Shown: positions 1 to 64,000 of the stretch, one piece after another
How the letters are laid out: every line of letters starts with the position of its first letter
How positions within the stretch are numbered: position 1 is the first letter of the stretch
DNA from: Rhizomicrobium sp.
GTDB lineage: Bacteria; Pseudomonadota; Alphaproteobacteria; Micropepsales; Micropepsaceae
Length of the DNA: 64,000 nucleotides
Assembly: GCA_035536115.1 (NCBI GenBank)
Contig: DATLOU010000014.1
Location: 2,937 to 66,936 of the forward strand
Reading direction: 5' to 3'
Translations under genes and position numbers: made by a program
Notes under the pieces: generated by a model
The model's input: only the letters and a program-made list of their open reading frames with translations
Told to the model about the DNA's origin: nothing
Databases searched by the model: none

Positions 1-34
1 ATTCTTCGCCGATGCCGACTCCGATCTTTGTCAT
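1..34 (-). CDS. 5' end of an unidentified gene running off the left edge (N-terminus MTKIGVGIGEE...)
   Basis: Minus-strand ATG at 34 with an AAGGAG Shine-Dalgarno (rc of 42-47) 7 nt upstream. Only 11 codons are visible, so the product cannot be identified. Confidence 0.3.
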   Translation of the reverse strand, partial: MTKIGVGIGEE

Positions 35-76
35 GGTCTGACTCCTTGATGGGGGCCATCGATTGGCCCGTATCCC

Positions 77-130
77 TATAATCATCATATAATCATCAAA
101 CGTCAAGACCTATCATCAAATATTCATCAG
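77..130. promoter_or_regulatory. AT-rich intergenic region with four ATCATCA-core repeats (candidate operator/promoter)
   Basis: tataatcatca occurs at 77-87 and again at 88-98 as a perfect tandem 11-mer. Related tatcatcaaa lies at 111-120 and tattcatcag at 121-130. The region sits just upstream of the minus-strand gene start at 34 and is visibly AT-rich against a GC-rich background. Confidence 0.3.
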
Positions 131-276
131 ACAATTATTTAGTCCGTAAATCAATGAGTTGAAAGGCGGATTCGATAAAATGCAGCCTTCTTCGCTACGA
201 AAAAACGATCTTTTGCAGCTAGCCAAGCGGTTGCAGGCGACCAAAGGCGACTGCGCGACCGCTCTGGAGGGCAGCG

Positions 277-648
277 ATGGCTCACTTGGAACTCATCATG
301 ATGATCGGCGGAATCTGCATAATGGTAGCGTCCACATACGTTCTGCCTGGCGCGATAAACGCTACACAACGAGCGGCCACGAGTTTCGTCCCGATGGACG
401 GCCTTCTAGGATGGCGCTTCGACTTGTACTGGGGCTGCGTTTGGAGCGGCCTGCTTCTGGTTCAGGTCGCCAATATCCTCGGCCACGTTCGGCCCGACGG
501 AACCTTTCAACTCTCGTCTCTTACTTTGGCGTGGACTGCGGCCGTCCTCCTCCTTTGCGGGATTTGCGCTGGCCGTCTGCTCCTACGCGCGGAGTTGCGC
601 CGGTACGAAGGAAGGCGCGACGAACCAGACCGTGCCGCAAGCCCATAG
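277..648 (+). CDS. hypothetical small membrane protein (about 3-4 hydrophobic helices)
   Basis: 123-aa ORF with hydrophobic segments (LIMMIGGICIMVASTYVL, YWGCVWSGLLLVQVANIL, LAWTAAVLLLCGICAG) and mostly G/C third positions. It competes with overlapping low-complexity ORFs. I recognise no family. Confidence 0.4.
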   Translation: MAHLELIMMIGGICIMVASTYVLPGAINATQRAATSFVPMDGLLGWRFDLYWGCVWSGLLLVQVANILGHVRPDGTFQLSSLTLAWTAAVLLLCGICAGRLLLRAELRRYEGRRDEPDRAASP

Positions 649-769
649 CGCGGCGTCCAATCGAAGCAATTTGGGCATTCCGTCAAAGACTTGCTCGGTA
701 CGGCCCAACTTTGCCACGGAAAAGCCAGTTTCACGGGCGAGCGTTCGCGCGCACGGATTCGGGCGGGCG

Positions 770-1009
770 ATGGCGGTCTTCTATCTCAGTGTGCGCGTCG
801 GCGACGAGGTCATCCGCGACCGCCAGGCCTACGAGTTTCCCACCGCGCAGGATGCGCGCGACCTCGCCATCCATGCCGTGCACGAACTCATCACGCTCAA
901 TCCGGACGATGTCGAGCTCGAGCGCCGGCAGATCGAAATCGCCGATGCCACGGGCCACGCGATTTCGGTCGTCGATCTCAGCGAAGTGGCCCCTTATCTG
1001 CGGAGTTAA
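770..1009 (+). CDS. DUF6894-like small protein
   Basis: The internal ATG at 770 of ORF 632-1009 gives a 79-aa protein, MAVFYLSVRVGDEVIRDRQAYEFPTAQDARDLAIHAVHELI.... This resembles the 'MxRYFFHLxDGxxxxxDxEGxELPDxxAAR' small-protein family common in Rhizobiales (from memory). Confidence 0.5.
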   Translation: MAVFYLSVRVGDEVIRDRQAYEFPTAQDARDLAIHAVHELITLNPDDVELERRQIEIADATGHAISVVDLSEVAPYLRS

Positions 1010-1015
1010 TATTTC

Positions 1016-1037
1016 CTCCCCCGTTTACGGCGGGGAG
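1016..1037 (+). repeat. GC-rich hairpin (ctcccc...ggggag) just after the stop at 1009
   Basis: ctcccc (1016-1021) pairs with ggggag (1032-1037) around a gttta-type loop. There is no T-run. The shape is similar to the hairpin at 22494-22513. Confidence 0.3.
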
Positions 1038-1292
1038 ATAGTGCCATCTCGAATCCGAGCCACACTTCGGGCGCCGCCAAAAGTGAGGAAGTGGGGCAAT
1101 ATTTTCGTTGTGCTGATTCACCAATCTTGAAGGCGGCGCTATCGGGCTTTGGTCCATAGTCTGTGCAGTTGGGTATGTGCAATCGGATACGGTCCAGCGG
1201 TCGTTTCGTCGGTGAGAAGGCTGTGTGGGGCTTTCGGCAAGACTTGGAGAGATGTATCAATGTCTTCTCAATGACATAGCAAGGGGCGTGCT

Positions 1293-2123
1293 ATGGCGAC
1301 TGCTGCAGAACACTTTTCCTTCGACGAGCGACGGTCAGACCTTCTTTCAGGCACCTCGCGCGCGCATGCGATCGACCGGTGGATCTTCGTGTTTACGGCG
1401 GCACTGTTCGTCGCGATTGTGTTGACTGGATTCATCCCCGATTCACTGGGGAAGATCGCCATGGTGCAGGCTGGGACGAGGCCTCCGTTCCCCATCGTGC
1501 TGCACGTGCACGCGGTGCTCATGGCGTCATTCATGGCACTCTTACTTGCGCAAACGACGCTGGTGTCAACGGGACGGTACGAGTTGCACATGCGGGTCGG
1601 GATCGCTGCCTTCGTGATCGCTCCGCTGCTGGTGCTGGTCGGATTCATTCTTGTCCCAACGATGTATCACCAAGCGTCGGATGCACTTCGCGCAGCAACG
1701 ACACCGGAGGCTCGCGAGAAACTGCGGCAAGCCCTGCTACACAAGGACAACATCATGTTGCTGCAGTTCCGCATCGGGATCCTCTTTCCGCTTTTCCTGG
1801 CGCTCGGACTGCGGGCGCGAGGACGGAATGCCGGGCTGCACAAGCGCATGATGATCCTTGCGTCGGCCATTCCGTTAGGAGCAGGCATCGATCGCATCGC
1901 CTGGTTGCCGACAACGTTGCCGGCGCTCCCGCTTTCGTCGGACCTCTATATTTTGGGCGCCCTAGCGCCGATGTTCGCGTGGGATGTGATGCGCAACCGT
2001 CGGATGCACGAGGCCTATTTCGTCTGGTTGGGTTTATGTGTGCCAGTCAGTCTGCTGGTCTATGCGTTGTGGGACACGCCGTGGTGGCATGCGACGGCTG
2101 AGTGGTTGATGGGCGTGGCCTAG
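1293..2123 (+). CDS. multi-pass inner-membrane protein of unknown function
   Basis: 276-aa ORF with about 6-7 hydrophobic helices (WIFVFTAALFVAIVLTGFI, LMASFMALLLAQTTLV, IAAFVIAPLLVLVGFILV, GILFPLFLALGL and others). Codon usage is coherent. No family assigned. Confidence 0.6.
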   Translation: MATAAEHFSFDERRSDLLSGTSRAHAIDRWIFVFTAALFVAIVLTGFIPDSLGKIAMVQAGTRPPFPIVLHVHAVLMASFMALLLAQTTLVSTGRYELHMRVGIAAFVIAPLLVLVGFILVPTMYHQASDALRAATTPEAREKLRQALLHKDNIMLLQFRIGILFPLFLALGLRARGRNAGLHKRMMILASAIPLGAGIDRIAWLPTTLPALPLSSDLYILGALAPMFAWDVMRNRRMHEAYFVWLGLCVPVSLLVYALWDTPWWHATAEWLMGVA

Positions 2124-2378
2124 CTCCGGCCGGGCATTCATCTGTCCCGGTTCCGTCAGGTTCGCCGCTACGAACGTGCTACCAAAAGCGGCGGAGGCGG
2201 CGTCGTACAAGGACAACCCAGTTCCCACCCGATTGCCAACTATCGCTTTGTGGCGCCTTGAATTGAAGGAGCAGGTTGGCTGGGATCGATGATTTCCGGA
2301 GAACCAGGTAGTTGTCGAATTGTTGGCACGAAGCAGAGGACGAATCAGAGGCCATGTGGCGGGTAAACCAGAGCGCCG

Positions 2379-3119
2379 CTAGCGCCAGCCGCGTTCTTTC
2401 TCGATTCTGTCGAAGGCGGCGTTGATCACAGCGAGCTTGTCGGTGGCGAGACGGATGAATTCTTCCGGCACGCCGCGCGCGATCAGCTTGTCGGGATGGT
2501 TTTCGCGCACCAGGAGGCGATAGGTCGCGCGCACTTCGTCGTCGCCGGCATCATGCGCGACACCCAGGATGACATAGGGATCGTTCTTGTCGGGCCCGAC
2601 ATGGGCGGCGCGGATGCGGCGATATTCGCCCGGCGTGAAGCCGAAGATGTCGGCGACGCGACCAAGATACGCATCTTCGCCGGGATGAAAGACGCCGTCC
2701 GCCTTCGCGATCTCGAAGAGGCCGTCGAGAATGTCCTCGAGCAGCGCCGGATTGCCGACGAGCATCTTGGCGATCTGCGCCGCATAGGCCTCGAACCCCG
2801 CGGTATCCTGTTGCGCCAGGCGGAAGATGCGATCGACGCTCGCCTGCTCGTTCGGCGCAACGCGAAAGAGACGGTGGAAGGTCTCGATTTCGTCCTCCGT
2901 CACCGTGCCGTCGGCCTTCGCCATCTTGGCGGCGAGCGCGATCATCGCGATCGTGAAGACGATGCCCGGCGCCTCGCCAGGCTCGAGCGATGGCACCTCG
3001 CGATCGATCAGGAAATGCCCCGCCAGCGCGCCGATCAGCGCGCCGACCGGCCCGCCGCCGAGCATGAATCCGGCTGCGGCGCCGCCAAGCTTTCCCAAGA
3101 TGGACATGGTGGAAAGCAA
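2379..3119 (-). CDS. djlA: DjlA-like co-chaperone (N-terminal TM segment, TerB-like domain, C-terminal J domain)
   Basis: The C-terminus DPYVILGVAHDAGDDEVRATYRLLVRENHPDK carries the HPD J-domain motif. A glycine-rich TM segment lies at the N-terminus and the middle region is TerB-like. Confidence 0.8.
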   Translation of the reverse strand: MLSTMSILGKLGGAAAGFMLGGGPVGALIGALAGHFLIDREVPSLEPGEAPGIVFTIAMIALAAKMAKADGTVTEDEIETFHRLFRVAPNEQASVDRIFRLAQQDTAGFEAYAAQIAKMLVGNPALLEDILDGLFEIAKADGVFHPGEDAYLGRVADIFGFTPGEYRRIRAAHVGPDKNDPYVILGVAHDAGDDEVRATYRLLVRENHPDKLIARGVPEEFIRLATDKLAVINAAFDRIEKERGWR

Positions 3120-3137
3120 TAGGACAATCTGGCGGGC

Positions 3138-6100
3138 ATGTCAGCTTCGACCGGCGCTTGGAATTTCTATATCGACCGCGGCGGAACCTTCACCGACGTG
3201 GTGGCCGAGGCGCCGGATGGCGCGCTTACGACTCTGAAGCTTCTGTCGGATTCTTCACAATACGATGATGCGGCGCTGGAAGGCATCCGCCGCGCGCTCG
3301 GCGTCGAGAGCGGAGCCGCCATTCCGTCCGCGCGCATCGGCGAAGTCCGGATGGGTACGACGGTCGCGACCAACGCGCTCTTGACGCGAAGCGGCGAACC
3401 GACCGTTCTCATCACGACGCGCGGGTTCAGGGATCAGCTGCGCATCGGTTACCAGAACCGGCCGAAGCTGTTCACGCTCAGGATCGATCTCCCCGACATG
3501 CTGTACGACGGCGTGATCGAGGCGGATGAACGCGTCACGGCTGAGGGCGAAGTGCTGCGCGCGCTCGACGAAGGCGACTTGCGGCAACAGCTCGCCGCTG
3601 TGCGCCGGCGCGGCATCGCGGCTTGCGCCATCGTGTTCCTGCATGGCTTCCGCTTCCCGGCGCATGAGGCGCGCGCGGCCGAACTGGCGCGCGCGGCGGG
3701 CTTCACGCAAATCTCGACCAGTCATGCATGCGTGCCGCTCATGAAATTCGTCTCGCGCGGCGATACGACCGTGGCGGATGCCTATCTCTCGCCGGCCCTT
3801 GCCCGCTACACGCGTCGCGTCGCGGCTGAACTCGGCAAGACCAGAGTGTTTTTCATGACGTCGAATGGCGGACTTGCGGCACCGGAATTCTTCCGCGGCA
3901 AGGATGCGATCGTCTCAGGTCCGGCCGGCGGCGTGGTCGGCATGGCGGAAACGGCCCGCGCGGCAGGCTTCGCGCACGTCATCGGCTTCGACATGGGCGG
4001 CACTTCGACCGACGTCGCGCGCTTCGACGGCACGTTCGAACGCGTCTATGAGAACGAGGTCGCCGGCGTCAGGCTTAGAACGCCGATGCTCGCGCTCCAC
4101 ACGGTGGCGGCCGGCGGCGGCTCGACCCTGCACTATGACGGCGCACGCTTTCGCGTCGGGCCTGACTCCGCCGGCGCCGATCCGGGTCCGCTGAGTTATG
4201 GCCGCGGCGGTCCGCTCACCGTCACCGACGCCAATGTCATGGTGGGAAAGCTGAACGGCCAATATTTTCCCCGCTTGTTCGGTGCAAAAGGCGATGCGCC
4301 GCTTGACGAGATTGCGGTCCGCGCAGCGTTCGCCGACCTCGCCCGCACCATCGGCAAGGCGCCGGAGGAGGTCGCGGATGGCTTCATCCGCATTGCCGTC
4401 GAGAACATGGCCAATGCGATCCGCAAGATCTCCGTCGCCAAGGGCTATGATGCGCGCAGCTACAGTCTCAACTGTTTCGGCGGCGCCGGCGGGCAGCATG
4501 CCTGTCTCGTCGCCGATGCGCTCGGCATGAAGACGGTCTTCATCCATGCCTTGTCGGGACTGTTGTCGGCTTATGGCATGAAGCTCGCGGCGTTGCGCAC
4601 GGTGAAGCAAGGCTTCATCGGCACGGCGCTGCCGAAGGCGAACGTCGCACTGGACGAGAAAGTTCGCGACTTGCGCGCGCAAGCCGAGGCGGAGCTCGTC
4701 GCTCAAGGCGCGCAACATGTCGAGACCACCGCGCGCGTGCATATCCGTTACGACGGCAGCGACACGACGTTGCCGATTGCGCTCGCAACGCTGGACGAGA
4801 TGGCGGACGCTTTTACGAAGGAGCATGGCCGCCAGTTCGGTTTCGGCTTCGAAGGCCGCGCGCTGATCGTGGAATCGGTGGAAGTGGAGGCGCACTCTAT
4901 TTCTCCTTCTGCCCCTCTGGGGGAGAAGGCCGGGATGAGGGGGGCTCTCTTGTCGACACCCCCTCACCCTGCCCTCTCCCTTCGAGGGGGAGAGGGAGAT
5001 GTTGCACGCATCTACTCGCATGGCGCGTGGCACGATGCGCCCGTTCTGCGTTCCGCGGAGCGCGGCGTCGATGGTCCCGCGCTCGTCGTCGAAGCGCATC
5101 AGACGATCGTCGTCGAACCTGGCTGGCACGCCCAAGCGAACGGGCATGGCGTCGTCCTCACGCGCATCGTCGAACGGAGCGAGACGAAGGCGCGCGCGAG
5201 CGTCGATCCCGTCCTTCTGGAAGTGTTCGCCAATCTCTTCATGGCGATCGCCGAGGAGATGGGCGTGGTGCTGCAGAACACCGCCACCAGCGTGAACATC
5301 AAGGAGCGGCTGGATTTCTCCTGCGCGCTGTTCGACGCCGAGGCAGGATTGGTCGCCAACGCGCCACACATGCCGGTGCATCTGGGTTCGATGGGCGACT
5401 GTGTCACCGCGATCATGAAGAAACATCCCGACATGCGCGAAGGCGAGGCGTTCGTGACCAACGCGCCGTATGACGGCGGCACGCATCTGCCCGATATTAC
5501 CGTCGTCATGCCCGTGTTCGTCGACGGCGTGCGCTCCTTTTATGTCGCGGCGCGCGGACACCACGCCGATATCGGCGGCATCACACCGGGCTCAATGCCG
5601 CCCTTCTCGAAGACGATCGCCGAAGAAGGCGCCTTGTTCGACGGCATGCAGATGGTGAGCGCCGGGCGCTTCGACGAAGAGGCGGTGCGCGCGGTACTGG
5701 CATGCGGCGCCCATCCGGCGCGCAGCCCGGAACAGAACGTCGCCGATCTGAAGGCGCAAGCCGCGGCTTGTGCCAAGGGCGCCGAGGGGTTGCGCCGAGC
5801 TTGCTCCGTGTACGGACTTTCCGTCGTCAACGCCTATATGCGCCATGTCCAGGACAATGCGGAGGAGTCGGTTCGCCAGGTGATCGGCAACCTTTCCGAC
5901 GGCGAGTTCGAAATGCCGATGGACACGGGCGCCGTCATCCGCGTGAAGGTGCGTGTCGATCGCGCCCGGCGTTCGGCCAGGATCGACTTCAGCGGCACGA
6001 GCGCGCAGGCCGCCAACAATTTCAACGCGCCAGGCTCGGTGACCAAAGCGGCGGTGCTCTATGTCTTTCGCTGCCTGGTCGACAGCGACATCCCGATGAA

Positions 6101-6728
6101 TGCGGGCTGCCTGAAGCCGCTCGAGATCATCGTGCCGGATGGTTCGCTGCTTCGGCCGCGGCCGCCGGGCGCCGTGGCCGCCGGCAATGTCGAAACCAGC
6201 CAGGCGATCGTCGATGCCCTGTTCGGCGCGCTTGGCGTGATGGCGGCGGCGCAGGGGACGATGAACAACCTGACCTTCGGCAATGAGCGGCACCAATATT
6301 ACGAAACGATCTGCGGCGGCTCGGGTGCGGGTGCGCGTTTCGACGGCCAGTCTGCCGTACACACCCACATGACCAACTCGCGGCTGACCGATCCGGAAGT
6401 GCTGGAGACGCGCTATCCCGTCCTGGTCGAGGCCTTCGCCGTTCGCGCCGGCTCCGGCGGAAGGGGCGCCCACCGAGGCGGCGACGGCACGACGCGGCGC
6501 ATCCGCTTCCTGGAAGCGATGACGGCCGCCATCCTCTCGACCCGGCGCGAGACCGAGCCGTTCGGACTTGCCGGAGGCGGTGCGGGCGCAAAAGGGCGCA
6601 ACAGCGTCATCCGCCATGACGGAACCCTGATTGCGCTCAAGGGTTGCGACGAAATCGATGTCGCGCCGGGCGATGTTATCGTCATCGAAACGCCGGGCGG
6701 CGGCGGATTTGGAGGAACTTCGTCATGA
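3138..6728 (+). CDS. fused hydantoinase A/B-type 5-oxoprolinase (ATP-hydrolysing)
   Basis: 1196-aa ORF. The N-terminal half is hydantoinase/oxoprolinase (HyuA-like: [24 protein letters not shown]). The C-terminal half is HyuB-like ([33 protein letters not shown]). Confidence 0.9.
4895..5000. repeat. palindromic GC-rich repeat element lying in frame inside the oxoprolinase gene
   Basis: gggagaaggccgggatgaggggg (4921-4943) is an imperfect inverted repeat of ccccctcaccctgccctctccc (4959-4980). A nested hairpin pairs ccctctccc (4972-4980) with gggagaggg (4988-4996). It translates as ...[35 protein letters not shown]... at the HyuA/HyuB junction. Confidence 0.6.
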
Positions 6729-7411
6729 CCACAGTGCTCATCACCGGCGCCAATCGCGGCATCGGATTGGAATTCGCTAAGCAATATGCCGAGGAAGGTG
6801 CCGACGTCATCGCTTGCTGCCGCGCGCCCGACAAGGCGAACGCCTTGCAGGCCTTGGCAAAAGCCAAGGGGATCGAAGTGTTGCCGCTCGATGTGACGGA
6901 ACCCAAGTCAGTCGAGGCGCTCAAGGCCACCCTGGACGGACGACCGATCGATGTCCTGATCAACAATGCCGGCGTCGGCGGGCCGCGCCACGAACCCAAA
7001 AACAGCATCGATTTCGCAGGCTGGGTCGGAACCTTCAAGACCAATTCGATTGCGCCGATGCTGGTCGCACAGGCGCTGCACGACAATCTGACGGCCGGAA
7101 AGCTCAAGAAACTTATCACCATCACCTCGATGATGGGCTCGATCTCCGGGCATGGCGGAGGCGCCTATGCCTATCGCGCCTCCAAGGCGGCGGTGAACAG
7201 CGTGATGCACGGCCTTTCCAAGGAATGGGCGAAGGACGGCATCGTCGTCGGCATCTTTCACCCGGGCTGGGTCAAGACCGACATGGGCGGCGCCAGCGCG
7301 CCGGTCACGCCCAAGGACAGCGTCACGGGCTTGCGCGCCCAGATCGCCAAGCTCTCCAAGGCGAACAGCGGCGCGTATCGTGACTATACCGGACAGGAAA
7401 TTGCGTGGTGA
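6725..7411 (+). CDS. short-chain dehydrogenase/reductase (SDR)
   Basis: [17 protein letters not shown] carries the TGxxxGIG cofactor motif, with NNAG and YRASKAA (YxxxK) downstream. The ATG at 6725 overlaps the oxoprolinase TGA (ATGA). Confidence 0.85.
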   Translation: MTTVLITGANRGIGLEFAKQYAEEGADVIACCRAPDKANALQALAKAKGIEVLPLDVTEPKSVEALKATLDGRPIDVLINNAGVGGPRHEPKNSIDFAGWVGTFKTNSIAPMLVAQALHDNLTAGKLKKLITITSMMGSISGHGGGAYAYRASKAAVNSVMHGLSKEWAKDGIVVGIFHPGWVKTDMGGASAPVTPKDSVTGLRAQIAKLSKANSGAYRDYTGQEIAW

Positions 7412-7554
7412 CTGCGCGCGAGTCGTGACGATTAATCACAAATATTTTGCAAAGGATTCACCAAGGAGATTCAACAGCGCGCGATTCGAACCAGATTGAC
7501 GCTCGCGCGTTGTTGAGCGAGCGTGAAACCGTCTCTGGGACTGGAGGGCAATCC

Positions 7555-7632
7555 ATGGTCCGTGAGTTGCAAATCATGGCAGTTGGACTCGTGTTCCTGT
7601 TTTTGGGGGCAATCGTGGTCGGCGTGTTCTGA
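7555..7632 (+). CDS. candidate 25-aa hydrophobic small protein (MVRELQIMAVGLVFLFLGAIVVGVF)
   Basis: ATG at 7555 with GGAGG (7543-7547) 7 nt upstream, one predicted TM helix, and an intrinsic terminator hairpin 27 nt downstream. No family recognised. Confidence 0.4.
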   Translation: MVRELQIMAVGLVFLFLGAIVVGVF

Positions 7633-7658
7633 AGCAAGCCGATGGGGGAAACGAAAAT

Positions 7659-7691
7659 GGCCGCGGCGCCTCAAGCACCGCGGCCTTTTTT
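7659..7691. terminator. intrinsic terminator hairpin, probably bidirectional
   Basis: ggccgcgg (7659-7666) pairs with ccgcggcc (7678-7685) and is followed by tttttt (7686-7691). On the opposite strand the hairpin is followed by cattttcg. It lies between the convergent small ORF and the SMP-30-like gene. Confidence 0.6.
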
Positions 7692-8617
7692 CATGGAACA
7701 TTTTCGATTTTGACGATGCTGCCCAAGGCCTTGGGATCATCGGGATTCTTGACCGCGGTCACATAGAGCTCGCGCCCGCCGGGTCCGAAGGCGACGTTGG
7801 TCGTGCCGAACCCTGCGGCGATGTCGAACTGGTGCAGCAGCTTGCCCGCCGGCGACAGCTTCAGGACCTTTCCGCCGGTCCACTGCGCGACATAGAGGTT
7901 GCCCTTGGCGTCGATCTTCATGCTGTCGGGCCCGAGCGACCAGGATTGGACCCGGTTCGGCGTCAACAGGTTCAGGAGGGCGAAATTGGCGCGATGCGAA
8001 AGCGTGCCATCGCCGTTGATGGCGAACTTCAGGATGCAGTTGCCGACCGTCTCGCTGACGTAAAGCGTCTTCTGGTCAGGCGATACGCCGACGCCATTGG
8101 CATAGTTGAGATCGTCCGCGACCTCCACCCAGTTTTTGCCGCCGGGCGCGAGGTAGAGGACCTTGCCGACGATCGCGCCCGGCGCGCCAGATCCCGACCA
8201 CGGGCCGAAGACGGTGGCATAGGCCCCATCGTTGGCCGTGACCACGACGTCATTGATGCCCCCGACAAACTTTGCGCCGTTCTTGTCATGGTCCCAGCGC
8301 CGCAACTCCTTGCCGGTGAGATCGAGTTCCAAAATCGCGCCGGGATCGTTGGTGCACGCGAGAAGGAAGGTGTGATGCCGGGTGAGCGCCAGTCCATTGT
8401 GGCCGCAGCCCGGCGTGCGGTTCAGGACCGTGACCGTCTTTCCATCCCACTTCGAGAGCGTGTTGGAGATCCAGCCGACGAAATAGAGATTGCCGTCCAC
8501 GAAGAGTGGACCCTCGGGCCCCTCGACATCGCGGACGATCGTCACTTCGCCTGCATGTGCGGTGGTGAGCATAGCGGCGACAGCGACGGCGATGGCGAAG
8601 AGCTTTGCTGGCGTCAT
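7691..8617 (-). CDS. secreted SMP-30/gluconolactonase/LRE-like beta-propeller protein
   Basis: Signal peptide MTPAKLFAIAVAVAAMLTTAHA from the ATG at 8617; the ORF track starts at a TTG at 8632. Propeller-type repeats are present (GPEGPLFVDGNLYFV, NGLAL, GINDVVV, ANGVGVSPD, PDSMKIDAKGNLYVA). Confidence 0.7.
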   Translation of the reverse strand: MTPAKLFAIAVAVAAMLTTAHAGEVTIVRDVEGPEGPLFVDGNLYFVGWISNTLSKWDGKTVTVLNRTPGCGHNGLALTRHHTFLLACTNDPGAILELDLTGKELRRWDHDKNGAKFVGGINDVVVTANDGAYATVFGPWSGSGAPGAIVGKVLYLAPGGKNWVEVADDLNYANGVGVSPDQKTLYVSETVGNCILKFAINGDGTLSHRANFALLNLLTPNRVQSWSLGPDSMKIDAKGNLYVAQWTGGKVLKLSPAGKLLHQFDIAAGFGTTNVAFGPGGRELYVTAVKNPDDPKALGSIVKIENVP

Positions 8618-8628
8618 GCTTTCCCCCG

Positions 8629-9540
8629 TCAATGCGCCGACGCCGGCGTGATGTAGAGCGTCTTGTCCCTGTAGGAAATGTAGAAATGGAGCTGGCGCAG
8701 AATGTTCATGCCCAATGTGAGCCTCGGCTCATCACCGGGTTGCGCGTCCGAATTCCGATTGAGATGAATCTTCGGATTGTTGACCGCCACGCCCCCGAAC
8801 TGAAGAGCCTTGAAGGGATAGTAGTAGGTGGGAATGTTCTTCATACCATTGATGAAAACGCCTTCGGCCACTTTCAAGTCAGGGTTGTCATCGGAAAGAC
8901 CGAAGAGCGCCTGGGCGGAATCGAGACTCATGTTCGACTGACTCGACCCCGTGTCGAGCAACGCCAGCACCGATTTTCCGTCTAGTTCGACGTGCAATTC
9001 GATGTGCCTGGCTTGGTCCAGACGAAAATGAAGCTCGGCATACGGTTCCTTTGTCCAGTAGACGACTTCGCCGGGACAATGATCTGCCGACATCAGATTC
9101 AGTTTGGTATTGGCGAAATCGAAATCATTGTCGAACGCGAGCAGAATGTCCGGCGCCAGGGTCCCGTCGGCACCATGCAGTACGCCATCTGGCAAAATGA
9201 GAAACTCATAGTTTGCGGCCTTCAGGTTGCCGATCAGAATGTCGTGGGCCGTGACGTAACGATCGATTCGCATGCCACCGAACATCGTCATTTCGCCGAT
9301 GACGTGACGCGTTTCAAGTCCGAGCCGAGCCGCCGTAGCCGCGGTGAGCATCGAGCCAAAGCCGCCTGTATCGACCAGAAGCTTGACCTCATGTGCGTCG
9401 ATCGTCATCGGCACCACCGCGCCACCGGCATCGTCGAAGCCCATCGGCAGAGATGCGATGGCTTTCAGGTGGCAGTCCTCAGCAGCCTGTGCCGCGGCCG
9501 TGAACAGGATCATCGAAAGGACGATGTGCGCAATCCGCAA
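8629..9540 (-). CDS. secreted bilobed retropepsin-like aspartic protease (two DTG motifs)
   Basis: TTG start at 9540 with GGGGGAG 6 nt upstream. Signal peptide MRIAHIVLSMILFTAAAQA. Two catalytic-type motifs, LLVDTGGFGS and ALLDTGSSQS, occur in one chain. Confidence 0.7.
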   Translation of the reverse strand: MRIAHIVLSMILFTAAAQAAEDCHLKAIASLPMGFDDAGGAVVPMTIDAHEVKLLVDTGGFGSMLTAATAARLGLETRHVIGEMTMFGGMRIDRYVTAHDILIGNLKAANYEFLILPDGVLHGADGTLAPDILLAFDNDFDFANTKLNLMSADHCPGEVVYWTKEPYAELHFRLDQARHIELHVELDGKSVLALLDTGSSQSNMSLDSAQALFGLSDDNPDLKVAEGVFINGMKNIPTYYYPFKALQFGGVAVNNPKIHLNRNSDAQPGDEPRLTLGMNILRQLHFYISYRDKTLYITPASAH

Positions 9541-9573
9541 AGCAAGCTCCCCCTTGCCCAGGCACCGTGACTC

Positions 9574-10491
9574 CTAATGCGCCGATGCGGCTGTGACGTA
9601 AAGTTTCTTTTCCTTATAGGCGATGTACAGGTGAAGTTGGCGAAGAACATCCATGCCGAGAATAAGCTCCGGGCGGCCCGGCAACGCGATTTCCCTTCGC
9701 GGGAAAAGCAGAATATCGGGATTCGAAACCGCGACGCCGCCGAATTTGAGCGTCTTAAAGGGATATTTCGAGACATTGCCGCGGGACGACTTCGCGATGG
9801 TCTTGAGCGCCGGGTCGTCATCCTTGAAGCCGAAGATGTCCTCGGCCTGTTCCAATTGCAGGGTCGAGCGGAACGCGCCCGTGTCGAGGACGGCACGGAT
9901 GCTTTGTCCGTCGAGCTCGACCAGAAACTCGATGTGACCGATATTGCTCAACGTGAACGGTATTTCTGCGTGGTCGTCCGTCGTCCAATAGGCGAGATCG
10001 GCCTGGCAGTGATCCTGGAGGAACAGATTGAATCGCGCATTGGCGAAATCGAATTCGACGTCATAGACGCGCAACACGTCGTTCGACAATATTCCGCTTA
10101 CGCCATCGGACATTGGCGCCGGCGTGACCAGGAACGGCATTTTTTCAGCCTTGAGCCCGCCGAAATCGATGTCGCGCGCGATCGTGTTGTGATCGATTTT
10201 CAAGCCGCCGAACATGACGACATAAGCGTATTGGAGCGGCATTTTTGGTAGCCCGAGCGCTTCGACGGTCTTGTCCGACAACATCGAGTCGACGCCGCCG
10301 GTGTCGACGAGAAGATTGAATGTCTGACCGCCGATCGACAGCGGCACATTCGGCCGCCCTGTGGGATCAACCGACATCTCGACCGACGCAGCGCGTACGA
10401 GACCACACGGTTTATCGTCGGAAGCGACACACGGAGCGCAGAGGCCAAGAACTGCTGCCAGCGCAAGCGCGGCACGGCGAAGATTTCTCAT
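9574..10491 (-). CDS. secreted bilobed retropepsin-like aspartic protease, tandem paralogue
   Basis: The ATG at 10491 overlaps the TGA of the upstream TPR gene (ATGA). Signal peptide MRNLRRAALALAAVLGLCAPCVA. Motifs LLVDTGGVDS and AVLDTGAFRS. Its C-terminus KKLYVTAASAH parallels KTLYITPASAH in the neighbouring gene. Confidence 0.7.
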   Translation of the reverse strand: MRNLRRAALALAAVLGLCAPCVASDDKPCGLVRAASVEMSVDPTGRPNVPLSIGGQTFNLLVDTGGVDSMLSDKTVEALGLPKMPLQYAYVVMFGGLKIDHNTIARDIDFGGLKAEKMPFLVTPAPMSDGVSGILSNDVLRVYDVEFDFANARFNLFLQDHCQADLAYWTTDDHAEIPFTLSNIGHIEFLVELDGQSIRAVLDTGAFRSTLQLEQAEDIFGFKDDDPALKTIAKSSRGNVSKYPFKTLKFGGVAVSNPDILLFPRREIALPGRPELILGMDVLRQLHLYIAYKEKKLYVTAASAH

Positions 10492-11315
10492 TTCAGCGTG
10501 CTCAGCTCGAATCGGGCTTCGTCGTATTCGACAAAATTCTTCGGACATTTCTCAGCCGCCGCGTCCAGGAGCGGCTTGGCGGACGCCACGTCTTTGCGCG
10601 CCAGCCACCATTCGGCGACGTAGAAGTCCGCTTCGCATTGCTGGTTGGCAACCTTGTCCGCGTCGCCGCGCGACGCGGCCGACGCCACGTCTTCCGGCTT
10701 GGCCTCGCCGGCGAACATTCTGATGAGCGGCGCAGGCCAGCCGCCATTGCCGATTTCGCGCAAGACTTGTTCGCCGGTCCCGGGATCAAGGCCGCCGCGC
10801 GCGCGCGACAATTCGAGCCACAACACCGCGTAGGCGTCTTTCGGGTCAAGCTGCGCGACGTGCATAAAATCGTCCGCGGCCGCAGCGAATTTCTTCAGCC
10901 GCCAGCGCACCCTACCCCGACTCCAATAGACGCCGCGTTCTTGCCGCATGCCGATGAGCTCAGTCAGATCTGACTCGGCGGCGGAATAGTCGCCCGCGCA
11001 TGAAGAAGCGTTGCTGCGAAGTTCCAGGCCCTGTACATCGCCGGGCTTCAGGCGGATGAATTCGTTGAGATCGCCCACCGCGCTTTTGCATTGGCCCTGG
11101 CGCAGATACGCGATGGCGCGGCCGCGATAGGCGGCTGGTAGCAGCGTCGGATTGAGATCGCCCGCCGCCAGTGCGGCGCTGAACGAGGTCACGGCGAGCG
11201 CCGGATCGCCCTGGAGATTTGCCGACACGCCGCGTGCGAAATCGTCATAGGCCGCAGCATGCGCGACGCCGCACGCGACCCCCAGAAACGCGACAACGAT
11301 GAAGAATCCGCGCAA
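10488..11315 (-). CDS. secreted TPR-repeat protein (NlpI-like)
   Basis: TPR-like helices are present (AIAYLRQGQCKSAVGDLNEFIRLKPGD, AAADDFMHVAQLDPKDAYAVLW, ASAKPLLDAAAEKCP). A TTG at 11315 with GGGGGAAGGA upstream gives signal peptide MRGFFIVVAFLGVACGVAHA. An alternative ATG at 11390 would overlap the metH end by 11 nt. Confidence 0.65.
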   Translation of the reverse strand: MRGFFIVVAFLGVACGVAHAAAYDDFARGVSANLQGDPALAVTSFSAALAAGDLNPTLLPAAYRGRAIAYLRQGQCKSAVGDLNEFIRLKPGDVQGLELRSNASSCAGDYSAAESDLTELIGMRQERGVYWSRGRVRWRLKKFAAAADDFMHVAQLDPKDAYAVLWLELSRARGGLDPGTGEQVLREIGNGGWPAPLIRMFAGEAKPEDVASAASRGDADKVANQQCEADFYVAEWWLARKDVASAKPLLDAAAEKCPKNFVEYDEARFELSTLK

Positions 11316-11379
11316 TCCTTCCCCCGACTCCGCAAAGCATAAATCCACGCCTGACCGCAGACAATCGAGGCGCTTCTCT

Positions 11380-15089
<3,710 letters not shown>

Positions 15090-15093
<4 letters not shown>

Positions 15094-15974
15094 GCGGAAC
15101 CTCTGGGCTGCAGGCCCATGATGCGACAGGCGGCGTAGGTCAGGTTCGCCTGGTTCAACGTATAGAAGTGGAACTGCGAAAAGCCGAGCGCGCGCAACCG
15201 CTGCACCTGTTCGGCCAGCACAGCAGCCGCCACGATACGACGTGTCTCGACATCGTCATCGAGGCCGGCATAGGCCTGCGTCAACCATTGCGGAATCTTC
15301 GTGCCGCACTTGGCTGCCATGCGTTCGACACCGCGAAAACCCGTCGTCGGCATGATGCCGGGAACGATCGGCGCGACGATGCCGGCAGCAACGCACCGGT
15401 CGCGAAAGCGCGCGACGGCGTCATTGTCGAAGCAGAATTGGCCGAGCGCGCGCGTGGCGCCTGCGTCGATCTTGCGCTTGAGCAGCGCGACATCGTGCTC
15501 CAGCGAAGGTGAATCAGGATGGCATTCGGGATAGCAGGAGACGCTGATCTCGAACGGCGCGGTCTTGCGCAACCCCTCGATCAAATCCGGGGTCGAGGCA
15601 TAACCCAGTTCATGCGCCTTATAAGGTCCGCTCATGCCGGGCATGTCGCCGCGCAAGGCGACGAGATGGCGGATGCCCGCGTCCCAGTAACCGCGCACGA
15701 TCTCGTCGATCTCGCACCTGGAATGGCCCGCGCATGTGAGATGCGCGGCTGGCTTGAGCCTGGTCTCCTCGACGATGCGCTTGACGGTCGCATGCGTGCG
15801 TTCGCGCGTGGAGCCGCCTGCGCCATAGGTGACCGAGACGAAAGACGGCGCCAACGGCTCGAGCCTGCGGATGGCGCGCCACAACGCCTCTTCGGCTTCC
15901 GCCGTTTTCGGCGGCGAGAATTCGAAGGAGACCGCGATCGGCCGCCTGTCGGAGACGAGTTCGCCGAGGCTCAT
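15090..15974 (-). CDS. metF: 5,10-methylenetetrahydrofolate reductase
   Basis: 294 aa with typical MetF N-terminus SFEFSPPKT and ...[15 protein letters not shown].... The start overlaps the stop of the upstream regulator gene (ATGA at 15971-15974). Confidence 0.93.
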
Positions 15975-16939
15975 GCGGCCTCCGCCTGTGCTTTCGCCGC
16001 CGCTTCGGCCAGCCAGATTTTCACGGTGAGCTTATTCCTGCCCGCCGCGATTGCTTCGTTGGCGACAGGCTTGAGACCGGCAGCCTGGAACCAGCCCTGC
16101 ACTTCGCGATCGGCAAAGCCGAGCCGGCGATGGGCAAAGTCGCTGCGCAGGAATTCGAGATCGTGTGGTGCAAAGTCTGCGATCAAGAGGCGGCCGCCGG
16201 CGCGCATCACGCGCGCGGCTTCGGCAACCGCGGCCGCCGGATCGTCGAGATAGTGCAGCACCTGGTGGAACAAGACCGCATCGAAACCCGCAACTGCCGA
16301 ACCGTTGGCGAACGGCAGGCGATAGACGTCGCCCAGACGAACCTGAGCGTGCGTGATGTGCGCGCGTGCCAACCTGTCGCGTGCAATGGCGAGCATCTCG
16401 GCGCTGACATCGACGCCGATCGCGCGCTTCAGGTAGGGCGAAAGCAGTTCGAGCATCCGGCCGGTCCCGGTTCCGGCATCGAGCAGGAGGTTCATCGGCG
16501 TCGCTGCGATGTGACGCACGATCGCGGCTTCGACGTCTTTCTCCGGCGCATGCAGCGCACGGATGCGCTCCCATTGCGCCGCGTTGGCCTTGAAGTAGGC
16601 GGCAGCTTCCGCGGCGCGCGTTTCGCGCACGGTCGCGAGACGCTTGCGATCGGAGTCAAGGATTGCAGAATCGGGCGCGGCGATTTCGGCGATGGCGGCA
16701 GCAAAGTCGGCGCCCTTGCCCTGCTCGCTCGCGCGGTAGAAGACCCAGCTTCCTTCCTTGAAGCGCTCGAGCAATTCGGCTTCGCACAACAGTTTGAGAT
16801 GACGCGAGACGCGCGGCTGACTTTGGCCGACGATCTCGATCAGCTCGCTGACCGTGAGCTCGGCCTGGCGCAGAAGCAGCAACAGGCGCAGCCGGGTCGG
16901 ATCACCCGCGGCGCGCAGCATGGCAATCAGGGCGTCCAT
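15971..16939 (-). CDS. sahR: ArsR-family HTH regulator fused to a SAM-methyltransferase-like domain (SahR-type methionine-cycle regulator)
   Basis: The N-terminus is an ArsR/SmtB winged helix (AAGDPTRLRLLLLLRQAELTVSELIEIVGQSQPRVSRHLKLL). The C-terminus is a class I methyltransferase fold (LLDAGTGTGRML). The gene is first in an operon with metF and metH. ATG at 16939 with an AAGGAG SD; the ORF track gives 16969. Confidence 0.8.
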   Translation of the reverse strand: MDALIAMLRAAGDPTRLRLLLLLRQAELTVSELIEIVGQSQPRVSRHLKLLCEAELLERFKEGSWVFYRASEQGKGADFAAAIAEIAAPDSAILDSDRKRLATVRETRAAEAAAYFKANAAQWERIRALHAPEKDVEAAIVRHIAATPMNLLLDAGTGTGRMLELLSPYLKRAIGVDVSAEMLAIARDRLARAHITHAQVRLGDVYRLPFANGSAVAGFDAVLFHQVLHYLDDPAAAVAEAARVMRAGGRLLIADFAPHDLEFLRSDFAHRRLGFADREVQGWFQAAGLKPVANEAIAAGRNKLTVKIWLAEAAAKAQAEAA

Positions 16940-16966
16940 CGCAACCTTCTCCTTCAAACACATAAA

Positions 16967-16980
16967 CATATCTTTATATG
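16967..16980. promoter_or_regulatory. inverted repeat CATAT-cttt-ATATG upstream of the sahR-like gene (candidate operator)
   Basis: catatctttatatg lies 28 nt upstream of the 16939 start, in an AT-rich 100-nt divergent intergenic region shared with mlaA. Confidence 0.25.
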
Positions 16981-17045
16981 ATTATGCAATGGTTACGGCG
17001 AGCCGGCTCGGAGAATTCAAGGAATCGCTTATATAAAAGAGCGAT

Positions 17046-17792
17046 ATGGCGGGGATTGGCGGCAGAGACATCGGGATCTTGGCGGCAGCGGCGCTTTTGG
17101 CGTGCTGGCTGGGCGGTTGTGCGACGACGCCGACCCCCGAAATGCGGGCGGCGAATGACCCGTTCGAGCCCACCAACCGCGAGACGCTGAAACTGAACGG
17201 GAAAATCGACAAATACTTCGTAATTCCCACCGTCGGCGCCTATTTCTTCATCGTTCCGGACGGCGGCCGCCGCGCCATCCATAATTTTCTGCAGAACGTT
17301 TCGTTGCCAACGGTGTTTGTAAATGACGTGCTTCAGGGCGAGACCAAACGTGCTGGACAGACTTTCGCGCGCTTCACGATCAACACGACGCTGGGTTTGG
17401 GCGGATTTTTCGATCCGGCGACGAAGAAATTCCACGTTCCGGCCCATGGCGAGGATTTCGGTCAGACACTGGCGGTCTGGGGTGTCGGCGAAGGACCGTA
17501 TCTCATTCTGCCTGTCATCGGCCCGCAGCCGCCGAGGGATGCATTCGGACAGGTCGTCGACGTTTTTCTGGATCCGACCACCCATATCCACTTCAAGCAG
17601 CATCTGTGGTGGGATGTCGGGCGATACTATTTCACGCTTCTGGATTTGCGCGGGCAAACCTATTCGACCGTGCAAGGCATCCAGCGCAGTTCGGTGGACT
17701 ATTATGCCTCGCTGCGCAGCCTTTACCGCCAGATGCGCAACAATGAGATTAGCAACGGCAAGCCTGAGACGGAAAACCTACCGGAGTTCTGA
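17046..17792 (+). CDS. mlaA: MlaA/VacJ-family outer-membrane lipoprotein
   Basis: Lipobox LGGC after a hydrophobic signal peptide. Conserved motifs DPFEPTNRE, NDVLQG, RFTINTTLGLGGFFD, EDFGQTLAVWGV and GPYLILPVIGP. Confidence 0.85.
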   Translation: MAGIGGRDIGILAAAALLACWLGGCATTPTPEMRAANDPFEPTNRETLKLNGKIDKYFVIPTVGAYFFIVPDGGRRAIHNFLQNVSLPTVFVNDVLQGETKRAGQTFARFTINTTLGLGGFFDPATKKFHVPAHGEDFGQTLAVWGVGEGPYLILPVIGPQPPRDAFGQVVDVFLDPTTHIHFKQHLWWDVGRYYFTLLDLRGQTYSTVQGIQRSSVDYYASLRSLYRQMRNNEISNGKPETENLPEF

Positions 17793-17857
17793 CGCCGCCA
17801 CGAACTTGCCATATGGCGCCACGACCATCGGAACGCTCCATTGAGGAAAGACGAACC

Positions 17858-18520
17858 ATGTCTGCTACGGACCTGACCCCCGGCATACTGCCCCTCGCGC
17901 GCCGCGCGATCCTCGCATTTGCGTTTGCAACGGCTTCGCTCGCGGTTGCAACGACATCCGCGACGGCCAGCGCGCCCGCCGAGGCCTATGTGCAGAATAA
18001 CGTGCAGACCGGGCTCTCCATCCTGAACAACCGCTCGGCCTCGACCGACCAGAAGCGCGAGCAGTTCGAGCACTTCATTCTCGGGCTGACCGACATGAAG
18101 CGGATCGCGAACTTCACGCTCGGACAATACAAGCGCACCGCGTCACCTCAGGAACAGGAGGCCTTTGCGCAAGCCTTCCAGAGTTATGCCATCGCGGTTT
18201 ACCAATCCTATTTCTCGAAATATTCGGGCCAGACGCTGAAGGTCACAGGTTCGCAGCAGCGCGCGCCGGGCGACACCATCGTCCAGACCGTGATGATCGA
18301 TCCCAACGACAAAAGCGGACAGCCGCCGCTCGAAGTCGATTTCCGCGTGCTGGGCGAGGGCGGCAAGTTCGTCGTGATCGATTTCAGCGTCTCCGGAATC
18401 TGGCTGGCGCTGGAGGAACGCGATCAATTCAGCTCCTTCCTCGGCCAGAACAACGGCAGCATTGCGCTGTTGATCTCGCACCTGAAGGAATTGGCCCGGA
18501 ACTACAAGGCCGAGCACTGA
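17858..18520 (+). CDS. mlaC: MlaC/Ttg2D-family periplasmic lipid-binding protein
   Basis: Signal-like N-terminus from the ATG at 17858 (MSATDLTPGILPLARRAILAFAFATASLAVA). The MlaC-like body includes FTLGQYKRTASPQEQEAF and YQSYFSKYSGQTLKV. It lies directly downstream of mlaA. Confidence 0.75.
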   Translation: MSATDLTPGILPLARRAILAFAFATASLAVATTSATASAPAEAYVQNNVQTGLSILNNRSASTDQKREQFEHFILGLTDMKRIANFTLGQYKRTASPQEQEAFAQAFQSYAIAVYQSYFSKYSGQTLKVTGSQQRAPGDTIVQTVMIDPNDKSGQPPLEVDFRVLGEGGKFVVIDFSVSGIWLALEERDQFSSFLGQNNGSIALLISHLKELARNYKAEH

Positions 18521-18638
18521 GCCGCGCTACAACACGCGAATGTCGCGCCCGTGTTGTGCATGCCAAGTCCTGCGGCGGCTATCCTGTTCCTGATTGCGAG
18601 CATCGCGGAAGTATAGCCGCGCGCCTACAATCGACGCG

Positions 18639-20297
<1,659 letters not shown>

Positions 20298-20375
20298 GGG
20301 AATTCCTTGCGCTGATGGCGTGAGTGGAGCGGCTTGTAGCGAAGCGAGCGCGCGGCCGCAACGTTTGGATCGGCG

Positions 20376-21500
20376 CTAGAACTTGATGCGCGCCCGCGAC
20401 AGCAGCGAGACGGAATTCGCCCCGGTTTGGCCGGCGAAGTTCATCTGGTACGAGGCATTGGTCTGCAACGCCAGGGAACCGTCGAGGAACGTCGTGACAT
20501 AACCGACCTCGATATCGGTTTCAGGCGTCGTGCCTTCGAGCAGATTGCTGCGGGAGAAGAACAGCGGCCGCCCCTGCCCGTTGCGCGTGGTGATGAAGCC
20601 GCTGCCGTCCGCGTTGAAGGCTGGACGTGAAACCGCCAGACCAAGCGCATCGTCGCCGAACAATCCGTTCTTGGCGATCGCGATGCCATAGGAGCGTGTA
20701 CGCAGGCTGTCGCCCGCCAGCGCCGGACTGAAACCTGGCTTGAGATCGAGCTGGGTGATGCCTTCGCTGTACGATGCCGTCGTGACCCAACCCGCGCCGA
20801 GTTGCACGCGCGCCGAAACATCGACGGCCGAGGTGTTGGCGTTGACGCCCGCAACCGGCGTACCCAAGACGCCGCCATGTTCGGAGGTTTGCGACCCGGT
20901 GAGGCCGACGGCGGCCCATTTGCCGATGTCCCACGTCAAGCCGCCAAGCAACGAGTTCGCGGCGCGCAGGCTGAAGAGATTGGTGCCGCCGCCGACGCGC
21001 GCGAGCGACGATGCCGCGCCGGAGGAATAAGTCGAATAGCCCGAAGCGAGACTGGCCGTGCCGACCGAGAGATGCAGATCGTCCGCCAGCGCAACCGTCG
21101 CGCCGATGAAATCGCCACCGCTTGCGAGCGACGCATAGGGTGCGGCGAGCGCACTGCCGGAGAAGAACAAGGCATTGGAATTGGACGTGCCGGTCGACAT
21201 CACCTGGCCGGCAAGATCGACCTTGTAGCCAGCCTGAAGATTGAGACCGTCGATCAGCGCAACGCTCGTCACGAAGCTCGGGATCGCGTCGCGGCTAAGA
21301 TCGGGCGGACCGTAGTTCAGCGCCGGCAGAGCGAAGGACTGGCTAAGATCGATCGGACCGGCGAGCGAAGCGGCCCCGGTCTGCGCAGAAAACGAAGCGG
21401 CATCGAAGGACGTCGCCACGGGCGCAGCCGCGTGCGCGGCTCCCCCAATGGCGAGCGAGCCCGCGAACGCGCAGAATGCGCTGCGGAACAATCCCCTCAT
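20376..21500 (-). CDS. outer-membrane beta-barrel protein of unknown function
   Basis: Signal peptide MRGLFRSAFCAFAGSLAIGGAAHA. The sequence is G/S/A/T/N-rich with alternating patterns and ends C-terminally in ...LSRARIKF (terminal Phe). Confidence 0.55.
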   Translation of the reverse strand: MRGLFRSAFCAFAGSLAIGGAAHAAAPVATSFDAASFSAQTGAASLAGPIDLSQSFALPALNYGPPDLSRDAIPSFVTSVALIDGLNLQAGYKVDLAGQVMSTGTSNSNALFFSGSALAAPYASLASGGDFIGATVALADDLHLSVGTASLASGYSTYSSGAASSLARVGGGTNLFSLRAANSLLGGLTWDIGKWAAVGLTGSQTSEHGGVLGTPVAGVNANTSAVDVSARVQLGAGWVTTASYSEGITQLDLKPGFSPALAGDSLRTRSYGIAIAKNGLFGDDALGLAVSRPAFNADGSGFITTRNGQGRPLFFSRSNLLEGTTPETDIEVGYVTTFLDGSLALQTNASYQMNFAGQTGANSVSLLSRARIKF

Positions 21501-21774
21501 GGCTCCTACGATCTCAAACCTTTTAACCCACCTCAGATTACCAGCCGTACCTATTCAATCCAAGTTTCCCTTTGAAACCACTATGGTTTACGGCCCGAAT
21601 AGGCTGTTGCTGTGGCACTTTCGTAACGCCGTTGCTTACGCACCGTTGATAATAAAGTTACTGAACGCGCCCCGCCTCGGCAGCGGAATTGTTCGCGGGA
21701 TTCCAGCGATTTTGCTGGATATCCCCCTCACAGAAGGTTGCGCCGGGAACCCGAACGCCCCTATCTGAGATGGC

Positions 21775-22455
21775 ATGACTTCGACCACGATCAAGGCCGC
21801 GATCCTTCCGGTGACGCCATACCAGCAAAATTGTTCGCTGGTGTGGTGTACGCGCACCATGCGGGGTGCGGTGATCGATCCTGGCGGAGATCTCGACCGG
21901 ATCAGGCAGGCGCTGGCCCAGGAAGGCGTCCAGTTGGAAAAAGTCCTTTTGACGCATGGCCATCTCGACCATGCGAGCGGCGCGACCAAGCTGGCGCGCG
22001 AATTTGCCGTTCCGATCGAAGGCCCGCACAAGGACGATGCATTCCTGCTCGACGGCCTTGGTCGCAATGCCGGGCGTCCTGGATTTGCCGACGCGGAAAA
22101 CTGCACGCCTAGCCGCTGGCTTGAGGACGGCGACGTCGTCAGTGTCGGCGAGGCGACGCTCGGCGTGCGCCATTGCCCGGGACACACGCCAGGCCACATC
22201 GTGTTCTTTCATGAAGGCGCAAAGGTCGCCTTCGTCGGCGACGTGCTGTTCGCAGGTTCGGTCGGGCGCAGCGATCTGCCGCGCGGCAATCATCAGCAAC
22301 TGGTCGACTCGATCACGACGCGCTTATGGCCGCTCGGCGACGACATGCATTTCGTGCCCGGCCATGGCCAGATGTCGACCTTCGGCTGGGAGCGCAAGAC
22401 CAACCCTTATGTCTGCGATCTGGCGTTGCAGATCCAAAAAGATCTGGGCGGTTAG
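21775..22455 (+). CDS. MBL-fold metallo-hydrolase (glyoxalase II-like)
   Basis: The HxHxDH motif (THGHLDHASG) is present, with downstream CPGHTPGH and FVPGHG. Confidence 0.85.
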   Translation: MTSTTIKAAILPVTPYQQNCSLVWCTRTMRGAVIDPGGDLDRIRQALAQEGVQLEKVLLTHGHLDHASGATKLAREFAVPIEGPHKDDAFLLDGLGRNAGRPGFADAENCTPSRWLEDGDVVSVGEATLGVRHCPGHTPGHIVFFHEGAKVAFVGDVLFAGSVGRSDLPRGNHQQLVDSITTRLWPLGDDMHFVPGHGQMSTFGWERKTNPYVCDLALQIQKDLGG

Positions 22456-22492
22456 CAGGGACATTCCCCGCTCACGGCTGCGCCATGATCGA

Positions 22493-22581
22493 CCCTCCCG
22501 TAAACGGGAGAGGTTCAAACTGACTTACCTCGCCCGCTTGCGGGAGAGGTCGGTTGGCGCGCAGCGACACCGGGTGAGGGC
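22493..22581. repeat. intergenic GC-rich palindromic repeat unit (REP-like)
   Basis: One hairpin is cctcccg-taaa-cgggagagg (22494-22513). A second is cctcgcccgc-ttg-cgggagagg (22528-22549). The tail is gggtgaggg (22572-22580). It uses the same building blocks (cctctccc/gggagagg, gggtgagg) as the intragenic element at 4895-5000. Confidence 0.55.
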
Positions 22582-22582
22582 A

Positions 22583-23434
22583 TCAGCGCGGCGCGGGTTT
22601 GTAGCTCGCAGGCATTCCTGCCGATACCTTGCCCGGAAAATTCGGCTTGCGCTTTTCGAGGAACGCGGCGACGCCTTCCTTGACGTCGGGACCCGAACCC
22701 AATTCGACCGACAGCAGCCCGTCGATCTTCATCAGTTCGAACGGATGCGCCATGCCGGAATAGCTCCAGAGCATCTGACGCGTCAGCGCGAGCGAAACGG
22801 GCGCGGTGTTCTCCACGATCTCCTGCGCGATCTCCTTGGCGCGCGCCAGCAGGCGGTCGGGCGCGACGACTTCCGAAACGAGGCCGCCTTCCTTCGCTTC
22901 ATCGGCACCGAAGACGCGCCCAGAGAGACACCAGCGCAAGGCCTGGTTCAGTCCGACCAGACGGGGCAAGAACCAGGCGCTGCCAGCTTCCGGCACGAGA
23001 CCCCGTCGCGCGAACACGAAACCGAACTTGGCCTCGCTCGAGGCGATCTTGATGTCCATCGGCAAGGCGAGCGTGATGCCGACGCCGACGGCGGGACCGT
23101 TGATCGCGGCGATCGACGGCTTCTTGCAATCGAAGATCGCTTGCACGAACCCACCGCGCGAGGAACGGGGCCGCGTCCCGGCAAACATCGCAGTATTGCC
23201 CGACTTGGTGTCGAAGGCGTTGGCGCCGCCGGAAATGTCGGCGCCGGCACAGAAGCCGCGTCCGGCACCTGTCACGATGATCACGCGCACCGCGTCATCC
23301 TCGTCGGCGCGGATGAAGGCGTCTTCCAGTTCCGCGCCCATCGTCGCCGTGTAGGCGTTGAGCTTTTCCGGCCGATTGAGCGTGACGGTCGCGATCGCAC
23401 CGTCCAATTCGTACTTGATGTGCTGGTAGCTCAT
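22583..23434 (-). CDS. enoyl-CoA hydratase/isomerase (crotonase family)
   Basis: MSYQHIKYELDGAIATVTLNRPEKLNA, then GAGRGFCAGADI and AAINGPAVGVG. The internal ATG at 23434 is preferred over the ORF-track start at 23503. Confidence 0.85.
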   Translation of the reverse strand: MSYQHIKYELDGAIATVTLNRPEKLNAYTATMGAELEDAFIRADEDDAVRVIIVTGAGRGFCAGADISGGANAFDTKSGNTAMFAGTRPRSSRGGFVQAIFDCKKPSIAAINGPAVGVGITLALPMDIKIASSEAKFGFVFARRGLVPEAGSAWFLPRLVGLNQALRWCLSGRVFGADEAKEGGLVSEVVAPDRLLARAKEIAQEIVENTAPVSLALTRQMLWSYSGMAHPFELMKIDGLLSVELGSGPDVKEGVAAFLEKRKPNFPGKVSAGMPASYKPAPR

Positions 23435-23535
23435 GGCGTTCTCCGCGCTAGAACGCGAACGATAGACCTTGCGGCGATGAAGCCAAGCCTTCCGCCGCGG
23501 CATTCTTCGTCAAGCACAGAGTGAGCAGGGTCTGT

Positions 23536-24453
23536 TCAGCCGAACGTCACGCCGGTCAGTTGCTCGGAGAGATTCCACAAGCGCTGCGCCACGGCTTTGT
23601 CGTGCGCCAATCGGGAACTTCGCGCGATGCCGGGTGTGCCGATCAACTCGAACGTGCCGCTCGGCCCGTAGAAGCCGCCTGGCCGCGCTTCCACCGCGGT
23701 CGCGGCGAACAACGTCGGCAAGGCGCCTTCGGCCGGGGACTGCGAGAGAAAGAGCGCGACCAGACGGCTGAATTGATAGCTCAGCCCCTTCGTACCGGGC
23801 CCGTTGGGGATGAGGTTTGTGAGCGCGTAGCCGGGATGAGCGGCATTGGAGAGCAGACCCCAGCCTTTGGCGTCGCTTCGTCTCTGTAGCTCGAAGGCGA
23901 ACAACAGATTGGCGAGCTTGGATTGACTGTACGCCGCGACCGGCCGGTATTTCTTCTCGAACTGCAGATCGTCGAAATGGATGCGGCCGATGCGGTGCAT
24001 GCCGCTGGAGACTGTCGTGACGCGCGCTTTGTTCGCGGCGCGCAACAGCGGCAGTAAAAGCGCGGTCAGTACGAAATGCCCAAGATGATTGGTGGCGAAC
24101 TGCAATTCGAACCCGTCGACGGACGTTTTTCGTTGGGGCGGAGACATCAAGCCCGCATTGTTCACGAGAATGTCCAAGACGCGGTGCGTCGCCTTCATGC
24201 GGTCGGCGAAGGCCGCAATCGAATCCAGGCTGGCGAGATCGAGTTCTTCGAAGCTGATCTTGGCGGCCGGCACTTCGGCGCGAATGGCGGCCACGGACTT
24301 GGCGCCCTTTGCCCGATCGCGCCCGGCGAGCACCACGTCGGCGCCGCGGCTGGCAAGTTCGAGCGCTGTCTCATAGCCGAGCCCGCCTGTCCCCGTGACG
24401 ATGGCGAATTTCCCCGTCTGATCGGGAATATTGGCGGCTGTCCATTCGAACAT
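23536..24453 (-). CDS. SDR-family oxidoreductase (retinol dehydrogenase-like)
   Basis: [14 protein letters not shown] (TGxxxGxG) and NNAG are present. The YxxxK motif is YSQSK. Confidence 0.85.
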
Positions 24454-24609
24454 GGTGCGCTCCCCGCACGGGTCACTTATAGGCCAGCCGCCCTGGCGGA
24501 TCGAATGGCTTGCTTAATCGACGTGCGGCGGAAACGACTCGACTCTTGCGATGGAGCCTGATTTTTTGTCGCTCCAGCAGCCAAAAGCCAGCGTTGAGGG
24601 AGTTTTGCC

Positions 24610-26691
24610 ATGTCGGCCATTAACCAGGTTACCGATTTCTCACGCGACGGAGAGATCGGCGTCATCACATTGAACTCGCCGCCGGTGAATGCGCTCTCCT
24701 TCAACGTGCGCGACGGCTTGTTCGAGGGTTTCAAGGCAGCCATCGCCGATCCCGCGATAAAGGCGATCGTCCTGATCTGCGAAGGCCGCACCTTCATCGC
24801 GGGCGCCGACATCTCCGAATTCGGCGGCGCGCAGAAAGGCGCCTCGCTCTTCGACGTTCAGAAGATGATGGAGGATTCTCCCAAGCCCGTGGTCGCGGCG
24901 ATCCACGGCACCGCTCTTGGCGGCGGGCTCGAAGTCGCGCTTTGCGCGCATTATCGCGTCGCCGTACCGAGCGCGCGCTGCGGTCTTCCGGAGGTCAATC
25001 TCGGTCTCTTGCCGGGCGCCGGCGGCACGCAGCGTTTGCCGCGCATCGCGGGCGTCGAAAAGGCGCTCGAGATGATGACGAGCGGCCAGCATGTGCCGGC
25101 CAAGGAATGTCTTGCCATGGGTCTCCTCGACGAACTCGCCGAGGAAGGCAAGCTCCGGGAAACCGCCGTCGCTTATGCGCGCAAGATCCTCGCGGAAAAC
25201 AAGCCGCTCAAGAAAGTGCGCGAGAACAATACGAAGCTCGAGGCGGCCAAGGGTCATCCGGAAATCTTTGCGAACTTCCGAAAAGCCAATGCACGCAAGT
25301 TCCGCGGTTTCAAGGCGCCCGAGGCGAACATCCAATGCATCGAAGCGGCGGTGAACCAAAGCTTCGAGGACGGCCTCAAGACCGAACGCAGGCTGTTCAT
25401 GGAATTGATGACGGGTGCGCAATCGGCGGCGCAACGCTACTACTTCTTCGCCGAGCGGCTGGCGAACAAGATTCCCGACGTGCCGGACGATACCAAGCTC
25501 ATTCCCGTCAAGAAAGTCGGCATCATCGGCGGCGGCACGATGGGCGGCGGCATCGCGATGAACTTCGCCAATGCCGGAATTCCCGTGACCATTGTCGAGG
25601 TGAAGCAGGACGCGCTCGACCGCGGACTGAAGGTCGTGCGCGGCAACTACGAGCGCAGCGCCAAGTCAGGCCGTTTCCCGATGTCGGAAGTCGATCGCCG
25701 CATGGGACTGATCGGCGGTTCCTTGAACCTCGAAGAGCTCAAGGACGTCGACCTTGTCATCGAGGCGGTATTCGAGCGCATGGACGTCAAGAAGGAGATC
25801 TTCACCAAGCTCGACGCCATCTGCAAACCAGGCGCGATCCTTGCGACCAACACATCGGGTCTCAACATCGACGAGATCGCGTCTGTGACCAAGCGGCCAG
25901 AATATGTCATCGGCCTGCACTTCTTCTCGCCTGCCAATGTGATGAAGCTGCTCGAGATCGTGCGTGCCGATCACACCTCCAAGGAAGTCATCGCCACCTG
26001 CATGAAGCTCGCCAAGACCATCGGCAAGATCGCCGTCCTGGTCGGCGTCTGCCCAGGCTTCGTCGGCAACCGCATGCTGGCGCAGCGCGGCCGCGAGGCC
26101 CAGAAGATGGTGCTCGAGGGTGCGATGCCATGGGATGTGGATCGCGTGCTCTACGATTTCGGATTTCCCATGGGCCCGTTCGCGATGAGCGATCTCGCCG
26201 GCCTCGACATCGGTTGGGTGAAGGAGAAATCGCACGGCGAGACAATCCGCGATGTCTTGTGCGAGGCGGATCGCCGCGGCCAGAAGACCGGCGCCGGCTA
26301 TTACGACTATGACGAGAACCGGACGGCGAAACCATCGCCCGTCACCGAGAGGATCATCCACGACTTCGTTTCGAAGTCGGGCAAGAACCCCCGCAAGATC
26401 GGCGACGAGGAAATCCTCGAACGCTGCATCTACCCGATGATCAACGAGGGCGCGAAGATCCTCGACGAGAAGAAGGCGATCCGGCCGTCCGATGTCGATG
26501 TGGTGTGGGTGAACGGCTATGGCTGGCCGGTCTATCGCGGCGGCCCCATGCACTACGGCGACGCCATCGGCCTCGACAAGGTGCTGGCGAAGATGAAGGA
26601 GTTCCAACGGACGATGGGCGACGCCTTCAAGCCCGCGCCGTTGCTTGAAAAGCTCGTCGCGGAGGGCAAGAAGTTCGCCGATATGCGCTAG
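24610..26691 (+). CDS. bifunctional enoyl-CoA hydratase / 3-hydroxyacyl-CoA dehydrogenase (FadB/FadJ-like)
   Basis: 693 aa with an N-terminal crotonase fold ([23 protein letters not shown]) and a central NAD-binding 3HCDH region ([14 protein letters not shown]). Confidence 0.9.
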
Positions 26692-26936
26692 GTGACCGAG
26701 TAGAAGTGGCACCAGCCCTGGGTGCTGATCTCGCCTTGGACGAGGTGACACGCATTCGGCGCGGCGAAGTGTTTGCATAGCTCGCAACGCTGATTGGCGC
26801 TGGGCTTGTCCTGATAACCGGCTTGCGTCTTCGTCAAGGTCGCAGATGCGCTCGACGACTGGCCTGCGAGAGCAAATGCGCCTGCCGTCGTGCCGGCGAA
26901 CAGCGATCGCTTCAGGAAGCTGCGGCGGGAGAACAT
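26688..26936 (-). CDS. high-potential iron-sulfur protein (HiPIP) with Tat signal
   Basis: 82 aa from the ATG at 26936. It has a twin-arginine signal, MFSRRSFLKRSLFAGTTAGAFALA. The mature part AGYQDKPSANQRCELCKHFAAPNACHLVQGEISTQGWCHFY has the spacing C-x2-C-x8-C-x12-C, including the GWC signature. Confidence 0.85.
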   Translation of the reverse strand: MFSRRSFLKRSLFAGTTAGAFALAGQSSSASATLTKTQAGYQDKPSANQRCELCKHFAAPNACHLVQGEISTQGWCHFYSVT

Positions 26937-28282
26937 CAGAAGGCCGTCCATATGAAGAGCCTGAGCGCGTCGTTGTCGCCCGCGTTGGTGCCCAATCCGT
27001 CGAAGTTCCTGCCTGCTCCGTTGAACTTTGTGTAGGCGGAGTATTGCAGGCCCACCCGCACATTGACCCATGGCCCGTAGGGCGAGGCGTCAGGCTTGCC
27101 GAACGGCGTGCCGTCGATCTGGAAGAGGAATCCCGAGCTGTCGGGCTTCTCGGTTCGGTTCGCGACATAGAGCAGAGCGTCGCGGCTACCCCAGGTATCG
27201 AAGTGCTGCACCGTCACGCCGATCGTGTTCTGCCAATAGTAGGACGCGTTCAGGACGATCTCGTTCAGATCGTCGCTGTGATTGCTGGCACCCCCCAAAA
27301 GCTCAGTCGCATCGAACGTCTCGTTCTCATGCGTGTAGCGCGCGTTCAGCGTGGCAATATGCTCGCCGGTGCCGAGAAACTGGTACGACGCGTCGATGCC
27401 GACATCGGTGAAATGATCGGAATGACCCGTGGTCTGATCGCGTCCGGGGAAAATATCGCCCAGGAAACTGAAAGCTCCGACTTCGAAATTCTGCGGGCCG
27501 TAGTCCTTTTGATAGGCGACCCGAAGATAGGGCGCGGCACCGTCGATGAGGTTCGTACCGTCGGCGCCCACGCCCACGGCGCGCAGAATTCCCTTCGAGA
27601 GCGACGTGTAGAAACCGGCTTCGGTATAGAGATCGGAATCCCACCAGGCGTAAGCGCTCGTACCGAAGACGTTGCCGTTGAACGAGCCATCGAGGACCGG
27701 TTGGGCGCTCGGCGTCGGGGCAAGTGCGCTGTCGGTGAAGGGAAAACTCCACACCGGCAAAGTCGCCCATGCATCCTGCACGGTTGGCGCGTTGTTGACC
27801 GACAGTCCAAGGATGACGTCGCTTCCCATGATGGTTTCGCGATCGACGGCACGGATATCGGAATTGTCCAGGCCCACCGAACGGCCGATGCCGTCATAGG
27901 TGATCTCGACGAAGCTTCCCAGATGATCGCCATAGCCGCCGGCGACGAGAAGCGCGATCTCGTCGATCGTGGCATTGTCGTTCACGCCGTAGTGCGGCGC
28001 AGGCGGCGCAGGTTGATCCTTCGCGGTGTGGAGGAAAGAGGCAATGGCGATGAGCGCCAGCGGCGGCGTGTATTGCACGGCGCGCAAGGTGTAGCCGCCG
28101 AGCTTGAACTGCCGTCCGAACGGAGTGAGTTGCGGACCGAAGGCGCCGATGTGGCAGGTGGAACAAGGCTGACCCGTCTGTAACGCGAATGCCGGCAGTG
28201 CTTGGGCTTGCTGAAGCGGCACACCGGCGATTGCAACGGCGGCGAATAGAGTCCAGCACAACCTTCTGAGCATGAGCGACAC
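26936..28282 (-). CDS. Cyc2-like fused monohaem cytochrome c / outer-membrane porin (candidate)
   Basis: Signal peptide ...IAGVPLQQAQA. A single CSTCH motif lies at residues 40-44 (nt 28151-28165); no Cys occurs outside the CSTCH motif except one (C9) in the signal peptide. The roughly 400-aa remainder is Cys-free with beta-barrel-like composition and ends ...RLFIWTAF. Its stop shares 1 nt with the HiPIP start. Confidence 0.6.
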   Translation of the reverse strand: MSLMLRRLCWTLFAAVAIAGVPLQQAQALPAFALQTGQPCSTCHIGAFGPQLTPFGRQFKLGGYTLRAVQYTPPLALIAIASFLHTAKDQPAPPAPHYGVNDNATIDEIALLVAGGYGDHLGSFVEITYDGIGRSVGLDNSDIRAVDRETIMGSDVILGLSVNNAPTVQDAWATLPVWSFPFTDSALAPTPSAQPVLDGSFNGNVFGTSAYAWWDSDLYTEAGFYTSLSKGILRAVGVGADGTNLIDGAAPYLRVAYQKDYGPQNFEVGAFSFLGDIFPGRDQTTGHSDHFTDVGIDASYQFLGTGEHIATLNARYTHENETFDATELLGGASNHSDDLNEIVLNASYYWQNTIGVTVQHFDTWGSRDALLYVANRTEKPDSSGFLFQIDGTPFGKPDASPYGPWVNVRVGLQYSAYTKFNGAGRNFDGLGTNAGDNDALRLFIWTAF

Positions 28283-28648
28283 TCCCTCTCTGTGCCGCGC
28301 CGGCGAGTCAACGCGCGGCCGCGCGCAGTGCGCGACCGGAGGAGTCGACTCTTCCGCTGAACGACTTTTTTTCTACTTCATGCAACGTCGATTTATTCGT
28401 TGGGCGATGGGTGTTTTTGATTTACTTGGCTATCGCGCATCACGAATGTGTCCGCCCGCGACGCTGGGAATGTTCGGCACCCGCGCTACCGACCGAATTC
28501 GACATCCCGAACGGCGGGTTTGGCTAACGGGAGCCCTCTCCCTAAGCCATTGATGACAGCGAATTTGTGTAAACCGCATTTACAGGTATAAGCATTTGTT
28601 AACACGCGGTAATCTGGAAAATGGCCCAATCCCTTGCGTGGCGGACGC

Positions 28649-28663
28649 TGGCACGGTCCTTGC
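28649..28663 (+). promoter_or_regulatory. sigma-54 (-24/-12) promoter
   Basis: cTGGCACGgtccTTGCg matches TGGCAC-N5-TTGC exactly. It lies 83 nt upstream of the GTG start at 28746. Confidence 0.5.
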
Positions 28664-28745
28664 GTATATTTTGGGGACACAGCGTAAAAACGCTGGGGTT
28701 ACGGCTTTTTTTGCCCCAGGCTGCGCGACATAGGAGATAGATTAC

Positions 28746-29507
28746 GTGAGAGCTTACATCCCGAGTTTGATCATCGCGGCCGGCATCGCCGCCTTGGCGC
28801 TCGTCGCGCCCGTTTCTGCGTCGGCGACGCCGCTGCACGGCTATTGCGTGGGTACGGCATGCCCCGACAACGGCACCAATTCGCCGACTGCGCTCAACCC
28901 GCCCGTTTTCGCGTTCTCGACCTCTGGTCAGGCCGCAACCGGTGACTTCCTCGTCGGCATTCTCGTTCCGAACGACGATCCGACGCCGGCAAGTTTCACC
29001 ATCCTGGATCACAACAACAATGCGATCACGTTTACCGCCACTCCTCTGAGCACGACCACGGCTTGGACGTCCGGCGAACTCGGCGCCTATATGGTCGCGC
29101 AAGGCTCCACCAACATTACGGGCGGCAGTGGCCATACGATCGGCGCATATCTGCCGGCGACGCAGGCTCTGGATCCTTCGGCAACAGGCTTCTGGGTGTA
29201 TGTGGCCGATCTCGGTACGCAGACGCTTCAGAGCCAGGCCGACGTCTTCAACGGCCTCGAGTTGGAACTCAACGGTCAGATGCCGCTCGGCGGCTATCTC
29301 CTGGGCTTCCTGCAAACTTGCACCGAGACCCGTCATGGACTCAGCTGCTCGTACAGCATGAACGCGAACAGCGGCGCGATCCTGGAAACCAATCCGAATT
29401 GCCCCGACTGCCACACCGAAAACGTCCCGGAACCGCTGACGCTCTCCCTCTTCGGCGTTGGATTGGCGGGTGGATTTGCGATGCGCCGTCGGCGCAAGGC
29501 CGCATAG
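28746..29507 (+). CDS. PEP-CTERM-anchored secreted protein
   Basis: Signal peptide MRAYIPSLIIAAGIAALALVAPVSASA (GTG start). The C-terminal sorting signal is VPEPLTLSLFGVGLAGGFAMRRRRKAA (PEP motif, TM helix, Arg cluster). Confidence 0.8.
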   Translation: MRAYIPSLIIAAGIAALALVAPVSASATPLHGYCVGTACPDNGTNSPTALNPPVFAFSTSGQAATGDFLVGILVPNDDPTPASFTILDHNNNAITFTATPLSTTTAWTSGELGAYMVAQGSTNITGGSGHTIGAYLPATQALDPSATGFWVYVADLGTQTLQSQADVFNGLELELNGQMPLGGYLLGFLQTCTETRHGLSCSYSMNANSGAILETNPNCPDCHTENVPEPLTLSLFGVGLAGGFAMRRRRKAA

Positions 29508-29533
29508 CCAAACTTGAGCACCGCTTAACTCAA

Positions 29534-29558
29534 GGGCCGTCGCGAGACGGCCCTTTTT
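29534..29558 (+). terminator. intrinsic terminator
   Basis: gggccgtc-gcga-gacggccc is followed by ttttt, 27 nt after the stop of the PEP-CTERM gene. Confidence 0.65.
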
Positions 29559-29569
29559 GTTTGTCCGCG

Positions 29570-30427
29570 CTAGTAGAGAATCGAGGGCAAGTATGCGCCT
29601 GAGGGCTCGTTATAGAGTCCCATGCTCATCAGTGTGAGCGGTTGGGTCACACGCAACCCCTGAGCGAGACACCAGCGCAGCAGCGGGCCGTTGCGCGAGG
29701 GAACCAGGAAACCTGGACCGGCGAATGTTTTCGCCGAGGCAATCAGAGCCTTCAGGTCGTCTGTCGTTTCGCACACCGAATGGCCGAAGAACGCAATGCC
29801 GGTCGTGTAGCCGGCGATGCGCCCGCCACGCTCGACCACGCTAGCCGCGTTTCTGGCGATGGCGTCGCGCACTTCGCCATCACGGCCTGCACCATGGACG
29901 CTCTGGCAAAGCGCATTACATGCCGCGATGTCGTCCGTCGTCGCCGTGCGCACGGAATGGCCATCCATTTTTTGCTCGATCGCGGGACCCTGCAGGCACG
30001 ACAGGTGCTCGCGCACGTCGAATCCCAATTTGGAATAAAGCGAAAGAGAGCGGGTGTGATAGCCCGCCTGGACCAGGCGAATTCCCGCGAAACCTTTCTC
30101 CTGCGAGCGTGTCATGACGGCATGCATCAAGGCGCCCCCAATGCCCTTGTTCTGGACATCGGGATCAACGGTGATCGGACCGACGCCCGAGATCGAATTT
30201 CGTTCGTCGAGGAAATTGCTGCCGACGATTTTACCGCCGTCTTCGGCGACGACGGCGAAGGACTGTGCATTTCCAAGCATGCTGCGGACCACGCCGGTCG
30301 CGACTTCCGCGCTCGGAAAATCAGGCTGAAAATTGTGCGCGTTTGCGATGGAAGCGAATGCCGCGTGGCAAATGCGTCCGCATTCCATCGCGTCGTCCGG
30401 ATGACCCCGTCGAATGGTCACAGTCAT
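29570..30427 (-). CDS. two-domain GNAT-family N-acetyltransferase
   Basis: MTVTIRRGHPDDAMECGRI..., then VDPDVQNKGIGGALM (acetyl-CoA-binding Q/RxxGxG/A motif) and a second GNAT-like half. ATG at 30427 is preferred. Confidence 0.7.
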   Translation of the reverse strand: MTVTIRRGHPDDAMECGRICHAAFASIANAHNFQPDFPSAEVATGVVRSMLGNAQSFAVVAEDGGKIVGSNFLDERNSISGVGPITVDPDVQNKGIGGALMHAVMTRSQEKGFAGIRLVQAGYHTRSLSLYSKLGFDVREHLSCLQGPAIEQKMDGHSVRTATTDDIAACNALCQSVHGAGRDGEVRDAIARNAASVVERGGRIAGYTTGIAFFGHSVCETTDDLKALIASAKTFAGPGFLVPSRNGPLLRWCLAQGLRVTQPLTLMSMGLYNEPSGAYLPSILY

Positions 30428-30543
30428 CGCCTGCTCCTCCCGCCCAATTTGCCGACAGAGCCTAACCAGCAGCCCAATTTGCTTGCAACATCGGCGCCGG
30501 CGCGCGACACAGTCACTACCTGCCAACCAACGGGAAGTCGCTC

Positions 30544-31341
30544 GTGACCCTCGCCAAAATCGCCGATCTCGACGTCTATTTCGAACGCGCCGGCGAAGGA
30601 TTGCGGCTGCTCTTCATTTCCGGCTCGGGCGCCGATCTGCGCGCGAAGCCCAACCAGATGGACGGACCGTTGCCCAGGCATTTCGACGTTCTGAGCTATG
30701 ACCAGCGCGGCCTCGGCCAGACCTCGAAGCCGGATCAGCCCTACACGATGGCGGACTATGCCGACGATGCGGCGCGGCTGATGGATTTCGTCGGCTGGAA
30801 GAGCGCGCGCGTGATCGGCGTCTCGTTCGGCGGCATGGTGGCGCAGGAGTTCGTTCTGCGGCATCCCGCGAAAGTCGAACGCTTGGTGCTGGCCTGCACC
30901 TCGCCGGGCGGTGCGGGTGGTGCCTCCTATCCGTTCCACACAATCGAGCATATGGGGCGCGAGGAACGCGCGCGCTTCATGATCCCGGTCTCCGACACGC
31001 GCCGGGACTCCGAGTGGCAGAAGGCCAATCCGGAAATGTATGAGCAATTCGTGGCGATGGCAGCAAACGATCCGTTCGAGAATGAGCCGCTTCGCGCCAT
31101 GGGTTATCATCGCCAGCTTGAAGCGCGTTCGCATCACGACACCTATGATCGTCTCGGCGAAATCGCGTGTCCCGTGATGATCGCGGCGGGGCGCTATGAC
31201 GGCATCGCGCTCCCCGCCACGCAGGAAAAAATGGCGGCGCGGATCAAAGGTGCGAAGCTCACATTCTTCGAGGGCGGCCATCTCTTCATGCTTCAGGACC
31301 GCTCCGCCTTGCCCGCGATGATCGATTTCCTGAAAGGTTGA
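30544..31341 (+). CDS. alpha/beta-fold hydrolase
   Basis: Nucleophile elbow GVSFGGMVAQ (GxSxG), with the typical fold order and a C-terminal GGHLF motif. GTG start. Confidence 0.8.
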   Translation: MTLAKIADLDVYFERAGEGLRLLFISGSGADLRAKPNQMDGPLPRHFDVLSYDQRGLGQTSKPDQPYTMADYADDAARLMDFVGWKSARVIGVSFGGMVAQEFVLRHPAKVERLVLACTSPGGAGGASYPFHTIEHMGREERARFMIPVSDTRRDSEWQKANPEMYEQFVAMAANDPFENEPLRAMGYHRQLEARSHHDTYDRLGEIACPVMIAAGRYDGIALPATQEKMAARIKGAKLTFFEGGHLFMLQDRSALPAMIDFLKG

Positions 31342-31417
31342 CCGCGCTGGGTTTGACAGCGGATCGAAGCCCCGCAAGATAGAGGTCGAGAGCGCCTGAG
31401 ACGCTCGCTTCAGGGGA

Positions 31418-32908
31418 TTGTCGATCATGTCGCAGACGGGTTCTGCTCCCATCTCCATCGCCGCCGCACTCGCGCGGGTAGCCGAGGAAAAGCCGAACGC
31501 ACTCGCCGTCACCTGCGAAGACGTGACACTCTCCTGGCGCGAGCTGCACAGGCGCAGCAACCGCATGGCGCGCGGGATGGCGGCCAAAGGCGTGAAGCTC
31601 GGCGATTTCGTCACCATCGCGCTGCCCAATTCCACCCACTTCATCGAGGCGTGCTACGCGGTCTGGAAACTCGGAGCGGTGCCGCAACCGGTTTCATCGC
31701 GCCTTCCCCTCGCCGAACTCAACGCCATCGTCGAGTTGGCGAAGACGCCCATCGTGGTGAGCAACACGCCGTTCGACTGCACAAGGCCGGTGATCTCGGC
31801 GAACGAATTGCTCGACGCCTCACACGACGAAAGCGACTTGCCCGATGCGGTCTCGCCATCCTGGAAGGCGCCGACGTCGGGCGGCTCGACCGGACGGCCG
31901 AAGCTGATCGTGTCGGGCCAGCCCGGGTTGGTCGACGGACTGAACGCAGCCTTCTGGCGCATCCAGAAGGACGACGTCATGTTGATGCCGGGGCCGATGT
32001 ATCACAACGGCCCCTTCATCACCTCGTTCGGCGGGCTGCAGATCGGCGCGTCGCTGGTTCTGATGCCGAAATTCGACGCGGAAGCGACGTTGCGCGAAGT
32101 CGAACGTCATCGCGCGAGCTGGCTCTACCTCGTCCCGACGATGATGAGCCGCATCTGGCGGCTGCCAGAGGAAATGCGCGCCAAGTATGACGTGTCCTCG
32201 CTCAAGACGGTGTGGCATCTCGCGGCACCGTGTCCGCCTTGGCTGAAGGAGGAATGGATCAAATGGCTCGGCGCCGACGTGGTCTGGGAACTCTATGGCG
32301 GCACGGAAGGTCTCGCCTCCACCACCATCTCCGGTCATGAGTGGCTGAAGCATCGCGGCTCGGTCGGCCGCGTCGCGCTTGGCGGCATCATGAAGGCGTT
32401 TGCTCCCGACGGTACCGAACTTCCGACCGGAGAGACCGGCGAAATCTATATGAAACGCGAGCCGGGACTGCCCGCGAGCTACCGTTATCTCGGCGCGACG
32501 CCGCGCGTCATCAACGGCGATTGGGAATCGATCGGCGACATCGGCTGGTTCGACGAAGACGGCTACCTCTATCTCGCCGACCGCCGCACCGACATGATCC
32601 TGGTCGGCGGCGCCAACGTCTATCCCGCCGAAATCGAAGCCGCGCTTGAGGAACATCCACTGGTCGCGTCGAGCGCGGTGATCGGTTTGCCGGACGATGA
32701 TCTCGGCAACCGCATCCATGCGATCATTCAGCCCCGCGACGGGCTCGATGTCGAAGATCTGAAACTGCATCTGGCCGAACGGCTTGTCGTGTACAAGAGA
32801 CCGCGCAGTTTCGAACTCGTGAACGAGAATGTGCGCGACGATGCCGGAAAGGTGCGGCGAACCGCGCTGCGCGACGAACGCGTGGCGAAGATGAGAGCGG
32901 GAACCTAA
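31418..32908 (+). CDS. AMP-dependent acyl-CoA synthetase/ligase
   Basis: AMP-binding motif PTSGGSTGRPK, plus YGGTEG, GDIGWFDEDGYLYLADRRTDMI and a C-terminal ...GKVRR. Confidence 0.85.
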   Translation: MSIMSQTGSAPISIAAALARVAEEKPNALAVTCEDVTLSWRELHRRSNRMARGMAAKGVKLGDFVTIALPNSTHFIEACYAVWKLGAVPQPVSSRLPLAELNAIVELAKTPIVVSNTPFDCTRPVISANELLDASHDESDLPDAVSPSWKAPTSGGSTGRPKLIVSGQPGLVDGLNAAFWRIQKDDVMLMPGPMYHNGPFITSFGGLQIGASLVLMPKFDAEATLREVERHRASWLYLVPTMMSRIWRLPEEMRAKYDVSSLKTVWHLAAPCPPWLKEEWIKWLGADVVWELYGGTEGLASTTISGHEWLKHRGSVGRVALGGIMKAFAPDGTELPTGETGEIYMKREPGLPASYRYLGATPRVINGDWESIGDIGWFDEDGYLYLADRRTDMILVGGANVYPAEIEAALEEHPLVASSAVIGLPDDDLGNRIHAIIQPRDGLDVEDLKLHLAERLVVYKRPRSFELVNENVRDDAGKVRRTALRDERVAKMRAGT

Positions 32909-32911
32909 GAG

Positions 32912-34405
32912 ATGTCGTCTTTGGGTGCGCCGCCGGCAGAATTCATCTCGATCGGACGAAATCTCGCCAGACTCGCAGCTGAAAAACCCAACGCACCGGC
33001 GCTGACCGTGGCCGAACGCACGCTGACATTCGCCGAACTGCACGCACGCAGCAATCGCATCGCGCGCGGACTTCTGGCGCAAGGCGTGAAGCGCGGCGAC
33101 TTCGTCACCATAGCGCTGCCGAATTCCATCGGCTTCATCGAGGCGGAGTTCGCCTGCTGGAAAATCGGGGCCGTGCCGCAGCCGGTGTCATGGCGGTTGC
33201 CGGAGCACGAAATCAACGCGATCATCGAGCTTGCCAATTCCCCGATTGTGATCGGCGACGCCCAGATGATACGCGCCGGGCGGCCGATCGTTTCGCCCGA
33301 TGCACTCTTTGCCGCTTCCACCGACGCGAGCGAATTGCCTGATGCGATCGCCCCATACTGGAAGGCGCCGACCAGCGGCGGATCCACCGGCCGCCCCAAG
33401 CTCATTGTTGCCGGAAACCCTGGCGTGGTTGCGGTGGGCGCGAGCGAAGGCGCGTTGTGGCGCTTCGGAAGCAGCGACACCGTGCTCATGACCGGGCCGC
33501 TCTACCACAATGCGCCGTTCGGACTCTCGGCGAGCGCACTTCACACGGGCGCGCATGTCGTGCTGATGGTCAAGTTCGATGCCGAGGAAACGCTCAGGCT
33601 CATCGAGCGGCATCGCGCAACCTGGCTCTACCTAGTTCCCACCATGATGAGCCGTATCTGGCGGCTGGCAAACCGCACGCAATTCGATGTTTCGTCGTTG
33701 CAGACGGTTTGGCACATGGCGGCGCCGTGTCCGCCCTGGCTCAAGGAAGAATGGATCCGCTGGCTCGGCGGCGAGACGCTCCTCGAACTCTATGGCGGCA
33801 CCGAGGGGCAGACCATCACGATCATCGACGGCAACGAGTGGATGGCGCACAAAGGCTCGGTGGGAAAGCCGCTGGCGCTTGGCGAGATGAAGGCGTTTTC
33901 GCCGGGCGGAAAAATGCTCGGCCCGCGCGAGACCGGCGAGATCTACCTGCGCCGGGATCCCTCTCTACCGCCGAGCTATCACTATGTCGGAGCCGAGCCG
34001 CGCACGCTTCCCGGCGGCTGGGAATCGCTCGGCGACATCGGCTGGTTCGACGAAGACGGCTACCTCTATCTCGCCGACCGCCGCACCGACATGATCCTGG
34101 TCGGCGGCGCCAACGTCTATCCTGCCGAGATCGAAGCGGCGCTCGACGAGCATCCGCTGGTCGCCTCGAGCGCGGTGATCGGGCTGCCGCATGAGGAACT
34201 CGGGAACCAGATCCACGCCATCATTCAGCCGCGTGCAGGTCTCAACGAAGAGGAACTGCATCGCCATCTCGCTGATCGTCTAGTGAGTTACAAGCGGCCG
34301 CGCACCTTCGAATTCGTCACGGAGAACGTCCGCGACGACGCCGGTAAAGTGCGCCGCACTGCGCTTAGAGATGCGAGGATCGGAAAGGTTCCACGCAAGT
34401 CATAA
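32912..34405 (+). CDS. AMP-dependent acyl-CoA synthetase/ligase, tandem paralogue
   Basis: Same motifs as the upstream gene. It begins 4 nt after that gene's stop. Confidence 0.85.
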   Translation: MSSLGAPPAEFISIGRNLARLAAEKPNAPALTVAERTLTFAELHARSNRIARGLLAQGVKRGDFVTIALPNSIGFIEAEFACWKIGAVPQPVSWRLPEHEINAIIELANSPIVIGDAQMIRAGRPIVSPDALFAASTDASELPDAIAPYWKAPTSGGSTGRPKLIVAGNPGVVAVGASEGALWRFGSSDTVLMTGPLYHNAPFGLSASALHTGAHVVLMVKFDAEETLRLIERHRATWLYLVPTMMSRIWRLANRTQFDVSSLQTVWHMAAPCPPWLKEEWIRWLGGETLLELYGGTEGQTITIIDGNEWMAHKGSVGKPLALGEMKAFSPGGKMLGPRETGEIYLRRDPSLPPSYHYVGAEPRTLPGGWESLGDIGWFDEDGYLYLADRRTDMILVGGANVYPAEIEAALDEHPLVASSAVIGLPHEELGNQIHAIIQPRAGLNEEELHRHLADRLVSYKRPRTFEFVTENVRDDAGKVRRTALRDARIGKVPRKS

Positions 34406-34428
34406 TTTAATTCCGCTGACGGATCGCC

Positions 34429-35025
34429 ATGGACGGCCTAGGCTTGGCCATGGCGAAACTTTCCACCTATCGCGCCAAGCGCGATTTTACCGCCACCCGC
34501 GAGCCGCGCGGCACCGTCGCGCGCAGCTCCTCATATCGCTTCGTCGTTCAGAAACACGACGCGACGAGGTTGCATTACGACCTTCGCCTCGAACTCGACG
34601 GCGTTTTCAAATCGTGGGCGGTGACGAAAACGCCATCTCTCGATCCGGCCGTGAAGCGGCTCGCAATCGAAGTCGAAGACCATCCTCTCGCCTACGGCAC
34701 GTTCGAAGGCAACATCGCCGAGGGCCAATATGGCGCCGGCACGGTGCAGCTATGGGACCGCGGCAAATGGAAGCCGCTCGGTGACGATCCCCAGAGCGAT
34801 TTGCGCAAAGGCCGTCTGTCGTTCGAATTGAACGGAGAGCGGATGAAGGGCGGCTGGGCGCTGATCCGCTTACCGAGGCGGCGAAAGCAGGAGAGTTGGC
34901 TTCTGATCAAGGAAGACGACGACGAAGCCCAGCGCGGGAAGGCGGGGGAAGCGCTCGAGAAGGACGTGACCTCCGTCAAGACCGGCCGCACGCTGGCAGA
35001 AATCGCCAAGCATGGCCGCACGTAA
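34429..35025 (+). CDS. stand-alone LigD-type 3'-phosphoesterase (PE) domain protein
   Basis: LSTYRAKRDFTATREPRG, RFVVQKHDATRLHYDLRLE, SWAVTKTPSLDP, EDHPLAYGTFEGNIAEGQYGAGTVQLWDRG. The likely true start is the ATG at 34450. Confidence 0.8.
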   Translation: MDGLGLAMAKLSTYRAKRDFTATREPRGTVARSSSYRFVVQKHDATRLHYDLRLELDGVFKSWAVTKTPSLDPAVKRLAIEVEDHPLAYGTFEGNIAEGQYGAGTVQLWDRGKWKPLGDDPQSDLRKGRLSFELNGERMKGGWALIRLPRRRKQESWLLIKEDDDEAQRGKAGEALEKDVTSVKTGRTLAEIAKHGRT

Positions 35026-35929
35026 GTCCACGTCCGACAGCGAAGTCCTTGGCGTCGCGATCAGCCATCCCGAAAAAGAATTATGGCCGAAGTCGAAGGC
35101 CGGCGGCGCGGTGACCAAGCTGGCGCTCGCACGCTATTACGAAGCTGCTGCCGCGCGCATGCTGCCGCATATCGCACAACGCCCGGTTTCGATCGTGCGA
35201 ACGCCGGACGGGATCGACGGCCCCAGGTTCTTTCAGCGCCACGCGAGCTCGGGCTCAGAGGCGTTGGCCATCAAGATCAGGGGCGAAGCCAAGCCGTTCC
35301 TGACGGTCGACACCGCAAAGTCGCTGGTGTTGCTTGCCCAACTCGGCGCGGTGGAAGTCCATCCCTGGGGTTCAGCGAAGGGCGATCCGGAGCGGCCGGG
35401 ACGCATCGTCTTCGATCTCGACCCGTCATCCGAACTCGCCTTCGCGCGCGTGATCGAGGCCGCGAAAGACGTGCGCGACCGCTTGCTCGCGCTCGGTCTG
35501 GTGCCGTTCGTCAAGACCACCGGCGGCAAGGGATTGCACGTCGTGATCGCGGTCGGCGGCAATACAAGTTGGAGCGAGGCCAAGACGTTCGCAAAGGCCG
35601 TCGCGCTGGCGATGGAGCATGACTCGCCGTCTCGCTACACCACGACAATCGCGAAGAGTGCGCGCCGCGGCAAGATCTTCATCGATATCCAGCGCAATGA
35701 CCGCATGGCGAGCAGCGTCGCGCCGTGGAGCCCGCGTGCGCGCGAAGGCGCCACGATTTCCGTTCCTTTGGAGTGGTCCCAGATCAAGCAGGGGCTGGAC
35801 CCCAACCGCTTCACCATCGCAACGTCAGTTTCCTTGTTGCGCAAACCCGACCCCTGGCAGGGGCTGGCGAAATCGGCGCGCGCGATTGCCCCGGCGATGA
35901 AAAAGCTGATGCGCAAGTCTCAGGCGTAG
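35012..35929 (+). CDS. stand-alone LigD-type polymerase/primase (Pol) domain protein
   Basis: ISHPEKELWP, TKLALARYYEAAAARMLPHIAQRPVSIVRTPDG, FFQRH, VEVHPWGS, IVFDLDP, FVKTTGGKGLHVV and DIQRN are typical of the archaeo-eukaryotic primase-like LigD Pol domain. It overlaps the PE ORF by 14 nt in another frame. Confidence 0.8.
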   Translation: MAARKSTSDSEVLGVAISHPEKELWPKSKAGGAVTKLALARYYEAAAARMLPHIAQRPVSIVRTPDGIDGPRFFQRHASSGSEALAIKIRGEAKPFLTVDTAKSLVLLAQLGAVEVHPWGSAKGDPERPGRIVFDLDPSSELAFARVIEAAKDVRDRLLALGLVPFVKTTGGKGLHVVIAVGGNTSWSEAKTFAKAVALAMEHDSPSRYTTTIAKSARRGKIFIDIQRNDRMASSVAPWSPRAREGATISVPLEWSQIKQGLDPNRFTIATSVSLLRKPDPWQGLAKSARAIAPAMKKLMRKSQA

Positions 35930-36858
35930 GTCTTCGCCATCTTTCCGATCGTCGCGTGGAACTCCGCGATGGTTTCGTCGATCACCTGTTTGACCGGCTT
36001 GATCTCGTGGATGCGGCCGCAGACCTGGCCCGAAAGCGCGATCGATGCCTCCATGTCGCCGCCGAAATAGAGATCGAGCGCGTGGCCGAACTCGCTCATC
36101 ACATTGGCCGGCGGTTCCTTCTCGATACGCGTGGTCTTTTCGGTGCGGAGCGCGCGCAGAGCGGGACCGGGCCCAAAGCGGTTGAGGAACACGGTGTCGG
36201 TTTCCTGCGCCGAAAGAATCGCGTTCTTCCAGTTCATGTGCACCGGCGATTCCGCGCTCGACACCATGCGCGTCCCCATCTGGATGCCTTCGGCACCGAG
36301 CATGAACGCCGCCGCCATGGTGCGCCCGTCGACCATGCCGCCGGCCGCGACGACCGGAACCTTCACCGTCTCGCAGACGAGCGGCAGCAGCACCATGGTC
36401 GAAACTTCGCGCGGGTTCTTGAAGCCGCCACCTTCGCCGCCCTCGACGACCAGACCGTCGACGCCGCAATCGACGGCGCGCAGCGCCGCCTTCAAGGAGG
36501 GCACGACATGAAACACAGTCAGACCAGCCGCCTTCAGCGGTGCCACGATCTTCTGCGGGTCGCCCGCGGACGTCGTGACGAATTTCACGCCCTGGTCGAT
36601 GATGAAATTCACGATGCCGGGATCGCGCACGAAGGCAAGCGCGACGTTGACGCCGAACGGCTTCGTGGTCAGTTCGCGCATCTTCTGGATCTCGACCTTG
36701 ATCGCGTCCAACTCACCGGAGGACGTCTCGATGATGCCAAGTCCGCCGGCGTTCGATACGGCCGACGCGAGCTTGGAGCGCGCGATCCAACCCATCGGTG
36801 CCTGCACGATGGGATATTCGACGCCAAGCATGGCAGTGATGCGATTTGCGATCTTCAT
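35920..36858 (-). CDS. nitronate monooxygenase / NAD(P)H-dependent flavin oxidoreductase
   Basis: LGVEYPIVQAPMGWIA...NAGGLGII and VPVVAAGGMVDGR are typical of the NMO (2-nitropropane dioxygenase) family. Confidence 0.85.
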   Translation of the reverse strand: MKIANRITAMLGVEYPIVQAPMGWIARSKLASAVSNAGGLGIIETSSGELDAIKVEIQKMRELTTKPFGVNVALAFVRDPGIVNFIIDQGVKFVTTSAGDPQKIVAPLKAAGLTVFHVVPSLKAALRAVDCGVDGLVVEGGEGGGFKNPREVSTMVLLPLVCETVKVPVVAAGGMVDGRTMAAAFMLGAEGIQMGTRMVSSAESPVHMNWKNAILSAQETDTVFLNRFGPGPALRALRTEKTTRIEKEPPANVMSEFGHALDLYFGGDMEASIALSGQVCGRIHEIKPVKQVIDETIAEFHATIGKMAKTYA

Positions 36859-38342
36859 GGCAGATTCTCCGGTAGCGGAACTTGTTCGCCGACGATGACG
36901 GCCGGCATACCGCGCCTTGCAGCGAGCTCGCTCTGGATGCGGGCGTGGGCAGCGCGGTCGATGCGATAGAAGATCGAGAGGATGACGCAGATGAACGTCA
37001 TGGTGCCCGGAACGATGCCGTACATCAATCCGAGATGTTCGATCGTCGAAGCGGCGATATGCGCCTTGTCGCCGCCCTTTGCGGCCAGGTCGGCGGGAAA
37101 GCCGATGATGCCGAGCGCGAGCCCGGCGATGAAGGTGCCAAGCCCCGACGCGGCCTTGGCAGAGAAGCTGAGGCCCGCGAAGTAGAGGCCCTCGCGCCTG
37201 GCCCCGAAGCGCAGTTCATGTTCATCGGCGGCATCAGCCATCATCGATTGGAATCCGACCGTCAGATACGAGATTGCGATGCCGGCGATGAAGTAGTTGA
37301 TCGCAAGGATTGGCACAACCGCAGCACCGGCAGGAATGACACCCAGAATGTGGGCGACCGGAAAGCCCGCCTGACTGACGACGATATAAAAAAGGCTCCA
37401 AATCACCATGGTGCGTTTTTCGACGCGCGCTGCGGAAAGCCAGACGGCAGGCAAGCCGGCCAGCACACCGGCAAGGAGAATGACGGCGAGGAACAAGATC
37501 TGCGCCGTGTCGAGCTTCCAGAAAAACTTACTGCCGTGAAGAGTGAGCGCGGTTGCCGTTCCCTGGGCCACGAAAAAGATGAGGACGGTCGCGAACAACA
37601 CGAGAAAGGAGCGATTGCGGAACACTTCGATCACTTCGCGCCAGAGACGCCTCAGCGGATGATCGCTGCTGGGCGTGGCACGATGCAGGCGATTGCGCGA
37701 ACCAAGCGTGCCGAACGCCGCGACCGCTGCGAACGCCGTCATGAGGGCCGCGCAAAGCCAGCCGAATGGAATATAGGCGGCATGATCGTAGATCTTGGGT
37801 CCGGCCAGGAAGACGAAATAGCCCAGGATCAGCGGCAGCAAGGTCGCGAAGACGCTGTAGAAGGTGCGCCAGCCCACGACGCTGGACCGATCGGCATAGT
37901 CGTCCGTCAACTCCGCGCCAAGCGCGGTGTAGGGAACGATATAGACGGAGAGCCCGAAGCGAAAAAGAAGCGCGATCGTCGTCGCATAGAAGAAGAGCGG
38001 CAGGTCATGGAGATTGCGGGGCAGCGAAAAGAGCAGACCTAGTCCCAGAAAAATCAGGATGAGGCTTGCAATCATGTAGGGATGGCGGCGGCCCCAGATC
38101 GAGGTCGAATTGTCCGACACGGAGCCCATCAAAGGATCGACGAAAGCATCGACGATGAGCGCAAGACCGAGCGCCAGACCCGCAAGGACTCCGGAGAGAC
38201 CGCAAACTTCGTTCAAATAGAAGAGGAGAAAGGTGTTGATCGCCGCCGCACTGACGCTGTCGACGAATTGGCCGGTGCCGTAGACTACCTTGGTCGCGAG
38301 CGGCAGGCGCGAGGTATCGCGTTGCGAATTGTCATGGGACAT
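36855..38342 (-). CDS. MFS transporter, glycoside-pentoside-hexuronide (GPH) cation symporter-like
   Basis: About 12 TM helices, with the N-terminal pattern KVVYGTGQFVDS...DPLMGSVSDN...GRRHPYM typical of the GPH family. The ATG at 38342 avoids overlap with the upstream gene. Confidence 0.8.
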   Translation of the reverse strand: MSHDNSQRDTSRLPLATKVVYGTGQFVDSVSAAAINTFLLFYLNEVCGLSGVLAGLALGLALIVDAFVDPLMGSVSDNSTSIWGRRHPYMIASLILIFLGLGLLFSLPRNLHDLPLFFYATTIALLFRFGLSVYIVPYTALGAELTDDYADRSSVVGWRTFYSVFATLLPLILGYFVFLAGPKIYDHAAYIPFGWLCAALMTAFAAVAAFGTLGSRNRLHRATPSSDHPLRRLWREVIEVFRNRSFLVLFATVLIFFVAQGTATALTLHGSKFFWKLDTAQILFLAVILLAGVLAGLPAVWLSAARVEKRTMVIWSLFYIVVSQAGFPVAHILGVIPAGAAVVPILAINYFIAGIAISYLTVGFQSMMADAADEHELRFGARREGLYFAGLSFSAKAASGLGTFIAGLALGIIGFPADLAAKGGDKAHIAASTIEHLGLMYGIVPGTMTFICVILSIFYRIDRAAHARIQSELAARRGMPAVIVGEQVPLPENLP

Positions 38343-38347
38343 GCCGG

Positions 38348-39460
38348 TCAGATCACTTCCAGATAGTCGCGGTCGGGCAACGCCGGGAACGGCGCGGTTG
38401 GCAACGTCTGGTACCAATAGGCGACCGAAGCGATGTCGTCTTGCAGCGGGAGATATTGCCTCTCCTTGTGCGTGCGCCAGCCGAGCGCCTGAATCGTGAC
38501 GCGCAGGTCGCTTTCGAAGCGAACCGGATCCATGACGTGGAAGCGATACATGCCGAAGCGCGTCTGAGACCTGTAGACGCCGTCGGGCCGGATGACCTGC
38601 GGCAGTCCGGCGAAAGGCGTGGTGAATTCGACATAGGCCGAGCCGCCAGGGCGATCGCGCTCGACGATACCCGGATCGAAGTCGAATGCGCCGCAGAAAT
38701 AATCCTCGGTGCCGGTACCGCAGATCGTGGGGAAATCCTGGTCGTCATCCATGTAGAACTTGATCTCGCCTTCTCCCCACCAACCGGAATTGTTCACGCC
38801 CCACGCCATATAGGTGCCGGCATAATGGCCGCGACCTTTCACGCCGTCGAGGATCGTGAACACATCCTTGTAAGGTAGCGGGTTGACGCGGCGGAACTGT
38901 GCATGGAAATACGCGCACTCGTCAGGCACATCGGTCAACGTGTAGTTGATCTGATAGTAGAGGATCACCTTCTCGTCGCTGAGGTTGGTCATCGCAAAAC
39001 GCGCGCGCTTTCGAAATGGCATCTCCCAGTAGCAGTTGAAGGCCCGGCCTGGATTGACTGAGACGGGCAGCGCCGAGACCTGCGCAAAACGTTCCCAGCC
39101 GACGCAGAAGAAATCGCCGGTCGGGCACTCGATGGAGGGCTGGTCCTGATCGTCCCACCAGGCCCTGAGGATCGCGTGGCGCCACTTGCCGCCCGCCATC
39201 GTCAACCAGATCTGCTGAATCGCACCCATGCCGGCAATGTTCGCGAGTTCGCGTGTCTCGCCCGGCTCGATGACGATGTAGGGCGAGACCTTCCAGCCCT
39301 GACCAAGGCCGCGCGCGGCATTCGCCGCCGGTCCGTCGGTGGACATGCCGCCCTTGCCCTTTTCGCCGCTGAAATTCTCAGGACTGATCGAGCGCGATTT
39401 GGCGCGCGACAGCCGCGACAGATTTCCCAGATGAAGACCAAGGCCGTTGAATTCACTCAT
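38348..39460 (-). CDS. DUF2961 / GH172-family glycoside hydrolase-like protein
   Basis: The N-terminal RSISPENFSGEKGKGG motif and overall beta-rich composition match my recollection of DUF2961. Not verified by search. Confidence 0.65.
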   Translation of the reverse strand: MSEFNGLGLHLGNLSRLSRAKSRSISPENFSGEKGKGGMSTDGPAANAARGLGQGWKVSPYIVIEPGETRELANIAGMGAIQQIWLTMAGGKWRHAILRAWWDDQDQPSIECPTGDFFCVGWERFAQVSALPVSVNPGRAFNCYWEMPFRKRARFAMTNLSDEKVILYYQINYTLTDVPDECAYFHAQFRRVNPLPYKDVFTILDGVKGRGHYAGTYMAWGVNNSGWWGEGEIKFYMDDDQDFPTICGTGTEDYFCGAFDFDPGIVERDRPGGSAYVEFTTPFAGLPQVIRPDGVYRSQTRFGMYRFHVMDPVRFESDLRVTIQALGWRTHKERQYLPLQDDIASVAYWYQTLPTAPFPALPDRDYLEVI

Positions 39461-39462
39461 CC

Positions 39463-40314
39463 CTACGCTCCCCGACGGCGTGTGCCAATTCCATAGAATG
39501 TTTCGGCCGTGCCGCCGAAGATGGCTTCGCGCTCGCCGGCGGTGAGGTGCGCCGTCAGCGTTTCGCAGGCCGCGAGCCAGCTTTCATAATCGCCGACTTC
39601 GTTCAGCACCGGCCAGTCACTGCCCCACATCAACCGCGAAGGGCCGAAACATTCGAGCAGGACATCGACATAGAGTTTCAATCCTTGCACGGTCCAACCG
39701 GGACCGGCCTCGAACGCCAAGCCCGACAATTTGCATCTGGCGTTTGAGTTCTTGGCGATGTGGCGCATGAGCATCGCCCAATGCTCCAGCTCAAGGCTGG
39801 CGATATCGGGTTTGGCGCCATGATCGATGACGACGGCGAGATCGCCATAACGGTCGAGGAATTCCGCCAGGGCCGGCAGGTGTGGCGGCTTCACCAAAGC
39901 GTCGAAGCGAAGATCATGGCGCTGCATTGCGTCCAGGGCTGGAGCGAGCTCGGGGCGCAGCATCCATTCGACCTCCGCAATGTCCTGGATCATCGGGCGA
40001 AGACCGACGAGCGCGGGATCGGCCGCGAGGGATTTGATTCGATCGGCGGCATCCCTCGCATCGAAGTCGACCCAACCCACCACGCCGGCCACAAAGGGCG
40101 TGGCGTGCGCGAGCGCCAGAAGAAAAACAGATTCCGCCTCGCTTGGTGCCGCCTGCACGAGAATTGTCTTGTCGATCCCTGCGCGTGCGAGAGACGGCGC
40201 CAGATCATCGGGAAGAAAATCGCGCGTGATCTTGGGAAAATCTGCGGCATTCAGCCAACCATAATCGCCGCGCGACAACCGCCAGAAATGCTGATGCGAG
40301 TCGACGCGCATCAC
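39463..40314 (-). CDS. amidohydrolase-2 family (sugar lactonase-like, e.g. L-fucono-1,5-lactonase type)
   Basis: MRVDSHQHFW, ...DHGAKP and ...MWGSDWP are typical metal-dependent amidohydrolase_2 motifs. Confidence 0.8.
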   Translation of the reverse strand: MMRVDSHQHFWRLSRGDYGWLNAADFPKITRDFLPDDLAPSLARAGIDKTILVQAAPSEAESVFLLALAHATPFVAGVVGWVDFDARDAADRIKSLAADPALVGLRPMIQDIAEVEWMLRPELAPALDAMQRHDLRFDALVKPPHLPALAEFLDRYGDLAVVIDHGAKPDIASLELEHWAMLMRHIAKNSNARCKLSGLAFEAGPGWTVQGLKLYVDVLLECFGPSRLMWGSDWPVLNEVGDYESWLAACETLTAHLTAGEREAIFGGTAETFYGIGTRRRGA

Positions 40315-40745
40315 CGGGCAGCCGGGCGAATGACGCCCTTTTTCAGGATCAGATTGCCGTAGAGTCGGGTCTCTCCCGTCGCCACGACGGCAAATGCGCC
40401 GCGCGCGCGGTCATAAAATGCGTGTCGTTCAAGCGCTTCGATGGGTCGTTTTTCGCCGACTTTGCGTAGCGCCTTCTCAAATTCGAGCGCGATGGGCGGC
40501 ACCTCCTTCGGCTTGCCGACCACAGCCATGCGAAACACTGCCGATGCGAAATCGTCGAGCGGCATGACCGAGAGAATGGCTCCCAGCATGCGAAGCGCGT
40601 CGATGCCGTCGGCGCGAACCAGCTTTTGCGCCAGGTGAGCCGAGGGAAAGTTGGCATCCGCCACGACGATCTCGTCGCCATGGCCCATGGCCCTCAGGAT
40701 CGCCAGTAGTTCAGGACCGAGCAGGGGATCGATGCCCTTCAGCAT
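40311..40745 (-). CDS. fucU: RbsD/FucU-family sugar mutarotase
   Basis: MLKGIDPLLGPELLAILRAMGHGDEIVVADANFP is the canonical FucU/RbsD N-terminus. The stop overlaps the downstream start. Confidence 0.85.
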   Translation of the reverse strand: MLKGIDPLLGPELLAILRAMGHGDEIVVADANFPSAHLAQKLVRADGIDALRMLGAILSVMPLDDFASAVFRMAVVGKPKEVPPIALEFEKALRKVGEKRPIEALERHAFYDRARGAFAVVATGETRLYGNLILKKGVIRPAAR

Positions 40746-40953
40746 GGAAAAGGCCCTACGCCTGAGCGGATGGGATAACTCATACCCTGCCGTTCCTTGT
40801 CGGAGCCGCCGTGCCCGGTCTCGTAATTCGTCCGGTAACCGCTAGAATAGTAGGTATGTTGCGCCCTGCCCCGCAAGCGCGAAGGAGCCGCTCCTGTCCG
40901 ATGTCCTGACCAATGATGCCGTTGCGGTACGTCTGCACGCGGCGGACAACGTC

Positions 40954-42420
40954 GTGGTGGCGACCCGGCGCATTGCAGCGGGAACGAGGTTGGCCGGCGA
41001 ACATCTCACGACAGTCGATTCCATCCCGTCGGGTCACAAGATCGCGACGGCAGAAATCGCCGCCGGCGAACCGGTACGCAAATATGGTCAGGTGATCGGC
41101 GTCGCCACGACGCATATTGCAAAGGGCGCGCACGTACACGTGCAAAACCTCGCCATGTCGGATCAGCGCGCACCGGCGGGACATCCTATGCACTGGAGCG
41201 GGACCCAGCCGCAACGGTCGTTTCTTGGCTATCGCCGGAGCGACGGACGCGTGGGCACGCGCAACTATATCGGCGTACTGACGAGCGTGAATTGTTCGGC
41301 GACTGTCGCACGGCACATCGCCGAAGCCGCGGAACGCGGCGGTCTGCTCGCCGGCTTCGATAACGTCGACGGCATCGTACCGATCACGCATGTCAGCGGC
41401 TGCGGCATGGCGGGTTCGGGAGAAGGCTTCGAGATCTTGCGTCGCACGCTTTGGGGAACCGCCGCGAACGCGAATTTCGCCGCGATCCTTCTGGTCGGGC
41501 TCGGCTGCGAAGTCCTGCAGATCGATCGGCTGAAGAAAGACTATGGCCTTTCCGACAACGCACACTTCCAATCCTTTACCATCCAGGAAACGGGGGGAAC
41601 CAAACGTTCGATCGAGGAAGGCCTGGCACGGCTCAAGGCGCTTTTGCCCTCCGTGAACGCGGTGTCGCGGAGCGAAGTTTCGGCGGGTGAGATCGTTCTC
41701 GGCCTGCAATGCGGCGGCTCGGATGCCTGGTCGGGCATCACCTCGAATCCAGCGCTGGGCAATGCGTCGGACCGCCTGGCCCAGCTCGGCGCGACCGTCA
41801 TCCTCTCGGAAACGCCCGAAATCTACGGCGCCGAGCATCTGCTGTATGCGCGCGCCAAATCGCCGGATGTTTCGGCCAAGCTGCGCACCCGGCTCGACTG
41901 GTGGGAACGTTACACCAAACGTCATGGCGCGGAGATGAACAACAACCCCTCCCCCGGTAACAAGTCAGGCGGTCTCACCACGATTTTGGAAAAATCGCTC
42001 GGCGCCGTCGCCAAGGGCGGAACTTCGACGCTGAACGACGTCGTCGAATATGCCGAGCCGATCCACGAACACGGCCTCGTCTTCATGGATAGCCCGGGTT
42101 TCGATCCCTGTTCCGCAACGGGACAGGTCGCTTCCGGTGCAACGCTGATCGCCTTCACCACCGGGCGTGGCTCCGCCTTCGGCTGCAAGCCTTCGCCCTC
42201 GATCAAACTGTCGTCCAACAGCGAGATCTACCGACGCATGCGCGACGACATCGACATCGATTGCGGCCCCATCGCAACGGGCGAAGCCAGCATCGAAGAA
42301 AAAGGCGAGGAAATTCTCGACTATCTGCTCGCCGTCGCTTCGGGACGAAAAAGCAAGAGCGAAGACCTCGGCTATGGCGGAGCGGAATTTGTACCCTGGC
42401 AGATCGGCGCGGTGATGTGA
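40954..42420 (+). CDS. UxaA-family (altronate/galactarate-type) sugar-acid dehydratase
   Basis: SAF domain (GHKIATAEIAAGEPVRKYG), then UxaA core motifs (GYRRSDGRVGTRNY, HVSGCG, GGSDAWSG, GSAFG). The SAF-domain homology (AVRLHAADNVVVA) starts upstream of the first canonical start codon; see findings. Confidence 0.85.
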   Translation: MVATRRIAAGTRLAGEHLTTVDSIPSGHKIATAEIAAGEPVRKYGQVIGVATTHIAKGAHVHVQNLAMSDQRAPAGHPMHWSGTQPQRSFLGYRRSDGRVGTRNYIGVLTSVNCSATVARHIAEAAERGGLLAGFDNVDGIVPITHVSGCGMAGSGEGFEILRRTLWGTAANANFAAILLVGLGCEVLQIDRLKKDYGLSDNAHFQSFTIQETGGTKRSIEEGLARLKALLPSVNAVSRSEVSAGEIVLGLQCGGSDAWSGITSNPALGNASDRLAQLGATVILSETPEIYGAEHLLYARAKSPDVSAKLRTRLDWWERYTKRHGAEMNNNPSPGNKSGGLTTILEKSLGAVAKGGTSTLNDVVEYAEPIHEHGLVFMDSPGFDPCSATGQVASGATLIAFTTGRGSAFGCKPSPSIKLSSNSEIYRRMRDDIDIDCGPIATGEASIEEKGEEILDYLLAVASGRKSKSEDLGYGGAEFVPWQIGAVM

Positions 42421-42520
42421 TCGCCGCTTACGAGGCACACGCCACTGTGTTGCCGCAGGCCATAGACGAAACCCCGATTGTCTCGTTAGTCTCTTTCAAG
42501 CGAGCCGGGTTGGCGATGGT

Positions 42521-43252
42521 TTGGGGGAGCATGTGAAGGGACTGCGTCTGCTGGCGGTGGTTGCGGTTGGCGTATGGGTTGCAGGATGTTCGACCTCGCC
42601 TGAATCCCTCGAGCAGAACGATCCGTTGGAACCGATCAACCGCGAAGTCTTCGCGCTCAATCACAGCCTCGACAATAGGGTCGCATTGCCGGTGGCGACG
42701 TTCTATCACAGCATCACGCCCGATCCGATCCGCGAACACCTGCATTACTTCCTGACGAATCTGCATCTGCCGGTGACGTTCGCGAACGACATGCTGCAGG
42801 GTAATTTCGAACGCGGCGGCGAAGCGATCGGTCGCTTCGCGGCCAATTCGACCCTCGGCTTTGTCGGCGTCTTCGACGTCGCGACGGATTGGGGAATGCC
42901 CTACCACCAGGAGGATTTCGGTCAGACGCTGGGAGTTTATGGCGTGGGCGAAGGTCCCTATCTCGTCCTTCCCCTGGCCGGGCCCGCAGTGCCGCGCGAC
43001 ATCGCCGGCGGCTTTGTCGATCACTATCTGGATCCCCTCGGCTACATCCGGTGGCACCGCCCATTCTACTACTCGTGGACGCGCAGCATATTGTCGTTCG
43101 TGGATTCCCGCTCGCAAAGCATCAACGCCTTGCGCGAAATCGAGCGCTCCTCCATCGATCTCTATGCCACCACGCGCAGCCTTTATCGCCAGTCCCGCAA
43201 TGCCGAAATCCGCAATGGCGAGCCGGACGTGAAGGGTTTGCCGGACTTCTAG
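42521..43252 (+). CDS. mlaA: MlaA/VacJ-family outer-membrane lipoprotein (second copy)
   Basis: Lipobox VAGC. Motifs DPLEPINRE, NDMLQG, RFAANSTLGFVGVFD, EDFGQTLGVYGV and GPYLVLPLAGP. A GTG at 42533 gives MKGLRLLAVVAVGVWVAGC, an alternative to the TTG at 42521. Confidence 0.85.
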   Translation: MGEHVKGLRLLAVVAVGVWVAGCSTSPESLEQNDPLEPINREVFALNHSLDNRVALPVATFYHSITPDPIREHLHYFLTNLHLPVTFANDMLQGNFERGGEAIGRFAANSTLGFVGVFDVATDWGMPYHQEDFGQTLGVYGVGEGPYLVLPLAGPAVPRDIAGGFVDHYLDPLGYIRWHRPFYYSWTRSILSFVDSRSQSINALREIERSSIDLYATTRSLYRQSRNAEIRNGEPDVKGLPDF

Positions 43253-43271
43253 CCGTCCGTTAAACAGCGTT

Positions 43272-45878
43272 ATGACAATTGTCGAACGAATCGTCGCGAT
43301 ATGCAGCGCCGCGCCGGCACGCGTTGCCGCGCTGTGCCTCGCGCTGGGCATCGCGGGCGGCATCTACACCGCTGCCAATTTCTCGATGGATACGGACAGC
43401 ACCAAGCTGATCGCGCCGGATGTCGATTGGCGCGCACGCGAAGTGCATTTCGATTCGCTGTTTCCGCAACAGGTCAATTTAATTCTGATCGTCGTCGACG
43501 GTGCGACGCCTGAACTCGCCGAAGCCGGAACCGCTGCGCTCGCCGACGCCCTTGGCGGTCAGAAGAAGCTTTTTTCGCTGGTGCGCAGGCCGGACGGCGG
43601 CGCGTTCTTCAACCGCAACGGCTTGCTCTTCCTCTCTTATGATGAGGTGAAAACGACGACCGAGCAGATGATCGCCGCACAGCCTTTCCTCGGTCCGCTC
43701 GCCCAAGACCCGAGCTTGCGCGGAATCATGGACAGCCTCAAAACTGCGCTGGACGGTGTGTCGCGCGGCCAGGCCAAACTGGATGACCTTGAGCGCCCGC
43801 TCGCCGGCTTCAGCGACACGTTGGGAAAGATCGTAGCGGGACAACCCTCCTTCCTTTCGTGGCGCTCGCTGATCACCGGAGCAAAACCGTCGCGGCAGGA
43901 GACGCGCCGCTTCATCGAGGTGAAACCGGTCCTGGATTTCAGCGCGCTTGAGCCGGGAGAAAGTGCGACGAACGCGATCCGCGCGACCGCTTCGGCCTTG
44001 CACCTGACGCCTGAAAACGGCGTGCACGTGCGCCTGACGGGGCCGGTGCCACTGTCCGACGAAGAGTTCGCAACGCTTGCCGATCGCGCAGCGCTCATGC
44101 TCGGCGCCATGCTGCTCGCCGTGCTGGCGACATTATGGGCGGCGGTGCGCTCCTTTCGCATCATCGCCGCGATCCTGATCACGCTGGTTGTGGGATTGAT
44201 GATCACGATGGCGCTAGGCCTGTTCATCGCGCACGTCTTCAACATCATCTCCATTGCGTTCGTGGCACTCTTTGTCGGTATCGGCGTCGATTTCGGAATC
44301 CAGTTCTGCGTGCGCTATCGCGCCGAGCGGCATGCCAAGGATGACCTGAGGCCCGCTCTGATCCGCGCCGCAGCCGGCGTCGGGACACCGCTGGCGCTCG
44401 CTGCGGCGGCGACGGCCGCGGGGTTTTTCTCGTTCCTGCCGACGAGCTATGTCGGGGTCGCAGAGCTAGGGCTGGTTGCCGGTATCGGAATGGTCGTCGC
44501 CTTCGCGCTCTGCATCACGCTGCTTCCGGCCTTACTCATGCTGTTCAAGCCCTACGGCGAACCGGAAGGGATAGGCTTTGCCTTCTTCGAGACGATCGAC
44601 CGCATCATGATCTCGCACCGGTCCCAGGTTCTCACCGCCGCGGCCGCGATCGCGCTCGCCGCGCTCGTGCTCGTGAGCTTCGTCAAGTTCGATTTCAATC
44701 CGCTCGACCTGCGCAGCGCCAAGACCGAATCCGTTTCGACCATTCTCGACCTGATGCAGGATCCCCAGACCTCGCCCAATACCATCGACGTGCTGGCGCC
44801 GAACCTGAACGCGGCACGCTCGCTGTCCCAGAAGTTGTCGAACATTCGCCAAGTAGGACAGGCGATCACGCTCGCCGATTTCGTACCGTCCGATCAGGAA
44901 AGAAAGTTGGCCCTTATCACGGATGCCAACGTTCTGCTCGATGCCACCATCAATCCGTTCGTGACGAAGCCGGCGCCAAACGACGCGGAACTGGTCGCAA
45001 GTCTTGGCGCAACATCGGCCGCACTCCGCGACGTGGCGGCCAAGAGCGATGGACGTGCTGCGAACGACGCGCGACGCCTCGCCGATACGTTGGCGAAATT
45101 GGCGACGGGGCCCCAGGCTCTGCGCGCACGCGCAACTGCGGCCCTGGTACCGGGCCTCAAAACCATGCTGGCGCAGATGAGCGCGTCGCTGCAGGCCGCC
45201 CCGGTCAGCGTACAATCGCTGCCGCCGGAACTCGTCGGCGACTGGATCGCCAAAGACGGCACCGCCCGCATTCAGGTTTTCCCCAAAGACACGTCCGGCA
45301 CCAATGTCTCTCTCACCCAGTTCAGCAAGGCGGTCATGAAAGTGGCGCCCGATGCAACCGGTGCTCCAATCTCCATCCGCGAGTCGGGCACGACGATCGT
45401 CGACGCCTTCATCGAGGCCGGCACGTTGTCATTTCTCGTTATCACGATCCTCTTGATCGCTGTCCTGCGCCGCCCCCGCGACGTGCTGCTGACGATCATT
45501 CCGCTGCTCCTGACGGGACTGCTGACGCTTGGGACGTCCGTCGCCATTGGTCTGCAGCTGAACTTCGCCAACGTCATCGCGCTGCCCCTTCTGTTCGGGA
45601 TCGGCGTCGCCTTCAACATCTACTTCGTCATGGCCTGGCGCGCCGGGCAGATGGATCTCCTGCAGTCGAGTCTGACGCGGGCGGTGATCTTCAGCGCCCT
45701 GACGACGGCGTCGGGCTTCGGCAGTCTTTGGCTATCCAGCCATCCAGGCACCGCGAGTATGGGCGAGCTTTTGATGATCTCGCTCGGCTGGACGCTCGCA
45801 ACGACGCTGTTCTTCCTACCGGCATTGATGGGCGAACCGCCGGTAAACGCCGCCGGCTCGGACGCTCAGCCCGGATAG
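43272..45878 (+). CDS. hpnN: hopanoid-associated RND/MMPL-type transporter HpnN
   Basis: 868 aa with the 2x6-TM RND/SSD topology and two large periplasmic loops. It sits beside the hpnM-like gene and the hopanoid and isoprenoid genes. Confidence 0.85.
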   Translation: MTIVERIVAICSAAPARVAALCLALGIAGGIYTAANFSMDTDSTKLIAPDVDWRAREVHFDSLFPQQVNLILIVVDGATPELAEAGTAALADALGGQKKLFSLVRRPDGGAFFNRNGLLFLSYDEVKTTTEQMIAAQPFLGPLAQDPSLRGIMDSLKTALDGVSRGQAKLDDLERPLAGFSDTLGKIVAGQPSFLSWRSLITGAKPSRQETRRFIEVKPVLDFSALEPGESATNAIRATASALHLTPENGVHVRLTGPVPLSDEEFATLADRAALMLGAMLLAVLATLWAAVRSFRIIAAILITLVVGLMITMALGLFIAHVFNIISIAFVALFVGIGVDFGIQFCVRYRAERHAKDDLRPALIRAAAGVGTPLALAAAATAAGFFSFLPTSYVGVAELGLVAGIGMVVAFALCITLLPALLMLFKPYGEPEGIGFAFFETIDRIMISHRSQVLTAAAAIALAALVLVSFVKFDFNPLDLRSAKTESVSTILDLMQDPQTSPNTIDVLAPNLNAARSLSQKLSNIRQVGQAITLADFVPSDQERKLALITDANVLLDATINPFVTKPAPNDAELVASLGATSAALRDVAAKSDGRAANDARRLADTLAKLATGPQALRARATAALVPGLKTMLAQMSASLQAAPVSVQSLPPELVGDWIAKDGTARIQVFPKDTSGTNVSLTQFSKAVMKVAPDATGAPISIRESGTTIVDAFIEAGTLSFLVITILLIAVLRRPRDVLLTIIPLLLTGLLTLGTSVAIGLQLNFANVIALPLLFGIGVAFNIYFVMAWRAGQMDLLQSSLTRAVIFSALTTASGFGSLWLSSHPGTASMGELLMISLGWTLATTLFFLPALMGEPPVNAAGSDAQPG

Positions 45879-45938
45879 AACAGGGAACAAAATGCTCTGG
45901 CGCCCGTTTACTTGAGGCAGGATTTCGTGGGGCGCGCC

Positions 45939-46130
45939 ATGTCGGCTTTTGGGCTCTATGTCTTGGGATTTGTTGTTCTTCTGGGCGGCCTTATCTATGG
46001 CGCGCATCTTCTTCATGTTCCGCAAACCTGGATTATCGTCGGCGCGCTCATCGTGATCGGCCTGGGCATCATGTCGGCCGTGTCGCGGACGAAGCAGCGC
46101 GATCCCCCGAACGAAACGCCGCACGTCTGA
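45939..46130 (+). CDS. candidate 63-aa two-helix membrane protein
   Basis: MSAFGLYVLGFVVLLGGLIYGAHLLHVPQTWIIVGALIVIGLGIMSAVSRTKQRDPP... lies between hpnN and hpnM. No family recognised. Confidence 0.4.
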   Translation: MSAFGLYVLGFVVLLGGLIYGAHLLHVPQTWIIVGALIVIGLGIMSAVSRTKQRDPPNETPHV

Positions 46131-46139
46131 TCGTTCGCG

Positions 46140-46769
46140 TCAGCTCTTCAGAGCCTTGTCGGCGAGGGCGTCGATCTTCTTGATCAGCGCCGATGCGCCG
46201 CCGGTCTTGAGCGTGGCGGCAAAATCGGAGCGATAGACCGAGAGCTGGCTGATCGAGCCATCGAGTAGAATGTCGATGATCCTCCAGTCGCTGCCGAACT
46301 GGCGCATGCGATAGATGAAGGAAACCGTCTGATCCTTGGCGACCAAAGCCGTTTTCACATAGTGATCGGTGCCGCGAATGTCGGCTTTGGGTTCGACGGT
46401 GAATTTCTCGCCGTCATAGCTTGAGAAATTGCCGGCATATTGGGCGATGGTCATGCGCGCAAAGGCATCGCTGAGGGCTTTCTGGTCGTCGGCGGACATG
46501 GTCGACCAGCCGGGTCCGACCGCGTATTTGATCATCGTGGCGAGATCGAAGGTCTTTTCGACGACAGGTTTCAGCTTGTCGTAGCGCCCCTGGGCGCCCA
46601 ACGTCTTGCCGCCCTTCATGCAGTCCAGGAGCGTCGCATAGAACGACTGTACCGCAGGCGTCGCCGGGTCGGCCGCATCGGCGCGGACAGACGGCGAAGA
46701 AAGCAGCGCCACCGCCAACCCCAGCGCGAGAGAAAGTTTCATCATCCAGTGTTGCATCCGGGTCTCCAA
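46140..46769 (-). CDS. hpnM: HpnM-like (MlaC/Ttg2D-family) periplasmic lipid-binding protein
   Basis: Signal peptide (MMKLSLALGLAVALLSSPSVRA). Ttg2D-like body (FDLATMIKYAVGPGWSTMSADDQKAL, AQYAGNFSSYDGEKFTV). Adjacent to hpnN. Confidence 0.8.
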   Translation of the reverse strand: METRMQHWMMKLSLALGLAVALLSSPSVRADAADPATPAVQSFYATLLDCMKGGKTLGAQGRYDKLKPVVEKTFDLATMIKYAVGPGWSTMSADDQKALSDAFARMTIAQYAGNFSSYDGEKFTVEPKADIRGTDHYVKTALVAKDQTVSFIYRMRQFGSDWRIIDILLDGSISQLSVYRSDFAATLKTGGASALIKKIDALADKALKS

Positions 46770-46814
46770 GTGATCGAAGCGGCGTAGGCGTCAATCACGG
46801 CAAAATTAGGCCGT

Positions 46815-48626
46815 TCAGCCGCGCGCCGAAGTTTTCTGGACGAAGTGCGCGGCGATGACGCGGGTGAGATCGGCGGCGGCAAGACCGGCTGTCTCATATT
46901 GGCGCGCGGGGTCGTCATGTTCCAGAAACCGGTCCGGCAATGTCAGCGTGCGGATTTCGAGGCCCGGTCTGAGCAGTCCTTCATTGGCGATGAAGTGAAG
47001 CACATGCGCGCCGAAGCCGCCGGCTGAGCCTTCCTCCACTGTTACCAGCATGCCGTGATGACGCACGAGGCGGCGAACCAATTCTTCGTCGAGGGGCTTG
47101 GCGAAGCGCGCATCTGCAACGGTGCAGGAGATGCCATTCGTCCTCAGCTGATCGGCGGCGGCGAGGGCTTCTGCCAGACGCGTTCCCAAACTCAGGATGG
47201 CGACTTCCCTGCCCTCGCGCACGATGCGACCCTTGCCGATGGGCAACACCATCCCGCGCTCAGGAAGCGCCGAACCGGTGCCTTCGCCGCGCGGATAGCG
47301 AAGCGCAATCGGGCCCTGATCATAAGCTGCGGCCGTCGCCACCATATGCACGAGTTCGGCTTCGTCGGATGGCGCCATCACGACAAAGTTCGGCAGGCAG
47401 CATAAATAGGCGAGATCAAAACTTCCCGCATGCGTGGCGCCGTCGGCGCCAACCAGTCCCGCGCGATCCATGGCGAAGCGCACAGGCAGGTTCTGGATCG
47501 CGACATCATGCACGACCTGGTCGTAAGCACGCTGCAGGAAGGTCGAATAGATCACGGCGAAGGGCTTGAGCCCTTCCGTCGCGAGGCCCGCGGCAAAGGT
47601 CACGGCATGTTGCTCGGCGATGCCGACATCGAAAGTGCGCTCGGGAAACGCCTTGGCGAAGATGTCCAGTCCCGTGCCCGACGGCATGGCCGCCGTGATG
47701 GCGACGATCCGGGGATCGGCTGTCGCCTCTGAAATCAACGCGTCGGCGAAGACCTTGGTGTAGCTGGGCGCTCGCGGCTTCGATTTGATCTGCGCGCCCG
47801 TCGCGACGTCGAACTTGGCGACCGCATGGCCCTTGTCGGCCGACCCTTCGGCAGGCGCATAGCCGTGGCCCTTGCGCGTGACGATGTGGAGGAGCACGGC
47901 GCCTCCCTCCTTGTCGTCGCGGATGGCTTCCAGCGCCCGGACGAGCGCATCGACGTCATGGCCGTCGACCGGACCGATGTGGCGCATCCCAAGTTTCTCG
48001 AACATGGTGTTCGTGCCGGACTTGGTCACCGTCAATTCGTTGAGATGCTTGTTCAAGGCGCCCGTGGCGGGCGCGATCGACATATCGTTGTCGTTGAGGA
48101 TCACCAGGAGCCGGCTGCCGAGCGCGCCCGCATTGTTGATCGCTTCATAGGCCATGCCGGCGCTCATCGCGCCATCGCCGATCACGGCGATGACATGGTT
48201 GGACTTTCCGAGCAGATCGCGCCCAACCGCCATGCCCAATCCCGCCGACACCGATGTCGAGGAATGGGCCGCTCCGAAGGGGTCGTATTCGCTCTCGCTC
48301 CTGCGCGTGAAGCCCGATAGCCCGCCACCCTTGCGGATCGTACGGATTCGGTCGCGACGGCCAGTCAAAATCTTATGCGGATACGCCTGATGACCGACAT
48401 CCCACACGATGCGATCGTCGGGTGTGTCGAAGACATAGTGCAGCGCGACGGTCAATTCGACGACACCGAGACCGGCGCCGAAATGGCCACCGGATTGCGA
48501 CACGGCATCAATCAATTCGTACCGCAGCTCGTCGGCAAGCTGGCGCAGATTCGACGGGGTGAGACGGCGCAGATCGGCCGGCACGTCGATCCCGTCAAGC
48601 AATGGTGTGCGCGAAACGTCGGCCAT
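46815..48626 (-). CDS. dxs: 1-deoxy-D-xylulose-5-phosphate synthase
   Basis: [16 protein letters not shown]..., [45 protein letters not shown] and [14 protein letters not shown]. The ATG at 48626 shares 1 nt with the ispA stop. Confidence 0.95.
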
Positions 48627-49531
48627 CAGGAGTCCCGGTTCAGCAGGTAAAGAGGAAGGGCGCACAATTCCGGCGCAGCGTTGCCATAGGGAGCGAGCGT
48701 GGCAGCAGCCCGGCGTGCGAGCTTCTCCGCTTCGCTTCGCGCACCGTCGATTCCGAGGATCGCCACGAGCGTTGCCTTGCCCTGCTCCTTGTCCTTACCG
48801 ACGGCCTTGCCCGTCTTTTCCGCCGTGCTGGTGACGTCGAGCAGATCATCGGTGATCTGGAACACCAGACCCATGTCGCGCGCATAGGAGCGCAGGCGAT
48901 CGCGGTCTTCCTGTTTCGCTTCGCCCAATATTGCTCCGGCTTCGCAGGAGAATTCGAACAGCTGGCCGGTCTTCAACCGCTGCAGCAGCACGATCTCGTC
49001 GGCTCCGAATGCATTCTTAGCGGCCTGCATGTCGATCATCTGTCCGCCGATCATGCCGTTGCTGCCCGCAGCCTCGGCGAGACGCTGAACGAGTGCGCTG
49101 CGAACCTCGCCGGACGGATGGGTTTCCCTACCTGCGAGAGTCTCGAAGGCAAGCGTGAGCAAGCCATCGCCCGCAAGGACCGCGGTCATCTCGTCGAAGG
49201 CGATGTGTGTCGTCGGACGGCCGCGGCGGAGCGCGTCATCGTCCATGCAGGGCAGATCGTCGTGGACGAGAGAATAGGTGTGGAGAACTTCGATGGCCGC
49301 GGCGACGCGGGCGGCTCGCTCTTCAGGAACGTCAAACAGCCTCGCTGAATTCAGCACCAGAAAGGGCCTGAGACGCTTGCCGCCGGCGAAGGTTGCATAT
49401 CGCATCGCCTCCTGAACCCGCGCATAGAGCCCGTGAGGCTTGGGCAGTACGCGATCAAGCGTTGCATCGACGATCCTGGACGCCTCCTGCAAGGCGCTCG
49501 GCAACGAGATGGACTGGGACTGAACCGACAT
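48626..49531 (-). CDS. ispA: farnesyl/geranylgeranyl diphosphate synthase
   Basis: First Asp-rich motif [17 protein letters not shown] and second [12 protein letters not shown] at 49531 preferred. Confidence 0.9.
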
Positions 49532-49780
49532 TCTCGGCGCCCCGTCATTCGTACCCTTCATGAACACCCCGTCCGACCCGCCGGTTCCAAATCCCCAATG
49601 AAGGCAGGGGTAACTTTGCGCGAATTGTACCATATCTCGCCAATTCGGGGGCCCTGCCTACCCTCCAATTGAGCCAAATGCTAGCCGGAGCGTTGTAATC
49701 TTGTGCCGGTTGCGCTGCACACAGATGCTGGCTATAGCCACCCCTTAGGGCCAAATCGGCCCAGGGAGACAGGAGTCTCG

Positions 49781-50722
49781 ATGCGAGTCGTTCTCGCCCA
49801 ACCCCGCGGATTCTGCGCCGGTGTCGTTCGAGCGATCGACATCGTCGAGCGGGCGCTCGAGAAGTTCGGCGAGCCTGTCTATGTCCGCCATGAGATCGTG
49901 CACAACAAGCACGTCGTCGACACGCTGAAGAACAAGGGCGCGCGCTTCGTCGAGGAACTGAACGAAGTTCCCGATGGCGCGGTGACCGTTTTCAGCGCTC
50001 ATGGCGTGCCGCAGGCTGTGGTCAAGGATGCGCAGTCGCGCGGACTTCCCGTGCTCGACGCAACCTGTCCGCTGGTTTCGAAGGTGCACAATCAAGGCAA
50101 ACGCTACGCTGGCAGCGGCCGCAAGTTAATCCTGATCGGTCACGCCGGACATCCGGAAGTCGAAGGCACGATGGGTCAGGTCGGGGCACCGGTGCACTTG
50201 GTGCAGTCCGAAGCCGATGTCGCCGCGCTCGATATTCCGAGCAATACACCGGTCGCCTACATCACGCAGACGACCCTTTCCATCGACGACACCAAAAACG
50301 TGATCTTGGCTTTGAAGGCAAAGTTCGCCGACATCGTCGGTCCGGAAACGACAGACATCTGTTACGCCACGCAGAACCGGCAGACGTCGGTTCGCGAGCT
50401 TGCGAAGGTGGCTGACGTCATTCTCGTCGTCGGCGCCAAGAACAGTTCCAATTCCAACCGGCTCTGCGAAATCGGCCGCGAGGAAGGCATTCCCGCCTAC
50501 CTGATCGCCGACGGCAGCGAGTTGGATCCGGCCTGGGTGCGCGGGCGAAAGGTCGTCGGCCTCACCGCGGGGGCCTCCGCGCCCGAAAGCCTTGTCGAAG
50601 ACGTCATCGCCGCGCTGGGGCGCATCGAGCCCGTCGAAGTCACGCAGATGGACGGCAAGAAGGAACATATCGAGTTCCGCCTTCCGGCCGAACTCAGAAT
50701 CGATCGCGCCCCGGCGGCGTGA
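49781..50722 (+). CDS. ispH: 4-hydroxy-3-methylbut-2-enyl diphosphate reductase
   Basis: [47 protein letters not shown] and ICYATQNRQ. Confidence 0.95.
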
Positions 50723-50736
50723 GAACGGAGAAGAGT

Positions 50737-51885
50737 GTGGGAATTCCGGTTCAACAGGCCGCGCGCATCGGCGCCTATGTGATGAAGCAGCACCTCACGG
50801 GTACGAAGCGTTATCCGCTCGTGCTCATGCTCGAGCCGCTCTTCCGCTGCAATCTCGCCTGCGCCGGGTGCGGCAAGATCGACTATCCCGACGATATTCT
50901 CAATCAGCGCCTGTCCTATCAGGATTGCATGGAGGCGATCGACGAATGCGGCGCGCCCGCGGTTTCAATCGCCGGCGGCGAGCCGCTTCTGCATCGCGAG
51001 ATGCCGCAGATCGTGCAAGGGTTCCTCGACCGCAACAAGTTCGTGATCCTGTGCACCAATGCGCTCCTGCTGACGAAGAAGATCGATCAGTACCAACCGC
51101 ACGCGAACTTCACCTGGTCGATCCATCTCGACGGCGACAAGGCGATGCACGATCACTCGGTGTGCCTGGAGGGCGTCTACGAAAAGGCGATCGAAGCTAT
51201 CAAGCTTGCCAAGTCCAAGGGCTTCCGCACCCAGATCAACTGCACGCTGTTCTCCAACGCCATTCCCGAACGCGTGGCCGCGTTTTTCGACACGATGATG
51301 GAGATGGGGCTCGACGGCATCACCATTTCGCCCGGCTATGCCTATGAACGCGCGCCGGACCAGGACAGCTTCCTCAACCGCGAACGCACCAAGAATCTCT
51401 TCCGCGACATTCTTTCGCGCGGCAATGGCGGCAAGAAATGGGAGTTCACCCAGTCGCCGCTCTTCCTCGACTTCCTGGCCGGCAACCAAACCTATGAATG
51501 CACGCCGTGGTCGATGCCGTTGCGCTGCGTCTTCGGCTGGCAGAAGCCCTGCTACTTGCTCGGCGAAGGCTATGTGAAGACGTTCAAGGAACTGATCGAG
51601 GACACAGACTGGGACAAGTACGGCGTCGGCAAGTACGAGAAGTGCCAGGACTGCATGGTCCACTGCGGCTTCGAGGGCACCGCCGTCATCGACTCGATCA
51701 AGCATCCCCACAAGCTGATCCCGCTCGCGGTGCGCGGGGTGAAGACGTCGGGACCGATGAAGCCGGATATCGACACCTCGCATCAGCGGCCGGCAGAATT
51801 CGTGTTCTCACGCCATGTCGAGCAGAAGCTAGCCGAGATACGGGCAACCAAGAAAAAGCCCGAGAGCGTCACGGCTGCGCGATAG
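50737..51885 (+). CDS. hpnH: radical SAM adenosylhopane synthase HpnH
   Basis: CNLACAGCG radical-SAM cluster motif, and an N-terminus IPVQQAARIGAYVMKQHL typical of HpnH. A GTG at 50737 with GGAG upstream is an alternative to the GTG at 50719, which overlaps the ispH stop. Confidence 0.9.
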   Translation: MGIPVQQAARIGAYVMKQHLTGTKRYPLVLMLEPLFRCNLACAGCGKIDYPDDILNQRLSYQDCMEAIDECGAPAVSIAGGEPLLHREMPQIVQGFLDRNKFVILCTNALLLTKKIDQYQPHANFTWSIHLDGDKAMHDHSVCLEGVYEKAIEAIKLAKSKGFRTQINCTLFSNAIPERVAAFFDTMMEMGLDGITISPGYAYERAPDQDSFLNRERTKNLFRDILSRGNGGKKWEFTQSPLFLDFLAGNQTYECTPWSMPLRCVFGWQKPCYLLGEGYVKTFKELIEDTDWDKYGVGKYEKCQDCMVHCGFEGTAVIDSIKHPHKLIPLAVRGVKTSGPMKPDIDTSHQRPAEFVFSRHVEQKLAEIRATKKKPESVTAAR

Positions 51886-52497
51886 GGCGGCGAACGCCTT
51901 GTTGGCTTCGCGACCGGTCGTCAGCAAATCCGCGATCTGAAAAGGCTCGCTCACCAGCGAGCGCAGAACGCCGCCGAGACGGATGCGCCCGTTGGCATTA
52001 AGGCGCACGAGCGCTGCCGGCGGCAATCCGCGCGTCGCGGCATCAGAAATCGCGCGGAGCGCCACGAACGGAATCTTGTGGCGGCGCGCGATGCGCGCGG
52101 CGATGTGAGATTCGTTATCGACCGCGTGTGCGCCGGAGATCGCGAACAGGCGGCGTTTACCGTCGACATGGCTCACGATCTCGCCATGGCCGACAATGAT
52201 CGCCGTCGTGGCACGCGGCAACTTTTGGCGCAGGACCGCATTCCACTTGACGTCGGTCGCATAACGTTCCTCGCCATGCACGACGTGGCTCGCGACCACA
52301 ACGTCGCCGGGACGAAGGAGCGGTGCGAGCGCGCCGGCGATTCCGAAACTGACGATGCCTTTGGCCCCGGCGGCGATGGCTTCTTCGAGGCGGCGCGCCA
52401 GAAGCGCTCCGTCGCCGGCCCCGACAACGGGCACCATGCGCGCGCGCCGTGCAATGCGGGCTTCACGCGCAAGACCGGTGACGGCAATGACGTTCAT
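51829..52497 (-). CDS. hpnG: hopanoid-associated nucleoside phosphorylase-family protein HpnG
   Basis: MNVIAVTGLAREARIA...GIVSFGIAGAL...HAVDNESH indicates a PNP/UDP fold. It is the last gene of the hpn operon, and its ATG overlaps the upstream stop (ATGA). Confidence 0.85.
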   Translation of the reverse strand: MNVIAVTGLAREARIARRARMVPVVGAGDGALLARRLEEAIAAGAKGIVSFGIAGALAPLLRPGDVVVASHVVHGEERYATDVKWNAVLRQKLPRATTAIIVGHGEIVSHVDGKRRLFAISGAHAVDNESHIAARIARRHKIPFVALRAISDAATRGLPPAALVRLNANGRIRLGGVLRSLVSEPFQIADLLTTGREANKAFAALSRSRDALGLFLGCPYLG

Positions 52498-53363
52498 GCG
52501 GCGGCGAGCTCCAGAACTCTGCGCTCGACGACGCCTTCGTCATCCTGATCGGCGAAGACGGCAACGCTGCGCGGCGGCGACATATCGGGAAGATGATAGA
52601 CCGCGCAAACGCTGCCGGGACCTGCGCCGCTATGGCCGTACCACATTCCGAATGGACCGTCGGGATCGATCATCAAACCGGTTCCTGGAGTCGGCGTGAC
52701 GAAGGGGCGACCAGTAAGAGCATCCAGCGGTGGCGAGGCCTGCAACATCGCAGCTCTTGATTGGACGGAAAGGAAATCGCTCGTGAAGACGCGATACAGG
52801 AGCCGCGCCGCATCCAAAGCGGTGCCGACGATAAGTCCGTGATAGACCCAGTTGGGGTCGTAGGCGCCGAGATCGGCAAAGGCCAGTCGCTGCATGTCGT
52901 CGCGCTCGCGGGTCAGGAAGGCATGGATGCCGAGCGGCGCGAAGACGGTGGCATGGAGTGCCGAACCAAGTGCGGAGTCGCTGGCGCGCTCGATCTCGCG
53001 GCGCACGAAGTAATACCCGATATTGCTGTATCTCCAGGCCTGCCCCGGTTCGGACAATAAGCGATTCGCGTTGGCCCGACGCAGGAGTTCGTCGACAGGC
53101 CAGGCAGGTTCGCCTCGCGCGACCGCGGCGTGATACTCGGAAAGGCGCCCATAGTCGGTCAGACCCGCGCGATGAGCGAGGAGCTGGCGCAGCGTGTAGG
53201 GTTTTGCCTCCAGCGGTTCGTCCAATGCGAGCTTGCCTTGCTCGACGAGCCGAAAAGCGGCGATAGCGAGCACCGTCTTGCCGAAGCTCCACCACGGTAC
53301 CAGCGCATGCGGCGCACCAAAGTCGGATTCGCTGCCGCCGACGATGCGGGCCGCGAGGATCAC
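52494..53363 (-). CDS. beta-lactamase-fold serine hydrolase (class C / esterase-like) embedded in the hpn operon
   Basis: It has an SxxK motif (SFGKTVLAIAAF) and a YSNIGY (YxN-like) motif. The GTG at 53363 overlaps the shc TGA (GTGA). The ORF-track start at 53510 would overlap shc by 150 nt. Confidence 0.7.
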   Translation of the reverse strand: MILAARIVGGSESDFGAPHALVPWWSFGKTVLAIAAFRLVEQGKLALDEPLEAKPYTLRQLLAHRAGLTDYGRLSEYHAAVARGEPAWPVDELLRRANANRLLSEPGQAWRYSNIGYYFVRREIERASDSALGSALHATVFAPLGIHAFLTRERDDMQRLAFADLGAYDPNWVYHGLIVGTALDAARLLYRVFTSDFLSVQSRAAMLQASPPLDALTGRPFVTPTPGTGLMIDPDGPFGMWYGHSGAGPGSVCAVYHLPDMSPPRSVAVFADQDDEGVVERRVLELAAA

Positions 53364-55312
53364 AGCCCGTACGCGACGTGATGCGAATTGCCTGCCTTGA
53401 GATTGCGGTAGCGCGCGACCGCCCAGAGCGGGAAGAACTTGGGATAGCCGTGATAACGCAGGTAGAACACGCGCGGGAAGCCGCCACCGGTATACTGGTC
53501 CTGCGACCACAATCCGTCGGGGCCTTGCGCGGCCCTGAGATAGCGGATGCCGCGCGCCACAGCGGATGAATCGACCTCACCGGCCGCCATGAGCGCAAGC
53601 AACGCCCAGGCGGTCTGCGACGCAGTCGAAGGCGCGTGATGATAGCCGCTGTAATCCAGCCGGTAGCTCGCACAATCCTCGCCCCAGCCGCCATCTTTGT
53701 TCTGGATTTCGACGAGCCAATGCACCGCGCGCCGGATCATGGGATGGTCGTGAGCGAGCCCCGCCGCGTTCAAACCGGCCAGAGCCGACCAGGTGCCGTA
53801 GATGTAGTTGACGCCCCAACGGCCGAACCAGCTGCCATCGGCCAGCTGCGAGCGCTTTAGAAACTCGATCCCCCTGTGCACCGCAGGATGGTCCTCGGTC
53901 TCGCCAAGTTGCGCCAGCATGCCGATGCAGCGTCCGCTGACATCGTCGGTCGGTGGATCGAGCAGCGCGCCGTGATCGGCAAAGGGAATGTTGTTCAGAT
54001 AGTAGTAAACGTTGTCGGCATCGAACGCACCCCATCCCCCATTCTCGCTCTGCAAGCCTTCAACCCACTCCCGGCCGCGCGCGATTGACTCGCGATAATC
54101 GGCAAAGGGCGCGACGCGTTCCTTGGCGCGGTCGAGCGCGATGACGACCACAGCCGTATCGTCGAGGTCGGGATAGTGGGCGTTGTTGTACTGAAAGGCC
54201 CAGCCGCCCGGGCGCACGTTCGGCCGCTCTTCCGCCCAATCGCCTTTCACGTCGAGAACCTGCCGCGTCTTCAGCCATTCGAGACTCTTTGCCACCGCGG
54301 CGTCAGCCGCGTCGTCTCTGAGTTCCATCAACGCCAGCGCCGCAAGCGCGGTGTCCCACACCGGAGACACGCAAGGCTGGCAGTAGGCCTCGTCATTCTT
54401 GATGACGAGGAGCCGCTCGACCGACTGGCGCGCAATCGCGCGATTGGGGTCGTTCGCTGAGACTCCCAACGCGTCGAACATCATCACGCTGTTTGCCATC
54501 GCTGGATAGATGGCGCCGAGTCCATCCTCGCCGTTGAGCCGTTCGATGGTCCATGCCTTGCACCTGTCGATGGCGCGTTGACGCAATCCCTTGGGCCAAT
54601 AAGGTTCGAAACGCTTGAGCAACCAGTCGAGCGCGGCGAAGAAGGCGGACCAGCCCACGCTTTGATGCGGTGCGCGCGGGCCGATCACGGGCACGCCGGC
54701 AACGAAGAGTTCCGGGACATGCACATTGCGCGGATTTCTCGCGACCGGCTTCAAGGCCGCCAGCACCAGCAGCGGCACGATCACGGTGCGCGCCCAATAA
54801 CTCATCTTGGAGAGATGAATGGGAAACCAGCGCGGCAAGAGAATGAGTTCGACCGGCACCGTCGGGACGTTCTTCCATTCCGTTTCGCCATAAAGCGCGA
54901 GCAGAATGCGCGTGAAGACGTTCGTCTTGATCGCGCCGCCCCGCTCGCGGATGGCGTCGCGGGCTCGCGTCATGTGCGCAGCGTCACTGTCGTCGCCGAT
55001 CATCTTGAGGGCGAAATAGGCCTTGACGGTCGCCGAGATGTCGAACGGGCCGCCATGATAGAGCGGCCAACCGCCATGGCTGCCCTGAATGCGGCGGAGA
55101 TAGTTGCCGATCTTCGTTTCGAGCTCCAGGTTCGGCGTCTCTGCCAGATAGTGAACCAGGAGGACATATTCGGACGGAATGGTCGCGTCGGCTTCGAGCT
55201 CGAACACCCAATGACCGTCCTCGCGCTGCAGCTTCAAGAGCGCGGCGGTGGCCTCGCCGAGCACTTTGTCGACAAAGACGGTGCTTTCATGTTCGCTGGC
55301 CAGCTGGTTCAT
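53360..55312 (-). CDS. shc: squalene-hopene cyclase
   Basis: 650 aa with the catalytic DxDDTA motif (PDLDDTAVVVIAL) and multiple QW repeats (e.g. LQSENGGWG, IQNKDGGWGE, QLADGSWFGRWG). Confidence 0.95.
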   Translation of the reverse strand: MNQLASEHESTVFVDKVLGEATAALLKLQREDGHWVFELEADATIPSEYVLLVHYLAETPNLELETKIGNYLRRIQGSHGGWPLYHGGPFDISATVKAYFALKMIGDDSDAAHMTRARDAIRERGGAIKTNVFTRILLALYGETEWKNVPTVPVELILLPRWFPIHLSKMSYWARTVIVPLLVLAALKPVARNPRNVHVPELFVAGVPVIGPRAPHQSVGWSAFFAALDWLLKRFEPYWPKGLRQRAIDRCKAWTIERLNGEDGLGAIYPAMANSVMMFDALGVSANDPNRAIARQSVERLLVIKNDEAYCQPCVSPVWDTALAALALMELRDDAADAAVAKSLEWLKTRQVLDVKGDWAEERPNVRPGGWAFQYNNAHYPDLDDTAVVVIALDRAKERVAPFADYRESIARGREWVEGLQSENGGWGAFDADNVYYYLNNIPFADHGALLDPPTDDVSGRCIGMLAQLGETEDHPAVHRGIEFLKRSQLADGSWFGRWGVNYIYGTWSALAGLNAAGLAHDHPMIRRAVHWLVEIQNKDGGWGEDCASYRLDYSGYHHAPSTASQTAWALLALMAAGEVDSSAVARGIRYLRAAQGPDGLWSQDQYTGGGFPRVFYLRYHGYPKFFPLWAVARYRNLKAGNSHHVAYGL

Positions 55313-55321
55313 GCGATGGGG

Positions 55322-56572
55322 TTATCCGCTTGTCCGAGAAAGTGCCAGTCGCGCCGCCTTTTGCCCCGAACGGACGGCGCCTTCAAGCGTCGCGGGCAAG
55401 CCCGTATCCGTCCAATCGCCGGCGAGCAGCAAATTGGACCATCTCGTGATGGCCCCGGGCCTCAGCGCCGCTTGCTCAGGGGTCGCGGCAAAGGTGGCGC
55501 GGCGTTCCTTGACGATCTGCCAGGGCGGAAGCTCAGCCGGCAGATTCAGCACCGCGGCGACATCAGACCAGAACAGCGCTGCCAATTCCTCGCGGTCCTT
55601 CTCGACGATGGCGTCGGCGCCGCTGACTGTGATCGAGATGCGATCGGGGAAGGCGAAGACCCACTCAGCCGATCCGCCGATCACGCCCGTCATCAACGGC
55701 GTTCCGGCGGGAGGCGCAATGCGAAAATGCGCGTTGACGATGGCTGAGTGCTCAGCGGGCGCGACAAGGCCGGGCACCAGCTCCATCGCGACCCAAGGCG
55801 GGACGGCGAGAATGACGGCGTCGCGCTCGCCGAGTTCGACGACCGAATCCGGCAATTGCAGACCTGTCACCTCGGACTGGGCGAAGACGAGCGCGCGCAC
55901 ACGCTGACCCAGACGAAGGTTGGCCGCCTTGCGTTTCAGCGTGGCGAGCGCCGGATCGACGAAGGCCGCCGCCAATGTGGGATGGGCGATGCGTGGACGA
56001 TATGCGTGTCCGCCTCGCGCCAGAGACTCGCGAATGACCGCGCCTGCCAATCTTGCGGACGCGCCTTTCGGTTGGGTGTTGAGAACCGCCAGGAGAAACG
56101 GTTCCAGCAAGCGCTCCCACAAGGCGCCCTCGCAGGCGATGACGTCGCCGATGCGCTGGTTTGGCGCGGCAAGCATCAGACGCACCAACGCGAGATAGTC
56201 ATGAGGTTTGGTCCTGGGGACGCGGCGTCTCGCGCTGAACAGCCACCAAGCGATGGCGCTTTCATTGGGGCGGATTGTCCAGCGCTCGCCAGTCCGCACG
56301 TCGGCAAAATCGAACTCGGCACGGTTTGGCCCGGCAAGCGCATTCTCCGCGCCGATGGCGCGAAGGTAGCTCTGTACGCAATGATTGCCCGACAGCACGA
56401 GATGATTGCCGTTGTCGATCACCTGTTCGAGCACCGGATCGAAATAGGAACGGCAGCGGCCGCCTGCCTGCGGCGCGCCCTCGATCAGTTCGACGCTGGC
56501 GCCGTTCTCGGCGAGTGCCACGGCAGCCGAAAGGCCGGCTAGGCCCGCGCCGACGACATAGACTGTGCTCAT
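55322..56572 (-). CDS. hpnE: FAD-dependent hydroxysqualene dehydroxylase HpnE
   Basis: MSTVYVVGAGLAGLSAAVAL is a GxGxxG FAD fold and the protein is amine-oxidase-like. The ATG overlaps the hpnD stop (ATGA at 56569-56572). Confidence 0.9.
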   Translation of the reverse strand: MSTVYVVGAGLAGLSAAVALAENGASVELIEGAPQAGGRCRSYFDPVLEQVIDNGNHLVLSGNHCVQSYLRAIGAENALAGPNRAEFDFADVRTGERWTIRPNESAIAWWLFSARRRVPRTKPHDYLALVRLMLAAPNQRIGDVIACEGALWERLLEPFLLAVLNTQPKGASARLAGAVIRESLARGGHAYRPRIAHPTLAAAFVDPALATLKRKAANLRLGQRVRALVFAQSEVTGLQLPDSVVELGERDAVILAVPPWVAMELVPGLVAPAEHSAIVNAHFRIAPPAGTPLMTGVIGGSAEWVFAFPDRISITVSGADAIVEKDREELAALFWSDVAAVLNLPAELPPWQIVKERRATFAATPEQAALRPGAITRWSNLLLAGDWTDTGLPATLEGAVRSGQKAARLALSRTSG

Positions 56573-57423
56573 CCGAAAAGGCCATTGCGCAAAACGATGC
56601 CGAGCAGCTTCGCCTTGCCGAGGCTGACGCGGCTGCGCGGGGGCTTCCAACCGACGGCCTCTGTCTGGCGCAGGATCTCGCCATACACAGCACCCATAAG
56701 ACGCGGCGTCGCGATGCGGCCCTTCGGTTTCTTCGCGAGAACAGAAGCCGCCTTGGCGTAGCGTCCATGCGCATCGCGCGCCAGTAAGCGGCAGACGGAG
56801 TCGATCCTCGGATCGGCGATCGCGGCTTTCGGATCTCTCGTTGCGATCCCTGCGGCCTCAATATACTCGCGCGGCAGATAAAGCCGGCCGATCGCGGCAT
56901 CTTCGTCGATATCGCGCAGGATATTGGTGAGTTGCAATGCACGGCCGAGCTCATGCGCAAGTTCGAAGCCGGCGTCCTCCTTCATGCCGAACACCTTGAT
57001 CGACAGCCGTCCCACCGCGCTCGCCACCCGCTCGCAATAGAGATCGAGCGTCTGCAGGTCCGGCGCCACGATGTCCCTTTCGACATCCATGTCCATGCCG
57101 TCGATCACCGTGAGGAAATCGACCCTGCGCAGGCCATAGTGCTTGACGGGCTCGGCTAGAAAACGGGCGCGCTCCGGCGGATGGCCGGCATAAAGATCGT
57201 CTAGATCGACGCGCCATTTGAGCAGCTCGGCTTTGCGTTCCTCTCGCGTGCCGACACCGTCGTCGGCGATATCATCGACCAGGCGGCAGAAGCCGTAGAT
57301 GGCGAACATTGCCTCGCGCTCTGCTTTCGGCATCAGGCGCATTGCCGAGTAGAACGAGCTTGAGGACGCCTTTTCCTGAGCCGCCTGAACGACAGGAATG
57401 GATTGTGATGGTGCGAGTGTCAT
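56569..57423 (-). CDS. hpnD: presqualene diphosphate synthase HpnD
   Basis: Squalene/phytoene synthase fold, with FYSAMRLMP, Asp-rich LVDDIAD and a second motif ILRDIDED. Confidence 0.9.
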   Translation of the reverse strand: MTLAPSQSIPVVQAAQEKASSSSFYSAMRLMPKAEREAMFAIYGFCRLVDDIADDGVGTREERKAELLKWRVDLDDLYAGHPPERARFLAEPVKHYGLRRVDFLTVIDGMDMDVERDIVAPDLQTLDLYCERVASAVGRLSIKVFGMKEDAGFELAHELGRALQLTNILRDIDEDAAIGRLYLPREYIEAAGIATRDPKAAIADPRIDSVCRLLARDAHGRYAKAASVLAKKPKGRIATPRLMGAVYGEILRQTEAVGWKPPRSRVSLGKAKLLGIVLRNGLFG

Positions 57424-58295
57424 GGACCAGTTGCCGAGTCGGAGGAGGTCTTTTTAGGCCGAAGCCGGGCCGAGGCAAACTCGCGCAGGCTGCGGAACAA
57501 AAGAGCAGGCATTTCGCCGCGCGTGTGATGCACGCGCTCAGAGAGGGGATCATGGTTCAGAAGGCGTTTCGCCAGGTCCTCGGCCAGGGTCTGAATGACG
57601 TTGACTTCCAATGCGAGGCGGCGGTCGCGGATCTGACGGGCGAAGGGGCGCGCGATCTGCAGAAGCTCCTGCGTGCGACGGGTGAGATCCACGATCACGC
57701 TGCGCAGCGCGAGCGAACTCTTGTCCTTGGCCAGTGCGAGCGTCGACACGCCGGCGCGATCGAGCAAGTCCATTGGAAGGTAGACTCGATCGAGCTGGCG
57801 GTAATCCTTGGCGCAATCCTGCAGGTGGTTGATGATCTGCAGAGCCGTGCAGAGCGCGTCGTTCGCCGGCCAAAGGCTGCGGTCTTCGCCATGGACATCG
57901 AGCACGAAGCGTCCGACCGGCATGGCGGAATAGCGACAATAATCGAGGAGCTCGTTCCAGTTCGCATAGCGTAGCTTGGTGACGTCCTGGCGAAAGGCCC
58001 TCAGGAGATCGAGCGCGTGCTCGTTCGAAAGCGCTCGCGCCGCGAGCACTTTGCGAAGTTCGACGGCTTCTTTGGCATCATCCGCCTCGCCTATCAGGTT
58101 GAGGCGCATATCATCGAGCAAGGCAAGCTTCGCGGTCGGCGTCGCCGCCGCATTGTCGGCGATGTCGTCACTCGCGCGTGCGAAGCGATAGAACGCCATG
58201 ATCGCGGGACGATGCCTGCGCGCAATCAGGATCGAGGCGACGGGAAAATTCTCGTCCTTATGTCCCTTGCCGGATGCGAGCTGCGCCGCCGTCAT
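57420..58295 (-). CDS. hpnC: hydroxysqualene synthase HpnC
   Basis: Squalene synthase-like, with ENFPVAS, FARASDDIAD and LQDCAKD. The ATG at 58295 overlaps the hpnB stop (ATGA). Confidence 0.9.
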   Translation of the reverse strand: MTAAQLASGKGHKDENFPVASILIARRHRPAIMAFYRFARASDDIADNAAATPTAKLALLDDMRLNLIGEADDAKEAVELRKVLAARALSNEHALDLLRAFRQDVTKLRYANWNELLDYCRYSAMPVGRFVLDVHGEDRSLWPANDALCTALQIINHLQDCAKDYRQLDRVYLPMDLLDRAGVSTLALAKDKSSLALRSVIVDLTRRTQELLQIARPFARQIRDRRLALEVNVIQTLAEDLAKRLLNHDPLSERVHHTRGEMPALLFRSLREFASARLRPKKTSSDSATGP

Positions 58296-59422
58296 GTTCG
58301 GCCCATCGCCTGGGCGCGGCCTTTCCACATACCGCCGCGCCCCAGCCAATGCTGCAGCGCCGAGTCGAGCGTGAACAGCGCATAGACCGCGCCGATCAAT
58401 GGCAGAACCAGACCCCAGAGCGGCGACAGGCGGTAGAAACTGAGCGTCGGCTGGAAAGCCAGCGCCATCGCCGCCCAGGCGAGAATGCCCGACGCCTGGG
58501 CGGAGTCGCGCGCCAGGAGCGCGAAAAGCGGCGGTGCCGCATAGACGACGATCATGCCGACCAAGGTGCCGGCAAGCGCAAGCGAGGAGTAGCCAAGCTG
58601 CGCAAAGGCGGAGCGTGCGACCATTGCGCGGATATCTGGCAGGCCACGATAAGGTCTGATGCTCACGGCCCGTTCGCTAAGGCCCAGCCAAATCGGACCT
58701 TCCCGCTTGAGCAGGCGGGCGAGCGCGCAGTCGTCGATGATGTCCGAACGGATGGCATCGATGTTGCCGGCGCGTTCAAGCGCCTCGCGGCGGACGAGCA
58801 TGCAGCCTCCTGCGGCGGCGGCGGTCTTCGTGCGAGGATCATTGACCCAACGAAACGGATAGAGCATTGCGAAGAAGAACACGAAGGCCGGAATGAGATA
58901 GCGCTCGCTCCAGCTCCGGCAATGAAGTTTCGCCATCAAAGATGTGAGCACAAGCCGGTTCGCCTCCGCCCGCGCCACGAGGCGACGGAGATTGTCGGGC
59001 GCATGCGCGATGTCCGCATCGGTCAGCCAAAGATAGTCGGGCGCTCCCGCAGCAGTGACGCCTTGCCTGACGGCCCAAAGTTTTCCCGTCCAGCCGGAGG
59101 GCCGCGGCGCGCCGCTCACCACCGTCATGCAGACGGCGCCGGAAGCGTCGCGCGCGGCCTCGGCCGTTCCGTCATCGCTCTGATCGTCCACGAGTACAAC
59201 GCGGAATGTGCCTGGATAATCCTGCGCCAGAAGGCTCGCCAAGGTCTCGCCGATCACGTCGGCTTCGTTGCGTGCCGGAACGATCGCGACCACCGATGGC
59301 CACGACGTCGGTGACGGTGCTGCGTCGCGGTCGTCGCGTTCCTGCATCACCCAGAACATGCCGCGCGCGGCCAACAGGTAGAGCCAGACGGCGACGGGAA
59401 GGAGTGCAACAAGCGCGATCAT
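58292..59422 (-). CDS. hpnB: hopene-associated family-2 glycosyltransferase HpnB
   Basis: N-terminal TM helix, a GT2 core (VVAIVPARNEADVI, VVLVDDQSDDGT, LWLTDADI) and C-terminal TM helices. It occupies the position between hpnA and hpnC. Confidence 0.85.
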   Translation of the reverse strand: MIALVALLPVAVWLYLLAARGMFWVMQERDDRDAAPSPTSWPSVVAIVPARNEADVIGETLASLLAQDYPGTFRVVLVDDQSDDGTAEAARDASGAVCMTVVSGAPRPSGWTGKLWAVRQGVTAAGAPDYLWLTDADIAHAPDNLRRLVARAEANRLVLTSLMAKLHCRSWSERYLIPAFVFFFAMLYPFRWVNDPRTKTAAAAGGCMLVRREALERAGNIDAIRSDIIDDCALARLLKREGPIWLGLSERAVSIRPYRGLPDIRAMVARSAFAQLGYSSLALAGTLVGMIVVYAAPPLFALLARDSAQASGILAWAAMALAFQPTLSFYRLSPLWGLVLPLIGAVYALFTLDSALQHWLGRGGMWKGRAQAMGRT

Positions 59423-60408
59423 CGAATGTAGCCCGCCTGGCGGAACCAAGAAATCGCGTCCTCGATGCCGCGCGCAAAAGGCCGTGCCTGAAAGCCCAGT
59501 TCGGCTTTCGCCTTCTCCGACGAAAAGTACATAAGATATTTCGACATCTTGAGCGCATCGACGGTAAGGAACGGCTCCTTGCCCCTCATGCGCGCAAACG
59601 CTTCCGCGCCAAACGCGAGCGGATAGAGCGGTGCTCGCGGCAGCCGCACACGCGGCGGCTTTCGTCCCACCAGCGGCGCGATGAGAGCGAGCATGTCTCG
59701 CAGTCGGACGTCTTCGCCGCCCAGGATGTAGTTCTCGCCGATCCGTCCCTTGTCCAGTGCCAGCAGATGGCCTTGAGCGACATCGTCGACATGCACCAGA
59801 TTGAGTCCGGTATCGACGAAGGCGGGCATGCGCCCGTTCGCTGCCTCGACGATGATCCGACCTGTCGGCGTCGGTTTGATGTCTCGAGGTCCGATCGGCG
59901 TCGAAGGACTGACGATCACCACCGGCAACCCCTCGCCGGCCAGACGCTCAACCAATCGTTCGGCAACGAGCTTGCTCTTTTTGTAGACGCCGATGACTGT
60001 CACTTCGTCGTGCCGCGAGGTTTCGTCGACCGCTCTGCCGGCGACCGGTTTCAGTGCGGCGACACTGGACGTGTAGACGATGCGCTCGACGCCCGTGGTG
60101 CGGGCCGCTTCCATCACGGCGCGGGCACCGTCCAGATTGTTGCGCACGATCTCGGATGGATCTCTGGCCCAAAGCCGGTAATCCGCCGCAACATGGAAGA
60201 CATGGCGCACGCCCTCCATCGCCTTTGTCATCGCCTTCACGTCGCGCATGTCGCCGATCATGACGCGGCAATCGAGCCCATCAATGTTCTTTCGCGAACT
60301 CCCTTCGCGCAGCAGCACGCGGACGTCGTCGCCGCGCGCAACAAGCGCACGTGCCACCGCCGAGCCGACAAAGCCCGATGCTCCGGTAACGAGGACAGGA
60401 TCGCCCAT
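59419..60408 (-). CDS. hpnA: hopanoid-associated NAD-dependent sugar epimerase/dehydratase HpnA
   Basis: VLVTGASGFVGSAV Rossmann motif and YKKSK (YxxxK). It lies in the canonical hpnA-B-C order. Confidence 0.85.
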   Translation of the reverse strand: MGDPVLVTGASGFVGSAVARALVARGDDVRVLLREGSSRKNIDGLDCRVMIGDMRDVKAMTKAMEGVRHVFHVAADYRLWARDPSEIVRNNLDGARAVMEAARTTGVERIVYTSSVAALKPVAGRAVDETSRHDEVTVIGVYKKSKLVAERLVERLAGEGLPVVIVSPSTPIGPRDIKPTPTGRIIVEAANGRMPAFVDTGLNLVHVDDVAQGHLLALDKGRIGENYILGGEDVRLRDMLALIAPLVGRKPPRVRLPRAPLYPLAFGAEAFARMRGKEPFLTVDALKMSKYLMYFSSEKAKAELGFQARPFARGIEDAISWFRQAGYIR

Positions 60409-61385
60409 CAGCTTTCGGCCGGCCTTGCGAGCGCGCGGCGTCCTTCCATGGCCTGCCAGGCGAGAAGCACCGGTACGCCGATGACGATGTCGCGCGCCCG
60501 GCGCAGCAGCGACACGGCGAGACCGATCTCAGGCCCCAGTCCGAACAACGGCATGAGCGCGGCGTAGCCGGCTTCCTGGACGCCGATAGCCGAAGGGATG
60601 AAGACAGTCGCGCTGCGCAACCCGGCGAGCAAGGCCTCGATCGCGATCGCCGATGGAAAACTGAGATGGCCGCCGATCAGCCGGACCGAGAGCCATACAA
60701 TGAGTGCGCTCGCGGTCCAGGAGAGAAGGTGGATGGTGGCCGAGGCGGCGAGCCGTGCCGGGGACGCATAGATCACCTTCAGAGCCAGAGCGAATGCCGC
60801 GGTGTGCTTGACGGCGGCGGGAAGAAGCCGGTTCGCCAACCGTTCGGCAAGTGCGCTGCCGCGCTTCTGCAGAACGACGAGGGCGGCAATTCCGGGAACG
60901 AGCAGAAACGTGCCTAGGACCAAGCCGTCGACATACGGCGCCAGGGTCGCGGACGCGCGGAGCTCCGTCAGGCACAGCGCGATGCCGATGGCGATGAAGG
61001 CGATCTGCGCCATCAGCTCCGTCGTCACGTCGGCCGCCATCGAGGCGAAAGCCATCGGTGCAGGCACACCACGCAAGGTCAGCGCCCGCGCGCCGATCAC
61101 CATCCCGCCGAACTGCGAGAAGGGAAGAATGTCGCCCGCGCTGTCGCGGGTCTGTCGACCGATGATGCAGCTCACCAGATTGCGCAGACGATGATCGGGC
61201 AGCAGGGCGAACCAGCCGCTGCCCATCAGCGCGACGATGCCAAGTCCGGTCAAACAGATCAGCGCAAAACCGCCGAGACCGACCGAAGCAATCGCCGCGA
61301 AGACCGAAGCTGCACCGACATGGAAAAGAAGCCAGACCGCGATTGCGAGCCCGAATATGGCGGCAGCGACGACTCCGGCTTTCAT
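60408..61385 (-). CDS. hpnL: HpnL-like integral membrane protein (lysyl-PG synthase TM-region / UPF0104 family)
   Basis: 325 aa with about 8 TM helices and the glycine- and arginine-spaced pattern of UPF0104. Its stop shares 1 nt with the hpnA start. Confidence 0.7.
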   Translation of the reverse strand: MKAGVVAAAIFGLAIAVWLLFHVGAASVFAAIASVGLGGFALICLTGLGIVALMGSGWFALLPDHRLRNLVSCIIGRQTRDSAGDILPFSQFGGMVIGARALTLRGVPAPMAFASMAADVTTELMAQIAFIAIGIALCLTELRASATLAPYVDGLVLGTFLLVPGIAALVVLQKRGSALAERLANRLLPAAVKHTAAFALALKVIYASPARLAASATIHLLSWTASALIVWLSVRLIGGHLSFPSAIAIEALLAGLRSATVFIPSAIGVQEAGYAALMPLFGLGPEIGLAVSLLRRARDIVIGVPVLLAWQAMEGRRALARPAES

Positions 61386-61392
61386 CGCCCGC

Positions 61393-62289
61393 TCAAGCGG
61401 TCACAACTGGTTTCGGCCCGAAGAGCCGCCGGAAGGTGCGCACCATGAACGGCACAAAGCGCGGGCGCTTGAGGCGCCCGTCGTAAACGCCGAGACGGCG
61501 CGCGTTCTCGCTGAGGCAGATATCCATCAACTTGAAGGCGTCGATGTCGTCGGCGAGCTGGCTTGCTCCCGTCATGGTGAAATTGTTGTCCTGCACGCCG
61601 TTCGAGACGTCGGATGCGATGCCGATACGCTCCCAGATCAGGAATGCCCACACCGCGAGCACTTTCAACTCGAACCAGGGCCGCCGCCAGAGCGGCATGT
61701 TGCGCCGATGCCAGGAAACCCAGTTCACGAAGAAGAGGATATGGCGACCCTCTTCGTGGATGACGGGCTCGAAGGTTTCGACGAGCGCGGCCGGAAAATA
61801 ACCCGACGCGCGCGCGGTCTCGAACAGTCCGAAGGCGAAGAAGCTGTCGATGCATTCGCTGTAGCCGGTGACCAGAAACGCCCATTCGGGATCTTTGGGG
61901 CGCGGATACTGCGGCTCCGGCGCAAGCTTGATGCCATAGGCTTCCACCAGATTGGAAAGGACGAAGCGATGGCGGCGCTCCTCGAAGCCGCTGAGTTCGA
62001 CGGCCTTGCGCAGCAACGGATCGCGCACGCCTTCGGCATAGGTGCAGACATTGAGGCTGGCGCGGTTTTCGGTCTGCACCGCGATATCCCAGATCGGCAA
62101 CGACGTGATGCGCGCGGTAGCGTCGGCATCCAGCTTGGGCCAATCGATGACCGCCGGGCGGTAGGGATTGAACGTGTCGAGAAGCGTCTTGCAGAAGAGG
62201 CGCTTGTGGTCGTCGCTCCCCATGCGGATCGGGCCATCGCCGACCCCTGGGCCAGTGCCGCTGATTTCGGGAAAAGTCAATACTGACAT
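61393..62289 (-). CDS. ferritin-like diiron-carboxylate protein of unknown function, inside the hpn operon
   Basis: Two E...ExxH pairs are present. They are E(NRASL...)-x-FEERRH and E(CIDSFF...)-x-HEEGRH. An amphipathic/hydrophobic C-terminal segment follows (WFELKVLAVWAFLIWERIGIA). The stop lies 7 nt before the hpnL start. Confidence 0.7.
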   Translation of the reverse strand: MSVLTFPEISGTGPGVGDGPIRMGSDDHKRLFCKTLLDTFNPYRPAVIDWPKLDADATARITSLPIWDIAVQTENRASLNVCTYAEGVRDPLLRKAVELSGFEERRHRFVLSNLVEAYGIKLAPEPQYPRPKDPEWAFLVTGYSECIDSFFAFGLFETARASGYFPAALVETFEPVIHEEGRHILFFVNWVSWHRRNMPLWRRPWFELKVLAVWAFLIWERIGIASDVSNGVQDNNFTMTGASQLADDIDAFKLMDICLSENARRLGVYDGRLKRPRFVPFMVRTFRRLFGPKPVVTA

Positions 62290-62347
62290 GGTCTTATCCT
62301 ACGGAACTCCTCATAGGGGCTGTCGCTCACCCGGCCATAGCAGAGGA

Positions 62348-63181
62348 TCAGAAGTCTGCAAAGCCGCCGCGGGTCACGCCGGAATTGCGCGAGGCCTCGA
62401 CGATGCGCGGCGCCAACAGCGCCTGGAGTTCCTCTGCATAGCGATAGCCAGACGCCGAGCCCCGATAGGGTCCCGTCGCCGGATGCAGATAGATCTCCGT
62501 CAGGCCCGGCGGCAAATTCTCGAGCAATCCCAGAACGCGCCCTGGCGTCATCGCGCCGGACCAGGCGAGACCAAAAACCTGATCGGGTACGCACATCTTG
62601 GCGGCACGAAAGCGGCGTCGCGACAGAAGCAGCCACGGCGTCAACAGCCAATCGCGTGACGCGCTCAGAGTGGGCTCTACACGACGAAGGAGCCAGCGCG
62701 GCTCCAGCGGCACGCGCACCGCGCGCAGACCGTAGCGCCTGCCAACGCGCAGAATCGTCGATGCGATTGTCGGGTGCAGATGAAAGTGCTTGTGGGTGTT
62801 GACGTGATCGAGGGCCAATCCGGTCGCACGGAAGGCGTCAAACTGCGCTTCGACCTCGGCCTCGAGCTGGCGGCGCACGCGCGGCAGGCAAAATATCCTG
62901 AATGCGGCGGCGGTCATGTCGTTGCGAAACATGCCCGCCGCATCGACGAGATCGGGCACGGCGGATGCGGGCAGTGTTGGCCTGCCATCGACCAAAACGA
63001 TATGCAGCCCGACGCGCAGGCGCGGCAAGGCCTTCGCGCGCGCGATGGCGCTTGCTGCGGCTTGGCCGGAAACCATCAGGCTTGCCGCGGTGAGGATGCC
63101 GTCGCGATGGCCTTGCTCGACCGAGTCGTTCACTTCCTCCGCGGCGCCGAAATCGTCCGCCGTGACGATCAGGCCTTTCAC
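62348..63181 (-). CDS. hpnK: YdjC-family deacetylase HpnK
   Basis: MKGLIVTADDFGAAEEVN...GILTAASLMV...VGLHIVL...HVNTHKHFHLHP is a YdjC-like fold. It lies next to hpnJ. Confidence 0.85.
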   Translation of the reverse strand: MKGLIVTADDFGAAEEVNDSVEQGHRDGILTAASLMVSGQAAASAIARAKALPRLRVGLHIVLVDGRPTLPASAVPDLVDAAGMFRNDMTAAAFRIFCLPRVRRQLEAEVEAQFDAFRATGLALDHVNTHKHFHLHPTIASTILRVGRRYGLRAVRVPLEPRWLLRRVEPTLSASRDWLLTPWLLLSRRRFRAAKMCVPDQVFGLAWSGAMTPGRVLGLLENLPPGLTEIYLHPATGPYRGSASGYRYAEELQALLAPRIVEASRNSGVTRGGFADF

Positions 63182-63185
63182 GCGG

Positions 63186-64000
63186 CTACGAGACGATGGC
63201 GTCTTCGCGCGTGCGCAGGAACTGGAAGAACTCCACGCCCTCGCGCAGGCGGCGGCGCATCATTTCCGGCGAGGTGAGCATCTCGCCGACGATGGCAGCA
63301 ATCTTCGAGGGACGGAAATAGAACCGCTTGTAGAAGCTCTCGACCGACTCGAAGATTTCGGTGTGCCCGAGGTGCGGATAGTTGAGCGGCGCGATCTGCG
63401 TACCGTCTTCCGTCAGAAGGTCGGTGTCTTCGGCGAACCAGCCGTTTTCCTTGGCCTGCTTGTAGAGGAAGGTGCCTGGATAAGGCGCAGCGAGCGAGAC
63501 CTGGATCGTGTGCGGATTCACTTCCTTGGCGAAGGCGAGCGTTTCCTCGATCGTTTCGCGCGTTTCGCCAGGAAGGCCCAAAATAAAGGTGCCGTGCACG
63601 ACGATCCCAAGCTCGTGGCAATCCTTCGAGAAGCGCCGCGCGACGTCGACAAGAAGACCCTTTTTGATGTTGTGCAAAATCTTCTGGTTGCCCGATTCAT
63701 ACCCGACCAAGAGCAACCTGAGCCCGTTGGCCTTCAGGATCTCAAGCGTCTTGCGCGGAACATTGGCCTTGGCATTGCAGGACCATACGACACCGAGCTT
63801 GCCGAGTTCCCGTGCCAGCGCTTCGACGCGCGCGTGATCGTCCGTCAATGTGTCGTCGTCGAAGAAGATTTCCTTCACCTGCGGAAATTCCTTCTGCAGG
63901 TACTTCACTTCCTCAATCACCTTGGGGATCGAGCGATAGCGGTATTTATGTCCGCCGATCGTCTGGGGCCAGAGACAGAAGGTGCAACGCGACTTGCAGC
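63186..64000 (-). CDS. hpnJ: B12-binding-domain radical SAM protein HpnJ (3' part; 5' end beyond the window)
   Basis: The reading frame stays open to the window edge. The last visible codons (63961-64000) encode CKSRCTFCLWPQ, the CxxxCxxC cluster motif. The downstream part is GYESGNQKIL...GTFILGLPGET.... Confidence 0.8.
   Translation of the reverse strand, partial: CKSRCTFCLWPQTIGGHKYRYRSIPKVIEEVKYLQKEFPQVKEIFFDDDTLTDDHARVEALARELGKLGVVWSCNAKANVPRKTLEILKANGLRLLLVGYESGNQKILHNIKKGLLVDVARRFSKDCHELGIVVHGTFILGLPGETRETIEETLAFAKEVNPHTIQVSLAAPYPGTFLYKQAKENGWFAEDTDLLTEDGTQIAPLNYPHLGHTEIFESVESFYKRFYFRPSKIAAIVGEMLTSPEMMRRRLREGVEFFQFLRTREDAIVS

Follow-up and report, generated by a model that had tools for sequence, protein, structure and literature searches.

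The question raised by this locus was what a porin with a haem motif, encoded together with a small iron-sulfur protein, does in a soil bacterium. The DNA analysed here, a stretch of 64,000 nucleotides (the window), came from a soil Rhizomicrobium-type bacterium, and the two genes form an operon on the minus strand, with the cytochrome-porin gene first and the small HiPIP gene second. The operon most likely encodes an outer-membrane pore with a built-in haem and a small iron-sulfur electron carrier, which together would take up electrons from extracellular iron or a similar metal. Among candidate marker genes for iron oxidation by neutrophiles, the main one is that of Cyc2, the cytochrome-porin that the larger protein resembles; that distant Cyc2 homologues also turn up in organisms for which iron oxidation is not known is an acknowledged open problem. 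Iron oxidation is, to our knowledge, not known from the hosts of the present module (Rhizomicrobium, Caulobacterales, Sphingomonadales).

An earlier reading made from the sequence only (the sequence-only reading) described a 448-aa porin ORF with a signal peptide, whose TGA stop (26936–26938) shares its A with the ATG of an 82-aa ORF, and both statements held (Table 1). For the porin, a start at ATG 28273, giving 445 aa, was likelier than GTG 28282, as the Shine–Dalgarno sequence overlaps the GTG; the 445-aa version was also the choice of the gene callers on identical metagenome contigs. For the HiPIP gene, the gene callers chose ATG 26951 (87 aa, a 16-nt overlap with the porin gene), and the two genes overlap with either start. 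Neither a sigma-70 consensus match nor an Rfam match was detected in the divergent intergenic region, and no oxidase, bc1 or carbon-fixation genes were found near the operon within the window.

At its other end, the operon meets a convergent fadB-like gene (24610–26691, plus strand). Their stops lie on one CTAG, as had been noticed (TAG 26690–26688 for the HiPIP gene and TAG 26689–26691 for the fadB-like gene), and a terminator-like site was not found at this junction. The stop overlap was identical on other metagenome copies of the locus. The idea that the genes are a recently juxtaposed accessory pair was not supported, because the arrangement is fixed in nine soil-metagenome copies and a GC anomaly is absent. 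Between these nine copies and the window, there were 20 synonymous and 1 non-synonymous differences in the porin gene, and 10 and 1 in the HiPIP gene, counted per copy, so that variants common to several copies count more than once. With population variants almost all synonymous, the pair is under purifying selection.

Table 1. Features of the cytochrome-porin/HiPIP operon and its borders (positions in the window).
Feature	Position	Strand	Basis or remark
Cyc2-like fused monohaem cytochrome-porin gene	26936..28282	-	ORF and sequence; 448 aa from GTG 28282
Shine–Dalgarno GGGAG	28282..28286	-	sequence; ATG 28273 lies 8 nt downstream
Sec-type signal peptide (MLRRLCWTLFAAVAIAGVPLQQAQA, cleavage before LPAF)	28199..28273	-	sequence inspection
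PAFALQT, Cyc2-type motif PXFAR[Q/K][T/Y] with Leu replacing Arg	28175..28195	-	sequence; definition from Keffer et al.
CSTCH haem c attachment motif (predicted), residues 40–44, 448-aa numbering	28151..28165	-	sequence
16-strand beta-barrel porin domain, residues 75–447, Cys-free, C-terminal Phe	26942..28060	-	DSSP on AlphaFold model
HiPIP gene, PioC/Iro-type, small	26688..26936	-	82 aa; overlaps porin-gene stop
Twin-arginine signal motif SRRSFLK of HiPIP	26910..26930	-	TIGR01409 TAT_signal_seq
Four cluster-binding Cys of HiPIP (C51, C54, C63, C76)	26709..26786	-	C-x2-C-x8-C-x12-C with GWC
Divergent intergenic region, GC 55%	28283..28745		separates operon from PEP-CTERM gene; presumed promoter region
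CTAG with overlapping stops of HiPIP gene and convergent fadB-like gene	26688..26691		sequence

The porin signal peptide, identified by inspection, has a positively charged, hydrophobic N-terminus and ends in QQAQA, with LP following the cleavage site; in the AlphaFold model, a helix at residues 2–19 precedes the mature domain. Cys residues occur only at positions 9 (in the signal peptide), 40 and 43, so that, as first described, the CSTCH motif holds the only Cys of the mature protein and the remainder is Cys-free to its end at LRLFIWTAF. Among 119 porin homologues, C43 and H44 were invariant and C40 was at least 90% conserved, while in an alignment of 135 diverse superfamily sequences C40, C43 and H44 were 100% conserved. 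A block flanking the motif was also conserved in those 135 members (P30, Q35, T36, G37, P50, L52, G56, F59 and K60), with P30, Q35 and T36 at 95–98%. At residue 78, which is Met in at least 90% of the clade, the window porin carries Ile, and this substitution could matter if the Met is a haem ligand.

The proposal of a fused monohaem cytochrome-porin was supported by structure prediction, which gave a confident 16-strand barrel (pLDDT 90.9, pTM 0.86; strands by DSSP). Foldseek searches with this model returned 16-strand porins, including OprP (2o4v, TMq 0.50) and OprO (4rjw, TMq 0.47), with OmpT and Omp32 matching at E 4e-10. OprP and OprO are the structures named for Cyc2 by Keffer et al. No Pfam or NCBIfam model matched the porin.

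Cyc2 was delimited by the features given in Keffer et al. 2021 and McAllister et al. 2020. The window porin has an N-terminal signal peptide (by inspection) and the C-terminal Phe of a barrel protein, a single CXXCH near the N-terminus (CSTCH, residues 40–44), a length of 445–448 aa against a minimum of 365 aa, and, in its AlphaFold model, a 16-strand barrel like that of OprO/OprP. The N-terminal PAFALQTGQPCSTCH block fits the Cyc2 motif apart from Arg; PAFALQT keeps the P, F, A, Q and T, and falls outside strict PXFAR[Q/K][T/Y]. The porin had at least 2565 homologues, and a profile search placed it in a superfamily of great size, with 3556 representatives at 50% identity; the published motif PXFAR[Q/K][T/Y]-x3-CXXCH is present in most of its members. 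Among the 131 listed representatives with a readable motif, 100 had the Arg and 68 the strict form, and strict-motif representatives matched over full length at E 1e-79 to 1e-149. A protein with the strict motif from a Ralstonia megaplasmid shared 34% identity with the window porin (E 7e-64), and Ralstonia is among the genera with Cyc2 homologues (Keffer et al.). The window porin was also 34% identical to an Acidiphilium protein; the Acetobacteraceae clade has been termed Cyc2 (PMC10715153).

Among the 118 closest homologues of the window porin, none had the Arg or the strict motif; the position is Leu in the window and V, E, D, Q or A in its clade, which has lost the Arg. Because of this, the window porin is best filed as a Cyc2-like variant and not as a screened Cyc2, and the motif screen of Keffer et al. 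would have removed the sequences of this clade. In the literature, it is emphasised that what distant Cyc2 homologues do has yet to be verified.

The small protein was called a PioC/Iro-like HiPIP in the sequence-only reading, on the strength of SRRSFLK, the four-Cys spacing and GWC, and all of these are in the sequence. The twin-arginine signal scored 18.2 bits with TIGR01409 (cut-off 16.7), so that the Cys spacing, the conserved aromatic (GWC) and a predicted periplasmic export, by which a HiPIP is recognised, occur together. The spacing was the same in all 34 porin-adjacent HiPIPs examined, which came from 33 related genomes and the window's own contig, and the RR motif was present in 31 of them. 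With Pfam HIPIP (PF01355), the window protein reached 19.3 bits against a cut-off of 22, and a HiPIP of the neighbour type from another locus (L034) reached 24.3 bits. The best solved relative was PioC (PDB 6XYV, E 9e-10), with identical Cys spacing, and the match to the NCBIfam Iro model NF041615 was full-length (E 2e-14). At 53.6 bits, below the equivalog cut-off of 100, orthology to Iro was rejected, and the protein is Iro-like only.

The coupling of porin and periplasmic carrier was conserved across 80 related genomes. The porin gene adjoined a HiPIP gene in 38 of them, a monohaem class I cytochrome c gene in 29 (often with a stop/start overlap) and a cupredoxin gene in 5–6, so that about 64 (about 80%) had at least one carrier gene beside it, while about 16 showed none. 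The conserved haem motif, the recurring HiPIP neighbour and the rarity of non-synonymous differences indicate that these features did not arise by chance. An oxidase subunit II gene joins the pair at two Sphingomicrobium loci, and at one of these, in a MAG (L064), the operon runs HiPIP, porin, COX2, COX1, cytochrome c. This order parallels the layout of the rus operon, cyc2-cyc1-cox-rus. HiPIP, cytochrome c and cupredoxin are all high-potential carriers and therefore fit a flow towards oxidases, which supports a putative inward path from an outer-membrane haem to such carriers.

The preferred reading, to which we assign a probability of about 0.6, is that the two-gene operon is an outer-membrane-to-periplasm electron conduit of Cyc2 type, with Fe(II) as the most likely reductant. 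The path that we infer would begin with export of the large protein by Sec and covalent attachment of haem at CSTCH in the periplasm. The protein would insert in the outer membrane as a 16-strand barrel, with a haem domain of about 45 residues at or in its periplasmic mouth. By reaching the pore, a reductant, most likely Fe(II), could reduce the haem. The haem would in turn reduce the PioC-type HiPIP, a co-translated protein of about 50 aa in its mature form that is predicted to be exported by Tat. The HiPIP would then deliver the electron to an acceptor of high potential in the inner membrane, which is probably a haem-copper oxidase.

The same conduit could instead oxidise another extracellular donor, which we consider unlikely; Mn(II), Cu(I) and humic substances in reduced form are candidates, as are organic complexes of Fe(II) that would only be detoxified, with no energy gained. 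The hosts are soil heterotrophs, a Cyc2 homologue was proposed in the literature as the initial Mn(II) oxidant in Ca. Manganitrophus, the function of Cyc2 clusters 2 and 3 has been called uncertain, and He et al. (PMC5566968) considered that Cyc2 in non-iron-oxidisers may serve an extracellular electron transfer other than Fe(II) oxidation. However, the three Cyc2-family proteins named in the literature consulted as biochemically verified (A. ferrooxidans Cyc2, Cyt572 and Cyc2PV-1) all oxidise Fe(II), and PioC- and Iro-type HiPIPs have been tied to iron oxidation; Mn(II), moreover, needs potentials above the reported range of neutrophile HiPIPs, 50–450 mV. An outward flow, in which the HiPIP donates to the haem porin and extracellular Fe(III) or another oxidant is reduced, appeared improbable. 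Acidiphilium and Acidocella, which reduce Fe(III), do have homologues, and Cyc2B of A. ferrooxidans has been linked to ferric iron reduction, but HiPIP, class I cytochrome c and cupredoxin, being high-potential, are ill suited to pass electrons to Fe(III) minerals when the pH is neutral, and the HiPIP-porin-COX2-COX1 order of the L064 operon points to oxygen as the sink. That the protein is an ordinary diffusion porin with a non-functional or structural CXXCH and a coincidental HiPIP neighbour is highly improbable: domain models are silent, the structural matches are general porins and some relatives had no detected carrier gene, but the motif and its flanking block are conserved in 135 diverse members, a carrier gene is adjacent in most genomes, often with a stop/start overlap, and the pair is under purifying selection.

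If the Cyc2-type conduit is active, facultative oxidation of Fe(II) or another metal, or electron uptake, could be common and unrecognised in soil heterotrophs, and motif-screened Cyc2 surveys would undercount the iron-oxidising potential of soils. More tentatively, the window porin could belong to a large and overlooked clade of Cyc2-like cytochrome-porins that is without the motif Arg and has interchangeable high-potential carriers; the published screen would have filtered its sequences out. The Arg-less clade is widespread among Alphaproteobacteria that live as heterotrophs in soil and fresh water (Rhizomicrobium, Caulobacterales, Sphingomonadales), and it also occurs in some Gammaproteobacteria; in this clade, the porin is partnered by a PioC-type HiPIP, a cytochrome c or a cupredoxin, sometimes in one operon with a haem-copper oxidase. 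The locus and its relatives form a compact, testable system in which a single fused haem porin is paired with a single small carrier, and this carrier is naturally exchanged across genomes between HiPIP, cytochrome c and cupredoxin. Cultured carriers of the module exist (Novosphingobium sp. FSW06-99, Novosphingobium malaysiense, Polymorphobacter arshaanensis and P. megasporae), and its function is therefore genetically testable.

Among known systems, the porin was most like Cyc2 (A. ferrooxidans Cyc2, Mariprofundus Cyc2PV-1, Leptospirillum Cyt572), with a signal peptide, a PxFAxQT block followed by a single CXXCH near the N-terminus, a length of about 440 aa, an OprO/OprP-like barrel of 16 strands and an adjoining gene for a periplasmic carrier. 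The full-length HMM homology runs via strict-motif proteins, not verified Cyc2 itself. Unlike Cyc2, the window porin has Leu for the motif Arg, its host is a soil Rhizomicrobium-type heterotroph, and its partner is a HiPIP and not the dihaem c4 Cyc1, whose gene is reported to follow cyc2 directly. The barrel fold is common to the OprP/OprO phosphate porins and other 16-strand general porins, but these share only about 10% sequence identity with the window porin and are themselves without a haem domain or redox partner.

Like PioABC of Rhodopseudomonas palustris TIE-1, the locus encodes an outer-membrane conduit with a small Tat-exported HiPIP, and PioC aligns with the window HiPIP over 44 residues. 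A PioAB/MtoAB-type complex was nevertheless ruled out, as there a separate decahaem cytochrome sits inside a much larger porin (>20 strands), whereas the window porin carries a single haem motif in the same chain as its 16-strand barrel, and the 24–31 kb part of the window has no multihaem ORF. The A. ferrooxidans HiPIP Iro ("iron oxidase") has a Tat signal and a family model whose positions 9–84 match residues 3–78 of the window HiPIP, but iro follows the pet operon, accompanied by a cytochrome b/b6 gene, and does not lie beside cyc2.

He et al. 2017 (PMC5566968) have already reported a Bradyrhizobium sp. in which Cyc2 and HiPIP genes lie in one cluster, and described it as coming from the pyrite-oxidising enrichment of Percak-Dennett 2017; the novelty of the window pairing is therefore modest. 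In that account, an alphaproteobacterial Cyc2 homologue and a HiPIP gene were likewise proposed to form an inward electron relay, but the cluster as presented also has three periplasmic cytochromes c (Cyc1 and CycA1 homologues), whereas the window locus has two genes only. This kind of conduit is known, and the window locus represents a variant of it that is widespread but has drawn little notice.

Both minus-strand open reading frames lay where the sequence-only reading had placed them, and the residues it had described were recovered. The only cysteines of the cytochrome-porin were at positions 9, 40 and 43, the CSTCH haem motif occupied residues 40-44 downstream of a cleavage site between AQA and LP, and the protein ended in FIWTAF. 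The HiPIP carried SRRSFLK and Cys 51, 54, 63 and 76 in the spacing C-x2-C-x8-C-x12-C, with GWC, and its TAG stop shared a CTAG with that of the convergent fadB-like gene. The length of 448 aa reported for the porin required revision: the frame opening at 28282 is present, but the likelier true start is ATG 28273, yielding 445 aa, because a Shine-Dalgarno sequence is suitably placed before it. Gene callers also gave 445 aa on identical metagenome contigs, and they started the HiPIP at ATG 26951 (87 aa); the genes overlap with either start. There was no Rfam match anywhere in the window, and promoter and terminator scans gave no signal above chance.

Features of the porin-HiPIP locus and its surroundings (window coordinates)
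Feature	Position	Strand	Remarks
Cyc2-like cytochrome-porin gene	26936-28282	-	ORF as read; 448 aa from this start
HiPIP gene	26688-26936	-	ORF as read; 82 aa; overlaps porin ORF
Shine-Dalgarno GGGAG	28286-28282	-	8 nt before ATG 28273
fadB-like gene, convergent	24610-26691	+	ECH and 3HCDH domains (Pfam)
CTAG	26688-26691	both	contains HiPIP stop TAG and fadB-like stop TAG
Codon of porin residue 78	28049-28051		Ile; 448-aa numbering
PEP-CTERM gene, divergent	28746-29507	+	253 aa; Pfam PF07589, E 7.6e-07
Hopanoid gene cluster	43272-63920
Squalene-hopene cyclase-like ORF	53360-55312

Neither Pfam nor NCBIfam held a model matching the window porin or ten of its relatives, and a PDB sequence search returned no match for it. 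Its AlphaFold model, built with an alignment of 119 homologues (pLDDT 90.9, pTM 0.86), surrounded the haem motif with short helices and continued into 16 beta-strands. Foldseek comparison of this model with the PDB matched 16-strand porins, led by OprP (2o4v; query TM-score 0.50), with OprO (4rjw) at 0.47. A porin of the MtrB/PioB type was rejected in view of the modelled 16-strand barrel with its fused haem domain. Homologues numbered more than 2565; in the 119 aligned, C43 and H44 were invariant and C40 was at least 90% conserved. Residue 78 is Met in at least 90% of the clade and 69% of the superfamily, and the mature window porin holds a single Met, M152. No distal His or Met was conserved across the superfamily in the 119- and 135-sequence alignments. 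Should Met78 serve relatives as the distal ligand of the haem, the window lineage would ligate its haem differently.

In the description by Keffer et al. (PMC8406198), Cyc2 carries a signal peptide and a single CXXCH, is predicted to form 16 strands, and is structurally homologous to OprO and OprP; the window porin likewise has an apparent signal peptide, one CXXCH and a modelled 16-strand barrel with OprP and OprO among its structural matches. However, the screen of these authors admits as Cyc2 proteins of 365 aa or more in which a CXXCH is preceded by PXFAR[Q/K][T/Y], and the PAFALQT of the window porin departs from that motif. The Arg was found in 0 of the 118 closest homologues, its position being taken by V, E, D, Q, A, L or I. 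An exhaustive profile search gave 3556 representatives (at 50% identity), of which 644 reached E <= 1e-30; among the listed matches with a readable motif, 100 of 131 had the Arg and 68 of 131 the strict motif. Representatives with the strict motif or the Arg matched the window profile over its full length (E 1e-79 to 1e-149), and ten representatives with the strict motif bore no source name more specific than 'cytochrome C' or 'hypothetical protein'. In a 135-sequence superfamily alignment, P30, Q35, T36, G37, C40, C43, H44, P50, L52, G56, F59 and K60 were 91-100% conserved and kept in the window porin, as were many barrel positions.

Searches of plasmids by tblastn linked the porin to a number of named bacteria. 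Homologues on Ralstonia megaplasmids (34% identity, E 7e-64) carried the strict motif (VPAFARQTG..C..CH), another was found on Acidiphilium cryptum pACRY03 (34% identity, E 3e-61), and more occurred in Paraburkholderia, Caballeronia, Methylocystis and Ideonella. Ralstonia, Burkholderia and Xanthomonas are among the genera with many Cyc2 homologues (Keffer et al., PMC8406198), and Acetobacteraceae homologues (Acidocella, Acidibrevibacterium and others), the group closest to the Acidiphilium protein among named relatives, have been called Cyc2 (PMC10715153). Protein searches from the Acidiphilium and Ideonella homologues returned close relatives, with no named iron oxidiser among the matches listed. 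Identity between Cyc2 clusters is merely 17-30%. Since the Arg is absent from the window porin and its 118 closest homologues, we call it Cyc2-like when set against Cyc2 by the published criteria; by sequence, it belongs to an Arg-less variant clade of the same superfamily, rather than to the Cyc2 proteins admitted by the published screen. Two plasmid matches, from A. ferrooxidans (CP084173.1) and from Acidiphilium cryptum pACRY03 (NC_009469.1), had identical statistics against the query (34.1% identity, 223 bits), and each adjoins a transposase; this agreement points to transfer among acidophiles that live together, or to a record assigned to the wrong organism.

Among solved structures, 6XYV (PioC from R. 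palustris TIE-1) was nearest to the smaller protein, aligning along 44 residues at E 9e-10 with the same Cys spacing. With about 50 aa after the predicted Tat cleavage between ASA and T, the mature window HiPIP would match PioC in size, and it is identical in Cys spacing. The NCBIfam Iro model matched over its full length (E 2e-14) at 53.6 bits, below its 100-bit equivalog cut-off, the TAT-signal model scored above its own cut-off, and Pfam HIPIP reached 19.3 bits against a threshold of 22.

With each species represented by a single genome, porin relatives were detected in more than 583 species, and the best 80, at 43-60% identity, were examined for neighbours; they were from Rhizomicrobium, Caulobacterales, Sphingomonadales, Rudaea and a few other Gammaproteobacteria. 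A HiPIP gene adjoined the porin gene at 38 of the 80 loci (36 PioC-type with identical C-x2-C-x8-C-x12-C, two of the classical type in Rudaea), a monohaem class I cytochrome c of about 125-131 aa at 29 (in many cases with stop and start codons overlapping), and a plastocyanin/azurin-type cupredoxin (Pfam PF00127, E 2e-11) at 5-6. About 64 of the 80 loci had at least one adjoining carrier gene, and 4 of the 16 loci without one had a flank ended by a contig end. This census ruled out the HiPIP as a chance neighbour. The HiPIP gene was mostly upstream of the porin on the same strand, and downstream at several loci, as in the window.

One Sphingomicrobium MAG (L064, 4678-9711) encoded HiPIP, porin, COX2, COX1 and cytochrome c in a single same-strand cluster, a compact respiratory module that resembles the rus operon; at another Sphingomicrobium locus (L056, 2230-4702), HiPIP and porin were accompanied by an ORF resembling subunit II, with the CuA motif only. 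A gene for a soluble, high-potential carrier of single electrons thus consistently accompanies that of the porin, and one relative adds a complete oxidase; inward electron flow is argued chiefly from this linkage. In distant homologues, larger cytochromes c of about 205-217 aa follow the porin gene (one in Ideonella, three in Methylocystis), a size that suggests the dihaem c4 type; this order recalls the cyc2-cyc1 arrangement of A. ferrooxidans and Ferrovum. The cupredoxin genes were at 4474-4809 (L003), 6271-6594 (L012), 3757-4092 (L014), about 6650-6993 (L018) and 1609-1953 (L030) of their respective loci, some of which also carry a HiPIP gene. A cupredoxin in this position brings to mind rusticyanin and its part in A. 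ferrooxidans. Downstream of the porin, etfB, etfA and a 3-hydroxyacyl-CoA dehydrogenase gene were found at 7-11 Rhizomicrobium-type loci (L002, L006, L013, L025 and others), and this fatty-acid-oxidation context recurs in the fadB-like neighbour of the window; such neighbours are probably inherited synteny.

EttA, MetH and nitronate monooxygenase of the window fell into 90%-identity clusters with Rhizomicrobium sp. MAG proteins, and the hopanoid genes noted in the sequence-only reading were present, with the squalene-hopene cyclase-like ORF and its neighbours. The suggestion that the pair was recently juxtaposed is not supported, and a recent horizontal insertion was rejected: its GC of 61-62% is normal against 62.3% for the window, and nine soil-metagenome copies (eight found via an identical neighbouring SDR protein, one via the porin itself) had the same layout of PEP-CTERM gene, porin, HiPIP and fadB. 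Differences from the window in these copies, counted per copy with shared variants counted more than once, were 20 synonymous and 1 non-synonymous in the porin and 10 and 1 in the HiPIP. Normal GC, nine identical layouts and variants nearly all synonymous therefore indicated, at the sequence level, a fixed and selected part of the lineage rather than a recent insertion. The PEP-CTERM gene was kept beside the operon in 9/9 copies, and its product has CPDCH directly before the PEP-CTERM anchor (NPNCPDCHTENVPEP); the CXXCH may have arisen by chance or may bind haem on a surface protein beside the conduit.

The predicted proteins most likely form a Cyc2-type conduit, in which a reductant in or at the pore would reduce the porin haem, the haem would reduce the HiPIP, and the HiPIP would feed an oxidase. 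No oxidase or bc1 genes were near the operon within the window. By analogy, Fe(II) would be the best-supported substrate, because the three biochemically verified Cyc2-family members named in the literature examined all oxidise Fe(II), and because PioC and Iro are linked to iron oxidation. A Cyc2 homologue has also been proposed as the Mn(II) oxidant of Ca. Manganitrophus, Fe(III) reduction has been linked to homologues in Acidiphilium and to Cyc2B, and authors caution that the function of distant Cyc2 homologues is unverified.

Our literature search on Cyc2 in the host groups gave nothing specific, and in the literature searched we found no description of a minimal operon with only two genes, of the clade without the Arg, of its wide spread in Rhizomicrobium, Caulobacterales and Sphingomonadales, or of HiPIP, cytochrome c and cupredoxin replacing one another naturally as partners. 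Cyc2 homologues occur in many bacteria not known as iron oxidisers, R. palustris strains included (He et al. 2017, PMC5566968). The same study reports a cluster in which a Cyc2 gene, a HiPIP gene and three genes for cytochromes c lie together, in a Bradyrhizobium sp. of a pyrite-oxidising enrichment, and the pairing of Cyc2 with a HiPIP is therefore already known in principle.

Follow-up and report, generated by a model that had tools for sequence, protein, structure and literature searches.

An R2-type ferritin-like protein encoded in hopanoid gene clusters is a candidate for an oxidative step in hopanoid tailoring

Organization of the hpn locus

The window, the whole 64,000-nucleotide stretch of Rhizomicrobium sp. 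DNA analyzed here, carries a hopanoid biosynthesis (hpn) island in which an unnamed open reading frame of 298 amino acids, termed X below, lies between hpnK and hpnL (Table 1). HpnK, HpnL, HpnA, HpnB, HpnC, HpnD, HpnE, Shc, HpnG, HpnH, and HpnN all scored above the NCBIfam curated cut-offs, and dxs, the FPP synthase gene, and ispH are found in the same island. The hpnJ frame has no stop before the window end and includes a CxxxCxxC motif. Its product, a fragment, scored 448.5 bits against a full-length cut-off of 577.6, with HpnJ still the top match over the whole fragment. The cluster had been described in the initial annotation as otherwise contiguous; the same-strand run of hpn genes is there, but a beta-lactamase-family gene separates shc from hpnG.

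As first read, X shares the strand of its neighbors, 58 nt from the hpnK stop (62348) and 7 nt from the hpnL start (61385). Neither of these gaps contains a promoter-like or terminator-like site, and judging from this spacing X is most likely cotranscribed with hpnK and hpnL. No reductase or ferredoxin partner is encoded near X, which counts against reading the protein as an oxidase. Neither nrdA nor nrdE is found near X, the neighbors all being hpn genes.

Table 1. Features of the X locus in the window and the evidence for each
Feature	Coordinates	Strand	Evidence
ORF X, 298 aa, ferritin-like (R2-type) dimetal-carboxylate protein (predicted), unnamed family	61393..62289	minus	ORF call, ATG start
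First predicted ligand pair of X, E74 (helix 67-87) and E104-x-x-H107 (helix 91-117, FEERRH)	61969..62070	minus	
Second predicted ligand pair of X, E145 (ECIDSF, helix 134-162) and E180-x-x-H183 (HEEGRH, helix 167-196)	61741..61857	minus	
AGGA, Shine-Dalgarno-like, 7 nt 5' of the X ATG	62297..62300	minus	Read from sequence
Hydrophobic Trp/Arg-flanked helix of X, residues 206-228, FELKVLAVWAFLIWERIGIASDV; putative in-plane membrane anchor	61606..61674	minus	
Basic amphipathic C-terminal helix of X, residues 276-293, PRFVPFMVRTFRRLFGPK	61411..61464	minus	
hpnK, BHT-N-acetylglucosamine deacetylase, upstream neighbor	62348..63181	minus	TIGR03473, 363.8 bits vs cut-off 232.6
hpnJ, B12/radical-SAM cyclitol-ether enzyme, 3' part, runs off the window	63186..64000	minus	TIGR03471, E=3e-134
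hpnL, flippase-like LPG_synthase_TM membrane protein	60408..61385	minus	TIGR03476, 255.9 bits vs cut-off 195.65
hpnA, hpnB, hpnC, hpnD, hpnE, shc, beta-lactamase-family ORF, hpnG	51829..60408	minus	Profile searches

X belongs to an unnamed family with invariant predicted metal ligands

Four motifs had been quoted for X, and all four are present: ENRASL (74-79), FEERRH (102-107), ECIDSFF (145-151), and HEEGRH (178-183). Read from the sequence, they give the ligand layout E74...E104xxH107 and E145...E180xxH183. A search of a 5.8-billion-protein database returned more than 7,600 homologs, which form 897 clusters at 50% identity and split into two deep clades, A and B, corresponding to X and X2. 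No substitution occurs at any of the six ligand positions in 117 relatives (81 from clade A and 36 from clade B), and D148, R106, and R182 are invariant or almost so as well. When diverse representatives were aligned to the window protein, 25 of 33 retained the complete pattern of motif residues. Loss of the ExxH motifs in an alignment had been named beforehand as a result that would speak against the assignment; they are kept across the aligned relatives.

Many genomes carry X2 as a tandem paralog, which in many relatives stands between X and hpnL, and in four loci it is fused to the first copy. X-X2 is the sole consistent fusion in the family. We rejected other domain fusions as a functional clue, as the long representatives are chimeric or fragmentary ORFs with MFS, POT, or AIRS_C sequence or the YdjC tail.

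X matched no Pfam or NCBIfam model at E<=1. Unlike the window neighbors, X, X2, and the Burkholderia ortholog matched none of the NCBIfam Hpn models (HpnA-HpnN). We found no hopanoid paper that mentions the family, and it is absent from the supplement of a 2025-26 synteny study. Burkholderia and Cupriavidus orthologs are often misannotated as "aminomethyltransferase," and one source labels an ortholog "p-aminobenzoate N-oxygenase." The weak profile matches of the family are solely to the ferritin clan (Rubrerythrin, AurF, Ferritin_2, COQ7, MiaE, and DUF455). Those to AurF/CmlI, MiaE, and rubrerythrin align the ligand motifs, and all stay below the gathering thresholds. Rubrerythrin (PF02915) is the commonest, matching 13 of 34 members (best E=0.0012); the best-scoring member, a fragment, reached 21.4 bits against a threshold of 22.8. 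AurF/CmlI (PF11583) gave about 14 bits at best, in paralogs, against a threshold of 29.6, and COQ7 a subthreshold match in 2 of 34 members (best E=0.0065). MiaE structures matched the family profile at E=0.15 to 0.7, which is not significant.

The predicted fold is that of ribonucleotide reductase R2 and R2lox

The AF2 model of X is all-helical (pLDDT 91.3, pTM 0.89) and places the ligands on four consecutive long helices. The top 50 Foldseek matches in the PDB were solely R2lox and ribonucleotide reductase (RNR) R2, with probability 1.00 and TM scores of 0.43 to 0.55. The ferritin-like diiron fold of the initial annotation is thus borne out by ligand conservation, the weak but consistent ferritin-clan profiles, the model, and the structural matches. 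Taken together, these analyses show X, as modeled, to be a cytoplasmic protein of R2-type ferritin fold with a complete, conserved predicted dimetal-carboxylate site.

The best structural match was R2lox (PDB 4hr0 and 5dcs; E=1.6e-3, TM 0.50 to 0.55, about 290 aligned columns), which resembles X in size, in its R2-type helical bundle, and in its carboxylate/His dimetal site. Identity is 16 to 19% in the structural alignment only, and at the sequence level X does not group with R2lox; sequence (phmmer) and profile (hmmsearch) searches of the PDB returned no R2 at E<=10 and no R2lox. Two further differences from R2lox are the additional hydrophobic and amphipathic helices at the C terminus of X and its setting among hopanoid genes. 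A hydrophobic channel of R2lox accommodates a long-chain lipid, and no physiological reaction is known for R2lox. RNR R2 and NrdF form the second structural group (TM 0.43 to 0.54) and share the doubled E...ExxH layout, although X matched none of the R2 sequence models in Pfam or NCBIfam. X reads H107-R-F-V-L111, with a Leu four residues past the first His, and we take this Leu111 to occupy the position of the radical tyrosine of class Ia/Ib R2 (E. coli numbering).

The C-terminal hydrophobic and amphipathic segment noted earlier is real, but it is not a transmembrane helix. Residues 206 to 228 form a long helix in the model, and the hydropathy peak of the protein, at residues 210 to 228, has a mean of only 1.44 (19-residue Kyte-Doolittle window), under the transmembrane threshold. 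Residues 276 to 293 have the highest hydrophobic moment of the protein (0.57), with a modeled helix at 278 to 290. From these sequence properties we infer that the helices of X may bind the membrane. Alternative oxidase, PTOX, Coq7, and AcsF are interfacial, non-transmembrane diiron enzymes that oxidize lipophilic substrates, which is the working mode that we propose for X. Common descent of X with Coq7-type membrane diiron proteins is supported no further than the superfamily.

X is linked to hopanoid clusters in several lineages and gene orders

For clade A we counted gene contexts in the 54 loci that have 5 kb or more of flanking sequence. Genes of the hpn set lie within 5 kb in 50 of these loci. 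Directly upstream of X is hpnK (35 loci) or hpnJ (8 loci), and directly downstream is hpnL in 46, making hpnL its most constant partner. Both clades are embedded in hopanoid clusters of Alpha-, Beta-, and Gammaproteobacteria and Eremiobacterota. The order is hpnI-J-K-X-L in Micropepsales and Steroidobacteraceae, hpnI-J-K-L-X in a Nevskia-like MAG, and hpnI-hpnL-X-hpnJ in Caballeronia, while in Cupriavidus X occurs with hpnB, hpnA, hpnH, and hpnN (X-hpnB / hpnA / hpnH / hpnN). For X2 we found hpnH-hpnA-SQS, X2, shc-hpnB-hpnG-hpnI-hpnK in Eremiobacterota, as well as hpnJ-X2 and hpnN, X2, hpnH. A distribution mostly outside hopanoid loci had been named as an outcome that would undermine the proposed link; orthologs were instead found mainly inside such loci, in several phyla and several gene orders.

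Some observations count against a hopanoid role. Burkholderia, Paraburkholderia, Caballeronia, and Pandoraea have an orphan ortholog outside hpn loci, and remoter family members (37 to 44% identity) stand in nonhopanoid contexts, one beside a cyclopropane-fatty-acid synthase gene and an MprF-like gene and another beside GNAT and arginase genes. The X-X2 fusion followed by hpnL is also found alone, distant from other hpn genes. These contexts would suit a protein that oxidizes another lipid or small molecule, its position in the cluster reflecting shared regulation or membrane physiology. It might then act on a phospholipid, on whatever HpnA, HpnB, or HpnL produces, or on an amine (for instance the nitrogen of glucosamine, by an AurF-like N-oxygenation); for the last, one could cite the weak AurF matches and the N-oxygenase label mentioned above. 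The AurF scores are nevertheless far under the threshold (14 versus 29.6 bits), the named carriers all come from lineages that bear hopanoid clusters, and the hopanoid link is seen in no fewer than six independent gene orders and four lineages of phylum or class rank. We regard a different substrate as unlikely.

The position of X near radical-SAM genes, together with Rubrerythrin as the commonest weak Pfam match, could also point to a rubrerythrin- or ferritin-like protein that protects the oxygen-sensitive HpnH, HpnJ, and IspH in aerobes, or supplies them with iron, and modifies no lipid. Such proteins are compact bundles, whereas the predicted fold of X is of the large R2 type, at about 290 amino acids. 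X also has no rubredoxin (Cys4) domain and reaches no Pfam gathering score. A lipid substrate is suggested instead by the steady pairing with the membrane protein HpnL and by the conservation of the hydrophobic and amphipathic helices, and we give a protective or iron-handling function little credence.

X is accessory to the hopanoid pathway

In several of the gene orders X or X2 directly adjoins hpnJ, and this raises the question of whether X has a part in synthesis of the cyclitol ether head group, where it might stand in for HpnJ in an O2-dependent reaction or serve HpnJ as a radical-initiating partner. Both arrangements have models: the diiron enzyme AcsF replaces the radical-SAM enzyme BchE in aerobic chlorophyll synthesis, and R2 serves R1 in RNR. 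BchE is among the strongest matches of HpnJ outside its own family. Eremiobacterota clusters combine hpnI, hpnK, and a ferritin-like gene with no hpnJ within 10 kb; in one of these loci (L098) the cluster ends after hpnK, without hpnJ. Many alphaproteobacteria with hpnI, hpnJ, and hpnK accumulate bacteriohopanetetrol (BHT)-glucosamine and not the cyclitol ether, which hints at an extra factor (PMC12583986). However, the step from BHT-glucosamine to the cyclitol ether is an isomerization (bioRxiv 443473), so it involves no net redox change and hardly suits an oxygenase. In B. cenocepacia, which carries X, loss of hpnJ by itself is enough to eliminate the cyclitol ether (PMC13459092). Methylobacterium makes this lipid with an hpn locus that lacks X, and an hpn locus of Cupriavidus contains X with none of hpnI, hpnJ, and hpnK within 9 to 15 kb. 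On these four grounds we largely reject X as a stand-alone aerobic substitute for HpnJ, and a part in head-group synthesis of either kind seems improbable to us.

The Methylobacterium case also defines the place of X in the pathway. The hpn locus of Methylobacterium bullatum reads hpnL-hpnI-hpnJ-hpnK-hpnN, without X, and the Methylobacterium strains analyzed make BHT cyclitol ether with essentially no unsaturated or pentol forms. Since the cyclitol ether is still made with hpnI, hpnJ, hpnK, and hpnL but no X in the locus, X is accessory and lies outside the core pathway.

Lipid profiles and a proposed role for X

B. cenocepacia makes unsaturated and pentol cyclitol ethers (PMC8560942). According to PMC12583986, no genes have been identified for the formation of pentols and hexols or for unsaturation. 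An alternative origin of the bacteriohopanepentol (BHpentol) cyclitol ether, by oxidative ring contraction with the extra hydroxyl on the cyclitol, was rejected on the published Table 3 and its text. The pentol-plus-hexol percentages in that table (Rohmer method) are close to the LC-MS values for BHpentol cyclitol ether, and the pentols are attributed to homohopan-31-ol, which together place the extra hydroxyl on the side chain.

We propose that X acts at the membrane periphery as a dimetal oxidase, activating O2 to hydroxylate or desaturate extended hopanoids, a reading that we favor by a modest degree. X would bind Fe/Fe or Mn/Fe, with helix 206-228 and the basic amphipathic C terminus attaching it to the cytoplasmic membrane from the inside. 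There it would activate O2 and oxidize an extended (C35) hopanoid, here likely BHT-glucosamine or BHT cyclitol ether as made by the HpnI/HpnK/HpnJ branch, ahead of lipid flipping or export by HpnL and HpnN. Candidate reactions are hydroxylation of a side-chain C-H, giving pentol-type cyclitol ethers, and ring desaturation at delta-6 or delta-11. The circumstantial evidence does not separate the two, as B. cenocepacia makes both products and Methylobacterium neither. X probably works as a dimer, which would be a homodimer here and a heterodimer where a tandem or fused X2 is present. In the contexts and data examined we saw no pointer to a role of X in hopanoid-lipid A.

A more specific version would have X and X2 act as O2-dependent C-31/C-30 hydroxylases that yield the pentol and hexol cyclitol ethers, or as delta-6/delta-11 desaturases, each paralog responsible for one position and the heterodimer sitting with HpnL at the membrane. 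We consider this version conceivable but doubtful.

The nearest cultured relative with lipid data is Rhizomicrobium palustre, whose profile, should the species carry X, counts against tailoring by X. Plain BHT cyclitol ether makes up 99% of that profile and the pentol 1%, with unsaturated forms at 0%. In strain A48, RefSeq accession numbering alone (Table S5 of the source) gives room for three entries between HpnI (WP_167082936) and HpnA (WP_167082940).

For hopanoid unsaturation, other authors prefer membrane "sterol desaturase"-type enzymes. These candidates, which include hpnX and belong to the fatty-acid hydroxylase superfamily, were proposed for the same chemistry that X might perform (PMC6460317, PMC12583986). 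Unlike X, they are integral-membrane His-box proteins of unrelated fold and are usually encoded outside hpn clusters; they too are putative.

Significance

Hopanoids rank among the most abundant molecular fossils and are major lipids of bacterial membranes. Their tailoring includes several steps that still have no gene, among them those for the extra side-chain hydroxyls and ring double bonds, and HpnA, HpnB, and HpnL likewise have no assigned roles (PMC12583986; bioRxiv 2025.07.29.667474). X is among the most consistently cluster-linked genes in the loci that we analyzed, and its family is a good candidate for one of the oxidative steps that lack a gene. Having no name in Pfam, NCBIfam, or the literature, the family is invisible to domain-based synteny screens. 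Its role is directly testable, as an ortholog is present in the genetically tractable Burkholderia and Cupriavidus. If true, O2-dependent tailoring would tie particular hopanoid structures to oxygen availability, which would be useful for reading the biomarker record. Should the more specific reading of X and X2 hold, penta- and hexafunctionalized (or unsaturated) composite hopanoids found in a sediment would indicate oxic biosynthesis, and the gene behind these markers would be known.

Genomic context of X

The ORF between hpnK and hpnL, termed X, was recovered by ORF calling with the position, strand, and 298-residue length of the initial annotation (see the table of features). An AGGA motif can be read 7 nt 5' of its ATG. 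X lies 58 nt from the end of its upstream neighbor and 7 nt from the start of its downstream neighbor, as first described, and every motif quoted earlier is present, yielding two E...ExxH sets (E74...E104xxH107 and E145...E180xxH183). We searched both gaps for promoter-like or terminator-like sites and found none. Thus, X is likely cotranscribed with the flanking genes.

The identities proposed for the neighbors agreed with NCBIfam. HpnK, HpnL, HpnA, HpnB, HpnC, HpnD, HpnE, squalene-hopene cyclase, and HpnG from the window all exceeded curated cutoffs, and the 270-aa HpnJ fragment, whose frame is open up to the window end and contains a CxxxCxxC motif, best matched the HpnJ model (448.5 bits versus a full-length cutoff of 577.6). 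HpnH, IspH, FPP synthase, Dxs, and HpnN lie farther along the island. The sole non-Hpn gene in the X-bearing run encodes a beta-lactamase-family protein that matched no NCBIfam model. At its longest, the called ORF overlaps shc at that gene's 3' end, and homologs occupy the equivalent position in two loci of relatives (L004 and L005).

Features in the window and in surveyed loci of relatives (L numbers)
Feature	Location	Coordinates	Strand	Remarks
X	Window	61393-62289	minus	ATG start, 298 aa
Beta-lactamase-family (serine hydrolase) ORF	Window	52494-53510	minus	between shc and hpnG
X2 or X-X2 ORF	L012	10879-11727		
X2 or X-X2 ORF	L062	9938-11671		
X2 or X-X2 ORF	L071	6590-8344		
X2 or X-X2 ORF	L072	9827-11689		
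X2 or X-X2 ORF	L080	9941-11686		
X ortholog	L170	8932-9834		one of the orthologs often labeled "aminomethyltransferase"
Squalene/phytoene-synthase and squalene-hopene cyclase fusion	L177, Nevskia-like gammaproteobacterial MAG	14868-18050		1,060 aa
Pseudogene X	L178, Caballeronia zhejiangensis plasmid p3	9580-10830		between hpnL-like gene and hpnJ
Putative MlaC/HpnM-like gene	L179, Methylobacterium bullatum	13143-13766		between hpnL and hpnI
263-aa ORF	L179, Methylobacterium bullatum	16916-17707		between hpnJ and hpnK; SPFH/band-7-like by eye

Sequence family and predicted fold

Even at an E value of ≤1, X had no match among Pfam-A or NCBIfam models, and it matched no PDB sequence. However, a 5.8-billion-protein collection yielded >7,600 homologs. 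At 50% identity, the family falls into 897 clusters, of which 187 have E ≤ 1e-30. Source annotations call these proteins "hypothetical," "ferritin-like domain-containing," or, wrongly, "aminomethyltransferase." The last label is frequent on orthologs from Burkholderia, Pandoraea, and relatives, and one ortholog is named "p-aminobenzoate N-oxygenase." Neither name was supported by any profile search made, and both look like propagated misannotation.

Across an alignment of 81 orthologs and 36 paralogs, the six proposed ligands were invariant in all 117 sequences, as were E103, E179, D148, R106, and R182. The full motif pattern was kept in 25 of 33 diverse representatives (26 to 66% identity to X); ligand residues were lost in six, which suggests degenerate paralogs. 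The diverged members P0212, P0215, P0221, P0245, P0263, and P0269 lack two to four of the six ligands, and such proteins may be noncatalytic partner subunits.

Using a 34-sequence alignment, AlphaFold2 gave a confident all-helical model of X (mean pLDDT, 91.3; pTM, 0.89) in which the four ligand-bearing helices are consecutive. In Foldseek searches of the PDB, R2-like ligand-binding oxidases (R2lox) ranked first (E = 1.6e-3; TM, 0.50 to 0.55; 16 to 19% identity), making them the closest structural relatives, followed by class I ribonucleotide reductase R2/NrdF proteins. The family profile reached only MiaE-like hydroxylases in the PDB (E = 0.15 to 0.7), with ligand motifs aligned. Sequence-level membership failed for R2, R2lox, AurF, rubrerythrin, MiaE/COQ7, and all named Hpn families. 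The model thus shows an R2-type dimetal-carboxylate fold in which the predicted metal site is intact, a large ferritin fold outside every named family. The invariant ligands, model, and Foldseek results bear out the ferritin-like diiron fold first proposed.

Membrane association had been suggested from a hydrophobic or amphipathic C-terminal part. Such helices are present: residues 206 to 228 form a hydrophobic helix flanked by Trp/Arg, and the C terminus is a basic amphipathic helix. A hydropathy scan found no transmembrane segment. Both helices resemble those of interfacial membrane-bound diiron proteins, and X would act like an interfacial diiron oxidase. A protective, rubrerythrin-like role would agree with the weak Pfam matches of individual members, all subthreshold and confined to the ferritin clan (Rubrerythrin, AurF, Ferritin_2, COQ7, DUF455, and MiaE), but is at odds with the R2-size fold, the membrane helices, and the pairing with HpnL.

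Distribution of X and X2 in hopanoid loci

The family forms two deep clades, A (with X) and B (the paralog X2, ~33% identical to X with all ligands intact). We surveyed 80 clade A loci (64 to 84% identity) from Micropepsales/"Rhizomicrobium," Steroidobacteraceae, Stellaceae, and Rhodospirillales, 54 of which had ≥5 kb of flank on each side. An hpn gene lay within 5 kb of X in 50/54, as expected if X belongs to hopanoid loci. Directly downstream was hpnL in 46/54; directly upstream was hpnK (35/54) or hpnJ (8/54). The complete order hpnI-hpnJ-hpnK-X-hpnL-hpnA-hpnB was seen in L001. In 24/54, X2 separates X from hpnL, and four loci have a single ORF of ~580 aa that joins X to X2; in L062, the fusion and hpnL are distant from other hpn genes. 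The window carries X only. These tandem or fused arrangements suggest a heterodimer and may reflect two modification sites.

A metagenome survey with a clade B seed gave hpn context in 14/18 well-flanked loci. Eremiobacterota, including cultured Vulcanimicrobium alpinum, have hpnH-hpnA-SQS / X2 / shc-hpnB-hpnG-hpnI-hpnK; other clade B arrangements are hpnJ-X2, hpnI-X2-hpnJ-hpnK, and hpnN / X2 / hpnH. In L098, the Eremiobacterota cluster ends past hpnK, and what follows is a phosphomannose-isomerase-like gene and a gene for an amino-acid permease. The arrangement X-hpnB / hpnA / hpnH / hpnN occurs in both Cupriavidus metallidurans CH34 and C. campinensis, and a Nevskia-like MAG has hpnI-J-K-L-X. 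In L177, the Nevskia-like locus with the synthase-cyclase fusion, DUF2147 ("hpnT") and the mevalonate pathway are represented as well. On a Caballeronia plasmid (hpnI-hpnL-X-hpnJ), X is a decayed pseudogene with a frameshift, a premature stop, and one ligand lost (QEKCRH), and the gene table of the record does not list it. Taken together, X belongs to hopanoid clusters across phyla. Well-conserved orphan copies in Burkholderia, Paraburkholderia, Caballeronia, and Pandoraea, and distant members (37 to 44% identity) in unrelated contexts, make a nonhopanoid substrate possible.

X was absent from the M. bullatum locus (hpnL, MlaC-like gene, hpnI, hpnJ, unidentified ORF, hpnK, hpnN). Because the Methylobacterium hpn locus lacks X, yet Methylobacterium makes bacteriohopanetetrol (BHT) cyclitol ether, X is dispensable for the HpnI/HpnK/HpnJ route. 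This counts against an otherwise attractive role in cyclitol formation itself, by analogy to AcsF/BchE or R2/R1. Such a role would fit X/X2 adjoining hpnJ and the Eremiobacterota clusters (L098, L093, L105, and L108) in which hpnI and hpnK accompany the ferritin-like gene but no hpnJ lies within 10 kb. However, conversion of BHT-glucosamine to cyclitol ether is an isomerization, and hpnJ deletion alone removes the product in a species carrying X.

Lipid profiles and proposed function

Genes for C-31/C-30 hydroxyls and delta-6/delta-11 double bonds are given as unknown, with no candidates seen near hpn clusters (PMC12583986); HpnL, HpnA, and HpnB likewise lack an assigned function in the literature. 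Burkholderia cenocepacia, which carries X, produces cyclitol ethers of both the unsaturated and the pentol type (PMC8560942), and these are essentially absent in the Methylobacterium strains analyzed (PMC12583986). These two data points are circumstantially compatible with hydroxylation or desaturation alike. Rhizomicrobium palustre A48, with 99% plain BHT cyclitol ether (PMC12583986), would oppose both, provided that the strain carries X. Several Sphingomonadales and Acetobacteraceae have BHT-glucosamine and BHpentol cyclitol ether without BHT cyclitol ether (PMC12583986, Table S6). A possible explanation is selectivity of ring contraction or of hydroxylation, or a coupling of the two; the pattern is not accounted for by the three-gene pathway.

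We propose that X is an O2-activating oxidase that would bind at the cytoplasmic face of the membrane and modify an extended hopanoid, probably on the glucosamine or cyclitol-ether branch in Rhizomicrobium sp., before HpnL and HpnN flip or export the lipid. The initial annotation's reading as a hopanoid-modifying oxygenase is supported in part: the fold and hopanoid link hold, and the reactions that it listed are candidates. Our literature search found no paper mentioning the family, which a recent synteny screen missed because it used domain annotations and the family has none. The family, which carries no name, belongs to a known superfamily and is here newly tied to hopanoid biosynthesis.
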